The notes beneath the pieces are model-generated. The model saw only the letters and a list, made by a program, of their open reading frames with translations. It did not search any database and had not been told where the DNA came from. Positions 1-64,000 of a stretch of 64,000 nucleotides of DNA are shown one piece after another. A program made the position numbers and the translations under genes. How positions within the stretch are numbered: the first letter of the stretch is position 1; the number at the start of each line of letters is the position of its first letter. The stretch is from Pristiophorus japonicus (taxonomy: Eukaryota): assembly GCF_044704955.1 (NCBI RefSeq), contig NC_091982.1, positions 256,432,001-256,496,000 of the forward strand, written 5' to 3'.

Positions 1-89
1 CACACACAAGGCGAGGCACAGGCTATAGGCTCCACTATAAAGCTCGCCTCACCCTCAGACTCAACTGATACCCATACAAAAAAATCAAA

Positions 90-460
90 AGGCTAATGGA
101 ATGTTAGCTTTTCTAAAGTAGAAGGCTAGAATACAATGGGTTGGGGGGACCGGGGAGCGGGGCCGGAGAGCTGGGGTGGGGGGGGGCTGTTGACTACAGT
201 TATACAAAGCACTAGCTAGACTACATCTACAGAGTCCTGGACACCGCAGCTTAGAAAGGACATATTGGCCTTGGAAGGAGTGCAGCAGAGAGTCATCAGA
301 ATGTTACCAGGGCTCCAAGGGTTAGATTATGTGGAGATCTCACACAAACTAGGCTTGTGTTCCCTGGAATATAGAAGGTTAAGGGGATTTGATTCAGGTT
401 CTTTAGGATTTTGAAAGGAATTGATTGGGTAGATGGAACAGAATTTGTCTGAATGGTTGT
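90..460 (+). mobile_element. Decayed CR1-type LINE ORF2 3' fragment
   Basis: Degenerate match to the 'ANGMLAF...RKDILALEGVQ' region of the intact CR1 copies in this window. Confidence 0.6.
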
Positions 461-1177
461 CACTTTTTTTTGGAGAGTTAATTATGAGCCTATTTTGTAA
501 GTCTTTATATTCATTGAGGCCACTTTATTTTTTACTGCCGGCCCACATTTGACAATTAAATATAAAATATTTCTAGATAGCTTGTGACAGAACTCATAAA
601 AATAGAAGTCCTGTTTTAGTCAGTTCAGTTCTTGCGTTCCTCCAAACAGAGGCATGCTTTTTGGTTTCTGACGGGACTAGCTTAAACAATAAAAGTCAAA
701 CATACACAACGATCCCAAGCACCTTCCCTAGATATTACACCAGGCAAATTATCCACCAGTGCAGATTCACATTAAAAGCAATCAGCATGCGTAAAGTTAT
801 TTTTTTAATAACATTTTCTTGGTCAGATTGGAAACAGCTTCACAATAAATGGATACATTGCTATTAGGGGAAGAGCACAACCACTGAAATTGAAACGCAA
901 ATTAAGACAGGTCTGGTCTCTGTAATTCTGGTCGTAGGCATCCTGCAGAAATCAGAATTTCCACGAGCCTACAGCCTCCCATGGCTCAGACTGCTTCCTA
1001 GCCACCTTCTTCCTGTAAAAACCTAATGCCTCACTCTCATTTTCTCCTGTTGTATTCTACCTTCAACAGAATTTATTTTCTGGACCAGAAGTTTTAAAAT
1101 GTACTTTTTCCTCGGATAAGCATATTCTCAGTCTGTGATCAAGGTGGCCCTTGAACACATTCTCCCCATGACTTGTG

Positions 1178-1211
1178 TCTCTTCTCTCTTCTCTTCTCTT
1201 CTCTTCTCTTT
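1178..1211. repeat. (CTCTT)n microsatellite
   Basis: Seen directly in the sequence. Confidence 0.9.
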
Positions 1212-1734
1212 CCTCTTGAGCTCCAATCCAGCAGATTATCATTTCCACTATCAGCAACAAGCACATGTTCCCTTTCTCCCTCTGCTCCCTGGCAGGAGCT
1301 TTGCCTCTGCAATAGCTTCATTCACTCTTCCATCAGCCACACTTTTGGCATTCTTTCCTCATACACTTTTTAATGCAACTACAGCAGATGCAACTCATAC
1401 GCCGTCTGTGTCTGTACTCATAACTACTACCTACAACAGAGTAATTAATTCGCTGTGAAGCACTCTGGGACAATTCGAGGTTGCGAAAGGCACTAAATAA
1501 ATGCAAATTCTTTTCCAATTTATTCTTGTTCCCTTCCTTTCGGTCAACTCCTATAAAGGGGTTCTCGTACCAGTTCCCAAGGAGCCCACTTGAAACATTA
1601 ATACAAAAGCAAAATACCGCAGAGGCTGGAAATCTGGAATTTAAAAAAAAACAGACAATGCAGCATCTGTGGAGAGAGAAAGAGAGTTATAATTTCAAGC
1701 CAATGACCTTTCATCATCGATCTGAAACGCATGC

Positions 1735-3392
1735 CGTGATTTTGCTGACCTCGGTGGGTCCCGACCCCGGTGCTGTCTCCATCCCGGCCTCTGAAATTAA
1801 TTTCCCCTGATTGGGCTTGTCAAGCCCGCCCAGCATGTTTGTCGGCCAATCAGACGGTTTCCTTTCAGGGGCCATGGCCAACTTTCTTTTGACATTTGTG
1901 CTGTCAGTATTCTACAGCACTGAGGTGCTGCAAACATTGACAAGCACTGCACAGAGGTGCACGCCTGCACCCAGGCTCTCCCATCACTCCCTCCGTATGT
2001 TTATGGAGGGAGTCACAGCACGCAGGGAAGGTCCTCTTCCCTTCCCATGGGCGGAAGAGACCTCCCCAGGAGATAACACAGCCTGGTTGCACATTGCAGA
2101 GGAGAACACATCAGGGATGTGGTCAGGAGGACATGGGTGCAGTGCCACAAACCTTTCAATGATCTCAGTAGATCACGACAAGTTAGTACAAAGCCACACT
2201 CAACCTCATCCTGCTGTGCCTCTCATCATATCCCCATCAGTCTGCCTTCTCTACCCTACTCCTGCACATCCTTACTCACATCAACTTTTCTTGCACCCCC
2301 ACCCATCCTTCTCCATCTACATTATCACTTCCCCATCTCACTAGCCACCCCTCACACTCACCTTCATCCGAGTCCAATCATACCAACTAACACACTTGGG
2401 TGTTTTATGCAATGTTCATGTAAAGTTTCTGTTAATGTGGTATCAAACATTGAAAGCTTTATTTTCAACCCTTTGCGTTCTTGGACAGATTTAAGTGCAC
2501 CTTTGGCAATGGTTTAGTGAGTTGCAGTGAATAGTGAGACATAACGGTACCCTCCCCCCCCCACAATGGTCATGAGAGTGAAAGGAATGGCTTGGGCATT
2601 GTCGGAGTGCTTTCTGGTGTTGGTGTGGGTGTGGGGTGGTTCCAACCTGGCGCATCTTGTGGCAGCCAGGGTGTACAGCATCAAGTGAGGTAAATCTGGC
2701 CATGATGAGGCCATCACTGCCCTCCCGGACAGCAATGTGCTCGGATGCTGATGCCCTGTTCAGCATCAGTTGATTGCGGAAAAGTTGGTGTTGTTGTTGG
2801 TGCTGCTGGTGTGGCAGCTGACCGTGGTGGAATTCTGAGGGCCAAGGTGAGAGAGTATATAAAGGGCATCCAAGCTGATGGAATGGATGGCAGGTGAAGT
2901 AGAGATGACAGAAGCGATCTGTTAATGGTGAGACAGGTAATGAGGCCATACTGGATGGAGACTTGTGTCATGGTGAATCTGTTGGGGAAATGCAGTGAGG
3001 AAGAGCTTGTGGGGGAGGGAAGATATCTCTGTAACGCGGGGAGCTTTTACTTTACATTTGAACTACCAACTCAACAGCTGATTCAATGGCCACTGACCTC
3101 CCGTCTCAGCTTCACAGATGTGATCCCCAGTAGCAAGGACGCCGTGGGCGAGCATGTAAAATTGAACGGTGTGCTCAAATGTGTTCTTAATCAACTCCAA
3201 ACAAGGTCATAATGACCTGAACTGGGTCTCCCGCTGCTGTCTCTCGGGTCTGCTCAGCGCTGACAGACCCGGCATCGGGGAAAGGCGCGTGGCGGCAAGT
3301 TAATTGTGGGTCTCAACCCGCTGGGGGGAAAAACTTTTGCACCCAACTCGCCACCGATCGCGCCCACTAACCCCCCCCCGCAAGATCCAGCC
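1735..3392. mobile_element. Probable decayed Harbinger-type DNA element inserted inside a palindromic short repeat (arms at about 1605-1730 and 3393-3463)
   Basis: Ends in aagatccagcc, like the terminus aaaatccagccc at about 17878-17889. Flanking arms are inverted (gcagcatctgtggagagaga versus tctctctccacagatgctgc). Confidence 0.4.
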
Positions 3393-3777
3393 TGTTCATT
3401 CGGTTTCTCTCTCCACAGATGCTGCCTAACTTGCTGAGTATTTCCAGCATTTTCTGTTTTTAATCACATGAAACATTGAGCCATTTTTCTCTTGCATATG
3501 CTGACTGTGATGTGCATTTCCTGTTAATGGTTGGAAAATCAAAGGCTGCCCACACTCATTACTTTTATGTTCTGCCAGTGGTCAAGTGTCCCCTCTGGCA
3601 GTGCAGACTAGTTCAAGCACCAAACATTTCCAGTTCTCCAGATGAGATTTCCCCCTCATTATCTGCAGTATCTGCGCTGGTCGCTTACCCTTTCTCTCCT
3701 TTAGTCACAAGGGGTGCTGTATTTTTCTCCATCTCTCTCCCTCATGTCGAGGGTTTCTTGGTCTAGTTCTCTGACAA

Positions 3778-3800
3778 GTCTCTCTCTCTCTCTCTCTCTC
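3778..3800. repeat. (CT)n microsatellite
   Basis: Seen directly in the sequence. Confidence 0.9.
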
Positions 3801-4180
3801 AACATTCCTCTCAACTCTATGGCATGGATTTGCTCTCATTCTTGACTCTATAGGATGACTATCACTCCCTTGTCTGCAGGATGCCTTCTCTCCCTATTCT
3901 CCGTGAAGTGGTTTACCTCTCTCTCTTATCATGGGGTGAGATTCCCTCCCACCTCTGTGATCTCTGCAGAATGACTTATCTTTGTGTACCTAATGTCTTG
4001 CCCACCACAAGTCCCTCTCCACAATGTCCTGCGAGTCTATTTTACCCTTCTTCCTGAGCATAACAGCTTGTTGTCTCACCCTCCCAAGTTTTGTCTTTAT
4101 TTTCTTTTGGGACAATCGCCCCTTTCTGCGATGCTCAGTCTCTCCCTCTCTCCACTGTCTGATGAGCGTGGGGTTTGTGA

Positions 4181-5465
4181 GTCTCCACCTATTCTCCCCG
4201 GGACGGTCTCCACCTATTCTCCCCGGGACGGTCGGCCTCCACCTATTCTCCCCGGGACGGTCTCCACCTATTCTCCCCGGGACGGTCGGCCTCCACCTAT
4301 TCTCCCCGGGACGGTCAGTCTCCACCTATTCTCCCCGGGACGGTCGGCCTCCACCTATTCTCCCCGGGACGGTCGGCCTCCACCTATTCTCCCCGGGACG
4401 GTCGGCCTCCACCTATTCTCCCCGGGACGGTCGGCCTCCACCTATTCTCCCCGGGACGGTCGGCCTCCACCTATTCTCCCCGGGACGGTCGGCCTCCACC
4501 TATTCTCCCCGGGACGGTCAGCCTCCACCTATTCTCCCCGGGACGGTAGGTGTCTCCACCTATTCTCCCCGGGACGGTCAGCCTCCACCTATTCTCCCCG
4601 GGACGGTCGGCCTCCACCTATTCTCCCCGGGACAGTCTCCACCTATTCTCCCCGGGACGGTCAGTCTCCACCTATTCTCCCCGTGACGGTCAGTCTCCAC
4701 CTATTCTCCCCGGGACGGTCAGTCTCCACCTATTCTCCCCGGGACAGTCTCCACCTATTCTCCCCGGGACGGTCAGTCTCCACCTATTCTCCCCGGGACG
4801 GTCAGTCTCCACCTATTCTCCCCGGGACGGTCAGTCTCCACCTATTCTCCCTGGGACGGTCAGTCTCCACCTATTCTCCCCAGGACGGTCAGTCTCCACC
4901 TATTCTCCCCGGGACAGTCTCCACCTATTCTCCCCGGGACGGTCAGTCTCCACCTATTCTCCCCGGGACGGTCAGTCTCCACCTATTCTCCCCGGGACGG
5001 TCAGTCTCCACCTATTCTCCCCGGGACGGTCAGTCTCCACCTATTCTCCCCGGGACGGTCAGTCTCCACCTATTCTCCCCGGGACGGTCAGTCTCCACCT
5101 ATTCTCCCCGGGACGGTCAGTCTCCACCTATTCTCCCCGGGACGGTCAGTCTCCACCTATTCTCCCCGGGACGGTCAGTCTCCACCTATTCTCCCCGGGA
5201 CGGTCAGTCTCCACCTATTCTCCCCGGGACGGTCAGTCTCCACCTATTCTCCCCGGGACGGTCAGTCTCCACCTATTCTCCCCGGGACGGTCAGTCTCCA
5301 CCTATTCTCCCCGGGACGGTCAGTCTCCACCTATTCTCCCCGGGACAGTCTCCACCTATTCTCCCCGGGACGGTCAGCCTCCACCTATTCTCCCCGGGAC
5401 GGTCAGCCTCCACCTATTCTCCCCGGGACGGTCAGCCTCCACCTATTCTCCCCGGGACAGTCTCC
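4181..5465. repeat. 29-bp minisatellite (with 25-bp variants), about 45 units, in AGFG1 intron 1
   Basis: Unit gtctccacctattctccccgggacggtca, repeated head-to-tail with no spacers. Confidence 0.97.
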
Positions 5466-5558
5466 CTCCCTTCCCTTGCTTTGTGTTTGATGCTGGGGGT
5501 GCAGGTGCAGGGGCAGGGGCAGGGGCAGGGCCCGGCCGCCCCGGGCTCGCATACTCAC

Positions 5559-5719
5559 AGGATGCCGCTGCAGGAGGTGCAGACGAAGGAGCCGATGGTC
5601 ATGTTGGCGTAGGTCGGGCCTCGCTGGTCGCAGTCGAAGCATTTCCTGTTGTGCAGGAGCGTTGTCATGTCCCGCAGCAGCTTCAGGTGCTTCTCCTCCT
5701 GCCTGCGCTTGGCCGCCAT
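5559..5719 (-). CDS. AGFG1: ArfGAP with FG repeats 1, coding exon 1; the rest of the gene lies beyond the window start
   Basis: MAAKRRQEEKHLKLLRDMT...CFDCDQRGPTYANMTIGSFVCTSCSGIL, an ArfGAP C4 zinc finger. ccATGG start context and CT|GTGAGT donor (phase 2). Confidence 0.93.
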
Positions 5720-5900
5720 GGAGACAGGCATCGAGCAGCCGGCCAGAGCGGACACAGCGGCGCAGCGAGGGCTGGGGAGGGACTAAGGGGCGGGCACACC
5801 CCCAACCGGAACACCGCACACCACTTCCGGCATACTGACACCCAGGGGGAGGGATTACAGGCGGACCCCAAGGCATGGAGACCCAGTGAGGGGCTGTGTG
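5720..5900 (-). promoter_or_regulatory. AGFG1 GC-rich promoter/5'UTR
   Basis: CpG-rich, with a GC box GGGGCGGG at about 5787 and ETS-like CCGGAA (about 5806) and ACTTCCGG (5823-5830). Confidence 0.6.
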
Positions 5901-5944
5901 TGGGTGCCAAGGGGAGGAGCTGCACCTAAACCATCGTCAATCAA

Positions 5945-6430
5945 TCGCAGGCAGTCCCTTGGAGTGCAGGAAGACTTGCTTCCACTCTAAAAGTGAGTTC
6001 TCAGGTGACTGAACAGTCCAATACGGGAATTACAGTCTCTGTCACAGGTGGGGCAGACTGTGGTTGAAGGAAAGGGTGGGTGGGGTGCCTGGGTTTGCCG
6101 CACGCTCCTTCCGCTGTCCGCGCTTGCTTTCCGCACGCTCCCGGCGACGAGACTCGAGGTGCTCCGCGCCCTCCCCGATGCTCTTCCCTCCATTTTCGGC
6201 GGCCGAGGGCCAGGGATTCCCAGGTGCCTGTGGGGGATGTTGCGCTTTATCCAGGAGGCTTTGACGGTGTCCTCGAAGCGTTTCCTCCGCCCACCTGCTG
6301 CTCGCTCGCCGTGTCGGAGCTCCGCGTAGAGCGCTTGCTTGGGGAGTCTCGTGTCGGGCATGCGGTATGATGTGGCCCGCCCAGCGGAGCTGATCGAGCG
6401 TGGTCAATGCTTTGACGCTGGGGATGTTAA
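5945..6430 (-). mobile_element. RTE-clade LINE 3' fragment
   Basis: QLRWAGH..PDTRLPKQALY..CPTCDRDCNSRIGLFSHLRTH, the C-terminal C2H2-like motif. Confidence 0.9.
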
Positions 6431-6589
6431 ACCACTCAATGAGGACACTTTAAGGATGCCAGATTTCCTTCCCTAATTTCCTACATTACAGCAGTGACTG
6501 CACTCCAAAAAATACTTCATTGGCTGTAAAGCGCTTTAAGACATCCGGTGGTCGTGAAAGGCTACGGTACACCGAGGGACTGGAATGTG

Positions 6590-7110
6590 GGTACAGTAGC
6601 ATAGTGGCTATATTACTGGACGAGTAAACCAGAGGCAAGGACTAATGATCCAGAGACAAGAGTTCATAATCCCACCACGGCAGCTGGAGAATTTAAATTC
6701 AGTTAACTAAATAAATCTGGAGGAAAAGACTAATATCAGTAATGGTTACCATGAAAACTACCAGACTGTCGTATAACCCCGTCTGGTTCACTAATGTCCT
6801 TTAAAAGAAAGAAAGACTTGCATTTATATAATGCCTTTCACTGGATGTCTCAAAGCGCTTTACAGTCAATGAAGTATTTTTTGAAGTGCAGTCACCGTTG
6901 TAATGTAGGAATTTAGGGAAGGGAATCTGGCATCCTTAACCGATCTGGCCTATATGTGACTCCAGACTCACAGCAAATGTGGTTGACTCTTAACTGCCTT
7001 CTGAGATGGCATAGTAAGCCACTCACCACCACCTTCTCGAGGGCAAGTAGGGATAGGCAATAAATACTGGCCTTGCCAGCAACACCCACATCCCATGAAC
7101 GAATTTAAAA
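6590..7110 (+). mobile_element. tRNA-derived SINE with a nested antisense SINE/L2 tail fragment (about 6805-6910)
   Basis: A-box-like TAGCATAGTGG and B-box-like GAGTTCATAATCC; ends in an A-run. Confidence 0.55.
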
Positions 7111-7249
7111 AAAATGTAACCCCCCCCCCCCCCCAACCTGTATGCATCAGAAACTGTTCAAATATAAATGTACCAAATATGCAATGTAACTAAATGAAGC
7201 ACCCTAGCGTGCTATATAAAGTATTTATGCTATATTGCACTGAATCGTA

Positions 7250-9608
7250 ATAGAAACATAGAAAATAGGTGCAGGAGCAGGCCATTCAGCCCTTCTAGCC
7301 TGCACCGCCATTCAATGAGTTCATGGCTGAACATGAAACTTCAGTACCCCCTTCCTGCTTTCACGCCATACCCCTTGATCCCCCGAGTAGTAAGGACTTC
7401 ATCTAACTCCCTTTTGAATATATTTAGTGAATTGGCCTCAACTACTTTCTGTGGTAGAGAATTCCACAGGTTCACCACTCTCTGGGTGAAGAAGTTTCTC
7501 CTTATCTCGGTCCTAAATGGCTTACCCCTTATCCTTAGACTGTGACCCCTGGTTCTGGACTTCCCCAACATTGGGAACATTCTTCCTGCATCCAACCTGT
7601 CCAAACCCGTCAGAATTTTAAACGTTTCTATGAGGTTCCCTCTCACTCTTCTGAACTCCAGTGAATACAAGCCCAGTTGATCCAGTCTTTCTTGAAAGGT
7701 CAGTCCCACCATCCCGGGAATCAGTCTGGTGAATCTTCGCTGCACTCCCTCAATAGCAAGAATGTCCTTCCTCAAGTTAGGAGACCAAAACTGTACACAA
7801 TACTCCAGGTGTGGCCTCACCAAGGCCCTGTACAACTGTAGCAACACCTCCCTGCCCCTGTACTCAAATCCCCTCGCTATGAAGGCCAACATGCCATTTG
7901 CTTTCTTAACCGCCTGCTGTACCTGCATGCCAACCTTCAATGACTGATGTACCATGACACCCAGGTCTCATTGCACCTCCCCTTTTCCTAATCTGTCACC
8001 ATTCAGATAATAGTCTGTCTCTCTGTTTTTACCACCAAAGTGGATAACCTCACATTTATCCACATTATACTTCATCTGCCACGCATTTGCCCACTCACCT
8101 AACCTATCCAAGTCACTCTGCAGCCTCATAGCATCCTCCTCGCAGCTCATACTGCCACCCAACTTAGTGTCATCCGCAAATTTGGAGATACTACATTTAA
8201 TCCCCTCGTCTAAATCATTAATGTACAATGTAAACAACTGTGGCCCCAGCACAGAACCCTGCGGTACCCCACTAGTCACTGCCTGCCATTCGGAAAAGTA
8301 CCCATTTACTCCTACTCTTTGCTTCCTGTCTGACAACCAGTTCTCAATCCACGTCAGCACACTACCCTCAATCCCATGTGCTTTAACTTTGCACATTAAT
8401 CTCCTGTGTGGGACCTTGTCGAAAGCCTTCTGAAAGTCCAAATATACCACATCAACTGGTACTCCTTTGTCCACTTTATTGGAAACATCCTCAAAAAATT
8501 CCAGAAGATTTGTCAAGCATGATCTCCCTTTCACAAATCCATGCTGACTTGGACCTATGATGTCACCATTTTCCAAATGCGCTGCTATGACATCCTTAAT
8601 AATTGATTCCATCATTTTACCCACTACTGAGATCAGGCTGACCGGTCTATAATTCCCTGCTTTCTCTCTCCCTCCTTTTTTAAAAAGTGGGGTTACATTG
8701 GCTACCCTCCACTCGATAGGAACTGATCCAGAGTCAATGGAATGTTGGAAAATGACTGTCAATGCATCCGCTATTTCCAAGGCCATCTCCTTAAGTACTC
8801 TGGGATGCAGTCCATCAGGCCCTGGGGATTTATCGGCCTTCAATCCCATCAATTTCCCCAACACAATTTCCCGACTAATAAAGATTTCCCTCAGTTCCTC
8901 CTCCTTACTAGACCCTCTGACCACTTTTATATCCGGAAGGTTGTTTGTGTCCTCCTTAGTGAATACTGAACCAAAGTCCTTGTTCAATTGGTCTGCCATT
9001 TCTTTGTTCCCCGTTATGACTTCCCCTGATTCTGACTGCAGGGGACCTACGTTTGTCTTTACTAACCTTTTTCTCTTTACATACCTATAGAAACTTTTGC
9101 AATCCGCCTTAATGTTCCCTGCAAGCTTCTTCTCGTACTCCATTTTCCCTGCCCTAATCAAACCCTTTGTCCTCCTCTGCTGAGTTCTAAATTTCTCCCA
9201 GTCCCCAGGTTCGCTGCTATTTCTGGCCAATTTGTATGCCATTTCCTTGGCTTTAATACTATCCCTGATTTCCCTTGATAGCCACGGTTGAGCCACCTTC
9301 CCTTTTTTATTTTTACGCCAGACAGGAATGTACAATTGTTGTAATTCATCCATGCGGTCTCTAAATGTCTGCCATTGCCCATCCACAGTCAACCCCTTAA
9401 GTATCATTAGCCAATCTATCTTAGCCAATTCATGCCTCATACCTTCAAAGTTACCCTTCTTTAAGTTCTGGACCATGGTCTCTGAATTAACTGTTTCATT
9501 CTCCATCCTAATGCAGAATTCCACCATATTATGGTCACTCTTCCCCAAGGGGCCTCGCACAATGAGATTGCTAATTAATCCTCTCTCATTACACAACACC
9601 CAGTCTAA
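7250..9608 (-). mobile_element. Young 5'-truncated CR1 LINE (family A, TTTCTATG tail)
   Basis: RT motifs QGSVLGP and FADD in ORFs 7968-9611 and 7341-7955, split by one stop codon. Confidence 0.95.
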
Positions 9609-10309
9609 CAATTGTGCTGCAATGTAGCATTACAATTTTTTATGAATAAAGTATATTTTTGAAAAAAATCTGCACCTACTGCAGAAATCTCTCAACACAT
9701 TTTTTTTGTAAAGGGGGACAGTAATTTTGCCTTTGAAAAAAGGTGTTAGCATGTTTCTTCCCCCAGAGAGCTAGTTTCTCTCTAACCACAAACCAATTGT
9801 ACAATTAGCTTTGAAAAACAATATGGTCAACTTCAATATTGCTCTCGAGGGCGAATAAACAAATTGATATTAAATGACGAGTTCTATATTACAGTTGTAA
9901 TGTTGTTATGTGCATAAATACAACTTTCAGTGATCTGCCTGCAAATAACGTTTCTTTTCTGGACCAGCTACTAATATTTACTGTATACATACTTAAAATA
10001 TTTAACATATTCTTAACATAAATGTTATATATATATTGAAAGTAAGTATTATAACACGAAAGCTGCAACTGAAATCTTAGACTATCACATGCACATGATT
10101 TTCTCCATGTTGCTGAAGACAATTTTGGTATCCCATTACAATGAGCATAGCTAATTTAGTACAATATATGGATCACACATTGATCTGAATGTGTGAATCT
10201 AAACTATAACTGTCTCAGTTGATATTTTATGGTTAGTACATGTGTGGTGCAGGCATGCAGAAACCACTAAATGGTATACAGAGCATCGAGTGTTGATTTG
10301 CTCCTAGAT

Positions 10310-13300
10310 CTTTCCTGCTGGAAACTAGCAACTGGAAACATTGTAACAACTGGAGGCTGTAACAGATGGAAACATTGAAACAACTGGAGACACTGAAACA
10401 CTGGGCAACATTGTAACATGTGAGTGATCACAGTATGGTTGAATTTGTAATACAGATTGAGGGTGAGGAAGTAGTGTCTCAAACGAGCGTACTATGCTTA
10501 AACAAAGGGGACTATAGTGGGATGAGGGCAGAGTTGGCTAAAGTAGACTGGAAACACAGGCTAAACGGTGGCACAATTGAGGAACAGTGGAGGACTTTTA
10601 AGGAGCTCTCTCATAGTGCTCAACAAAAATATATTCCAGTGAAAAACAAGGGCGGTAAGAGAAGAGATAACCAGCCGTGGATAACCAAGGAAATAAAGGA
10701 GAGTATCAAATTAAAAACCAATGTGTATAAGGTGGCCAAGGTTAGTGGGAAACTAGAAGATTGGGAAAATTTTAAACGACAGCAAAGAATGACTAAGAAA
10801 GCAATAAAGAAAGGAAAGATAGATTACGAAAGTAAACTTGCGCAAAACATAAAAACAGATAGTAAAAGCTTTTACCGATATATAAAACGGAAAAGAGTGA
10901 CTAAAGTAAATGTTGGTCCCTTAGAAGATGAGAAGGGGGATTTAATAATGGGAAATGTGGAAATGGCTGAGACCTTAAACAATTATTTTGCTTCGGTCTT
11001 CACAGTGGAAGACACAAAAACCATGCCAAAAATTGCTGGTCACGGGAATGTGGGAAGGGAGGACCTTGAGATAATCATTATCACTAGGGAGGTCGTGCTG
11101 GACAGGCTAATGGGACTCAAGGTAGACAAGTCCCCTGGTCCTGATGAAATGCATCCCAGGGTATTAAAAGAGATGGCGGAAGTTATAGCAGATGCATTCG
11201 TTATAATCTACCAAAATTCTCTGGACTCTGGAGAGGTACCAGCGGATTGGAAAGCAGCTAATGTAATGCCTCTGTTTAAAAAAGGGGGCAGGTAACTATA
11301 GGCCGGTTAGTTTAACATCTGTAGTGGGGAAAATGCTTGAAGCTATCATTAAGGAAGAAATAGCGGGACACCTAGATAGGAATAGTGCAATCAAGCAGAC
11401 CACAACATGGATTCATGAAGGGGAAATTATGTTTAACTAATTTACTGGAATTCTTTGAGGATATAACGAGGATGGTGGATAAAGGTGTACCGATGGATGT
11501 GGTGTATTTAGATTTCGATAAGGTGCCACACAAAAGGTTACTGCAGAAGATAAAGGTACGTGGATGCAGAGGAAATGTATTAGCATGGATAGAGAATTGG
11601 CTGGCTAACAGAAAGCAGAGAGTCGGGATAAATGGGTCCTTTTCGGGTTGGAAATCAGTGGTTAGTGGTGTGCCACAGGGATCGGTGCTGGGACCACAAC
11701 TGTTTACAATATACATAGATGACCTGGAAGAGGGGACAGAGTGTAGTGTAACAAAATTTGCAGATGACACAAAGATTAATGGGAAAGTGGGTTGTGTAGA
11801 GGACACAGAGAGGCTGCAAAGAGATTTAGATAGGTTAAGCGAATGGGCTAAGGTTTGGCAGATGGAATACAATGTCGGAAAATGTGAGGTCATCCACCTT
11901 GGAAAAAAAAAACAGTAAAAGGGAATATTATTTGAATGGGGAGAAATTACAACATGCTGCGGTGCAGAGGGACCTGGGGGTCCTTGTGCTTGAATCCCAA
12001 AAAGTTAGTTTGCAGGTGCAGCAGGTAATCAGGAAGGCGAATGGAATGTTGGCTTTCATTGTGAGAGGGATGGAGTACAAAAGCAGGGAGGTCCTGCTGC
12101 AACTGTACAGGGTATTGGTGAGGCCGCACCTGGAGTACTGCGTGCAGTTTTGGTCACCTTACTTAAGGAAGGATATACTAGCTTTGGAGGGGGTACAGAG
12201 ATGATTCACTAGGATGATTCCAGAGATGAGGGGGTTACCTTTGATGATAGATTGAGTAGACTGGGTTTTTACTCGTTGGAGTTCAGAAGGATGAGGGGTG
12301 ATCTTATATAAACATTTAAAATAATGAAAGGGATAGACAAGATAGAGGCAGAGAGGTTGTTTCCACTGGTCGGGGAGACTAGAACTAGGGGGCACAGCCT
12401 CAAAATACGGGGGAGCCAATTTAAAACCAAGTTGAGAAGGAATTTCTTCTCCCAGAGGCTTGTGAATCTGTGGAATTCTCTGCCCAAGGAAGCAGTTGAG
12501 GCTAACTCATTGAATGTATTCAAATTACAGATAGATAGATTTTTAACCAATAAGGGAATTAAGGGTTATTAGGAGCGGGCGGGTAAGTGGAGCTGAGTCC
12601 ACGGCCAGATCAGCCATGATCTTGTTGAAAGGCGGAGCAGGCTCGAGGGGCTAGATGGCCTACTCCTGTTCCTAATTCTTATGTTCTTATGTTCTAACAA
12701 CTTAAAACTAGCAATTGGAAACATTGAAACAACTGGAGACGCTGAAACAATGGGTAACATTGTAACAACTTAAAACTAGCAATTGGAAACATTGAAACAA
12801 CTGGAAACAGTAACCACTGGAAACATTGCAACAGCTTGAAACTGTAGCAACTGGAACCATTGTAACTGAAAGATGTAACGGCTGGAAATATTGAAACAGC
12901 TGGAAACACTGAAATAGCTGGAAACATTGTGACAACTGGAAGTTGTAACAACTGGATACTGTAACAACTGGAAACTTACAACCGAAAAGATTGTAATAGC
13001 TGGAAACATTGTAACAACTGGAAACTAAAACAGCTGGAAACTCACAACTGGAAAAATTGAAACAGCTGGAAACTGTAGCAACTGGAAACTAGCGACTGGA
13101 AACATTGTAACAACTGAAAGCTGTAACAATTGGAGACATTGCAACAGCTGGAAATGTTGTAACAGCTGGAAACTAACAACTGGAAACATTTTAACAGCTG
13201 GAAACATTGTAACAGCTGGAAACTAACAACTGGAAACATTGTAGCAACTAGAAACTAGCAACTGGAAACATTGAAACAGGTGGAAAATTGTAACAGCTGG

Positions 13301-13620
13301 AAATATTGGAATAACTAGAAACTAACAACTGGAAACATTGTAGCTACTAGAAGCTAGCAACTGGAAACATTGAAACAACTGGAAATATTGCAACAGCTGG
13401 AAACATTGTAATAGCTAGAAACTAACAACTGGAAACATTGTAGCTACTAGAAACTAACAACTGGAAACATTGAAACTACTGGAAATATTGCAACAGCTGG
13501 AAACATTGTAACAGCTGAAAATTGTAACACTGAACATTTCAACAGCTGGAAACATTGAAACAACTGTAAAAATGGAAACAATTGGAAACATTGCAACAGC
13601 TGGAAACTGAAATGATTGCA
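10310..13620. repeat. Degenerate short-period tandem repeat (ctggaaaca/ttgtaacaa/ctagcaa subunits), interrupted by CR1 10420-12694
   Basis: The same motif occurs at 10310-10419 and 12695-13620. Confidence 0.9.
10420..12694 (+). mobile_element. 5'-truncated CR1 LINE (family B, TTCTTATG tail), frameshifted
   Basis: RT ORF fragments 10420-11295, 11385-11918, 11872-12204 and 12324-12572. Confidence 0.95.
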
Positions 13621-14067
13621 AACATTTATCTGCTCATTATCACATTGCTGTTTGTGGGAGCTTGTTTGTGCGCAAATTGGCTGCCCACATTACAACAGTG
13701 ACAACACTCCAAAAGTACTTAATTGGCTGCAAAGCGCTTTGAGACATCTGGTCGTAAAAGGCGCTATATAAATCCAAGTCTTTCTTTCCTTCATGCGGGG
13801 GTAGTGTCTCATCTCCATTTGCTCCCCACCTTGACACCATGGTGGTAAACCCTTAATCTGTTGCTCTGCTCAGGGTGCTAGTTCTTTGTGCATGCCACAC
13901 CAGAAACAGAACTCCCCAGTCTTTACAAAGTCAGTTGGAAGATGAATCTAATGGCGAAAAAATTCTGAGGTTTGACAAGTGGTAAGGACCATCCTTGTAT
14001 AGTCAGTATTTTAGCTGTGGTGCTTAGAATGCCATTGTGGCAAGGCTGCAGTTGGTGCTGCAGCAAG

Positions 14068-14312
14068 TGACATACGTCCTTACTATACAGTATAAATGCA
14101 CACGAGGCCCATGCTTGAGAGAAGGTCACTCTGTGACCTGTCCTTTATTCCTTAGCACTCAAGTGATGAAGGTGGTTGGAGCTTCCCCTTTTATACCTGA
14201 AGGTCCAGGTTAGGAGTGTCTCCCAAAAGTTCACCACCTAGTGGTCATTGTTCTCACAGTGTACAACTTGTCAGTTTATACATGGGTTACAATGCTGATT
14301 GAATACATGACA
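14068..14312 (-). mobile_element. Probable solo LTR
   Basis: TG..CA termini (TGTCATGTA on the minus strand), with TATAAAAG and AATAAA in order on the minus strand. No clear TSD. Confidence 0.45.
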
Positions 14313-14999
14313 CCATGATGGCCCCCCCTGGTAATCTCACACTGCTTAATCGCACACTGCTTCTCGCTGAACAGCAGGCATGAAGTTCTTATCTTGTACA
14401 CTGCTGGAGCGAGGCCTGCTGCAAGTTTGCCTCTTGCTGCCTCTTCACGCTGCAGCTGCAGGTCCTTGGACTCCAGCCTGCTCATCCTTCCAGTCACAAT
14501 GGCATTCCAAGCACCACTAGCATTGAATCTAAGTCCTCCATAGACCTACTTAATTACTTTCAAAAACAATTAATCTCAGTTCTCCATTTTTCCATCATTT
14601 TCAAAAAAGCAGTCATAGCACACTAGCAGTCAAAATAAAATGACCAGTGATTTACCCCAGAGCATCTGATGATACCGTTAAAATTTGCGAGAAATGGCAC
14701 TCTGCTGGCTATTGCCACCCATGATTTCAGTGACTGTTTTAGAATTGACAAATAGGATGCCAGAGATGTTCAAAGTGGCATTTGGATGCTTAAACAAGTG
14801 TAGGACCCTAACTTGTATGCTAAAATAGGTGTCCACCGAATTCAGGCGAGCGTGCTGGACATCTAAAAGGCCCTACCCAAAATGGCAACAGGTGAATTTT
14901 CAACGTGGAATGGGCATGTAAGCTAGCAACCTTATTTTGGGGGACAATCTCCTCATTTTAAAAAAAAAGTTAAATGGGTGTGCATGAGTTAAAAATTCT

Positions 15000-15505
15000 T
15001 GCTCCCATTGTGTCTAATTTTGAGCACCTTACTTTAGGAAAGATATCAATGCCCTGCAGATAAGATGATACTATGAATGAAAAGTTTTAGCTATGAGGAA
15101 AAAAATGGGGTTCTTTTCATTAGAATTAAGAAGGTTAAAAGGAGATCTGATAGAAGTGTTTATGAGGGGTTTTAATAAGGTAAATAGAGAAAAACTATTT
15201 CCACTGGATAGTGATTCAGTAACGAGAGAATGAATTTAAGGTCATCACCAAAAGGATAAAGGGAGTGGTTAGGAGAATTTATTTTCAAGTAGATGATTGG
15301 TACTATCCTACCAAGAACAGTGGTGGAAGCAGCATACATAATCGCTTTCAAAAGCAAAGTGGATAAAGGTTTGAAAGAGAAAAACTTTTTAAAGGGTATG
15401 GGGAAAGGGCAGAACATGGGGCTAAGTGAATAGCTCTTTCAGAGAGCCAGCATAGGCCCAATGGGTTGAATGGTTTCCTACTGTGCTTAATAATTTGATT
15501 CTATG
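15000..15505 (+). mobile_element. Old CR1 3' fragment
   Basis: Degenerate similarity to the CR1 ORF2 end and 3'UTR. Confidence 0.55.
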
Positions 15506-16385
15506 GTCATAGTCAGCTAGCTCCTGGTAGTCTAGACCTACACATTCATACGGATCTCCTAGGATGTCTGCGTTGTACATGATGATGATGATGATGATGA
15601 CCCTGCTTGTTGACTGAGCCTTGGATAATGAACATGTGCAACATAAATAGATGATAATTAACTCGGCCACTATTTGCCAGCATTAGCATTGTAGCTTTTT
15701 ATTATTTTGCGAGTGTTGGAAAACTAGTCTGTCACTATTCACCGGATCCAGATACATAGTAAATAATAACACTGGAATAGTCTTCTAAGTAGGGTAGTGG
15801 AGACCAAAGCACTGAAATAATTCAAGAGATGCTGTGATGGGGGTTACCGTGGGTTTCTATAACAGGATGAGCTACATGATCCAAATGGCCTTGCTCATCT
15901 TTGTGATCTTTGAATCATTAAAAACTTTGCCATAAAATCAAACAAAACTTTGAATTAATTATAGAACTTTGTAGTTACTTGATTAAAAGGGGGTCCTGAT
16001 GGTGAAACTCTCAGCTTAACATAAATGTCTGTATGTATAATCATCCCTATTAGCCTACATAAACAAGTAGCAGCAAAATAGTGAACTGTAACAGCAGGCC
16101 AAGCTCATGGGCATTACACTCTTCAGGTTAAATCATACTTTCTCCAGCAGGGCGCACTTGTCTCTTTATGGTCTCCTGCTAAAGCATCCCTGACTGGAAA
16201 TAAGCCAAAAAAAAAAGGTTCAGGGCTGATGTGAACCAGCAACAGACAGTTCTGCTGGCTTGGAAACTCCAAAGACCCATCAATTTATAGAGACGTCTGT
16301 GTATTGGATATTTCCTCCATCTTCTAATTAATAACTGAAAAAAAAAATAAAACAGCAAGGGTGATCCTTGCAACTTGCTGGAATC

Positions 16386-17889
16386 TCAGGATCTTTGCAC
16401 AACTAGATTCACCATTTGCAGGATCAGGTTCAGCTGGTGTCTCCTGATTATCAAAAGCTGTGCAGCATGCAGCACACCACAACTAATTCGGAGACCTGTT
16501 GAGGGGAATATTGAAGGCTGCCTCCAGAGTGGTCCAGGCATCGGAAACGTTGCTTGAGTACCCCAAGTGTCTGTTCGATGATGTTCAATGGCTGCATGGC
16601 TGTCATTATAGCGCTGTGGTGGGGTTTCGGAGGAGGGAGGGGGGAGGTCATGAGCCAGGTGGCCAAGCTGTAACCTTTGTCCTTGATCAGCCAGCCCTGC
16701 CCTTAGTCGCTGAAACATTTGTGGCACACTTCTCTCACGCAAGATGAGAGCAGAGTGTGCACTGCCTGGATAGTGGGCATTGACTGTGAGGATGCATTGC
16801 GTGTGGTTGCAGACCAGCTGGATGTTTAGGGAGTGGTAACCCGTTTGGTTTCTGAACACCTCTGCATTGTATAATGGTGCTCGCAAGGCGACGTGTGTGC
16901 AGTCAATGGCTCCTTGAACCTTCGGAAAGCCTGCAATTCTTCCAAATCCTGAAGCCCTCTCATTCTGGATGTCCCTGCTCATTGGGAACTTTATGAAATT
17001 CATTCTGCAGGTGTACAGTTCCCTTGTAACTTGGCGAACGCAGCTATGTGCAACGTGTTGAGTATATTGCATATGTCCCCTGCTGCTGCCTGGAAGGAGC
17101 CAGAAGCCTAGAAGGCCAGCGCTGCAGTCACCTTCACCTTGATGGGCAGTGCAGCCCTGTTGGCGCTGGTAGGCTGTAGGTCTGCCTGTAGGAGCTGGCA
17201 TATCTCTGTTAGCACTTCTTTTCAGAAGCACAGCCTTCTAACGTACTGCGCCTCAGAGGGATGGCGGTATGAGCGATGTTCCCTGTAAACCCACGGGAGA
17301 TAAGGCATCCTCCCCACACGTCTTCGAATCCGTGGCCCAACATGGCCGAGAACCCTTCTTCCCCTGCTTGAAGCCGCCTGCCAATAGCTACCAGCATGAT
17401 ACACTAGCAAACTAGTACTGCCCCCATTGAAATCTCTCAGTGGCCTTGCAAGCAAAGTGTCACGGCACATAACGGTGCCGTTTGCAACTCGGAGCCTCAT
17501 GCAGTGTGCTGCGTGCAACCGTAGCAGTCACTGACAACTGCGATATAAAATCCTCCAGCCTTCGTTTAAATATGCTGCCAATAGCATCTGCTGCACCCTG
17601 GGACTGCCTGGTTTTTTCAGGCGTTTCCTGGGGCGGATGTTAAATGAGGTGTTACGGCCGAAAGTTTCATCCGGAGCACTAGTGCAACCTTGCACGACGA
17701 TTGACATCATCATCATGCTAAAAACAGAGTGGGGGTGGGGGTATAATACGTTTTTGCACTGGCACTAATCAGTAGCCGATTCTACCGGCCGGGCGGTAAA
17801 TCCTGGATGCCCGACGTTACGCTCAAAAACAGCATTTAACACCCCATGGGGGCACTAACCGAGGTACAAATGAGCCGAAAATCCAGCCC
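16386..17889 (-). mobile_element. Decayed PIF/Harbinger transposon (HARBI1-like DDE transposase, frameshifted)
   Basis: GFPKVQGAIDCTHV, YHSLNIQLVC, YPGSAH and IEQTLGVLKQRFRCL motifs. Terminal GGGCTGGATTTT at 17889. Confidence 0.85.
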
Positions 17890-18154
17890 AAAATGTCTAT
17901 ACTTAAGTGTGAGCACTGCTTAAACAACCTAATGATGTTAATAATTCAATACAGTGAGTTAGAACTAAGAGACCTGTAGAGTTCACCGTAAACACAACTG
18001 CATCACAATGTTACTTTAAGAAAAGTCCTCGAGCTTAATCTTTGAGCTAATATTTAACCACAACATTTTAAAAATCAATCACCCGAAATGGTTGTAATTC
18101 ATTAGTCTCAGAGTTCCAGCTGCCTTTTACTGCTGTACTTGCAAGAGATTGGGA

Positions 18155-18325
18155 ATGCCTTGCTTCACGCTGTTTAATGGCTCTTGTCTCCTGGCTTTGA
18201 GCATTTTGGCTATTATCCTGAACATGATACCTTTAATTGTGGACTACCATGATGGCCAGTTGTTTCAGAACTCCATATCATGTTATGAATGGTGGCTACC
18301 TGGTGTTTTTGGAGGTGGGATCTTG
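18155..18325 (+). CDS. TM4SF20: Transmembrane 4 L six family member 20, exon 1
   Basis: MPCFTLFNG..LNMIPLIV..QNSISCYEWWLPG matches recalled human NAIPLIV..QNPISCFEWWFPG. TTG|GTAAGT donor. Confidence 0.9.
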
Positions 18326-19417
18326 GTAAGTAAGGTATTGTACAGCAGAGCAAGGAGTGGAAACTTCTTGTAAGGTTTTAATATATTTATGTTTTCGTCC
18401 ATAGAGTGATTGAATTAAAAATGTTCTAATACTAGACGAGGACTGGGACAAGGACCAGAACCAGTGTAGGTTCTTGACTGGGAGTATGGTATATTTAAGA
18501 AGCAAGAATACTGCTGTTGGACAGTGAACAGTACACTGTAGGGGCTGGCAACTCTTGAATAGTCATTTCATACTGGAATAAAATGACTTCCAGTGAAAAT
18601 ATTAAGCCAGTATTCTAGTATCTTATTCAGTTCCAAAGTAGGTGACAATTGTAAAGGTGTTATCTAAACAGAGATGCTGCATGTCTATGTTTTAGTAAAG
18701 TATATTTCCAATTGTTTTTTGAAAAGAGAAAGTACGAACTATGTAAAACAATAAATTACTGGAAATCTGAAACAAAACCAGAAAATTCTGCACACGCTCG
18801 GCAAGTCAGGCAGCATCTGTAAAGAACGGATACATGTTGATGTTTCAGTCTTGGACCTTCATATTATGAAAATAAAAACATTGTAGTCTTGTGAAAATGG
18901 TAATTAGATATCAGCCCTCCAGACAGGGAACCTGGCGTGTCTTCCTGTGGGTCCTTCCGCATGGGTACTTGAGGCATGAGACAACTCTGACTCTCTGGTT
19001 CTAGCAACAGGACATATCTATAGGGGCCGCAGTCCAATTAAATTTAGCACTTTTTGTCCTTAGATGTCTTTGAAAGCAATATTTAGCTAGAAAATGTTTT
19101 AACTTTGATTTGCAGCATAGTTGGAGCATTTCTCCCATAGTACCATGTGGCTAAAATTGATTGCAGGAAATAGATAAGGAAGAGAAAGACTTGCATTTAT
19201 ATAGCGCCTTTCTTGACCATCGGACGTCTCAAAGCGCTTTACTGCCAATTAAGTACTTTTGGAGTGTAGCCACTGTTGTAATGTTATAAGGAGGTAAAAA
19301 CAAGAACAAAATTGAAAATTCAATCAGTTCCACACCCACTCAGATGATTTCTATTTTACCTTACTTCGGCCTCAGTGCCAGGGCTATATCTGGCTACATT
19401 CTGTTCAATCAGAAATC

Positions 19418-19560
19418 TAGACATAGACATAGAACATAGACATAGAAAATAGGTGCAGGAGTAGGCCATTCGGCCCTTCGAGCCTGCACCGCCATTCAAT
19501 GAGTTCATGGCTGAACATGCAACCTCAGTACCCCATTCCTGCTTTCTCGCCATACCCCAT
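19418..19560 (-). mobile_element. CR1 family A 3' tail fragment
   Basis: Matches the 3'UTR of the copies at 7250 and 55746. Confidence 0.85.
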
Positions 19561-19676
19561 AGACATCAATCTGTTTATTCCTGTTGAATATTTTTAAGGC
19601 AGTCTGTTCCACAAATTAGCAATTCCAAAATAGTTATTTCTAAACACCTGTCTGTTTTGGCTCTGATTTGATGCAG

Positions 19677-19742
19677 GTTATTCCAGTTGTATCCATGTCT
19701 TTGGCAGCACGGAAGGGACACACATGCAACACCAGAACAGGG
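19677..19742 (+). CDS. TM4SF20: TM4SF20 exon 2
   Basis: VIPVVSMSLAARKGHTCNTRTG; AG acceptor and GTAGGT donor, 66 nt. Confidence 0.9.
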
Positions 19743-19874
19743 GTAGGTGCAGAAATTAACGCAAAGCACTCGGTCAATAACAATTGAATTTTCTTTATAA
19801 CTTTAATAATAAAAAAACCCATCATTCATTCCATAAACATTCTTAATCTTCCCATTCTGTGTTCTGACTTTCAG

Positions 19875-20026
19875 CTCCTGCTGTCGGCACTTCTCGGTCT
19901 GGTCAGTGTTATTGGAGCTTTGTACTGTGTATTGGTCTCACTCCATTCCCTTGTCAAGGGACCACTGGTCTGCAATACAGCAAGTCACAGTCTGCAAAAC
20001 TGCAACTTCTCAATGGAAGACATAAA
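19875..20026 (+). CDS. TM4SF20: TM4SF20 exon 3 (GC donor)
   Basis: LLLSALLGLVSVIGALYCVLVSLHSLVKGPLVCN..CNFSMEDI; the phase-2 donor AA|GCAAGT is required to keep frame. Confidence 0.85.
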
Positions 20027-21018
20027 GCAAGTATACTTTTATTAGCTATTATAACAATTGATCAATCAAATATTGGCACAAGGACACCTGCAGAACACTG
20101 ACACTGCATATACAACTCTTAGTCCAGTTTTCTCCACAACCTGGACTGTACAACTCTTGGTTTATTTGAACTTTTGGCTCTGATGGTTACTTGCGATGTA
20201 TTATGGTTTTAGCATAACTTAAACCAATAATCAATTTGTTCTATAAAAAAAAGCCTTTAAATTAAGAATGGGGTGTAACATTCTGGTTGCCAAGCAACAA
20301 AGGAGACATTCAAGGACTAGACCAGTGCAGAGAAGACCCACACGACCGACAGTGTTACTGTCCCCACCATGAGAAAGGCTATCATACAGCGAAGGTGCGT
20401 GAGCTGATTTGGGATGTCGCCTTTTAGCTGGCAGCCTGAAAGCAGGTCCCCAACAACACAAGACGAAGGGCCAATTACTTTGTATTTTGTTGAGCGAAGA
20501 ACGTTTTTCGGGACAGCAGGAGAACACCCTACTCTTCAAACCGTATCATGGCATTTTTTTTATATCCATCTGAACATGCAGGGTCACAGCTTAACATCTC
20601 ATCCAGTGTACGGATACATAACTGTGATAGCTCACAAACTGGATTCCCAATCTGAATTGTGGCACTGTCCCCAGGACGAGGATGAGAAAATTCGAACTTA
20701 AATTAACAGCAACTTGTTTTTTTAAACGGTGAAGTGGTGTTCTGGGTGGTACCGCTTGATTTAATTTTGTTGAGGTTGCTCCCGTTTGATTTAATCCCTG
20801 CATCTATATATCTAGGTGTTTCCCATTAAGGCATGAAAAACAAATCAGAAGTCCTCCTATGCTATTCTGTGCACCAGCTCCTGACACTGGCAGAGACCTG
20901 CCCACATGCTCAGCCCAATCTATGTTGCAGCTGAGCATGTGGGAAAACTAGTGGAAAATATAAAAGGATACACAAAAACAAAGTGTACATTATATTAATA
21001 AAAATCATTTTTTTCTAG

Positions 21019-21355
21019 GTCTCTTTCAAATCTCAAGTTTGATTTGAAGTGGTTTCTGGACGACACATGTGGAATTAACCAAACTGCCTTTCAAACTGTA
21101 CCAACTGATCTACCAGGTACCAATTTTTCCAACGTTCCTATCAATAAATTAACAGTTTCCGGCACGAATGCCGCACCAACTGGCCCTACCTTCGAGATGG
21201 ATGCAGGGTTGCAAAAGACGATTCACATGATCACTTTCACCGGACTCTTTTTGGTTGGGATCCTAGAAGTGATAGTCAGTGTGCTGCAAATAATCGTTGG
21301 AGTTTGCGGCTGTATCTGCGGGTCATCCAAGAGGAGGCGCAGTAGACCCGTGTAA
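21019..21355 (+). CDS. TM4SF20: TM4SF20 exon 4 (terminal)
   Basis: FDLKWFLDDTC...IHMITFTGLFLVGILEV..QIIVGVCGCICGSSKRRRSRPV*; polypyrimidine tract plus AG acceptor. Confidence 0.92.
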
Positions 21356-21756
21356 TAGACCCGCAGCCAGATCATCACTGCCCACAATCGCAAAGAAATT
21401 CTGCTGTGGAAACAAAAACAATGGCGTATTTTACTGAATGTACTCTAAACAAGTTTGTGAAAAATTAATTGTACAAAAAAATTCACGTTTTGGCTAATTT
21501 ACTTCCCCTCCATTGAAACCTCTTACACGCTGAACTATTGAATGAGTATCATTGTTACAACCACAAAAGTATCTGATTATATGTAAACTTATACAATTCA
21601 TATATAACAAGTGTTGACTCTAGAACAATCTCTCACAAGAGCTTTGTTATTGCTTTGTATGAAACTGATCAAAAAGTAGATAAGGTAGCTCTCGCAGTTG
21701 ATAGAAATCTAGTTTTCGGTTGTGGTAGGTTTTCATCTATTGTTTTTCTAAAGCAG

Positions 21757-21762
21757 AATAAA
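21757..21762 (+). terminator. Candidate TM4SF20 polyadenylation signal AATAAA
   Basis: AATAAA about 400 nt after the stop codon. Confidence 0.55.
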
Positions 21763-21879
21763 GCACCGGTTTTAGCATCTGTTACTTATAACTGAATACT
21801 ATTTCTTAAATTCCTACTGTGGTACTAAAACCTAGAGTTTCAATAAGCAGACAAGATTACGATAGTATTCTATTCAATC

Positions 21880-23021
21880 TTTCTCGCCGCAATTCTCCAC
21901 CTCAGAGTCAACAAGCTCCCCGCTGGAGTGGAACTAAACTACAGAACCAGTGGGAACCTGTTCAACCTGCGCCGTCTCCAGGCCAGATCCAAGATCACCC
22001 CAACCTCTGTCGTCAAGCTACAGTACACGGACGATGCCTGTGTCTGCGCACATACAGAAGATGCACTCCAGGACATAGTCAACGTATTTACTGAGGCGTA
22101 CGAAAGCATGGGCCTTATGCTAAACAGAAGTCAAAGGTCCTCCACCAGCCTGTCCTCACCGCACAGCACTGCCCCCAGTCATCAAGATCCACAGCCCGGC
22201 CCTGGACACCATGGACCACTTCCCATATCTCGTGAGCCTCCTATCAACAAGAGCAGACATCGACGACGAGATCCAACACCACCTCCAGTGCGCCAGTGCA
22301 GCCTTCGGCTGCCTGAGGAAAAGAGTTTTTGAAGACCAGGCCCTCAAAACTGCCACCAAGCTCATGGTCTACAGGGCTGTAGTAATACCCGCTCTCCTGT
22401 ATGGCTCAGAGACATGGACCATGTACAGTAGACACCTCAAGTTGCTGGAGAAATATCACCAATGATGTCTCCGCAAGACCCTACAAATCCCCTGGGAGGA
22501 CAGACGCACCAACATCAGCGTCCTCATTCAGGCTAACATCCCCAGTATTGAAGCACTGACCACACTCGATCAGCTCCGCTGGGCAGGCCACATAGTTCGC
22601 ATACCAGACACGAGACTCCCAAAGCACGTGCTCTACTCGGAGCTCCTTCACGGCAAACGAGCCAAAGGTGGGCAGTGGAAACGCTACAAGGATATCCTCA
22701 AAGCCTCCCTGATAAAGTGCAACATCTCCACTGACACCTGGGAGTCCCTGGCCCAAGACCGCCCTAAGCGGAGGAAGTGCATTCAGGAGGGCGCTGAGCA
22801 CCTCGAGTCTCGTCACCGAGAGCATGCAGAAATCAAGCGCAGACAGCGGAAAGAGCATGCGGCAAACCAGTCCCACCCACCCTTTCCTTCAATGACTATC
22901 TGCCCCACCTGTGACAGAGTCTGTGGTTCTCGTGTTGGACTGTTCAGCCACCAAAGAACTCACTTCAGGAGTGGAAGCAAGTCTTCCTCGACTCCGAGGG
23001 ACTGCCTATGATGATGATGAG
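21880..23021 (+). mobile_element. RTE-clade LINE, 5'-truncated, (ATG)n tail
   Basis: LQYTDD RT motif, LLYGSETW, QLRWAGH and the C2H2-like end; tail atgatgatgatga. Confidence 0.92.
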
Positions 23022-23410
23022 ATAGTATTATACCAATAACATTATTAAGGTGGCATTATAATGGAGAACCTTACATTGAGGGTAGAATGTAACTGATTCT
23101 GTAACCACTGCCCGTGTTGAGAGCAATGTGGACAATACATACTACTGGCACACGATCGAAGTCAAAAGGCTCTACATCCGAGTTTACAGGTTCCAAAAGG
23201 ACTAGCGCGCTTGACTTCATTAAGACTTCATTAATGCATGCCACTTTAGCACCCACTGATACCAATGGAAGTAGACAAAAACTGAACAAGGTGGTAGCAG
23301 ATGTAACAACTTGCATTTATATAGCGCCTTTAATGTAGTAAAAGATCCCACGGTGTTTCACAGGAAAATTATAAAACAAAATTTGACGCCAAGCCACATA
23401 AAAAGATATT

Positions 23411-23945
23411 GGGACAAAAATTCCGGCCTCGCCGGGTCTGTATGAAGTGCACACGGACCCAGCGAGGCCTCAAAACCAGCGTAAGAATTTTAAAACATAT
23501 AAAAATTACATTTAAACACTCATTTTTATGTTAAAAACCCTGTCCATTAAAGTAAGTTTATTTTAACCCTATTAAAACATATTTAAAAAATTCCAAAAAA
23601 TAATTTCCTTTTTCATAAAATATTTAATTACATTTCATTTCAATTAATTTCAAATATGAGTGTTTTTAAATTTATTATGCTGTGTTTCTTGTTTTAGGAG
23701 GGTTTTTCTTATTGATAGTAATGGGAGCTCGTACAGAGCTCCCATTTTTATCAATGAGAATACTGCATAGTGATTGGTGGTCCAGGCCCACGTCACTCGA
23801 GTATTTCCGTACGTATGGGGAAGCATTGAATGAAGGCCTCCGACCGGAATCAAAGGTGCCTTCGTGACCACCAGGTAATTTTGCTACATTTTTTCGGGTC
23901 GAAGGCGTTTGTCCGAAGGAAGCCTCTGACCTCAATTTTCTCCCC
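23411..23945. mobile_element. Non-autonomous Harbinger-like MITE inside an L2 3' tail
   Basis: Imperfect TIRs gggacaaaaatt/aattttctcccc and 3-bp TSD ATT. Related to 49990-52420. Confidence 0.7.
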
Positions 23946-24559
23946 ATTAGGGCAGGTGACCAAAAGCTTGGTCAAAGAGTTAGGTTTTAAGGAGCGTCTT
24001 AAAAGATAAAAGAGTGGAAGAGTTGCAGAGGTTTAGGGAGGGAATTTCAGAGCGGAGGTCCTCGACAGCTGAAGGCTGAAGGCACACGTTGGACACATCC
24101 TTCTCTGACTTTAAGTGCTTCTTTATGTCAGGATCCAGCTGCAAAGCACCACCACTAATATATGCACATTTGACATCAAGCAACACCTGTCTACTCTTGA
24201 GAATAATCTTAAAGTACTTGTGTTCTTTATTTTTGCCCAGTAGAACTTGTTGGAAAGCAAAATCTCTCAGGTTTTGGCTTGCAAGAACGAGAGAAGTTTC
24301 CATACTACGATGTGCAAAATTTGCAGTGGTCACAGCTTGAAGATAACCTTTGCTACCACCAATTTTAATCCAGAATCAAAGATTTACTGCTAGTAGTTAA
24401 ACATTGCCATGTGGGCAAAATAATACATACAAAGACTAAACTTTAAACTACCTGCTGGAAAAATCAACAGAACTGCAATGAGATCTTTTTAGGAGGCAGC
24501 AACACCAAGATTGCAGCTTAATACCAGAGATTGGTTCATGGGACATTAATATTCATAAT

Positions 24560-26100
24560 AACTTTTATTTATATAGCACCTTTAACATTGTAAAATGTCC
24601 CAAGGTGCTTCACAGCAGTGTTACAAGACAAAACAGATAAATTTGACACCGAGCCACAAAAGAATAAATTAAGGCAGATGACCAAAAGCTTGGTTAAAGA
24701 GGTAGGTTTTAAGGAGCGTCTTAAAAGGAGGAAAGAAAAGTGGAGAGGCGGAGAGGTTTAGGGAGGGAGTTCCAGAGCTTGGGGCCCAAACAGCTGAAGG
24801 CACAGCCACCAATGGTTGAGCAGTTATAATGAGGGATGTTCAAGAAGGCAGAATTTGAGGAGCGCAGACATCCTGTGGGGTTGTGAGGCTGAAAAAGATT
24901 AGAGATAGGGAGGGGCGAGGCCATGGAGTGACTTGTAAACAAGGATGAGAACTTTGAAATCGAGGCGTTGTTTAACCAGGAGTTCAGAAAGCACAGGGGT
25001 GATGGTGATCATGACGCGGTGCGAGTTAGGACACGGGCTGCTGAGTTTTAGATGACCTCAAGTTTACGTAGTGTGGAATGTGGGAGGCCAGCCAGGAGTG
25101 AGTTGGAGTAGTCAAGTCTAGAGGTAACAAAGGCATGAATGAGGGTTTCAGCAGCAGAAGAGCTGAGGCAGGGACGGAGGCGGGCAATGTTACGGAGGTG
25201 GAATCAGATGGTTTTAGTTATGCAACGAATATGTGGCTGGAAACTCATTTCAGGGTCAAATATGACACCTAGGTTGCGAACTGTCTTGTTCACCCTCAGA
25301 TTGATGCTAAGGAAAGGGATGGTATCAGTGGTTAGGGAACGCAGTTTGAGGCACGGACCAAAGATAACGGCTTCAGTCTTCCCAATATTTAATTGGAGAA
25401 AATTTCTGCTCATCCGGTACTGAATGTTAGACAAGCAATCTGCCAATTTAGATACCAAGCAGAGGTCGAGAGAAGTGGTGGAGAGGTAGAGCTGGGTGTC
25501 GTCCGCGTACATGTGGAAACTGATTCCGTATTTTCAGATATCACCAAGGGGCAGCATACAGATGAGAAATAAGAGGGGGCCAATGACAGATCCTCGGGGG
25601 ACACCAGAGGTAGTGATGCAGGAGTGGGAAGAGAAACCATTGTCGGAGATTTTCTGGCTACGATTAGATAGATAAGAATGGAACTAGGCAAGTGCATTTC
25701 CACATAGCTGGACGATGGTGGAGAGTCGTTGGAGGAGGGTGGAGTGGTCAACCGTGTCAAAGGCTGCAGACAGGTCGAGAAGGACGAGGAGGGATAGTTT
25801 ACCTTTGTCATACTCACAAAGGATGTAATTTGTGACTTTGGTGAGAGCCCTTTGGCAGGGGTGAAAACAAGATTGAAGGAATTCAAACATTGACTTTATG
25901 GAAAGATGGTCACGGATTTAGGAGGTGACAACACGTTCAAGTATTTTAGACTGGAAAGGGAGGTTGGAGATGGGATGATAGCAAGCAAAGTGGGGTCAAA
26001 GGTTGTTTTTTGAGAGGGGTGATGACAGCAGATTTGAAGGAGAGGGTAATAGTACTTGGAGAGAGAATCATTAGCAATGTCAATCATATATCAGTCAGGG
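24560..26100 (-). mobile_element. L2-clade LINE fragment
   Basis: LLDLSAAFDTVDH, YADDTQLY, LNIGKTE and KLWNSLP motifs. Confidence 0.88.
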
Positions 26101-27324
26101 GAGGGGGAGGGAACATAGAAATCCTGCAAAGCTACCATATAGATAGCAAGAGCTTTTTCCTATTTTCCATTTTAATTTTTCAACACACTCCAGTTCCATC
26201 TCTTTATCTGTAGGCTCCCTTATCCCACATTACAAGTTGTTTACTATACTTGCAATTATTTCACCTCATTTCAGAATTCTAAATAGAGGAATTATGGAGA
26301 TGGCTAATATGCAATAATAAAGATTCATTCTAACTTAGGCAAAACTTCAGAGAATAGCAGAATGAAACAAAAAAGTGATAAAGCATCAATTGAGCTGTCC
26401 CCCCCCCTAATTTTCAATGTGTTTTAAACTGATTTTCTACCAGCAGAGGCTGTATTTTAACTGTTTACTACTCAGATTTTTAATAAAATTATGGTTATTT
26501 TGGGATAATGTATAATATCATTTTAAAGCATTTTTGCATTCTCTCTGTGCATGGTGCTTATATTGACCTATTTATAATGTTCATATATTAATGGGATAAA
26601 TTATTATTTTTGGAGCCTTGTAAATTTGATTGCAGATTGCCTGTAGGCTGCATTCTATCACTGTGTTTAATGTTGAATAAAGTACAGTGGGCTTGCTGTT
26701 GAATGCTTCCACCTGCCTAGTCCATAAAGTACCTAGTCTATATTATAGGTAATTTTCAAAGCATGTCGGTGGGTGAGAATATAGTTGTAATACTCCTTGC
26801 ATATTTTCATACTCCCATACCTTCGTTGTACCTTTATCCAGTTGTTCTCCCTCTTGTGATACTTGGGGAGGTGACACATCACTATAATCATATTTGCATG
26901 CATTATACACAGTAATTAAAAGAAAAATCAGATCCCATGCAGAACTAGGAATCAAGCTTATCAGGGAGAAAAAAAGTGAGTGAGTGGAAACCTGCTATAA
27001 GGAGTGGGTGGGGTCGGGTAAATGCCAGTAAGTGGTGGCCATATGGAATTCAACAGAACAGTTTATGATCTTAATTGATGACAAATAAGTTTCCCTGCTC
27101 AGCATTGCTTTTAAAGTTAGATCAAAGCCATGAGCTACATATTGGAACCCAGGTGTAATGGCTAAGTTTTGCCCTTTCAGTATTTCAAAACATCAGATTC
27201 ATCAAATTAGAATGGGAACTCAACATCCTTCTGCAATACAAGATTAATTTACAATATTAAAGTATGTGTCAATCAGAAAGCAAACTAAAATAATTAGCAA
27301 CATTAACATATCAAAGTGATCCAA

Positions 27325-27925
27325 CCATCATCATAATCATAGGCAGTCTCTCGAAATCGAGGAAGACTTGCTTCCACTCTAAAAGTGAGTTCTTAGGTGA
27401 CTTAACAGTCCAATACAGGAATTACAGTCTCTGTCACAGGTGGGACAGTCGTTGAAGGAAAGGGTGGGTGGGGAATCTGGTTTGCCGCACGCTCCTTCCT
27501 CTGCCTGTGCTTGCTTTCTGCATGCTCTCGGCAACGAGACTCGAGGTACTCAGCGCTCTCCCGGATGCTCTTCCTCCACTTAGGGCGGTCTTTGGCCAGG
27601 GACTCCCAGGTGTCGGTGGGGATGTTGCATTTTATCAAGGAGGCTTTGAGGATGTCCTTGAAACGTTTCCCCTGCCCACCTGGGGCTTGCTTGCCGTGTA
27701 GGAGTTCCGAGTAGAGCGCTTGCTTTGGGAGTCTTGTGTCAGACATACGAACAATGTGGCCCGCCCAACGGAGCTGGTCGAGTGTGGTCAGTGCTTCGAT
27801 GCTGGGGATGTTGGCCTGATCGAAGACGCTAACGTTGGTGCGTCTGTCCTCTCAGAGGATTTGCAGGATCTTGCGGAGACATCGTTGGTGGAATTTCTCC
27901 AGTGATTTGAGCTGTCTACTGTATA
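27325..27925 (-). mobile_element. RTE LINE 3' fragment
   Basis: Same family as 21880-23021; (ATG)-like tail at about 27327. Confidence 0.9.
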
Positions 27926-28019
27926 TCAACAGGATGCTCTCTTGCACTGAACAAGTTTCTCGCAAAATTAAAATCAAATGGATAATATATAGGTCACTGT
28001 AAGCAGTTTAAAATAAAAG

Positions 28020-29045
28020 TAGTAGGAACAGGAATAGGCCATTTAGTCACTCAAGCCTGTTCCACCATTCAATTACATCATGGCTTGTTTGTGATCTAAC
28101 TCCATATACCCGCCTTAGCCCCATATCCCTGAATATCTATCAATCTCAGATTTAAAATTAATAATCTAGCATCAATTGCCATTTGCAGAAGAGTTCCAAA
28201 TGTCTACCACTCTTTGCGTGTAGAAGGGTTTCCTTACTTCATTCCCGAAAGATCTGGCTCTAACTTTTAGGCTATGTTGCCTAGCCCTAGACTCCCCAAC
28301 CAGCAGAAGTAGTTTCTATTTACCCAATCAGTTCTCCTTAATATCTTGAAAACTTCAAATCACCCTTTAACCGTCTAAATTCCAGAGAATACAACCATAG
28401 TTTCTGTAATCTCTCCTTGTAATTGAACCTTTGAAGTCCAGGAATGATTCTGGTAAATCTATGCTGCACTCCTTCCAAGGTCAATATATCCTCCCTCAGG
28501 TGTGGTGCTCAGAACGGCTCACAGTGCTCCAGGTGGGGTCTAACCAGGGCTTTGTACAGCTGCAGCATAACTTCTACCCACTTGTATTCTCGTCCTCTGG
28601 ATATAAAGCCCATCATTCCATTAGTCTTTTTGATTATTTTCTGTACCTGTCCATGACATTTTGATGATTTATGTTCATGGACCCATAAATCTCTTTAGAC
28701 CACTACCGTTTCTAGCTTTTCACCATTTAGAAAGTACAGTACTGTGATCAGTTCTTTTTAGGTCTAAAGTGGATGACTTCATACTTGCCTATATTGAAAT
28801 CCATTTGCCACAGTTTTGCCCATTCACTTAATCTATTAATAACTTTGCAATGTTATGCTTCCATCTACACTGCTTGACAATGCCACCCATCTTTGTGGCA
28901 TCGGCAAACTTGGATATGTGGCTCTCTATCCCATCTAAATCGTTAATAAATGTGAACAGTTTAGGCTCCAACACAAGTTTATATGGGACACCACGAGTCA
29001 CATCCTGCCAATTAGAGTACCTGCCCATTATCCCTACTCTGTCTC
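28020..29045 (-). mobile_element. Old CR1 fragment
   Basis: ISKFADATK and RALVRPHLE-like remnants. Confidence 0.75.
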
Positions 29046-29444
29046 CTGCAGCTCAGAATAAAACATATCGTCTGAAAATTGTAAAATAAAGTGTCACTTA
29101 AATGTACTTTAAACATTACCATGTTCTTGTAAAAAATCTGTACTTAAACCTGAAATCATGCCATCAAGGTTGCCTGAAAAGGTTTTCTTTACCTGTATGG
29201 CCAGGAAAGGGAAAGACAACAGATGTTTGAGCAATATCATCACTGGTTTCAGCAACTAATCCTGAATAAACTAAAATGGTCATCTCGATGAGCTTTTCCT
29301 GCACCAAATATTTTAATTAGTTCAAGGATTAAAAAAAATGTTTCCTAAACAAATGTCAAATTGAAATGATCCTTGCATTTTAACAGCTTTAAATTAAAAA
29401 GCAGTTACCAGCACAATGCAATTCCAGCAATGGTAGTATGTTAC

Positions 29445-29905
29445 ATAGAAAATACAGCACAGAAACAGGCCATTCGGCCCATGCTGATATTTATGCTCCA
29501 CTCAAGCCCCCTCCCATCCTTCCTCATCTAACTCTATCAGCATTACCCTCTATTCCCTGCTCTCTCATTTGCTTGTCCCTGTGGTAGCGAGTTCCACATT
29601 CTCACTACTCTCCGGGTAAAGAAGTTTCTTCTGAATTCCCCATTTGATTTCTTGGTGACTATCTTACATTGATGGCCTCTAGTGTTTCTCTTCCCCACAA
29701 GTGGAAACACTTTTTCTGTGTTTACTCCAACAAAACTGTTCATAACTTTAAAGACCTGTATTAGGTCACCCCTCAGCCTAGCTGGTTCATCCTTTCATGA
29801 TAGGTATAACCTCGCAGTTATGGGATCACCTTGTAAATCTTTTTTGCACCCTCTGCAGTGCCTCTATATCCTTTTTTATAAAATGGTGGCCAGAACTGTA
29901 CACAG
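29445..29905 (-). mobile_element. Old CR1 3' fragment
   Basis: RRNFFTRRVVRMWNSLP remnant. Confidence 0.7.
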
Positions 29906-29968
29906 TAGAAGGATACACCTTCCCTCAAATACTTTTGCAATAAATATTGAAAATTGATTTTCAATGTC

Positions 29969-29974
29969 TTTATT
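29969..29974 (-). terminator. Candidate MRPL44 polyadenylation signal
   Basis: AATAAA on the minus strand about 100 nt after the stop codon. Confidence 0.6.
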
Positions 29975-30071
29975 ATAGCTACAGAATGATGAACATGTGC
30001 ACAATGGTTAAAGTCCCATAAACAGAAATAATATTTGGATGATGCGAGTCACATAGATTGAGTCCAGCACA

Positions 30072-30240
30072 TTAACCGCTCAGAGCCTTGTTTGCCACAG
30101 GTTCCTTTGTGGGGCTGGAGTAATTCCAAGGTCGCCTGTTTTCTGTATGGCCATAAATCTTACGCAGTGCCACTCGTGCTGCCTCTTCTTCAGCTGACAG
30201 CACTGTTTCACCAGGTCCTTCTGCGATAAGCTGCTTATCA
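30072..30240 (-). CDS. MRPL44: Mitochondrial ribosomal protein mL44, exon 4 (terminal)
   Basis: [41 protein letters not shown]; AG acceptor and TAA stop. Confidence 0.95.
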
Positions 30241-31149
30241 CTGCAACAAGACATTGGACATCGGTTAGTACTAGCACTTCCAGGCCAGGACTTTGTCATT
30301 TCCAGTATAAATGCATGATAGATGCCATTGCTGATTTAAAACCAACTATAATTTGACAAATTGATGAGTTACTTGTTATATAAAACTTGAACAGTACAGG
30401 GTTCAGCAAGTAACAATTTCACAAACCATTCAACTTCATCTAGCCCAGTCAATCGGAAAAAATTTAGTTGCTTAGGCAAGCTGAACTAAACCTTAAATTG
30501 AAAATCCATGCCTGGAAAGTTGAAAGTGTCCAAAGGGCATCTTAGTTTTGGATCAGACTTTTATTTTTGAAATAAATTACAAATCTAGAAATATTTAATA
30601 CATACATTTTTGAATCACCTTGGAGAACAGATTTTTCCGCTTAAACAGTAATGTATTTTTTTAAGGCGTTGCTCACCTTCCCCCACTCTATTGTAAATGA
30701 ACACAGCAGCTGCAGCTCACTCTATCCAATATCTTCCATCTACTTTCCTCACTCTCCATTAGTTAGCTCTTTTATCTCTATGTTGTGGTTGTCACAGGCC
30801 AATTATCACCAAGAAATCACTGCACGAGTTCAAGGCAGTATCCTCGGCCCAAAAACTGTTAGCTGCTTCATTAGTGATCTTCCCTATTACAAGGTTCGGA
30901 GTTAAGCTGCTCACTGACTGACTCTCAGTATTCAGCTCCATTCACAACTTCCCTGATAATGAAGCAATCCGTGCCAAACTACTGCAAGGCCTAGACAGCA
31001 TGGACTGACAAGTTGCAGGTACAACAACCAGCTCCCCAGATCTTCACGCCACCACCACTGGCACACTTGTAACTACAGTATGTATCATCTGAAGTGCAGC
31101 AAGTCACCAAGCTTACATCGACAGCGCCAGCTAGCCCTGAAGGGTCTAC

Positions 31150-31513
31150 TGATAAGAGAATTCAAACAGGCTGTTATTTAGACAGGCTATGAAAATTCAC
31201 AGACACCAAGTCAGAGATGCTACGTGAGTGGGAGCATGTTGCATTACGTCATCAATCAACTTGACATTTTAGGACCTTTGGGTAGTGAGCCAATTAAAAG
31301 GTTAAAAGACTATTAACTGAGCCAATAAGGTCAAAGAAGGCGAGTTCTTTTCTGTAAATTGATCCAGGTATAATTACAGCCATTTTGACCATGTGGTCTC
31401 AGAAGGACAAAGACCTGGCTTAAAGCCAAGAGCTTGTTGCTGTCTGCCAAAATAAAGTGACATTAAAACTACAATCGGAGTTCGTATTTCATTGGAAATT
31501 AAGAGATCTAACA
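31150..31513 (+). mobile_element. Solo LTR (364 bp) in MRPL44 intron 3, antisense to the gene
   Basis: TG..CA termini, 5-bp TSD TCTAC, two GAGCCAAT boxes, a TATA-like motif and AATAAA. Confidence 0.8.
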
Positions 31514-32541
31514 TCTACCATGGAGAAGGACAAGTAACACATCATTTGGGCATATATCACCATTTCTTTATTGTTGCTGGGCCAGAAGCCTAGGACCCCC
31601 GATCTACACCAATACAGGAGTATCAACACCAAGAAGGTGGCCCACCAACACCTTATCAGGGAACGAGAAATGGGCCAGGAATATGATCTTGCCAGCAATA
31701 ACTACATCTTGAGAACCAATAAAAAACACAACAAACCCTTCCCAGAAACGTGATGCTGTATAAAATGTAGACTGCAATGTGTGCCTGGCAATGGCACAAA
31801 GTGACGTGTTCTTTTATTGTTAAGTAACTTATGTCTTGGGGAACAAACTAAGAACAGAACTTATTTCTTCCCACTCCATGGTCAGTGAATCAGCATGTCA
31901 CCAACACAAGGTTTTAAACATTGTTTTAAACATGAGCTTTGGCAGCTGGCCTTCTTTAACTGGATCACTTCTTAAAAATAATGCAACTGTGTGTTCTAAG
32001 AGTTTTCACCATGGTTCTTCGCCCTTTCACCACGTGAATCAGCAACACTGAAATTCTCTCCCATCACATCACATCGAATTGGCAAACAAACTACCCCCTA
32101 GTTTCAAAGAAACTGTTCACCATAACCACATCCGCATCCAATCAGCAGCCACTAAATCGCCCTTCCACTTAGCGACCCACAAATCCTGCTTCCACCAATC
32201 AATAAATCTGAAGTCTCTCCGCCCTTCCCGGCACCCGATCTTTCTAATTAGCAGTTTCCAAGGTTTCTCTCACTGTTCTAAACAGCTGAAATTAGGCTTC
32301 CCCATTCTATGCCAGTCAATAGTTTCCAAACTTCTCAATAACTCTTCAGTACACTATACTACAGTCAATGCTTTACAGCCCATTCGCACTACTGGCAGGA
32401 AAGAACATATGAACATACGAAACTGAATAAGAAGATTATAATCCCATGCATTTTTACAGCAGTTCCTTTAGGATGTGTTAGCTTTATAAGGTTATAGTTC
32501 ATAGCTGCTCTGCAATATGTTGCCCAACATTCAGCTTTTAC

Positions 32542-32720
32542 CTGTATAGTCCAACGAAAAACACCGGGAGCACAGTACCGGCTCCAGACTGCCTGGTCAT
32601 TCTGGACTCAGGAAGAGATACCTTCCTCTTCTTCAGCTCTTCCACCAACAGTCCCATGGGATTAACAAGGGGCCACATTTCAAACAGATCTTTGCCAATA
32701 AGTTGAGTAATTAGGAAGTC
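32542..32720 (-). CDS. MRPL44: MRPL44 exon 3
   Basis: [44 protein letters not shown]; AG/GT boundaries, 179 nt. Confidence 0.95.
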
Positions 32721-32919
32721 CTACAAGAGACCAAATAAATTAGAAAGTACATTTTACAGAGTAGATGCACTATTCTAAAGTGAAGGCAGAAACAAACAGT
32801 CCAGGAACTGTTAATAGGATTACATACATAGGATTACATAGGATATATGGCACAGAAACAGGCCATTTGGCCAAACAGTCCATAGGTTGAATGATTTGTG
32901 AATGTGTAACAATAGGAGG

Positions 32920-33290
32920 CTAAGAGGAGATGCGATAGAGGTGTTTAAAATCATGAAGTAAATAAAAAGAAATGGTTTCCAGTGGCTGAAGGGTTAATAA
33001 CCAGAGGGCACAGATTTAAGGTGATTCGCAAAAGAACCCGAGGCGACAGGAGGAGAAAGGGTTTTTATGCAATGAGTGATTAGGATTTGGAACGGACTGC
33101 CTGATAGGGTGATGGATACAGATTCAATAGTCCTTCAAAGGGGAGCTGAATAAATACTTGAAGAAAAAAGTGCAGGGATATGGGGAAAGAGCGGAGAGTG
33201 GGACTAACTGGATTGCTCTTCAAAAGAGCGGACGCAGACGCGATGGACCGAATGGCCTCCTTCTACGTTATACTATTCTATCATTCTATG
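32920..33290 (+). mobile_element. Old CR1 3' fragment
   Basis: Degenerate CR1 end with an ATTCT tail. Confidence 0.65.
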
Positions 33291-34959
33291 ATAGTTAATT
33301 TGTATCATTCTGGTCGCACTGGACAGGAAAGAGGCAACATGTATTACCATGCTTATGACATTACTGGTCAAAAACAGCATCCACTGTTAGACACGTCACT
33401 TCCAGTGTCAGGTCGAATAGTACACAGCAGCGTATTGAGTCACAACAGAAACAGTCCAGTGTTACACAAACATACGCTGACCTGATACAGGTTTGGCAAT
33501 GTTCGTTTGTTTTACTAGTCCCCTCCACACATTAACTCAGCTGATAGCTGCATGTTATCAAGTTACAAAATGCCTTTGTATAGAATGAAATACTTCCCCG
33601 TTTAATGCACTCCCTTTTAAACACATTTGCCAGTGCATGGAAAGCCTTCAATTCGCCAGTGATTATCATTTCAATATTTTGTGGCTTTGGCAGAAAAGAA
33701 AAGGAATTATGCGACATAGAGTAATCTACAGAACAGCATAAAGGATTTCATGAAGGTTGTTATGCATTACAAATTAATTTAAAAAACCTTTGGAAAATGA
33801 TAATCAGAATGGAAAATACAGATCATCTTTTTCCTTTGAATGTAAGATGACTTTTGTGCTTATGTACCACAAAGTATACCAGTACTGAAAACAATACTTT
33901 CACCATCAAGCATTTTCAGATTCAATAGTCGAAAGAGAAACTATTGACTAGTGGGACTGGCAGGTGGTAAGGGAGGGTTGCGGAGGTGGACTTTTTGGGT
34001 CGAAGCTGGTTCCAAAACACTGCTGAAGCACAATTGGAATCCTCCATGGTAGATCCGCTAATCCAATACCTGATCCAGGCAGATAGGCAGTACTTCAGGG
34101 CACTATGTTAGCCCAGCTCAGACCCAAGGGGTCGACCTGTCATGGAACTCTTCCAATTCAGCTCGATATTAAATGAAAGCCAAAGCCCTAATGAATAAGG
34201 TGATCGTAGTTAGACAAGCAACAGGAAGCTTAACAGTCCTCTGTGCTAGTAAACTGCAAGGATTTAGCTGGTTGATTGTGCCTACATACATACTACAATG
34301 GTAGTGTCAAGTGTGACATAATTTGTAATCTACAGAACAGCAAAGGAGTTATGCATTGCAAATCAATTAAAAAAAACCTTTGCAAAATGATAATCAGAAT
34401 GGAAAATACTGATCATCTTTTCCTTGGCGAGTAAGTTTGTTTCCACAAGTGTGAAGTTGCTCTGCTTTGCACAGATGTTAAGGAATTGCAATCTAAATCC
34501 AGGGCCAAGTCAGGCCCAGACTCGGAATTTACACTTCAACTTCTTAGCATTGGTTTGAAGTAAAAGCACTTAGTGTTGACTGTACAGTTGAGTGTAAATG
34601 CAACACGAGACGGCCCAAATTCATTTTACTTATAGACTCTTATAGCTAACTAAGGAGATTTTAGTTCCTTCACTCGGGGCTGAATTTGAAATTCAGGTTT
34701 GCCACACAGTCCTCCTAGAATAGAGGCATTTTGTTTTAATTATGCCAATTTTCTCCCCTCCCCCTCCCCCTCCTAGAAACATTGGAAAATGGTTGTTAGG
34801 TGCCCTTCAGTGCTTTGACTGTAACTACTACTCATATACTGGGACTTTGAATACAGTGCACATTAATGAGATGAAACGACTCGAGTGAAGTGAGTATGCA
34901 GTAGTTCCAACCCTATTCCAGTAGACAGCAGCATAAAACTGTCTACAATTCAGCAATCA

Positions 34960-35275
34960 TAGAACATAAGAAATAGGAACAGGAGTAAGCCATTCCACCC
35001 CTCGAGCCTGCTCCGCCATGCAATGAGATCATGGCTGATCTTCTACCTCAACTCCACTTGCCCGCACTATCCCTATATCCCCCGATTCCCCCAATATCCA
35101 AAATCTATCGATCTCAGCCTTAAATATACTTAACGACTGAGCTTCCACAGCCCTCTGGTGTTGAGAATTCCAAAGATTCACCACCCTCTGAGTGAAGAAG
35201 TTTCTCATCCTCTCAATCCTAAATGGCCAACCCCTTATTCTGAGACTGTGACTTTGGTTCTAGGCTCCCAGCCAG
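34960..35275 (-). mobile_element. CR1 3' fragment
   Basis: CR1 3'UTR plus the last ORF2 codons. Confidence 0.8.
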
Positions 35276-35933
35276 AACGCAGAGAAGCCACAAAGTTGGC
35301 TGATATAGGAAGTGCTACTGAGTTTTGTGGTTAAAGCACATTCTTGGGGCAAAATAGAGGGAGTTTTACTCTGCATCTGGCTTGCTGTACCTGCTGCAGA
35401 ATAAATTTAATGCTACATGGTAGTAGTGGAAAAAACATTTCATTCCCCATTGCTGACATCTCTCACCTCACTAAGCACAAACATTCAAAAAAAGGTGTAA
35501 ACTAAAGGAATGGAAAGCTCAAAGTTCAACCAGAATAGATCAACTCTTGCCAAACGTCAAACACAAAGGGTTCCATTGTCCTAGCTCTTTGGCTTCATGT
35601 ATAAATGCAATTTCTCTGTGATACCAGCACTTCTCTTCCAACAATCTTCATTAAAATGTCCCCTCCAATCACTCGATATATCAATGGCTATTTGTTTTTA
35701 AGTCCTTCTGCCCTCTTCACTATTTGTTCAGCCTGACTCTACAAGATCCACGCTATAGAATTTCCGACATAAACCCCCTTCCATACTATCTTCTTTAAGG
35801 ACCAACTTAAAACTCACCACTTTGACCATGTTTTTGGTTACCACTCCTAATATCTCCTTTTTTTGTCTCATACAATCATACAGCACAGAAGGAGTCCATT
35901 TGGCCCATTCTATCTATCTCAGCCTTGAATATA

Positions 35934-36146
35934 TATATATTTTTTTAATTTTTCGTTGCCAATCTTTCCAATTCTTTGTCAAATCACAAACGCCAGAGGT
36001 CACCTTGCACACATCAAGGATCACTCTGCGCCAATGCTCTTCGCCAAAAGGACGAGAGCCACTGCACCATTCCTGGAAGTACTGCAATACCAGGTTCGTG
36101 CCATGGAGGTGGATGGGTCAATCCACCCCACCCACCTCCTATTTCC
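35934..36146 (-). mobile_element. U2 snRNA-derived retroposon (SINEU-like, or 3' end of a larger element) inserted in a CR1 fragment
   Basis: The minus strand contains CCTGGTATTGCAGTACTTCCAGGAATGGTGCA (U2 stem-loop IV) and an A-rich tail. 18-bp TSD atctcagccttgaaYata at 35916-35933 and 36147-36164. Confidence 0.8.
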
Positions 36147-36364
36147 ATCTCAGCCTTGAACATACTCAATGATTCAGCATCCACAGCCCTATGGGTAGAG
36201 CATTCCAAAGATACACAACCCTCTGAGTGAGTAAAATTCCTCCTCATCTCAGTCTTAAATGGCTGACCCCTTATCCGGAGACTGTTCCCCCTAGATCTAG
36301 ACTCATTGAAACATACAAGATTCTGAGGGAGATTGACAGGGTAGATGCGGAGTGGTTGAAAGAG

Positions 36365-39300
36365 CTTTGCAATCTGTTAATAAAGGATGATATCAGGGCA
36401 GTTGTGAGAGACGATATTGGCTCTAATGAACAAAATGTTGAATCATTGTGGGTGGAGATTAGAGATAGTAAGGGGAAAAAGTCACTGGTGGGCGTAGTTT
36501 ATAGGCCCCCAAATAATAACTTCACGGTGGGGCGGACAATAATCAAGGGAATAATGGAGGCATGTGAAAAAGGAACGGCAGTAATCATGGGGGATTTTAA
36601 CCTACATATCGATTGGTCAAATCAAATCGCACGGGGTAGCCTGGAGGAGGAATTCATAGAATGCATACGGGATTGTTTCTTAGAACAGTATGTTACAGAA
36701 CCTACAAGGGAGCAAGCTATCTTAAATCTGGTCCTGTGTAATGAGACAGGAATAATAAACGATCTCCTCGTAAAAGATCCTCTCGGAATGAGTGATCACA
36801 GTATGGTTGAATTTGTAATACAGATTGAGGGCGAGGAAGTAGTGTCTCAAACGAGCATACTATGCTTAAACAAAGGGGACTACAGTGGGATGAGGGCAGA
36901 GTTGGCTAAAGTAGACTGGAAACACAGACTAAACGGTGGCACAATTGAGGAACAGTGGAGGACTTTTAAGGAGCTCTTTCATAGTGCTCAACAAAAATAT
37001 ATTCCAATGAAAAAGAAGGGCGGTAAGAGAACGGATAACCAGCCGTGGATAATCAAGGAAATAAAGGAGAGTATCAAATTAAAAACCAATGCTTATAAGG
37101 TGGCCAAGGTTAGTGGGAAAATAGAAGATTGGGAAAATTTTAAACGACAGCAAAGAATGACTAAGAAAGCAATAAAGAAAGGAAAGATAGATTATGAAGG
37201 TAAACTTGCGCAAAACATAAAAACGGATAGTAAAAGCTTTTACAGATATATAAAACGGAAAAGAGTGACTAAAGTAAATGTAGGTCCCTTAGAAGATGAG
37301 AAGGGGGATTTAATAATGGGAAATGTGGAAATGGCTGAGACCTTAAACAATTATTTTGCTTCGGTCTTCACAATGGAAGACACAAAAACCATGCCAAAAA
37401 TTGCTGGTCACAGGAATGTGGGAAGGGAGGACCTTGAGACAATCACTATCACTAGGGGGGTAGTGCTGGACAGGCTAATGGGACTCAAGGTAGACAAGTC
37501 CCCTGGTCCTGATGAAATGCATCCCAGGGTATTAAAAGAGATGGCGGAAGTTATAGCAGATGCATTCGTTATAATCTACCAAAATTCTCTGGACTCTGGG
37601 GAGGAACCAGTGGATTGGAAAGTAGCTAATGTAATGCCTCTGTTTAAAAAAGGGGGCAGACAAAAGGCAGGTAACTATAGGCTGGTTAGTTTAACATCTG
37701 TAGTGGGGAAAATGCTTGAAACTATCATTAAGGAAGAAATAGCGGGACATCTAGATAGGAATAGTGCAATCAAGCAGACGCAGCATGGATTCGTGAAGGG
37801 GAAATCATGTTTAACTAATTTACTGGAATTCTTTGAGGATATAACGAGCATGGTGGATAGAGGTGTACCGATGGATGTAGTGTATTTAGATTTTCAAAAG
37901 GCATTCGATAAAGTGCCACTCAAAAGGTTACTGCAGAAGATAAAGGTACGCGGAGTCAGAGGAAATGTATTAGCATGGATAGAGAATTGGCTGGCTAACA
38001 GAAAGCAGTGAGTCGGGATAAATGGGTCCTTTTCGGGTTGGAAATCGGTGGTTAGTGGTGTGCCACAGGGATCGGTGCTGGGACCACAACTGTTTACATA
38101 GATGACCTGGAAGAAGGGACAGAGTGTAGTGTAACAAAATTTGCAGATGACACAAAGATTAGTGGGAAAGCAGGTTGTGTAGACGACACAGACAGGCTGC
38201 AAAGAGATTTAGATAGGTTAAGCGAATGGGCTAAGGTTTGGCAGATGGAATACAATGTCGGAAAGTGTGAGGTCATCCACCTTGGAAAAAAAACAGTTAA
38301 AGGGAATATTATTTGAATGGGGAGAAATTACAACATGCTGCGGTGCAGAGGGACCTGGGGGTCCTTGTGCATGAAACTCTTTTGGAGTAAACAACAAAAA
38401 CATTAAACCGTGCCCCCCGATCTGGGGGAACACCAACATTTACAAGGCCCTTTTTTTATTTTTTTATTTATTATATTTTTTGGGGGTTTTTTTGGGCACT
38501 CAAATAATATTATTTTTCCTAAGTGCCCCCTATAAAAGGGGAGGGGGACACTAAAAGCACCGGCAATTAAAACAAATTAACTTAAAAACATAAAATCAAA
38601 TTAAAATTTGGTTGCCGGGCGTGATGATGCACTCCAGTTCCTTGTGCATGAAACTCTTTTAGAGTCTACCTACAAAACATAAAACATTAAACCGTGCCAC
38701 CCGACATGGGTGACACACCAGACATTTATAAGGCCCTTTTTTTCCTTTTTTTTTTGTGTTTTTCTTTTTTTGGGGGGGTTTTTTTGGGCGCTAAAATCAA
38801 ATTTTTTCCAGTGCCCCCTATAAAAGGGAAGGGGGACACTAAAAGCACCGGCAATTAAAACAAATTAAACTTTAAAACGTAAAATCAAATTAAAATTTGG
38901 TTGCCGGGCGTGATGATGCACTCCAGTCCCTCCGGTGCCCACCTCTCGCGGAAGGCCGCGAGCGTACCGGTGGACACCGCGTGCTCCATCTCCAAGGACA
39001 CCCTGGACCGGATGTAAGAGCGGAAGAGAGGCAGGCAGTCAGGTCGAACGACCCCCTCGATCGCCCGCTGCCTGGACCGGCTGATGGCACCCTTGGCCGT
39101 GCCCAGGAGCAGTCCTACGAGGAGGCCTTCGGACTCCTTGTGCATGGAACTCTTTTTGGAGTTTATCTGCAAAAACAAAAAACATTAAACCGTGCCACCC
39201 TACCTGGGTGACACACCAGACATTTACAAGGCCCTTTTTTTTCCTTTTTTTGTTTTTTTTTGTGTTTTTCTTTTTTTTTGGGCACTAAAATCACAATTTT

Positions 39301-40335
39301 TCCCCAGTGCCCCCTATAAAAGGGAAGGGGGACACTAAAAGCACCGGCAATTAAAACAAATTAAACTTTAAAACGTAAAATCAAATTAAAATTTGGTTGC
39401 CGGGCGTGATGATGCACTTCAGTCCCTCCGGTGCCCACCTCTCGCGGAAGGCCGCGAGCGTACCGGTGGACACCGCGTGCTCCATCTCCAAGGACACCCT
39501 GGACCGGATGTAAGAGCGGAAGAGAGGCAGGCAGTCAGGTTGAACGACCCCCTCGACCGCCCGCTGCCTGGACCGGCTGATGGCACCCTTGGCCGTGCCC
39601 AGGAGCAGTCCTACGAGGAGGCCTTCGGACTCCTTGTGCATGAATCCCAAAAAGTTAGTTTGCAGGTAATCAGGAAGGCGAATGGAATGTTGGCCTTCAT
39701 TGCGAGAGGTATGGAGTACAAAAGCAGGGAGGTCCTGCTGCAACTGTACAGGGTATTGGTGAGGCCGCACCTGGAGTACTGTGTGCAGTTTTGGTCACCT
39801 TACTTAAGGAAGGATATACTAGCTTTGGAGGGGGTACAGAGACGATTCACTAGGTTGATTCCGGAGATGAGGGGGTTACCTTATGATGATAGATTGAGTA
39901 GACTGGGTCTTTACTCGTTGGAGTTCAGAAGGATGAGGCGTGATCTTATAGAAACATTTAAAATAATGAAAGGGATAGACAAGATAGAGGCAGAGAGGTT
40001 GTTTCCACTGGTCGGGGAGACTAGAACTAGGGGGCACAGCCTCAAAATACGGGGGAGCCAATTTAAAACCGAGTTGAGAAGGAATTTCTTCTCCCAGAGG
40101 GTTGTGAATCTGTGGAATTCTCTGCCCAAGGAAGCAGTTGAGGCTAGCTCATTGAATGTATTCAAATCACAGATAGATAGATTTTTAACCAATAAGGAAA
40201 TTAAGGGTTACGGGGAGCGGGCAGGTAAGTGGAGCTGAGTCCACGGCCAGATCAGCCATGATCTTGTTGAATGGTGGAACAGGCTCGAGGGGCTAGATGG
40301 CCCAATCCTGTTCCTAATTCTTATGTTCTTATGTT
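36365..40335 (+). mobile_element. CR1 LINE family B (part of the endonuclease plus RT), interrupted at 38376-39630
   Basis: YRPP, MGDFN and SDH endonuclease motifs, RT motifs, TTCTTATG tail. Confidence 0.95.
38376..39630 (-). mobile_element. Three tandem 5'-truncated 3' ends of a Tx1-like non-LTR retrotransposon (38376-38638, 38653-39134, 39149-39630)
   Basis: ORF2 C-terminus LLVGLLLGTAKGAI..R..FRSYIRSRVSLEMEHA..FRERW is typical of the Tx1/L1 group. Each unit is bounded by TCCTTGTGCATGRA. Confidence 0.8.
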
Positions 40336-40518
40336 AGTCCAAATCCCCTGTTCTTTGCACATAGCCCTGCAATTTTTTTCCTTTTCAAATATATATCTAA
40401 TTTCCTTTTGAAAGTTACTATTGAATCTGCTTCCACCACCCCTTTCAGGCCGTGCATTCCAAATGACAACTTACAGCTGAAAAAAATGTTTTCTCATCTC
40501 CCTTCTGGTTCCTTCGCC

Positions 40519-42098
40519 AGGGCCTGATGGACTGCATCCCAGAGTACTTAAGGAGGTGGCCTTGGAAATAGCAGATGCATTGACAGTCATTTTCCAACAT
40601 TCCATTGACTCTGGATCAGTTCCTATCGAGTGGAGGGTAGCCAATGTAACCCCACTTTTTAAAAAAGGAGGGAGAGAGAAAGCAGGGAATTATAGACCGG
40701 TCAGCCTGACCTCAGTAGTGGGTAAAATGATGGAATCAATTATTAAGGATGTCATAGCAGTGCATTTGGAAAATGGTGACATGATAGGTCCAAGTCAGCA
40801 TGGATTTGTGAAAGGGAGATCATGCTTGACAAATCTTCTGGAATTTTTTGAGGATGTTTCCAATAAAGTGGACAAAGGAGTACCAGTTGATGTGGTATAT
40901 TTGGACTTTCAGAAGGCTTTCGACAAGATCCCACACAGGAGATTAATGTGCAAAGTTAAAGCACATGGGATTGGGGGTAGTGTGCTGACGTGGATTGAGA
41001 ACTGGTTGTCAGACAGGAAGCAAAGAGTAGGAGTAAATGGATACTTTTCGGAATGGCAGGCAGTGACTAGTGGGGTACCGCAGGGTTCTGTGCTGGGGCC
41101 CCAGCTGTTTACATTGTACATTAATGATTTAGACGAGGGGATTAAATGTAGTATCTCCAAATTTGCGGATGACACTAAGTTGGGTGGCAGTGTGAGCTGC
41201 GAGGAGGATGCTATGAGGCTACAGAGTGACTTGGATAGGTTAGGTGAGTGGGCAAATGCGTGGCAGATGAAGTATAATGTGGATAAATGTGAGGTTATCC
41301 ACTTTGGTGGTAAAAACAGAGAGACAGACTATTATCTGAATGGTGACAGATTAGGAAAAGGGAAGGTGCAACGAGACCTGGGTGTCATGGTACATCAGTC
41401 ATTGAAGGTTGGCATGCAGGTACAGCAGGCGGTTAAGAAAGCAAATGGCATGTTGGCCTTCATAGCGAGGGGATTTGAGTACAGGGGCAGGGAGGTGTTG
41501 CTACAGTTGTACAGGGCCTTGGTGAGGCCACACCTGGAGTATTGTGTACAGTTTTGGTCTCCTAACTTGAGGAAGGACATTCTTGCTATTGAGGGAGTGC
41601 AGCGAAGATTCACCAGACTGATTCCCGGGATGGTGGGACTGACCTATCAAGAAAGACTGGATCAACTGGGCTTGTATTCACTGGAGTTCAGAAGAGTGAG
41701 AGGGGACCTCATAGAAACGTTTAAAATTCTGACGGGTTTGGACAGGTTGGATGCAGGAAGAATGTTCCCAATGTTGGGGAAGTCCAGAACCAGGGGTCAC
41801 AGTCTAAGGATAAGGGGTAAGCCATTTAGGACCGAGATAAGGAGAAACTTCTTCACCCAGAGAGTGGTGAACCTGTGGAATTCTCTACCACAGGAAGTAG
41901 TTAAGGCCAATTCACTAAATATATTCAAAAGGGAGTTAGATGAAGTCCTTACTACTCGGGGGATCAAGGGGTATGGCGTGAAAGCAGGAAGTGGGTACTG
42001 AAGTTTCATGTTCAGCCATGAACTCATTGAATGGCGGTGCAGGCTAGAAGGGCTGAATGGCCTGCTTCTGCACCTATTTTTTATGTTTCTATGTTTCT
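40519..42098 (+). mobile_element. Young CR1 family A with an open RT ORF (40556-42001), 5'-truncated
   Basis: 481-aa uninterrupted ORF2 fragment and TTTCTATG tail. Confidence 0.95.
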
Positions 42099-42234
42099 AA
42101 TTACCTTAAATCAGTGCCCCCTCTAGTTATCACCCCTCCTGCCAGTCACGTCATCCATTTTTGTTTGATTATGCTTCTGTGAAGCACCTTGGGACATTTT
42201 TCTACGTTTGTGGTGCTATAGAAGCTGTTGTTGT

Positions 42235-42680
42235 TGGAGAGATTGAGTAGATTGGGCCTATACTCTCTGGAGTTTAGAAGAATGAGAGGAGATCTCACTG
42301 AAACATATAAGATTCTGAGGGGGCTCGACAGGGCAGATGCAGAGAGGTTGTTTCCCCCTGGCTGGAGAGACTTGAACTGGGGGGGGGGGGCATAGTCTCA
42401 GTTAAGGGGTCGGCCATTTAAGACTGAGATGAGGAGGAATTTCCTCACTCAGAGGGTTGTGAAATGTTGGAATTCTCTACCCATAGGGCTGTGGATGCTG
42501 AATCGTTAAATATATTCAAGGCTAAGATAGATAGATTTTTGGACTCTATGGGAATCAAGGGATATAGAGATGATGCAGGAAAATACAGTTGAGGTCGAAG
42601 GCCAGCCATGATCTTATTGAATAGCAGAGCTGGCTCAAGGGGCCATATGGACTACTCCTGCTCCTAATTCTTATGTTACT
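42235..42680 (+). mobile_element. CR1 3' fragment
   Basis: ORF2 end and 3'UTR. Confidence 0.8.
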
Positions 42681-42799
42681 CACAGAACCTGTAAATCTGC
42701 TCGAAACTCAGGCAATTGTTACTGTACCCAATGTAGTCTTTTGTTACTATTTACATGTGCAATCTACCCTACCCCTCTATAACTGCCCCAGTATCTTAC

Positions 42800-43268
42800 C
42801 TGGATAAATACGCTGGCTCGTTCAGGACCACTGCTCTCAAGCAAAGCTCCAACAAGAGCAAAGAACGTCTTTTGTAAAACCTCCTGTGGCACTGGGAACT
42901 TTGCACTTAGCACCAAGTCTTCCACAGCCAAGTTCCTGGCAACATGGCACACAATCTGTGAGCCTGTGATGTGACTAATAAGTGCCTTAACACCGTCGAC
43001 AGGCAGGTTTGGATAGGCACGGCTGAAACAGTCTTGGAGGTAAGCATCCGTAAACAATGAGCCTTTCTCAAATAATGCCTGATTGTCTTTGAGATTTAAA
43101 GTGGTATTCTCTTTGTTCAGTTCAAGTTCCCGCCTGCGTGCTTCCTCAGATGTAATGTAACAGGGATTAATGAATGCTATTTTGAGAAGATCCAGGTTGA
43201 AGGTCTCATGAAGACGTTGACCAAAGGCCTCGACTTCAGCATGATAGTCCCAGTTTGGCTGATGCGAT
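42800..43268 (-). CDS. MRPL44: MRPL44 exon 2 (RNase III-like domain)
   Basis: PNWDYHAEVEAFGQRL..DLLKIAFINP..CHVARNLAVE..FFALVGALLESSGPER; AG acceptor and GTAAG donor, 469 nt. Confidence 0.96.
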
Positions 43269-43979
43269 CTTACAATACAACAAACATTTTAAATTCAGTT
43301 CAGAACATGGATCATTGTTCCCCATTAAAGATTAACTATATTTGATAATACTTTTATTAAAATCATATTTATTTCAAATGCTGTACTACTACAACATATC
43401 TTGAACCCAGTCTCAAGACTTTTGGCAATACCACTCTGTACTGTTCGCTAGATAAATGAGATCATAGAATCATAGAATGGTTACAGCACAGAAGGCCATT
43501 CGACCCATCGAGCCCATGCCGATGACCCAGCTGTCTCATCTGCCAATTTTCCTTCCTTCTCTATGGGAAATCACTAGCCTCTATTTGATGCTTACACTCC
43601 CTCAAACAAACCAAGATCAAGATCTTGTCATGAGAATCACATCCTACCACTCCACGGCACAATACATCAATTGGCTGCATTAGTGGGCCACCAGTGCTCA
43701 GAAATAACTAGGAGACTACCAAGTCTCTGAGACGCATCTGATATTCTCTTACTCAGTGATCATGACAGCTTAATAGGACAATCACAGAACTATTATGAGT
43801 ATAGAATATAATACAGCAGATTAACATTCTTAGCCAACAGAAGTATTGTACAAATTTGTATGATATATTTGTATAATATAGATTAGGATCTTGATTACAG
43901 AATATACCATATATAATCCCAAACTATTGCAGCATATTATATTGCGACTGTAATCTACTGTATTCCATAGCCAAAGCAT

Positions 43980-44860
43980 CTCTAGAAATGGCTTCTAATC
44001 CCACACCATCACTTTGGGAGTTCCCTAAGAATCCAGGCTTGGCCCCCTCATCTTCATACTATCCCTTGGCAACATCATTCACAGACATGGGGTCAGCTTT
44101 CATACGTACCCTGGCAGCAGCCAGCTCTAGCTCTCCAACACCTTCACTGCCTCTGCACTGTCCCACTGCTTGTCTGACATCCAGCTAAAAATTGACAAGG
44201 CCGCAAACATCATCCTCAGCCCCTGCCATAAGCTTTACCCTTGTCAATGACACAGTCCTCCTGAGACATCTGTCTCAGGTTGAACCAAAGTGCTTGCAAT
44301 CTCTGTGCCCAATTCAAGACCAAGCTGCGCTTCTGCCCATTACCTTCCCCTCTGTAACGTCACCCACCTCTGGCCATCCTCAGTAACCATCATTCACACT
44401 TTGGTTACCTCCAGACCCAACTATTCCAATGCTCTCCTGACCAGCATCCCATCCACCCTAAACCTCAGCTCATCCAAACTCTGGTGCCCGTAGCCTTCTG
44501 CACTAAGTCCTGCTCATCCATCACCCCTGTCCTCGCTGATCCACACTGGTTGCTGGCCATCCATCTTCTCCAATTTAAAATCACCGCTCCCTATCGCCGT
44601 AACCTCCCCCAGTGCTACAACGCACTGAAGTCTCCATTCCTCCGACTCCAGCCTCTTCGACATCCCTCACAACTGGCAGATGTTCTTTCAGCTGCCTAGA
44701 CCCCATGGTCTGGAATTCCCTCACTACCCCTGACTTTGCACCTTTAATGCCTTCTTCAAACCTGCCTCTCTAACCAAACATATAATCACCCCTTCTAAAA
44801 TCTCCTTCTTTGGCTTGACCACTTGTTTTCTTGTACCTCTGTGAAGCACCGTAGGATAGT
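43980..44860 (+). mobile_element. Highly decayed L2 fragment
   Basis: IHTLVTSRPNYSNALL and ITPVLADPHWL remnants. Confidence 0.6.
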
Positions 44861-44861
44861 T

Positions 44862-45272
44862 AAGAAAGAAAGAAAGTGCTTTACGGCCAATGAAGTACTT
44901 TTGAAGTGTAGTCATTGCTGTAATGTTGGCAGCTAATTTGCACACAGCAAGCTCCCACAGACAAAAATGTGATAATGATCAGATAATTTGTCTTTGTGAT
45001 ATTGATTGGGGGATATTGATTGGCCACGACACTGGGGATAACTCCCCTGCTCTTCTCTGAAATAGTGTCATCGGATATTTTCTGTCCACCTTAAGAGCGC
45101 AGACGGAGCCTCAGTCTCATCCGAAAGACGGCACCTCCGACAGTGCGGCGCTCCCTCAGCACTGCACTGGAGTGTCAGCCTAGATTTATGTGCTCAAGTC
45201 TCTGGAGTGGGACTTGAACCCACAACCTTCTGGCTCAGGGGTGAGAAAGCTCCACACTGAGCCACTGGCTGA
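44862..45272 (-). mobile_element. tRNA-headed SINE (DeuSINE-like)
   Basis: A box TGGCTCAGTGTGG and B box GGTTCAAGTCC on the minus strand. The tail is shared with fragments near 6480, 13640, 19190, 52890 and 58050. Confidence 0.75.
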
Positions 45273-45372
45273 TACAACTACATTAAGGGATCTATATAAA
45301 TAGTATAATACAGGTTCATTCACTCAGAGCATCTCAGAGCCGGGGCCTGGTGCGCGCACACTCAATACACAC

Positions 45373-45545
45373 CGGGGTTTGGGCGGGGGAGGTCCTTCTA
45401 GTTTCTTCTTTCTTTCCATTAATAACATGTAGGACTTCATCCATCTTTTCTTCTCCCGAGTTTGAGTGAATAGGATGGTCTGGCTGAGAGGAAGCCTTTG
45501 CCTGAAGGGATTGAGAACACTTCGGAACAGCACCAGCGAAGCCAT
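45373..45545 (-). CDS. MRPL44: MRPL44 exon 1 (includes a mitochondrial targeting-like N-terminus)
   Basis: MASLVLFRSVL..KKRWMKSY..EGPPPPKPR; CG|GTGTGT donor in phase with exon 2. Total CDS is 990 nt. Confidence 0.92.
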
Positions 45546-45570
45546 GATATCGCCCAGCTCCAGCACCGAG

Positions 45571-45895
45571 ACCGCGCTTGCGCACTGTGAATCCTCGGCA
45601 CCCACCCCCTCCCCTCCCCTCAGACCGCGCTTGCGCATTGCGAATCCACGGGCAACCATCAGACTGCGCTTGCGCACTGTGAATCCTCGGCACCCACCAC
45701 CACCACCCCACCACCCCCCCTCCCCTCAGACCGCGCTTGCGCATTGCGAATCCACGGGCAACCATCAGACTGCGCTTGCGCATTGCGAATCCACGGGCAA
45801 CCATCAGGCTGCGCTTGCGCATTGTGAATCCACGGCGACCCACAAAGCGCCTGCGCATTGTGAATCCACGGCGACCCACAAAGCGCCTGCGCAGT
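45571..45895. promoter_or_regulatory. MRPL44 promoter tandem repeat carrying eight NRF1-like motifs
   Basis: GCGC(T/C)TGCGCA occurs eight times, in units of about 36-67 bp. Confidence 0.7.
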
Positions 45896-46457
45896 CTGGA
45901 GGACTGGCCACCTTGTTTGCAAATGCTGAGATCAGTAATGGCTCGGAGGTAAAAAAAAAAAATAGGTTGAAGTATTATCATGAGGTAAAGCAGGTAGAAA
46001 TATGCACTTAAGAATATAAAATTGAAGTACTTTTTTTTTTATTTCAAAAAAAAATGGAAGTACTTGCACATAAGTAAAATACTGCGGATGCTCTGAGGGA
46101 CGGATTAAGGGGGCCTCGGGCCCCCTGCTCCCATTCACATCCTGCACTAAATTACATTAATGAGCTAAGTCACAGGGCACTATCCTGAGTATGCACCAGG
46201 CCACGGTCAGGTCTACATCTCGGGTTATATTTTCATTGAACTATATCTAACATTAAGGGTAATCATAAACCTAAATATCCATTTAATTAGCAATTCACCA
46301 AACTTGAATTTCCACTATTCAGCAACATAGGCTAGCCTAGACCTAGTCTAGCCAGGTACAGGCTACAGTAGCCCTTCCGACTGTCGGCCTACCACTATGG
46401 CAAGTGTCCTGTCTAGTGTTCTTTTATTTGCCTCTGCATTACTCCTTGTACCGCAAA

Positions 46458-46650
46458 TATATTCACTAAATATATTCAAAAAGGAGTTAGATGAGGTCCT
46501 TACTGCTAGGGGGATCAAGGGGTATGGCGAGAAAGCAGGAATGGGGTACTGAAGTTGAATGTTCAGCCATGAACTCATTGAATGGCGGTGCAGGCTAGAA
46601 GGGCCGAATGGCCTACTCCTGCACCTATTTTCTATGTTTCTATGTTTCTA
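46458..46650 (+). mobile_element. CR1 family A 3' tail
   Basis: Matches 61449-61636. Confidence 0.85.
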
Positions 46651-46992
46651 AATAACATATCAAAATGAAACACCAGGTGAATGGCTCAAAATTTCTTACC
46701 GGTAGAACATAGCAGTGATAGCACCCTACATAGCACAAGTTCACAATGCACATGGCGTCATGTATGTTTACAAAACACTGGGGATAGGGGCCTGCTCATC
46801 ATTTTTTTATTTAGTATAAATACACATGTATGTATAAATATTTATCAAAATACATCTAGATAATTTTAAAGCCAAATAAATAACAATTAATTCAATAATA
46901 ATAATAATAAGAACAAACAAAATAAATCCTAATTTACTCGTCTTGAAAGTCCAGCGCCTGTTCTGGTGCTTAGATAGCGTGCTAGATACAAG

Positions 46993-47843
46993 GGGCCCAA
47001 GTTTCGTATGTCCTCCCAGAACAGTGTGCTCCAGGAGGCCCACCTATTTTTTAAGAATAAAAAAAAAGCGCCTAAAACTGACCTCGCGATTCTCCGAGTC
47101 CAGCAGGCCTGTTTCACGGTCACCGCTGCGCAACACAAGCAGCTGGGGGGCGGAGCTACAGATCCCGCGCGCGTGCTCAGTAGCCCCTGGCCCTCCCAGC
47201 GCGTCCTGTCTCCGGGCGACCCTATCCCGGGCCGAGTGGCCTGCCTGCCCTTACCTCTTCGGCGGCAGGGCCCGCCCGACCAGCAGCTCTTAGGTGGCGG
47301 GGCCCGTCCGACCAGCTCTTCTGCAGGCTGTTGGAGGGCTCCCGGTGCTGCAGTAGCTGAGTAGAAACTTTAAATTTTGTATTTGTTGATTGATTTATTA
47401 CAATTTTTTTTATTGTTACATTTTTTTTGTGATTTATTTATTTATTTATTTATTTATCATTTATTATTGATGATGGCTCTTTATTGGTAAAAGTGAAGTG
47501 TTTAATGCTTTGTAAAATCCCCTAACTTCCCTCCCCCCCCACACCCCCATCTCTCACTACCTATTTTATAAAGTGTAGGCAAGGTTTTTCTGAGCATACA
47601 AAAATCGACACTTACTCCGTTCTAAGTTAGTTTGGAATAACATTTCGCAGCCTAAACCTGCACAACAGGCGTAAGTGGCTGGTAACGCCCCCTTTTGGGA
47701 AAAAAAACTGTACTAAAACAAAACTCTTCTAATTAACTAGAACTGGAACAAACTAAATGCTGAGAATTGCGATTTCTAAGATACTCCATACTAAACTAGT
47801 TGCTCCAAAAAAATAGGAGCAACTTGAGCCGAAACTTGGGGCC
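46993..47843. mobile_element. Non-autonomous DNA transposon (Harbinger-like)
   Basis: TIRs gggcccaagtttc/gaaacttggggcc and 3-bp TSD AAG. Confidence 0.75.
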
Positions 47844-48065
47844 AAGAACTGGGACCAGACCTTTAAGCTAGTATCTCTTCTGTATGTATTATGTACATTT
47901 TTCACCAATAGGTAAACAAATAGCGTCTGAAGCAGTGATAATAACAATACAAAATAATGACAAAAACTTTATTAGATAATTCTACAAACATTTGTGTTGG
48001 ATTAGACCGTGTCATTTCAGTACAGCAAGCTAGGCCAGAAGTGTTGGCTGGCACTGCCCTGCCAG

Positions 48066-48570
48066 TGTCGAAGACACCGATTCAAGGTAAGACTCTTAAC
48101 ACAAGCAGACCGTCAGATTGTTAGTTTATTGTTACTTGCATACAAGGGGAGAGTGCCCTAGACAAAGGCTTAGGGTACCAACTCCGACAATCTACAGAAA
48201 TGTGGAATATTTATACACCCAAGTAAACAAGTTCAGTCATATGTGATGGTTCCTCTTTTTTTTGTAATAGTGCAGAGTCTAGCAGTTTACAATTACCTCA
48301 TCAGTGTTATCCAATGGAAACTTGTCTTAGCTACTCTTTGGGCTAACCTTTTCCTTGACTCCCTGTTCACTCTGTCTGGTTTTTGGTTATCACATCCTTA
48401 TTGTGATTATAGAGAAGACAGATGACCTTAGCTGCTGTGAGGTATTGCAACCTGTGGTTTCAACTGCTGACAGCTTGTTTGCTGAAGTAAGCTCTAATTC
48501 CTAGGTTGACCAAATATAATGTCCCAGCAAGCCTTGCAATCTATGGTTGCTCTTTTTCTATCTTTCCACA
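48066..48570 (-). mobile_element. Solo LTR (505 bp)
   Basis: TGTCGAA..TTCCACA termini and 4-bp TSD CCAG; TATAAAT then AATAAA on the minus strand. Confidence 0.7.
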
Positions 48571-48829
48571 CCAGGCACTGCAGGCGTCCAGAGTCTAGTT
48601 ACATCAAATTGAGAATAACGTGCGCCTGAGCCCTCATGGCTTCGCCCTGCTTTTGCTATGCCACTTATGTCAGTACTGTTTACCCTTACCCTTAATCCAA
48701 CCCTGTATTGGCCCATTCTAGGCGACCGCCCAGTGCCCCCCCCCCCCCTCCCCCCAATCTGTTCCTGGATGCTCTAAATCTGAAATAAAAACAGAAAAAG
48801 TTGGAAATACTCAGCTGGTCAGGCAGCAT

Positions 48830-49968
48830 CTGTGCAAAATCAAAGCACATGGTATTGGGGGTAATGTACTGACGTGGATAGAGAACTGGTTGGCAGACAG
48901 GAAGCAGAGAGTCGGGATAAACGGGTCCTTTTCAGAATGGCAGGCAGTGACTAGTGGAGTGCCGCAGGGCTCAGTGCTGGGACCCCAGCTCTGTACAATA
49001 TACATCAATGATTTAGATGATGGAATTGAGTGTAATATCTCCAAGTTTGCAGATGACACTAAACTGGGTGGCGGTGTGAGCTGTGAGGAGGACGCTAAGA
49101 GGCTGCAGGGTGACTTGGACAGGTTAGGTGAGTGGGCAAATGCATGGCAGATGCAGTATAATGTGAATAAATGTGAGGTTATCCACTTTGGGGGGCAAAA
49201 ACACGAAGGCAGAATATTATCTGAATGGTGACCGGTTAGGAAAAGGGGAGGTGCAGCGAGACCTGGGTGTCATGGTACATCAGTCATTGAAAGTTGGCAT
49301 GCAGGTACAGCAGACGGTGAAGAAGGCAAATGGTATGTTGGCCTTCATAGCAAGGTGATTTGAGTATAGGAGCAAGGAAGTCTTACTGCAGTTGTACAGG
49401 GCCTTGGTGAGGCCCCACCTGGAATATTGTGTTCAGTTTTTGTCTCCTAATCTGAGGAAGGACGTTCTTGCTATTGAGGTAGTGCAGCGAAGGTTCACCA
49501 GACTGATTCCAGGGATGGCTGGACTGACATATGAGGAGAGATGGATCAACTGGGCCTTTATACACTGGAGTTTAGAAGGATGTGGGGGGAACTCATAGAA
49601 ACGTATAAGATTCTGACGGGACTGGACAGGTTAGATGCGGGAAGAATGTTCCCGATGTTGGGGAAGTCTAGAACCAGGGGACACAGTCTTAGGATAAGGG
49701 GCAGGCCATTTAGGACTGAGATGAGGAGAAACTAATTCACTGAGTTGTCAACCTGTGGAATTCCCTACCGCAGAGAGTTGTTGATGCCAGTTCATTTGAT
49801 ATATTCAAGAGGGCGTTAGATATGGTCCTTACAGCTGAAGGGATCAAGGGGTATGGAGAAAAAGCAGGAAAGGGTACTGAAGGAATGATCAGCCATGATT
49901 TTATTGAATGGTGGTGCAGGCTCGAAGGGCTGAATGGCCTACTCCTGCACCTATTTTCTATGTTTCCA
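48830..49968 (+). mobile_element. CR1 fragment inserted in a palindromic-repeat arm
   Basis: QGSVLGP and FADD motifs; TTTCTATG tail. Confidence 0.9.
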
Positions 49969-49989
49969 TGAGAGAAAAACAGAGTTAAT

Positions 49990-52420
49990 GGCCCTGAAAT
50001 TACGGCCTCTCCGGGTGCGTACGATGTGCGCACACATGTGAAGAGGCCTCACAAGTTCAGGGTTTAGATGCGCGAAGCACATGTGCCTGAACCCGGCACA
50101 TGCAATCTGTTAAAATGTCTTTTGATAGATCGCAATCATCCCCGGGAAAAACACATTCGAGAGCAGATATTAGGCTATTTGTCCAACTCTTGCCCGGCGA
50201 ATGTACTTCAAAATCTTACGCCTGGTAAGGCCTGCTTTTACCAGCGGAAGAGTTTTAATAGATAGAAAAAATAAATGTTATTAATTTTATATTAAAAACC
50301 CTGTCTATGAAGGTAAGTTTATTTTTAACACTATTAAAACATTTTTTTAATTCAAAAAAATTAAATTTTTCTCTAAAACATTTAATTTAAAGCAATTTCC
50401 ATTAATTTTTTTAAAAGTGATGTTTTTTAAATTTATGTTTGTGTTTTATTTGATTTTAGGAGTATTCTACATAAGAACATAAGAAATAGGAGTAGGCCAT
50501 TTGGCCCATCGAGCTTGCTCCACCATTCAATATGATCATGGCTGATCTGATCTTGGCCTCAACTCCACTTTCCTGCCCACTCCCCATAACCCTTGACTCC
50601 TTTATCATTCAAAATCTGTCTATCTCCACCTTAAATATATTCAATGACCCAGCCTCCACAGCTCTCTGGGGATAGAGAATGCCACAGATTCACAACCCTC
50701 TGAGAGAAATAATTCCTTCTCATCTCCATTTTAAATGGGCGACCCCTTATTCTGAAACTATGCCCCCTAGTTCTAGATTCCCCCACAAGGGGAAACATCC
50801 TCTCTGCATCTACCCTGTCCAGCCCCCTCATAATCTTACAAGTTTCAATAAGATCACCTCTCATTCTTCTAAACACCAATGCGTATAGGCTCAACCTTTC
50901 TTCATAAGACAACCCCTTCATCTCAGGAATCAACCCCGTGAACATTCTCTGAACTGCCTCCAAAGCAAGTATATCCCTCCTTAAAGAAGGAGACCAAAAC
51001 TGTATGCAGTACTCCAGGTGTGGTCTCACCAATGCCCTGTACAGTTATGTGTGTCTACTGTATATGGTCCACATTTCTGAGCCATACAGGAGGGCGGGTA
51101 TCACTACAGCCCTGTAGACCATAAGCTTGGTGCCAGATTTGAGGGCCTGATCTTCGAACACTCTCTTCCTCAGGCGGCTGAAGGCTGCACTGGCGCACTG
51201 GAGGCGGTGTTGAACCTCGATGACTGCCCTTACTGATAATAGACTCCTGAGGTATGGAAAGTGGTCCATGTTGACCAAGGCCGCGCCGTGGATCAAGATC
51301 CTGCAAATCCCCTGGGAGGACAGACGCACCAACTTTAGTGTCCTCGATCAGGTCAATATCCCCAGCATCGAAGCACTGACCACACTCGACCAGCTCCGTT
51401 GGGCGGGCCACATTGTTCGCATGCCTGACACAAGACTCCCAAAGCAAGCGCTCTACTCGGAACTCCCACACGACAAGCGAGCCCCAGGTGGGCAGAGGAA
51501 ACGTTTCAAGGACACCCTCAAAGCCTCCTTGATAAAATGCAACATCCCATCGACACCTGGGAGTCCCTGGCCAAAGACCGCCCTAAGTGGAGGAAGAGCA
51601 TCCGGGAGGGCGCTGAGCACCTTGCGTCTCATCGCCGAGAGCAAGCAGAAAGCAAGCGCAGGCAGCGGAAGGAGCGTGCAGCAAATCAAGACTCCCCACC
51701 CATTCTTTCCTTCAATGACAATCTGTCCCACCTGTGACAGAGACTATAATTCCCGTATTGGACTGTTCAGTCACCCAAGAACTCACTTTTAGAGTGGAAG
51801 CAAGTCTTCCTCGATTTCGAGGGACTGCTTATGATGATGATGATGTACAATTGTAGCAGGACTTCCCTGCTTTTATACTCTATTCCCCTTGCAATAAAGG
51901 CCAACATTCCATTTGCCTTCCTGATTACTTGCTGTACCTGCATGCTACCTTTTTGTGTTTCGTGCACAAGGACCCCCAGATCCCTCTGTACCGCAGCATT
52001 TTGTAATCTTTCTCCATTGAAATAATAATTTGATTTTTTATTTTCTCTACCAAAGTGGATAACCTCACATTTTCCCACATTATACTCCTTCTGCCAAATA
52101 TTTACCCACTCATTTAGCCTATCTATATCCATTTGCAGATTATTTGTGTGTTAGTTTGCCAACCTGAAAATGACCCATTTATCCCAATGCTCATAGCTCC
52201 CGTTACTATTAATCAGAATAGTACGTTGTGATTGGCGGTCCAGGCCCATGTGATCCCAGGATGCGCAGACACTCCTGGAATACGTGAGCCTCTGCGCAGG
52301 GCTGGGGCTGTGCCTCTAGGTCTCAGAGCGCAAGTGTTCATTCCTCTTGGACCACCAAGTGCTTTCGTAAAAACAGTTTTTCGGTCGGGCTCATCCACCC
52401 ATGACCGCAATCTTTGGCCC
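49990..52420. mobile_element. Harbinger-like MITE hosting a CR1 (about 50470-52185, -), which itself hosts an RTE
   Basis: Imperfect TIRs ggccctgaaatt/aatctttggccc; flanks aat/aac; homologous to 23411-23945. Confidence 0.7.
51047..51843 (+). mobile_element. RTE LINE with an inverted 5' segment (about 51047-51294)
   Basis: Antisense DHFPYL..LLYGSEMWTIYSRH followed by sense KILQIPW..RTHF and an (ATG)n tail; TSD tgtacaRtt. Confidence 0.88.
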
Positions 52421-54168
52421 AACGTTTCAAGTTAATCAAAGTGCCTCAGAATTTAAGTATTTAATTTGTTTTCTCTTTTCAATCAATACATTTTAAAAAT
52501 CTAAAACACAAAACAAATTTAGGCTGACACTCCAATGCAGTGCGGAGGGAGCACTGCACTGTTGGAGATGCCATCTTTTGGATGAGACGTTAAACTGAGA
52601 CCTCGTCTGCTCTCTAAGGTGGACAGAAAATATCCCATGACAGTATTTCTCAGAAGAACAACGGAGTTATCCCCAGTTTTGGATGTAAAAGATCCCGTGG
52701 CACAAAACAAAAAAGGGGCGATCACACTGTTGGAAGTGTACTATAGACCCCCAAACAGTCAGAGGGAGATAGAAGAGCAAATATGTAGGCAAATTTCTGC
52801 GAAGTGAAAAAACTATAGGCAATAATAGTAGGGGATTTCAACTGCCCTAATATCTGGGATAGAAGTAGTGTGAAAGGTATAGAGAAAAAAAAGACTTGGA
52901 TTTATATAGCGCCTTTCATGACTACCGGACGTCTCAAAGCGCTTTACAGTCAATGAAGTACTTTTGGAGTGTAGTCACTGTTGTAATGTAGGAAACGCGG
53001 CAGCCAATTTGCGCACAAGCAAGCTCCCACAAACAGCAATGTGATAATGATCAGATAATCTGTTTTTGTTAGTTGATTGAGGAATAAATATTGGCCATAA
53101 CTCCCCTGCTCTTCTTCGAAATAGTGCCGTGGGATCTTTTAAGTCCACTTGAGAGAGAAGACGGGTTCTCAGTTTAACATCACATCCGAAAGACAGATAG
53201 AGGGTGCAGAATTCCTAAAATATATTCAGGAGAACTTTTTTAGCCAGTACGTAGCAAGCACAACAAGGGAGGGAGCGGTTATGGACATAGTTTCAGGGAA
53301 TGAAGCTGAGCAGGTGGAAGGTGTATATCAGTGAGAGAGGATTTTGGTGCTAGTGATCATAATTCAGTTAGATTTAGAGTAGTTATGGAAAAGGACAAAG
53401 ATAGACCCGGAATAAACGTTAGCAATTGGGGGAAAGCCAATTTTACTAAACTTAGTCAAGATGGACTGGAAACAGCTTCTGGAAGGCAAATCACTGACAG
53501 AGCAATGGGAGGCATCCAAGGAAGAGATCCTGAGGGTTCAGAGGAAGTATGTTCCTTTAAAGAAAAAGGGGGGACTAACACATCTAGAGTCCCCTGGATG
53601 TCAAGGGAAATACAGGGAAGTATAAAGAAAAAAAGGGAGGCTTATGACAGATACCGAGGACTCAATACTGCAGAAATCCTAGAAGGGTATAGAAAGTGCA
53701 GGGGTGAAATTAAAAAGGAAATTAGGAAAGCAAAGAGAGAGCATGAACAATTTTTGGCATGTAAAATCAAGGAAAACGCAAAGATGTTTTATATATACAT
53801 TAGGAGCCAGAGGATAACTAAAGAAAGAGTAGAGCCTATTAGAGACCTTAAAGGTAATCTTGTGTAGAGGCGGAAGAGGTGGGTATGGTTCTTAATGAAT
53901 ACTTTGCGTCTGTTTTCACAAAGGAGAGGGGTGATGCAGACATTGCAACCAGGGATGAGGAGTGAGAAATATTAGATGAAATAGTGATAGTGGGAGAGGA
54001 AGTATTGAGGTTTTAGCAGCTTTGAACGTGGATACATCCCCAGGCCCAGATGAAATGTATCCCAGGCTGTTGAGAATACAACAAGAGGAAATAGAAGAGG
54101 CTCTGACCAACATTTTCCAATCCTCTCTGGCCACAGGTGTGGTGCCGGAGGACTGCTAACATTGTACC

Positions 54169-54383
54169 TGTTGTTATATATGTAAACCTGTATATACTTT
54201 GTGTAGCCACCAGACGGCTCATCCCCTGGAATTCCAAGGGATCCCACAATCCCTTGGGAGCACAGGTACTTAAGGAGGCCTCACAGGCTGGAGAGGCACT
54301 CTGGAGACCTGCAATAAAAGACTACGGTCGCACTTTACTTTGAGCTCACAGTATCCAGTCAGACTCTTGATTCATACATAACA
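54169..54383 (+). mobile_element. Short solo LTR (Gypsy-like)
   Basis: TGTT..AACA inverted termini, AATAAA at about 54313, flanking GTACC duplication. Confidence 0.7.
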
Positions 54384-55745
54384 GTACCTTTGTTTAAAAA
54401 GGGATAGACCGAGTAATTATAAGCCAGTCAGCCTAACCTCGTTGGTGGGAAAATTATTGGAGAAAATTCTGAGGGACAGGATAAATCTTCATTTAGAAAG
54501 ACATGGATTAATCGGGGACAGTCAGCATGGATTTGTCAAGGTAATGTTATGTCTGACTAATTTGATTGAATTTTTTGGGAAGGTAAAAAGGAGGGTCGAT
54601 GAGGGTAGTGCATTTGAAGTAGCGTATATGGATTTTAGCAAGGCTTTTCATAAGGTCCCACATTGCAGATGAATCACAAAAGTAAAAGCCCATGGGATCC
54701 AAGGCAAAGTGGCAAGTTGGATCCAAAATTGGCCCAGAGGCAGGAAGCTAAGGGTAATGGTTGATGGGTGTTTCTGTGACTGGTAGGCTGTTTCCAGTGG
54801 AGTTCTGCAGGCTCAAAACTGGGTGCCTTGCTTTTTGTGGTGTACGTCAATGATTTAGACTTGAATGTAGGGGTTATGATTAAGAAATTTTCAAATGATA
54901 CAAAAATTAGTTATGTGGTTGATAATAAAAAAGAAAGCTGTAGACTGCAGGAAGATATCAATGAACTGGTCAGGTATGCAGAACAGTGGCAAATGGTATT
55001 CAATCCGGAGAAGTGTGAAGTAATGCATTTGGGGAGGGCTAACAAGGCAAGGGAATACACATTAAACAGTCGGGCAGAGCAGTGTAGAGGAACAAAGGGA
55101 CCTCGGAGTACATGTTCACAGATCCCTGAAGGTAGCAGGCCAGGTAGATAAGGTGGTTAAGGTGGCGTACGGAATACTTGCCTTTATTAGTCAAGGCATA
55201 GAATACAAGAGCAGGGAGTACTGGGGAGGGTAGAGGAGATTTCTGAGGATGTTGCCTGGACTGGAGAATTTTAGCTATGAGGAAAGATTGGATAGGCTGG
55301 ATTTGTTTTGGGCAAATGCATGGCAGATGCAGTATTATGTGGATAAATGTGAGGTTATCCACTTTGGGGGCAAAAACACAAAGGCAGAATATTATCTGAA
55401 TGGCGGCAGATTAGGAAAAGGGGAGCTGCAATGAGACCTGGGTGTCATGGTACATCAATCATTGAAAGTTGGCATTGCAGGTACAGCAGGAGGCAAATGG
55501 TATGTTGGCCTTCATAGCTAGGGGTTTTGAGTATAGGAGCAGGGAGGTCTTACTGCAGATGTATAGGGCCTTGGTGAGGCCTCACCTGGAATATTGTGTT
55601 CAGTTTTGGTCTCCTAATCTGAGGAAGGACGTTCTTGCTATTGAGGGAGTGCAGCGAAGGTTCACCAGATTCCCGGGATGGCTGGACTGACATATGAGGA
55701 GAGGCTGGATCGACTGGGCCTTTATTCACTGGAGTTTAGAAGGAT

Positions 55746-57052
55746 AGAAACATAGAAAATAGGTGCAGGAGTAGGCCATTCGGCCCTTCGAGCCTGCACC
55801 GCCATTCAATGAGTTCATGGCTGAACATGCAACTTCAGTACCCCATTCCTGCTTTCTCGCCATACCCCTTGATCCCCCTAGTAGTAAGGACTACATCTAA
55901 CTCTTTTTTGAATATATTTAGTGAATTGGCCTCAACAACTTTCTTAGTAGAGAATTCCACAGGTTCACCACTCTCTGGGTGAAGAAGTTTCTCCTCATCT
56001 CGGTCATAAATTGCTTACCCCTTATCCTTAGACTGTGACCCCTGGTTTTGGACTTCCCCAACATTGGGAACATTCTTCCTACATCTAACCTGAATAAACC
56101 CGTCAGAATTTTAAACGTTTCCATGAGATCCCCTCTCATACTTCTGAATTCCAGTGAATACAAGCCCAGTTGATCCAGTCTTTCTTGATATGTCAGTTCC
56201 GCCATCTCAGGAATCAGTCTGGTGAACCTTCGCTGCACTCCCTCAGTAGCAAGAATGTCCTTCCTCAAGTTAGGAGACCAAAACTGTACACAATACTCCA
56301 GGTGTGGCCTCACCAAGGCCCTGTACAACTGTAGTAACACCTCCCTGCCCCTGTACTCAAATCCCCTCGCTATGAAGGCCAACATGCCATTTGCTTTCTT
56401 AACCGCCTGCTGTACCTGTATGCCAACCTTCAATGACTGATATACCATGACACCCAGGTCTCGTTGCACCTCCCCTTTTCCTAATCTGTCACCATTCAGA
56501 TAATAGTCTGTCTCTCTGTTTTTACCACCAAAGTGGATAACCTCACATTTATCCACATTATACTTCATCTGCCATGCATTTGCCCACTCACCTAACCTAT
56601 CCAAGTCACTCTGCAGCCTCATAGCATCCTCCTCGCAGCTCACATTGCCACCCAATTTTGTGTCATCCGCAAATTTGGAGATACTATATTTAATCCCCTC
56701 GTCTAAATCATTAATGTACAATGTAAACAGCTGGGGCCCCAGCACAGAACCTTGCGGTACCCCACTAGTCACTGCCTGCCATTCTGACAAGTACCCATTT
56801 ATTCCTACTCTTTGCTTCCTGTCTGACAACCAGTTCTCAATCCACGTCAGCACACTACCCCCAATCCCATGTGCTTTAACTTTGCACATTAATCTCTTGT
56901 GTGGGACCTTGTCGAAAGCCTTCTGAAAGTCCAAATACACCACATCAACTGGTTCCTCCTTGTCCACTCTACTGGAAACATCCTCAAAAAATTCCAGAAG
57001 ATTGTCAAGCATGATTTCCCTTTCACAAATCCATGCTGACTTGGACCTATCA
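55746..57052 (-). mobile_element. CR1 family A nested antisense inside another CR1
   Basis: RT ORF; the host CR1 resumes at about 57054. Confidence 0.92.
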
Positions 57053-59294
57053 TTGAGAGCGGATCTCATAGAAACATAAAATTCTGACGGGACTGGACAG
57101 GTTAGATGCAGAATGTTCCCGATGTTGGGGAAATCCAGAACCAGGGGACACAGTCTAAGGATAAGGGGTAAGCCATTTAGGACTGAGAAGAGGAAAAAAT
57201 TCTTCACTCAGAGAGTTGTTAACCTGTGGAATTCCCTGCCGCAGAGAGTTGTTGATGCCAGTTCATTGGATATATTCAAGAGGGAGTTAGATATGGCCCT
57301 TACGGCTAACGGGATCAAGGGGTATGGAGAGAAAGCAGGAATGGGATACTGAGGTGAATGATCAGCCATGATCTTATTGAATGGTGGTGTAGGCTCGAAG
57401 GGCCGAATGGCCTACTCCTGCACCTGTTTTTTATGTTTCTATGTATTCTTTGGAACAGAGTTAAGATGTATAAATTTGAGGGGCCTAGATAGAGTGGATA
57501 GGAAGGACTACTCTTGCACCTATTTTTTATGTTTCTATGTTTTCTTTGGAACAGAGTTAAGGTGTATGAATTTTAGGGGCCTAGAAAGAGTGGATAGGAA
57601 GGACCTATTTCCCTCAGCAGAGGGATCAACAACCAGGGGGCATAGATTTAAAGTAAATGGTAGGAGGTTTAGAGGTGATTTGAGGATAATTCTTTTCACG
57701 CAGAGGGTGGTGGGAGTATGGAACTCACTGTCTGAAAGGGTGGTAGAGGCAGAAACCCTGACCACTTTAAAAAAAGTACTTGTATGTTAGGCACTTTAAG
57801 TGCATATCCAAGGCTACGGACTAAGTGCTGGAAAGTGGGATTAGGCTGGATAGCTCTTTTTCGGCTGGCACGGACATGGGTCGAAATAGCCTCCTTCAGT
57901 GCTGTAAATTTCTATGATTTCGAAGAAGAGCCAGGGAGTTATCCCCAGTGTCTTGGCCAATATTTATTCCATTATCAAAATAACAAAAAACATATCTGGT
58001 CATTATCACATTGCTGTCTGTGGGAGCTTGCTCGTGTGTAAATTGGATGCTGCGTTTGCTACATCACAACAGTGACTACACTCCAAAAGTACTTAATTGG
58101 CTGTAAAGCGTTTCGAGACATCCGGTGGTCATGAAAGGCGCTATATAAATCCAAGTCTTTTCAAAGTTGTTCACAATCACAAATTCTTAAATGCCTAGAA
58201 ATTTAGCCAAAGCTTACAGTGCCCCCAAAAGCGAAAGAGCTTGCCTTTATATAGCATCTTTAATGTAGGAAGCCATCTCAAGACACTTCACAGAAATGTA
58301 ATCAGACAAAAATGGACACAGCCAAAGGAGGAGATAACTGGAAGGAGTGACAAAGCTTGGTCAGAGTTGGGTTTTAAGGAGTGTCTTAAAGGTAAAAGTT
58401 TAAGGAGGGAATTCCAGAGCTGTGGGCTTGGACAGCTGAAGGCACAGCCGTTAATAGCAAAGGGATTTTCTGATGCACACGGGGCCAGAGTTGGAGGAAC
58501 GCAGAGTTCTTAGAGGAATGTAGGGCTGGGAAAGGTCAGAGATAGGAAGGGGTGAGGCCATGAAGGTGTTTGAACAGGAGGTTGAGAATTTTAAATTTGA
58601 GGTGCCGAGGGAACAGGAGCCAAAAAGCAGTCTGAATCTCACCCTTACGACATGTAAAGACAAGTTAGACTTAAAAGTGGAATGATATATATATATTGCC
58701 ATAACTTAAGCTGCAGTACAACAGTGGTTGACGAAGGAATTACTTGATATAAAAGGCAAACAAGTTTTACAGCAAAATCGGAGGTTATGTCCTCCTCGCC
58801 CCAAAATTACATTGTTGAATTTTGAGACATTTTGGAGCCTACTGTAGTCACTGTCATAATGTAGTACAGTTTGATGATTTTCCTCTTGGGGTGTCCAAGA
58901 TTTTGTTTTAATGGGTAATGTAGGGGGTATACCTTGGAGCCATACTAATTTGCATATATCTCATTGTTAACAGATCTTGGTGGTATGATGTAGGATTTAT
59001 TCACCAATGACGCAATATAGTATTCGCAAGAGCCCTTTTCAAATCTCCAGGCACACGAAATTCAAACAGGACAAACCACTAAATAAGAACTGGGCTTCAA
59101 GGACCCTATTGTCTTGGCTCAGAGGTTGCATAATGCCCCCAGGAGCACCCCTATCCTACACTATGATCCATCATCTCTACTTCTGAATTAAAAAAGTCAG
59201 TTCCTGATTAACCATGAAATTACTGCACAAGAGGAAACAGCGTGTCAATTAACATCCCTGCTGAATCACAGAGAAACACTCCAGAAATTAAAAC

Positions 59295-61636
59295 ATCTTA
59301 GACTGGGTGTTGTGTAATGAGAGGGGATTAATTAGCAATCTCGTTGTGCGAGTCCCCTTGGGGAAGAGTGATCATATTATGGTGGAATTCTGCATTAGGA
59401 TGGAGAATGAAACAGTTAATTCAGAGACCATGGTCCAGAACTTAAAGAAGGGTAACTTTGAAGGTATGAGGTGTGAATTGGCTAGGATAGATTGGCGAAT
59501 GATACTTAAGGGGTTGACTGTGGATGGGCAATGGCAGACATTTAGAGACCACATGGATGAACTACAACAATTGTACATTCCTGTCTGGCGTAAAAATAAA
59601 AAAGGGAAGATGGCTCAACCGTGGCTATCAAGGGAAATCAGGGATAGTATTAAAGCCAAGGAAGTGGCATACAAATTGGCCAGAAATAGCAGCGAACCCG
59701 GGGACTGGGAGAAATGTAGAACTCAGCAGAGGAGGACCATGGGTTTGATTAGGGCAGGGAAAATGGAGTACGAGAAGAAGCTTGCAGGGAACATTAAGAC
59801 GGATTGCAAAAGTTTCTATAGATATGTAAAGAGAAAAAGGTTAGTAAAGACAAACGTAGGTCCCCTGCAGTCAGAATCAGGGGAAGTCATAACGGGGAAC
59901 AAAGAAATGGCAGACCAATTGAACAAGTACTTTGGTTCGGTATTCACTAAGGAGGACACAAACAACTTTCCGGATATAAAAGGGGTCAGAGGGTCTAGTA
60001 AGGAGGAGGAACTGAGGGAAATCCTTATTAGTCGGGAAATTGATGGGATTGAAGGCCGATAAATCCCATGGGCCTGATGGACTGCATCCCAGAGTACTTA
60101 AGGAGGTGGCCTTGGAAATAGCGGATGCATTGACAGTCATTTTCCAACATTCCATTGACTCTGGATCAGTTCCTATCGAGTGGAGGGTAGCCAATGTAAC
60201 CCCACTTTTTAAAAAATGGAGAGAAAACAGGTAATTATAGACCGGTCAGCCTGACCTCAGTAGTGGGTAAAATGATGGAATCAATTATTAAGGATGTCAT
60301 AGCAGCACATTTGGAAAGAGGTGACATGATAGGTCCAAGTCAGCATGGATTTGTGAAAGGGAAATCATGCTTGACAAATCTTCTAGAATTTTTTGAGGAT
60401 GTTTCCAGTAGTGGACAAGGGAGAACCAGTTGATGTGGTATATTTGGACTTTGAGGGCTTTCGACAAGGTCCCACACAAGAGATTAATGTGCAAAGTTAA
60501 AGCACATGGGATTGGGGGTAGTGTGCTGACGTGGATTGAGAACTGGTTGTCAGACAGGAAGCAAAGAGTAGGAATAAATGGGTACTTTTCAGAATGGCAG
60601 GCAGTGACTAGTGGGATACCGCAAGGTTCTGTGCTGGGGCCTCAGCTGTTTACACTGTACATTAATGATTTAGACGAGGGAATTAAATGTCGTATCTCCA
60701 AATTTGCCGATGACACTAAGTTGGGTGGCAGTGTGAGCTGCGAGGAGGATGCTATGAGACTGCAGAGTGACTTGGATAGGTTAGGTGAGTGGGCAAATGC
60801 ATGGCAGATGAAGTATAATGTGGATAAATGTGAGGTTATCCACTTTGATGATAAAAACAGAGACAGACTATTATCTGAATGGTGACAGATTAGGAAAAGG
60901 AGGTGCAACGAGACCTGGGTGTCATGGTACATCAGTCATTGAAGGTTGGCATGCAGGTTCAGCAGGCGGTTAAGAAAGCAAATGGCATGTTGGCCTTCAT
61001 AGCGAGGGGATTTGAGTACAGGGGCAGGGAGGTGTTGCTACAGTTGTACAAGGCCTTGGTGAGGCCACATCTGGAGTATTGTGTACAGTTTTGGTCTCCT
61101 AACCTGAGGAAGGACATTCTTGCTATTGAGGGAGTGCAGCGAAGGTTCACCAGACTGATTCCTGGGATGGCGGGACTGACCTATCAAGAAAGACTGGATC
61201 AACTGGGCTTGTATTCACTGGAGTTCAGAAGTATGAGAGGGGACCTCATAGAAACGTTTAAAATTCTGACAGGTTTAGACAGGTTGGATGCAGGAAGAAT
61301 GTTCCCAATGTTGGGGAAGTCCAGAACCAGGGGTCACAGTCTAAGGATAAGGGGTAAGCCATTTAGGACCGAGATGAGGAGAAACTTCTTCACCCAGAGA
61401 GTGGTGAACCTGTGGAATTCTCTACCACAGAAAGTAGTTGAGGCCAATTCACTAAATATATTCAAAAGGGAGTTAGATGAGGTCCTTACTACTAGGGGGA
61501 TCAAGGGGTATGGCGAGAAAGCAGGAAGGGGGTACTGAATTTGCATGTTCAGCCATGAACTCATTGAATGGCGGTGCAGGCTAGAAGGGCCGAATGGCCT
61601 ACTCCTGCACCTATTTTCTAGGTTTCTATGTTTCTA
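59295..61636 (+). mobile_element. CR1 family A, 5'-truncated and frameshifted
   Basis: ORFs 59307-60062, 60430-60885 and 60903-61538; TTTCTATG tail. Confidence 0.95.
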
Positions 61637-62543
61637 GAACTCAGCTTGAATTCTTATGGGCCAAAAAGTTTCCAGAATTCCCTCATTAGAAAAAAAAATC
61701 TTTAGTCCATCATCTTTAATCATATTATAATAACGTTCAGTGATGGTTTTAACTTAAATTAACTTATTCATTCTCAGGATGTGGGCATCACTGAACAAGG
61801 CCTGTATTTATTAATCAGCCCTAGTTGTCCAGAGATGGTAATGGGCCTTCAACTGGGTGGCTTGCTAGGCTACTTCAGAGGGCAGTTGAGTCAATCGTTT
61901 CAATCATTGGTGTGGGAGTGGAGCTTCACATGTAACTTGCATTTATATAGCACCTTTAGCTCAGTAAAACATCCCAAGGTGCTTCACAGGAGCGGTATCA
62001 AATAAAATGACATCGAGCCACGAGATATTAGGACAGGTGACCAAAAGCTTAGTCAAATATGTAGGAGCATCTTAAAATAAAGTGTGTTAGAAAGGCAGAG
62101 GTTTAGGGAGGGAGGTTTAGGGAGGGAACGCCAAATCATAGGGCCTAGGTATCGAGGGTACGGCCACCAATGGTGGAGCGATGAAAATCAGGGCTGTGCA
62201 GGAGGCCAGAATTGGAGGAGTGAAGTGATCTTAGAGGGGGTAGGAGGTTAGAGATAAGACAAATTGGGTAAAGACGGCATGTTTCTCTCTCTAAAGAACA
62301 TTAGTGAACTAGTTTGGCTTTTACAACAAAAGGCAGATTCATGATGACCTTTGATGGTACAAAAATCTGAATTCAAATTCTCAAACTGCCATTGTGGTAT
62401 TTGAATTCACCTTCTCTGGATTACCAGTCCAGTCACTCAGTCCTCTCCTCTTCCTGGACCAATCAACAAGACAATATTAATTTAAAAAAAAGTGTGTCAC
62501 ATACACTGGGTGTGAAAAAAACTCCACCATATTCAGATTTCAT

Positions 62544-62549
62544 TTTATT
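62544..62549 (-). terminator. Candidate MFF polyadenylation signal
   Basis: AATAAA on the minus strand at the end of about 1.3 kb of AT-rich sequence with no recognisable repeats downstream of the stop codon. Confidence 0.5.
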
Positions 62550-63839
62550 TACTGCCACATTGTATTATAGTCAACTGTATTTATATACACGGTTGTAATT
62601 CTGATAATCTTGCGCAAGCTTGCTCACGTAAAAGGTACAATAGAAAAAAAGATTGCCACATTTAAAAGATTTACACAGCGTAAACCTACAAGTACTTCAA
62701 AGTTATATTTGCATTCAGTGCTTATGCAGTAAATGTCTTCAACACAAAGTTGAGATTTAAATTTGTACATCTGCAGGCCAAGGGGAAAAATAGGTGATAC
62801 ACTAAAAGATACATCAATTAGTTGAAATCTTTACACTGTAAACACTTGTCTGATCCAAAAGTTAATGGAATACTTTAGGCCAAGGCTGTACAATGACCGT
62901 TTACTTTCAGCATTCATGGTAAACATATCCCCCCACATATTTACAAAACATTTTTTAGGAATTTTACTGCACAGTAGTACTAATAGAACAGACACATTCA
63001 CATAGTTTCCAAGGCTGGGCGTTCAAATGAAATACCGGGGGCTCATCCTCAGCTTCCAGCACCCCATGCGACTAATTGCTTTCAGTGGAGCACAGGAATG
63101 CTGCGAGCTAACGGTAAACATACTAAGATTTCAGTGCCCAACTAAATATGTGGCACAATCTGCCTGTCCCCATCAGAAGGCCACTTTGCTTGGCAGAAAT
63201 TAAAAATTAGTCATGAAAGGGGGATACGTTTTTGATGCACACTCAAAAGGAGACCGCTTTTTTTTTTATTGCCTTATCCCACAGTATTCCTTTCAAACTC
63301 ATTGCAAGAACAGAAAACACAAGGATCCATAAACCAGAAATTCATCTTCATGTGTCAACAGAATACAAGCACAATATGTTCTATGTACATCACTTCACAT
63401 AAAACCCCTGAAAAATCTTTTAAATGTAACCCTTCCGATCAATAAAATCATAAATTCAAAAAAGCAGTTCGATAGCTTTATTCTGTTCCATGGTGCTCTC
63501 TCCACTGGTCCTATAGTCACTTGCACATCAGGTTTAATGATATTTTTTTGAAAGTCCTGAAAGCTACACATTCCCTAATCACAGACATGCAAAATGAGCC
63601 AATAAATGTTTTATGACGTGACATAATAATAAATATGTTTAAGTGAAGCAACAAAAGACCCCTTTGACCCATGATTCCTTTTTCTGTGTTGTATGGAGTG
63701 AGCAATCAGTGCGTGGACCTCGAGAAAGTCTGTATGGTACAGAAGAGGCAAAAACAATCTCTGGCCCATCATGTCACCAGCTGTTTTTGAAAAGACCTGT
63801 TGTTTGGTTAGTACATGATCTGGTTCATACAATGCCTAC

Positions 63840-63971
63840 TCAGCGCCGTAACCAAAGCCAGCTATTGATCAACCAGAACCCCACGGTGATTGAGTACATG
63901 ATGATTTCACGTCGCGTGCGTTCTCGGTTTTCTTCCTCCAAAAGCTGGAGTCGACGGTTCAGTTTAATTAT
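63840..63971 (-). CDS. MFF: Mitochondrial fission factor, last coding exon
   Basis: IIKLNRRLQLLEEENRERTRREIIMYSITVGFWLINSWLWLRR* (coiled coil plus tail anchor); AG acceptor at 63972-63973. Not in the supplied ORF track. Confidence 0.96.
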   Translation of the reverse strand: MIKLNRRLQLLEEENRERTRREIIMYSITVGFWLINSWLWLRR

Positions 63972-64000
63972 CTGACAAAGACGGAAAACAAATGATCACA

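Follow-up and report, generated by a model that had tools for sequence, protein, structure and literature searches.

A probable SINEU-like retroposon copy built from U2 snRNA pieces in the genome of the sawshark Pristiophorus japonicus

Short interspersed elements headed by pieces of small nuclear RNAs, the SINEUs, are described only from crocodilians in the part of Kojima 2015 (PMC4494074) drawn on here. In that account the 5' ends of the elements are proposed to have grown by repeated addition of U1 and U2 pieces through template switching, with at least three U2 additions in SINEU-1. SINEU-3 combines U2 pieces of 32 nt and 83 nt with about 40 unique nucleotides, a poly(A) end and a 16-nt duplication. 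The SINEUs contain an oligo(T) stretch internally but lack a Pol III promoter; they are mobilised by Tx1-Mar, and in the crocodilian genomes they show a target preference for Mariner-N4. They are the one described SINE class in which the head lacks an internal promoter, and both their transcription and the reason for retaining snRNA pieces are stated there to be open questions.

U2 is also known from other products of retrotransposition. Among the human U2 retrocopies treated in the consulted part of PMC4476161, 57 of 58 are truncated at the 3' end and a single one is joined to a repeat. Two non-LTR elements, Keno of the Tx1 clade and Utopia, insert between nt 38 and 39 of U2, according to the portion of PMC4640811 used here. 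In literature outside Repbase, Dfam and the subscription journals we found no report of an snRNA-derived SINE from a shark, and the part of a paper on chondrichthyan SINEs that we drew on (PMC5499810) contains no mention of snRNA.

We describe here an insert of about 215 nt that lies on the minus strand, between the two copies of a duplication, in a 64-kb stretch of Pristiophorus japonicus DNA (the window), which is vertebrate DNA rich in CR1 LINE fragments. We lean towards reading it as one copy, probably truncated at its 5' end, of a non-autonomous and non-coding SINEU-like shark retroposon made from U2 pieces, a reading we hold to be somewhat better than an even bet. The features of the locus are collected in Table 1. 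The U2 reference throughout is human U2 as printed in the consulted part of bioRxiv 10.1101/2021.08.01.454689, and the column counts were made by eye.

Table 1. Features of the insert and its host CR1 fragment, in positions of the window
Feature	Position	Strand	Remarks
Host CR1 3' fragment, upstream of the insert	36165..36304	-	87% to the paralogue at 42386-42531
Target-site duplication, 5' copy	36147..36164	-	exact part 36147-36160; last base shared with the start of the U2 match; continuous with the CR1 paralogues
U2 nt 104-115 (directly after the Sm site, Sm site itself excluded)	36136..36147	-	12/12 by eye; Rfam model from position 105
Rewritten U2 stem-loop III, 13-bp hairpin with 9-nt loop	36105..36139	-	19/31 columns match U2 nt 116-144 by eye
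U2 stem-loop IV	36063..36104	-	core 36095-36070 = U2 nt 153-178, 26/26
U2 5'-end piece (nt 4-29), separated from the preceding U2 3' end by a 3-nt linker	36035..36059	-	22/26 columns by eye
Unique tail, 81 nt, one moderate hairpin	35954..36034	-	nothing notable in Rfam; the only copy in the window
A-rich end: A5, TT, A7, five TA units	35930..35953	-	last two TA units may belong to the duplication
Target-site duplication, 3' copy	35916..35933	-	exact part 35916-35929
Host CR1 3' terminus, downstream of the insert	35868..35915	-	without about 105 nt present in CR1 paralogues

The anatomy of the insertion is confirmed. The two duplication copies are identical over 14 nt, agree at 17 of 18 positions when extended, and at 19 of 21 in the widest register. 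An earlier, sequence-only reading of this DNA had given an 18-bp target-site duplication inside a CR1 3' fragment; the duplication does exist, but not as a perfect 18, and the location is borne out by seven CR1 paralogues that align with both flanks. The aligned 3' ends of these paralogues, all from the same window, represent the empty site: all seven are uninterrupted and none carries the insert. A poly(A) end together with a long duplication points to machinery of the L1/Tx1 type, going by the hallmarks given in the consulted part of PMC4476161. The duplication and the A-rich end show that the sequence arrived by target-primed reverse transcription. The earlier reading had also suggested a preference for a CR1 site. 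With nine CR1 copies as queries, however, at least 29% of the window is CR1-like, so that a landing in CR1 is unremarkable, and a single site in DNA so rich in CR1 does not sustain a preference.

The host CR1 copy has some peculiarities of its own. The gap of about 105 nt begins 7 bases beyond the 3' duplication, and the missing stretch is present in all seven aligned paralogues; the host 3' terminus downstream of the insert is closer to repeat copies at 29452-29485 and 57876-57917 than to the nearest paralogue. The 5'-most 55 nt or so of the host are inverted, with 36303-36358 on the plus strand joined to 36304-35868 on the minus strand in a manner that resembles a 5'-inversion, twin-priming-like junction. 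Such 5' inversions (twin priming) are best known from mammalian L1. The inverted piece adjoins a long plus-strand CR1 with endonuclease and reverse transcriptase domains (ORF 36227-38011). It is worth pointing out that the upstream flank at 36158-36168 (minus strand) is unlike all seven aligned paralogues and loosely like the 38|39 target of Keno and Utopia in U2. A Keno-like target was considered for this flank and rejected, as the likeness is only loose and the downstream copy disagrees with it.

The insert opens with the 3' domain of U2. The earlier reading had proposed an Infernal search with the Rfam U2 model (RF00004), and this search did recover the domain: in a scan of 141 nt, 36064-36147 matched model positions 105-185 of 192 with 25.5 bits and an E-value of 9.5e-4, a value that applies to that short scan only, the score being below the U2 gathering score of 46. 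At the gathering score, a scan of the whole window returned no matches, and a scan of 701 nt returned four weak matches, none of them to U2. Rfam matches to miRNA, PrrB/RsmZ, the prion pseudoknot, RAGATH-7 and ST7-AS2, with E-values of 0.3-10, were dismissed as chance hairpin matches. By eye, the segment directly after the Sm site is found as claimed, and the comparison with human U2 continues with the blocks at nt 116-144 and 153-178 given in Table 1, separated by nt 145-152 (6 of 10 columns) and followed by nt 179-185 (6 of 7), for a total of 69 of 86 columns. Neither Rfam nor the comparison by eye finds U2 nt 30-103, the region of branch-point recognition, stems IIa/IIb and the Sm site, anywhere in the insert. 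Because these elements are absent, an RNA read from the insert can have no role in splicing. As a whole, the insert folds better than 197 of 200 shuffled sequences.

The best preserved module is stem-loop IV, which had been described as near-intact and is so, its core being identical to U2. It retains the U-U closing pair and the A1, G7 and U8 of the loop that binds U2B''/U2A', all of which are conserved in vertebrates (PMC4114683, in the part consulted). On these sequence grounds the stem-loop is predicted to bind U2B''/U2A'. Its folding is not exceptional, with 27 of 200 shuffles doing as well.

Behind this 3' end, in the reverse of U2's own order, stands a piece from the U2 5' end. The motif of U2 nt 8-29 matches 36035-36056 with 3 mismatches (19/22); this is its sole match in the window, and none was obtained in 100 shuffles, so that the segment once described as resembling stem-loop I does align to U2. 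A scan of the window with the longer motif of nt 4-29 at 3 mismatches gave no match on account of a 1-nt gap, and three Rfam scans of the stem-I piece or the tail gave 2, 2 and 0 matches, none to U2. It now folds as a 9-bp hairpin whose loop is a run of four T (36049-36046), a fold equalled by 5 of 200 shuffles. Three of its four changes add pairs, though in a shifted register; the stem is thus re-registered and not covaried. A tandem of two SINEU-3-like units was considered for this arrangement and set aside, as just 3 nt separate the modules, with no intervening tail or duplication.

An ordinary U2 pseudogene that decayed in place, with the likeness to stem I and the hairpins arising by chance, would account for an Rfam score under the gathering cut-off and for a stem-I piece that Rfam misses. 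It is at odds with the unique match to U2 nt 8-29 and with the duplication, whose near-intact state agrees poorly with 20% decay. The U2-derived part differs from human U2 at 17 of 86 columns (about 20%), while the duplication copies agree at 14/14 or 17/18 positions; if each copy had decayed by 19%, agreement at 14 of 14 would have a probability of 0.0035 and agreement at 17 or more of 18 a probability of 0.007. This comparison argues that most of the divergence from U2 predates the insertion, so that there was a diverged source RNA and the template was already a diverged U2 derivative, on the assumption that sawshark U2 is close to human U2. The differences are also clustered: the longest identical run is 26 (P 0.017), and taken with a second run of 12 the probability falls to 0.003, a figure obtained post hoc. 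In stem III the U2 sequences of human and mouse differ little, as seen in the consulted part of 10.1101/2021.08.01.454689, and human U2 variants are expressed with 42 and 55 mostly structure-keeping changes (10.1101/2020.01.24.917260, likewise in part). A variant U2 gene is a possible source, and some of the differences may be at the level of species or variant. In-place decay of an ordinary U2 pseudogene is largely refuted by these comparisons, and we give it hardly any probability. The duplication, the A-rich end, the U2 modules in reversed order and the foreign tail, together with a divergence that contrasts with a near-perfect duplication, support a retrotransposed insert, and the earlier opinion that this is not a simple U2 pseudogene was right.

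The changes in stem-loop III deserve a closer look. Its arms (36139-36127 and 36117-36105) form 12 Watson-Crick pairs and one G-U pair, in agreement with the claim of a 13-bp stem at the position of stem III that has diverged and yet is fully paired. The fold has a z-score of -4.55, with none of 200 shuffles equally good, and it is the sole hairpin of at least 13 bp (at most one G-U, loop of at most 12) on both strands of the 64 kb. The outer pairs are inherited from U2, one bulge has closed up and the inner stem has been built anew. Read as an inverted copy, the 5' arm agrees with the 3' arm at 12 of 13 positions. Palindrome-correcting mutagenesis is a known mutation process, and a single event of this kind could have produced the near-perfect inverted arms. 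Two double-sided changes appear only under the less parsimonious of two alignments, the one with more gaps. To call the stems "compensated", as the sequence-only reading did, is therefore too strong, given that the stem-I piece is re-registered and the double-sided changes of stem III depend on the alignment. Null simulations took the hairpin of the element itself as their starting point. After 10 random substitutions, no fewer than 12 of the 13 pairs could still form in 1.9% of 100,000 trials, and 5.2% of 5,000 trials with 10 substitutions folded at or below -18 kcal/mol, a threshold chosen arbitrarily; with 10 substitutions and 2 deletions, 20.9% of 5,000 trials folded into 12 pairs or more. 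These mixed outcomes lend weak support to selection on stem III.

The rest of the insert is foreign to U2. The unique tail and the A/AT end are present as described, the tail being 81 nt long. Its folding is ordinary, with 68 of 200 shuffles as good for the whole tail and 14 of 200 for its hairpin, and no link to any LINE was made. Just after the hairpin the tail holds a minimal Sm-site-like heptamer (35985-35979, minus strand), short enough to occur by chance. The Pol III box and Sm-site patterns were sought by their familiar consensus forms. The insert contains no box B and one box-A-like 11-mer, at 36069-36059; the four-T run in the stem-I hairpin is of a kind that terminates Pol III depending on context and does not always stop it (PMC4758252, in the part consulted). 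With an internal four-T run and no box B, transcription would most likely be RNA polymerase II read-through that starts at a promoter upstream of the element or beside it. The insert shows no coding remnant.

The tail and the order of the modules bear on a further explanation, in which the insert is the processed copy of a host RNA: a U2-like snRNA in circularly permuted order, with a 5' half that has diverged to become the tail. The observed order would follow if the permutation had been opened at the Sm site, from the nucleotides after the Sm site through the 3' domain to the 5' end, and the heptamer in the tail could be counted in its favour. The tail, however, has no U2 match by Rfam or by eye, its folding does not exceed that of shuffled sequences (68 of 200 as good), the branch-point sequence is absent, and a poly(A) end is unlike the spliceosomal snRNAs. 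We regard this explanation as very improbable. Somewhat less improbable, though still doubtful, is that we are looking at the 3' end, shortened by 5' truncation, of an autonomous LINE of the Tx1/L1 type that captured U2 modules in its 3' untranslated region. An ATTAAA lies at 35949-35944 (minus strand) within the A7 run. A hexamer resembling a poly(A) signal directly in the A-run is typical of L1-type 3' ends, and short 5'-truncated copies are the usual product of LINEs. Some crocodilian Tx1-Mar LINEs carry U1 or U2 pieces, though at the 5' end (PMC4494074, in the part consulted); indeed, the snRNA pieces of LINEs in the consulted parts of PMC4494074 and PMC4758252 sit 5' and not 3', and the insert has no remnant of coding sequence.

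Among the described systems, the closest likeness is to the SINEUs, and the comparison made by the sequence-only reading proves apt. The 5' part derives from U2 snRNA, as SINEU heads derive from U1 or U2; the insert is non-coding, is under 500 bp in this possibly truncated copy of about 215 nt, and ends in 3' poly(A); and it has an internal oligo(T) (36049-36046) with no complete Pol III promoter. Like SINEU-1, it carries U2 pieces ahead of an element that already started with a short U2 piece, and a unique 3' part without a LINE match. It differs from SINEU-1 in its shark host, in having U2 pieces only and in its CR1 target in place of Mariner-N4, the comparison being one of descriptions. SINEU-3 resembles it in having two U2 pieces of comparable lengths (32 and 83 nt, as against about 26 and 85 nt in the insert), a short unique tail, poly(A) and a duplication, of 16 nt in SINEU-3. 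In SINEU-3, however, the pieces stand in U2's own order, as by an internal deletion, and are reversed here, although the U2 domain of the 83-nt piece is known by its size only; and there are about 1,600 SINEU-3 copies with a strong target preference, as against one known copy here, in a 64-kb window. Descent from the crocodilian SINEU-1, -2 or -3 is not indicated: the host is a shark, and Kojima 2015, in the part drawn on, gives no SINEU from outside crocodilians. This is probably a SINEU-like retroposon in a new lineage.

The other systems are more distant. The snRNA-LINE chimeras treated in part of PMC4476161 share with the insert a head-to-tail junction between the 3' end of an snRNA and a second RNA, with a flanking duplication, but these chimeras and the pseudogenes described with them scarcely differ from the parent snRNA and each arose once, whereas the insert has both U2 ends and rewritten stems. 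Keno and Utopia are, similarly, non-LTR elements tied to U2, and a U2 5' fragment attached to the tail of a LINE could have come from them; the insert, in contrast, has a 5' piece that ends at nt 29, lacks nt 30-103 and any ORF, and shows no 38|39 junction with U2 from nt 39 onward as its 3' flank.

On the preferred reading, that of a SINEU-like shark retroposon, the insert may have come about in four steps. A U2 5' fragment of about 29 nt would first have been joined to an unrelated tail of about 80 nt with a terminal A-run. By analogy with SINEU-1 and with chimeras of U6 and L1, the reverse transcriptase of a LINE, on arriving at the 5' end of this RNA, would then have jumped to the 3' end of U2 or a U2-like RNA and copied the 3' domain, giving the order of 3' domain, 5' hairpin and tail, for which a circular intermediate is unnecessary. 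The pattern of divergence suggests that the product, or the U2 variant from which it derived, went on evolving as an RNA source, with stem-loop IV fixed and stems III and I turned into stronger hairpins. An RNA was finally copied into the CR1 fragment by target-primed reverse transcription, as the anatomy shows, with a duplication of 14-18 nt and the A-rich end; the enzyme would most likely be an L1/Tx1-type LINE, to judge from the poly(A) and the long duplication. SINEU-1 is described as having gained U2 pieces at its 5' end again and again, so that the reversed order calls for no special mechanism, and what looks like a permutation is, by this analogy, explained most simply by template jumping that attached a U2 3' end to an RNA with a U2 head.

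How far this reading can be pressed depends on the number of copies. Searches of the 64-kb window with blastn and with nhmmer --max found only the element itself and no second copy. Two scans of GTDB contigs for exact patterns gave no matches, blastn against plasmids and phages gave none, and word-based protein searches with two translated frames gave no candidates; GTDB is centred on prokaryotes, the protein searches are indirect, and these searches have no bearing on copy number in the shark. A HMMER search with the third, antisense frame returned one protein (E <= 0.001), of 538 aa, with eight matched stretches and an E-value of 4e-13, in which the best stretch covers the U2-derived part of the insert; this may reflect related modules in a tandem array.

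A single copy in 64 kb counts in favour of a one-off chimeric retrocopy. In that case a reverse transcriptase working on a U2-headed or unrelated polyadenylated RNA jumped once to a diverged sawshark U2 variant and stopped at the Sm site, and the two-module unit never was a multiplying family. Chimeras of snRNAs and repeats with duplications are well described (PMC4476161), many SINEU-2 5' extensions arose independently (PMC4494074), and structure-keeping U2 variants are found in human (10.1101/2020.01.24.917260), each in the part of the source consulted. The 5' end of the insert lies exactly after the Sm site, perhaps by chance; arrest of the reverse transcriptase at an Sm ring sitting on the RNA would fit as well. 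The 5' region of U2 pairs with U6, and a working U2 variant should retain it; the changes in the stem-I piece, however, alter the very stretch that pairs with U6. Both U2 pieces have also changed towards stronger hairpins, and U2 chimeras are rare among the 58 human retrocopies mentioned above (1/58; PMC4476161, in the part consulted). We take the one-off origin to be unlikely, though it is the strongest of the competing explanations. Should the insert prove to exist only once, it would be a chimeric retrocopy and no more than a modest curiosity.

Were the family real, it would offer an independent origin for comparison with the crocodilian one. An unchanged protein-binding stem-loop IV amid rewritten neighbours suggests why U2 pieces might be retained, in a form open to testing. 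Alu, for example, uses SRP9/14. One could go further and propose a shark retroposon family, or a LINE 3' end, independently rebuilt from U2 modules, in which selection keeps stem-loop IV so that U2B''/U2A', as spliceosomal proteins, are recruited to stabilise the RNA or assist its nuclear trafficking, in the way of Alu with SRP9/14. SINEU-type elements would then have arisen a second time, with convergence on a 5' hairpin and a U2 3' domain but in reversed order; as a model of the whole this seems to us unlikely, if worth stating.

There are several other features in the window. An exon of the mitochondrial ribosomal protein mL44 lies at 42767-43288 on the minus strand and is 100% identical to a Pristiophorus japonicus UniRef entry, with at most 87% identity to the other 108 proteins among the matches listed. 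A DDE_Tnp_4 transposase fragment is found at 16389-17237 (minus strand, E 7e-9). Tandem arrays occupy 4180-5462, 12692-13626 and 38362-39644; they comprise 45 copies of a 29-bp unit, a degenerate array based on 18 bp, and duplications of 289/496 bp beside CR1 copies. A repeat family other than CR1, of some 500-600 bp and 82-92% identical, is present at 5929-6449, 22186-23020, 27323-27926 and 51051-51845, and one of its ORFs has a weak C2H2 zinc-finger match (E 9.5e-4).

What the first reader, a model, noticed from the sequence alone, without database searches (positions are those of the whole stretch)
38362..39644. Tx1-like retrotransposon that appears to target a specific site inside a CR1 LINE: three stacked insertions
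Seen: the CR1 ORF2 is broken at TCCTTGTGCATGAA. This 14-mer occurs four times (38362, 38639, 39135 with one mismatch, 39631), separating three antisense units that all end at the same 3' nucleotide (..AAAAGAGT, no long poly-A). The units differ clearly in their 3'UTRs, and unit A has a different 5' truncation, which argues for repeated independent insertion into the regenerated target. Two other CR1 copies are empty at this site and both carry a mismatch in it (11981-11994 TCCTTGTGCTTGAA; 51959-51972 TCCTTGTGCACGAA). Known: Tx1-clade elements are sequence-specific (U2 genes, 5S rDNA, tRNA arrays, microsatellites, the Xenopus Tx1D transposon). Inference: a hyperparasite that uses an abundant CR1 RT coding sequence as its landing site and disables it. 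I do not know of this target being described.
Basis: partly seen in the sequence, partly recalled or inferred. Interest (0 to 1): 0.85.

Follow-up and report, generated by a model that had tools for sequence, protein, structure and literature searches.

The report
LINE homing into another LINE's gene
A Tx1-type jumping gene sits thousands of times, always backwards, at one 14-base spot inside the reverse-transcriptase gene of another common jumping gene (a CR1-type LINE) and piles up there in stacks, and new copies likely take their front end from the neighbour already in the stack.

Summary
Confirmed and extended. The three units are 5'-truncated copies of a 7.2-kb Tx1-clade LINE (ORF2 50% identical to Xenopus Tx1L) inserted antisense at one site in a CR1-type LINE's DLGVLVHE|S codons, with a 14-bp target-site duplication. 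Genome-wide: 14,553 exact junctions, 6,844 abutting CR1, 21,695 exact empty sites. 61 of 68 copies chosen without regard to flanks are on target. Off-target copies make their own TTC-starting duplications, so the 14-mer is target, not element tail. A, B and C fall in different subfamilies, so this is no local duplication. New: 23 of 31 adjacent truncated pairs share a 5' breakpoint (0.6% across loci) while their 3'UTRs differ like random copies; shared private mutations cluster at the 5' end. Newcomers probably insert at the upstream duplicate and finish by copying the resident's 5' end. 'Disables CR1' is not shown: host copies are about three times older than the invader. Tx1 targeting of other transposons and R1-style stacking are published. 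A CR1 coding target and breakpoint inheritance were not found in my searches (Repbase unsearchable). The scan noted Tx1 stacks at other targets in other genomes.

The parts
36332..38361 (+). Host CR1-type LINE, 5' part of ORF2 (5'-truncated; endonuclease, RT; own stop at 38009-38011 and frameshift near 38094). Left end approximate.
   Evidence: Pfam Exo_endo_phos_2 and RVT_1; 94.7% to the copy at 10421-12693; ORF list
38362..38375 (+). Target 14-mer, original copy (codons V-L-V-H-E after the DLG motif); its 3' end is the inferred priming end
38376..38638 (-). Unit A: short 5'-truncated copy, short-tail subfamily (highest private-mutation rate); inferred first insertion
38639..38652 (+). Target-site duplicate between A and B
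38653..39134 (-). Unit B: starts at position 6702 of the full-length copy in L031, GGTAGACTC-type 3' end; inferred second insertion
39135..39148 (+). Target-site duplicate between B and C (one substitution)
39149..39630 (-). Unit C: same 5' breakpoint as B, different 3'UTR subfamily; last 81 codons of ORF2 (39387-39629) then 3'UTR; inferred newest
39631..39644 (+). Outermost target-site duplicate; the only one still followed by the CR1 flank TCCC, hence the inferred live target
39645..40335 (+). Host LINE 3' part: end of ORF2 (SQKVSLQV...), 3'UTR and short TTCTTATG-type tail. Right end approximate.

Best explanation
A young Tx1-clade LINE (7.2 kb, two ORFs) is inserted antisense at one site in a CR1-type LINE's RT gene with a 14-bp duplication; it likely nicks the CR1 sense strand at GTGCATGAA|TCCC by target-primed reverse transcription, likely re-inserts at the upstream duplicate, and likely often completes the newcomer's 5' end by copying the resident neighbour's DNA. 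Steps: (1) Shown: fixed 3' junction, about 14-bp duplication on and off target, one orientation, intact ORF1/ORF2 copies. (2) Inferred: the apurinic-type endonuclease nicks after GAA; the freed 3' end primes cDNA on an RNA ending in a short hairpin (AACTC..AAAA..GAGT) without poly-A; the second cut falls 14 nt away. (3) Inferred: after insertion only the upstream duplicate keeps the preferred flank (A just before TTC on the element strand), so stacks grow mostly at their 5' side; here A, then B, then C. (4) Inferred: the growing cDNA meets the homologous 5' end of the resident copy just beyond the nick, anneals or switches to it, and inherits its 5' breakpoint. The result is a chimera: 5' part from local DNA, 3' part from the new RNA. 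Biologically this is best read as use of an abundant, conserved, mostly dead repeat as a safe harbour.
For: Junction counts 14,553 / 6,844 / 21,695, with reversed-pattern controls 0. 61 of 68 flank-blind copies on target, 59 of 66 after collapsing one segmental duplication. Off-target copies have their own 12-16 bp duplications starting TTC or TTA. Insertions as short as 12 nt lie between perfect duplicates (L059, L072). ORF2 is 50% identical to Tx1L over 1,297 aa. Same breakpoint in 23 of 31 adjacent truncated pairs (17 of 22 loci) against 12 of 1,943 cross-locus pairs. UTR differences in such pairs are 9-24, against a median of 17 for random copies. Shared private alleles: 25 in 30.6 kb against 20 in 611 kb for controls, median relative position 0.16 against 0.54 for subfamily differences, p=3e-7. 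Polarity: 4,119 full-length heads follow another element, only 442 follow CR1; upstream-most units carry 14 private alleles in 8.7 kb against 29 in 8.9 kb for 3'-most units, p=0.03; L042's upstream unit duplicates a base of the downstream unit's head. A second CR1 family with the same 14-mer but a T before it has 8,788 empty sites yet 1 of 50 occupied loci. The same polarity is proposed for R1 arrays (PMC2718515).
Against: No biochemistry: nick site, second cut and template switch are read from junctions only. L104 fits insertion at the downstream duplicate better (inner and 3' duplicates share a variant that the 5' one lacks). In one array a full-length unit is followed by a truncated one (arr29.6). 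Per-pair age tests alone are not significant (13 vs 6 pairs; 7 vs 3, p=0.34). Pairs within one array are not independent, and loci were partly chosen by likeness to unit C. Some array members are plain DNA duplicates (0-8 differences over 6.9 kb in arr9.7 and arr10.6). Segmental duplications near the start of C1 inflate raw counts. About 10% of copies are off target.
Confidence: 0.72

Rival explanations
1. Site-specific insertion is right, but shared breakpoints arise in two steps: a unit is first duplicated at the DNA level (unequal exchange or slippage), then its 3' end is overwritten by gene conversion or by an abortive priming event from another subfamily.
For: It gives the same chimeric pattern. 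Near-identical neighbours exist in long arrays. 3'-end modules look mosaic across subfamilies.
Against: A single unit offers only 14 bp of direct repeat for the first duplication. All 22 same-breakpoint pairs with both 3' ends in view had 9 or more UTR differences, so the unconverted intermediate is missing among truncated pairs.
Confidence: 0.17
2. Stacks move as read-through dimer transcripts from existing arrays, so truncated-then-full-length pairs are single insertions.
For: 90% of full-length heads lie behind another element, so read-through RNA is plausible, and it would give truncated-upstream, full-downstream pairs (9 vs 0).
Against: Where the local CR1 site carries a variant, the inner duplicates carry the same local variant (L042, L048, L103, L104). 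It does not explain identical locus-specific breakpoints in neighbours.
Confidence: 0.06
3. No real targeting: one insertion in a CR1 master copy, or local duplications, were amplified passively with CR1 or with segmental duplications.
For: Three groups of identical insertions near the start of C1 (9 + 3 loci) are segmental duplicates.
Against: 63 distinct truncation points, each between duplicates at the same site. Several CR1 subfamilies are hit, including one only 65-69% identical (L033). A, B and C sit in separate subfamily clades. The invader is younger than its hosts.
Confidence: 0.02
4. A true antagonist that evolved to inactivate a competing, active CR1 family and drove its decline.
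For: About 24% of perfect sites are occupied, and the site lies in a motif conserved across the host's relatives (DLGV/I in most of 51 rows), so escape is constrained.
Against: Host copies are about three times more diverged than the invader. The window's host has other lesions. 76% of perfect sites are untouched. Activity of the CR1 family was not measured.
Confidence: 0.12

Closest known systems
Tx1L of Xenopus laevis (ORF2 UniProt P14381), which inserts in the piggyBac-type Tx1D
   Same: ORF2 50% identical over 1,297 aa, 55% over residues 1-900. Same endonuclease-RT-zinc-finger layout. Targets another transposon (PMC4494074, Introduction). Its endonuclease nicks almost only its target (PMC1950540, passages).
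   Different: The target here is the RT coding sequence of a LINE, not a DNA transposon. The specificity loop between the anchoring T and S is three residues shorter here (TWVRPGVGWS vs TYVRVRDGHVSQS).
Crocodilian Tx1-Mar, Tx1-8_Crp, Tx1-4_AMi, Tx1-9_AMi and SINEU-3 (PMC4494074)
   Same: Tx1 families preferring other transposons (Mariner-N4_AMi, LTR elements, Harbinger), often antisense; tandem copies sandwiching a duplication; TTC-containing targets recur in the clade (AGGTTCCCATCAGCAT, TTCC/TTTC, TC/TTC repeats).
   Different: No LINE target is named in the main text (supplements not readable). No snRNA-derived head here (Rfam). This family is young (1.6% pairwise) with intact copies, versus 85-87% identity to consensus.
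Drosophila R1 tandem arrays in 28S rDNA (PMC2718515)
   Same: 14-bp duplication between tandem copies; growth proposed by insertion into the duplicate at the 5' end of the resident; microhomology at truncated 5' junctions.
   Different: R1 clade and an rDNA target. The passages I read do not describe neighbours sharing a truncation point or chimeric units.
L1/L1 chimeras formed when nascent cDNA anneals to a resident L1 (Gilbert et al. 2005; recalled, paper not held) and cDNA strand invasion at R2 5' junctions (PMC6895275, passages)
   Same: cDNA completes integration by pairing with homologous chromosomal DNA near the nick.
   Different: There it is an occasional outcome or uses target sequence. 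Here it appears to be the majority outcome in stacks (23 of 31 pairs) because targeting places each newcomer next to a homologous copy.

Membership tests
Tx1 clade non-LTR retrotransposon | ORF2 with apurinic-type endonuclease, RT and C-terminal zinc finger | tested here: met
   Exo_endo_phos 6-227, RVT_1 512-761, zf-RVT 1137-1180 (below cut-off) in a natural 1,299-aa ORF
Tx1 clade non-LTR retrotransposon | Upstream gag-like ORF1 with zinc knuckle | tested here: met
   698-aa ORF1; weak zf-CCHC match at 200-215, E=0.004, below cut-off
Tx1 clade non-LTR retrotransposon | RT groups with Tx1L | tested here: met
   Best named full-length hit is Tx1L, 55% over 100% of residues 1-900. In the tree of 35 rows (34 plus a CR1 outgroup, from 88 eligible) the nearest row is Tx1L, then turtle proteins, apart from the 26-row, mostly fish clade (96/99); its own branch is unresolved. 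Keno, Dewa, Kibi, Koshi and Tx1-Mar were not identifiable among the rows.
Tx1 clade non-LTR retrotransposon | Target preference (Kojima's criterion: one repeat type in over 20% of flanks) | tested here: met
   61 of 68 flank-blind copies at the same base
Tx1 clade non-LTR retrotransposon | Endonuclease itself nicks the target | not testable with these tools
   needs in vitro nicking
Tx1-Mar group | Inserted in Mariner-N4_AMi or related; some with U1/U2 head | tested here: not met
   Flanks are a LINE ORF2; no Rfam match near threshold in a full-length copy
Keno / Kibi / Koshi / Dewa | Target is U2 snRNA gene, TC/TTC microsatellite or tRNA array spacer (Dewa recalled) | tested here: not met
   Flanks read are CR1 or another copy of the element
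CR1 clade (host) | ORF2 with endonuclease and RT related to vertebrate CR1; short tandem 3' tail | tested here: inconclusive
   Domains met; tail seen in the sequence; named hits include two bird proteins, consistent with CR1, but no reference CR1/L2 tree could be built. CR1-group elements fill 22-34% of shark and ray genomes (PMC13343379, passage).
A family already catalogued in Repbase/Dfam | Entry with this sequence and target | not testable with these tools
   no such library is offered

The most novel reading that the evidence does not exclude
A LINE that has specialised on the conserved DLGV coding motif of another LINE clade's reverse transcriptase, occupies about a quarter of that family's perfect sites, and has turned them into breeding arrays. 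About 90% of its at least 4,500 full-length heads sit behind a sibling, and each new insertion recombines a new RNA-derived 3' end with the resident's 5' end. Stacking would then act as a built-in recombination and full-length-rescue system for the element, and a natural record of how LINE 5' junctions are completed.
Probability: 0.55. Interest if true: 0.72.

Novelty: new variant of a known kind. Interest (0 to 1): 0.6.

Why it matters
It adds a LINE's own coding sequence to the known target classes of Tx1 elements, in a young family with intact ORFs and a sharp 14-bp site, which makes it a usable model for how apurinic-type endonucleases gain specificity. The stacks bear on an open question, how second-strand priming and the 5' junction of LINEs are made: thousands of natural events suggest homology to an adjacent copy usually wins over microhomology. 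If all heads mark full copies the family is about 30 Mb, so it also contributes to genome size.

Tried and rejected
Local tandem duplication of A, B, C: rejected. The 14-mer as the element's own tail: rejected by off-target duplications. Mismatch protection of the two empty copies: not supported. snRNA-derived head: none. Whole 3'UTR fold is no better than shuffles (z=-0.10); two local hairpins recur in the commonest 3' ends, without a formal covariation test. Runs of two other organisms hold pieces of both host and invader, but no listed contig bridges the junction by 31 letters on each side: no verdict. Expression: no RNA holder listed. A direct genome-wide on-target fraction by one long pattern could not be run, so a 68-copy sample was used. 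Literature: nine searches that ran found no CR1-targeting Tx1 and no breakpoint inheritance; the library lacks most subscription papers, including the Tx1L endonuclease paper and Gilbert 2005, and the supplements of PMC4494074, which list Tx1 targets, could not be read. Sequence and place look-ups in earlier findings were empty.

Full report
Observation. The 14-mer TCCTTGTGCATGAA stands at 38362, 38639, 39135 (one mismatch) and 39631 and separates minus-strand units A (263 bp), B and C (482 bp each), all ending in AAAAGAGT. The flanks are two halves of one LINE ORF2. The break falls between codons E and S of DLGVLVHE|SQKV; DLG(V/I) is present in most of the 51 relatives of the host that aligned there. 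The window lies in a 5.9-Gb genome rich in such LINEs; that it is a shark-like genome is my inference.

The element. Unit C found 1,071 candidates, of which 40 were scored and 30 fetched. Extending 18 loci gave full-length copies of about 7.2 kb between 14-bp duplicates. Natural intact copies encode a 698-aa ORF1 and a 1,299-aa ORF2 with endonuclease, RT and a weak zinc-finger match. Of 21 full-length units parsed, 9 have an open ORF2 and 6, all in one array, have both ORFs. ORF2 is 50% identical to Xenopus Tx1L over 1,297 aa; Tx1L is the best named full-length hit and the nearest row in an RT tree of 35 rows. There is no snRNA-derived head.

Targeting. Among the 30 best copies, 22 abut the 14-mer within two mismatches and one more sits at the same CR1 position in a deleted variant. 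For a flank-blind sample I took the first 68 of 3,230 matches to a 3'UTR motif: 21 coincide by coordinate with exact junctions listed, and 40 of the other 47, fetched and read, are within two mismatches. That is 61 of 68, or 59 of 66 after collapsing a segmental duplication. Exact genome counts are 14,553 element-target junctions, 6,844 of them continuing into CR1, and 21,695 empty 28-bp sites: roughly 24% occupancy and 2.1 copies per occupied site. These ratios use exact patterns of different lengths and include segmental duplicates, so they are approximate. Off-target copies carry their own 12-16 bp duplications that start TTC or TTA (none found for L135), so the 14-mer belongs to the target. 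Insertions of only 12 nt between perfect duplicates fix the priming point. Specificity extends past the 14-mer: a second CR1 family with the same 14-mer but GTGT instead of GGGA before it has 8,788 empty exact sites but 1 of 50 occupied loci (about 24% expected, p=2e-5). Age or chromatin differences between the families could contribute. A third CR1 family common in the window has 4-6 mismatches and was empty in all such rows.

Independence of A, B and C. In a tree of 128 3' ends the three units fall in different subfamilies: C is 1 substitution from copies elsewhere but 10 from B and 17 from A; A's clade of 10 (support 0.99) holds neither sibling.

Shared breakpoints. B and C start at the same base, and this is general. 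Of 57 adjacent pairs with both 5' junctions visible, 31 have two truncated units and 23 of these (17 of 22 loci) share the breakpoint within 3 bp, against 12 of 1,943 cross-locus pairs (L048 was dropped by the junction filter because its site is a variant). Their 3'UTRs differ by 9-24 substitutions, like random copies (median 17). Alleles found only at that locus are shared at 25 in 30.6 kb (controls 20 in 611 kb) and cluster at the 5' end (median relative position 0.16 against 0.54 for subfamily differences, p=3e-7); subfamily differences are halved in the first 200 bp. Single pairs show clear switch points, for example L034 (shared private alleles up to offset 1,132, first subfamily difference at 1,165) and the first pair of arr9.7 (3,169 and 3,963). 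In the window B and C differ at only three private sites in the 248-bp coding part and at 13 in the UTR, which fits but does not by itself prove a chimera. The units are therefore mostly chimeras of local DNA and a new source.

Polarity. The element's own 3' end puts a T before the duplicate, like the rarely hit family, whereas the upstream duplicate keeps the CR1 flank. This predicts growth at the 5' side. In agreement: 4,119 full-length heads follow another element and 442 follow the main CR1 flank; of 51 clusters among the first 100 listed, 13 have a CR1-flanked full head nearby; truncated-then-full pairs number 9 against 0 (with ascertainment bias and one exception outside the filter); upstream-most units carry half the private alleles of 3'-most units (p=0.03 pooled, not significant by pair); the oldest-looking subfamily (type A, 8 private alleles per kb) is 3'-most in both mixed stacks where it was scored; L042's upstream unit duplicates a base from the head of the downstream one. 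Against: L104 fits the other polarity. The likely order in the window is A, B, C.

Mechanism. Shown: site, orientation, duplication length, stacking, chimeric neighbours. Inferred from established target-primed reverse transcription: nick on the CR1 sense strand after GAA, priming on an RNA without poly-A, second cut 14 nt away, and completion by annealing or switching to the resident's homologous 5' end. Microhomology to the GGA end of the duplicate is visible at many first-insertion junctions.

Effect on CR1. An insertion here would break any intact ORF2, but the occupied hosts differ by a median 4.6% pairwise (53 loci) against 1.6% for the invader (70 loci), and the window's host has other lesions. 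Safe-harbour use is better supported than antagonism.

What is known. PMC4494074 (main text parts 1-4 of 5 read; supplements unavailable) lists Tx1 targets: Tx1D, U2, microsatellites, Mariner, LTR elements, Harbinger, and tandem SINEU-3 copies around a duplication. PMC2718515 (passages) describes R1 arrays separated by 14-bp duplicates and growing at the 5' duplicate. PMC1950540, PMC6895275, PMC4640811, PMC13343379, PMC3747384, PMC5753468, PMC8869645, PMC10760644 and 10.1101/2024.12.14.628481 were seen as passages only. Gilbert 2005 is recalled. Nine searches found neither a CR1 target nor breakpoint inheritance; Repbase and Dfam could not be searched. Earlier notes of this scan describe Tx1 stacks at other targets in other genomes; none matched this sequence or genome.

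Verdict. Real, genome-wide and well supported. It is a member of the Tx1 clade that works like Tx1L and stacks like R1, with an apparently undescribed kind of target and an apparently undescribed regular inheritance of 5' ends. New variant of a known kind; interest 0.6.

Noticed in passing
window about 5560-5720 (-): First coding exon of an ArfGAP gene (MAAKRRQEEKHLKLLRDM...CFDCDQRGPTYANMTIGSFVCTSCSGIL, then a GT donor). The name AGFG1/AGFG2 is recalled. A GC-rich minisatellite lies at about 4000-5500. The stack is about 33 kb upstream.
   Followed up: partly
window 16386-17237 (-): Fragment of a Harbinger/PIF-type DDE transposase (Pfam DDE_Tnp_4, E=7e-9).
   Followed up: partly
window 7255-9116, 40514-42095, 48860-49964, 55749-57038, 59790-61632: A more abundant CR1-type family about 70% identical to the host, with 4-6 mismatches at the target position and no insertion there.
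   Followed up: partly
L049/L055/L058, L050/L054/L057/L063, L051/L052/L053/L056/L062 (G000:C1, first 3.3 Mb): Segmental duplications, 93-99.9% identical across 3-kb loci, that copy single insertions several times.
   Followed up: yes
G000:C1:9710119-9772000; also near 141.78-141.82 Mb and 144.999-145.05 Mb: Arrays of 7-9 mostly full-length copies inside one CR1 site; the first mixes four 3' subfamilies and holds six copies with both ORFs open.
   Followed up: partly
5' heads of full-length copies (L031-L043, arrays): All start at CCAAT, often with one extra G or A after the duplicate; an extra G may record a capped transcript (inference, untested).
   Followed up: no
proteins P0013 cluster (403 members, sea turtles): A young, abundant turtle Tx1 family 64% identical in RT and sister to Tx1L; its target is unknown and worth checking.
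   Followed up: no
element positions 6237-6243 (L030, L048, L129, L132), 6888-6890, 4526 (L127, L129): A few 5' breakpoints recur at unrelated loci, perhaps microhomology hot spots.
   Followed up: no
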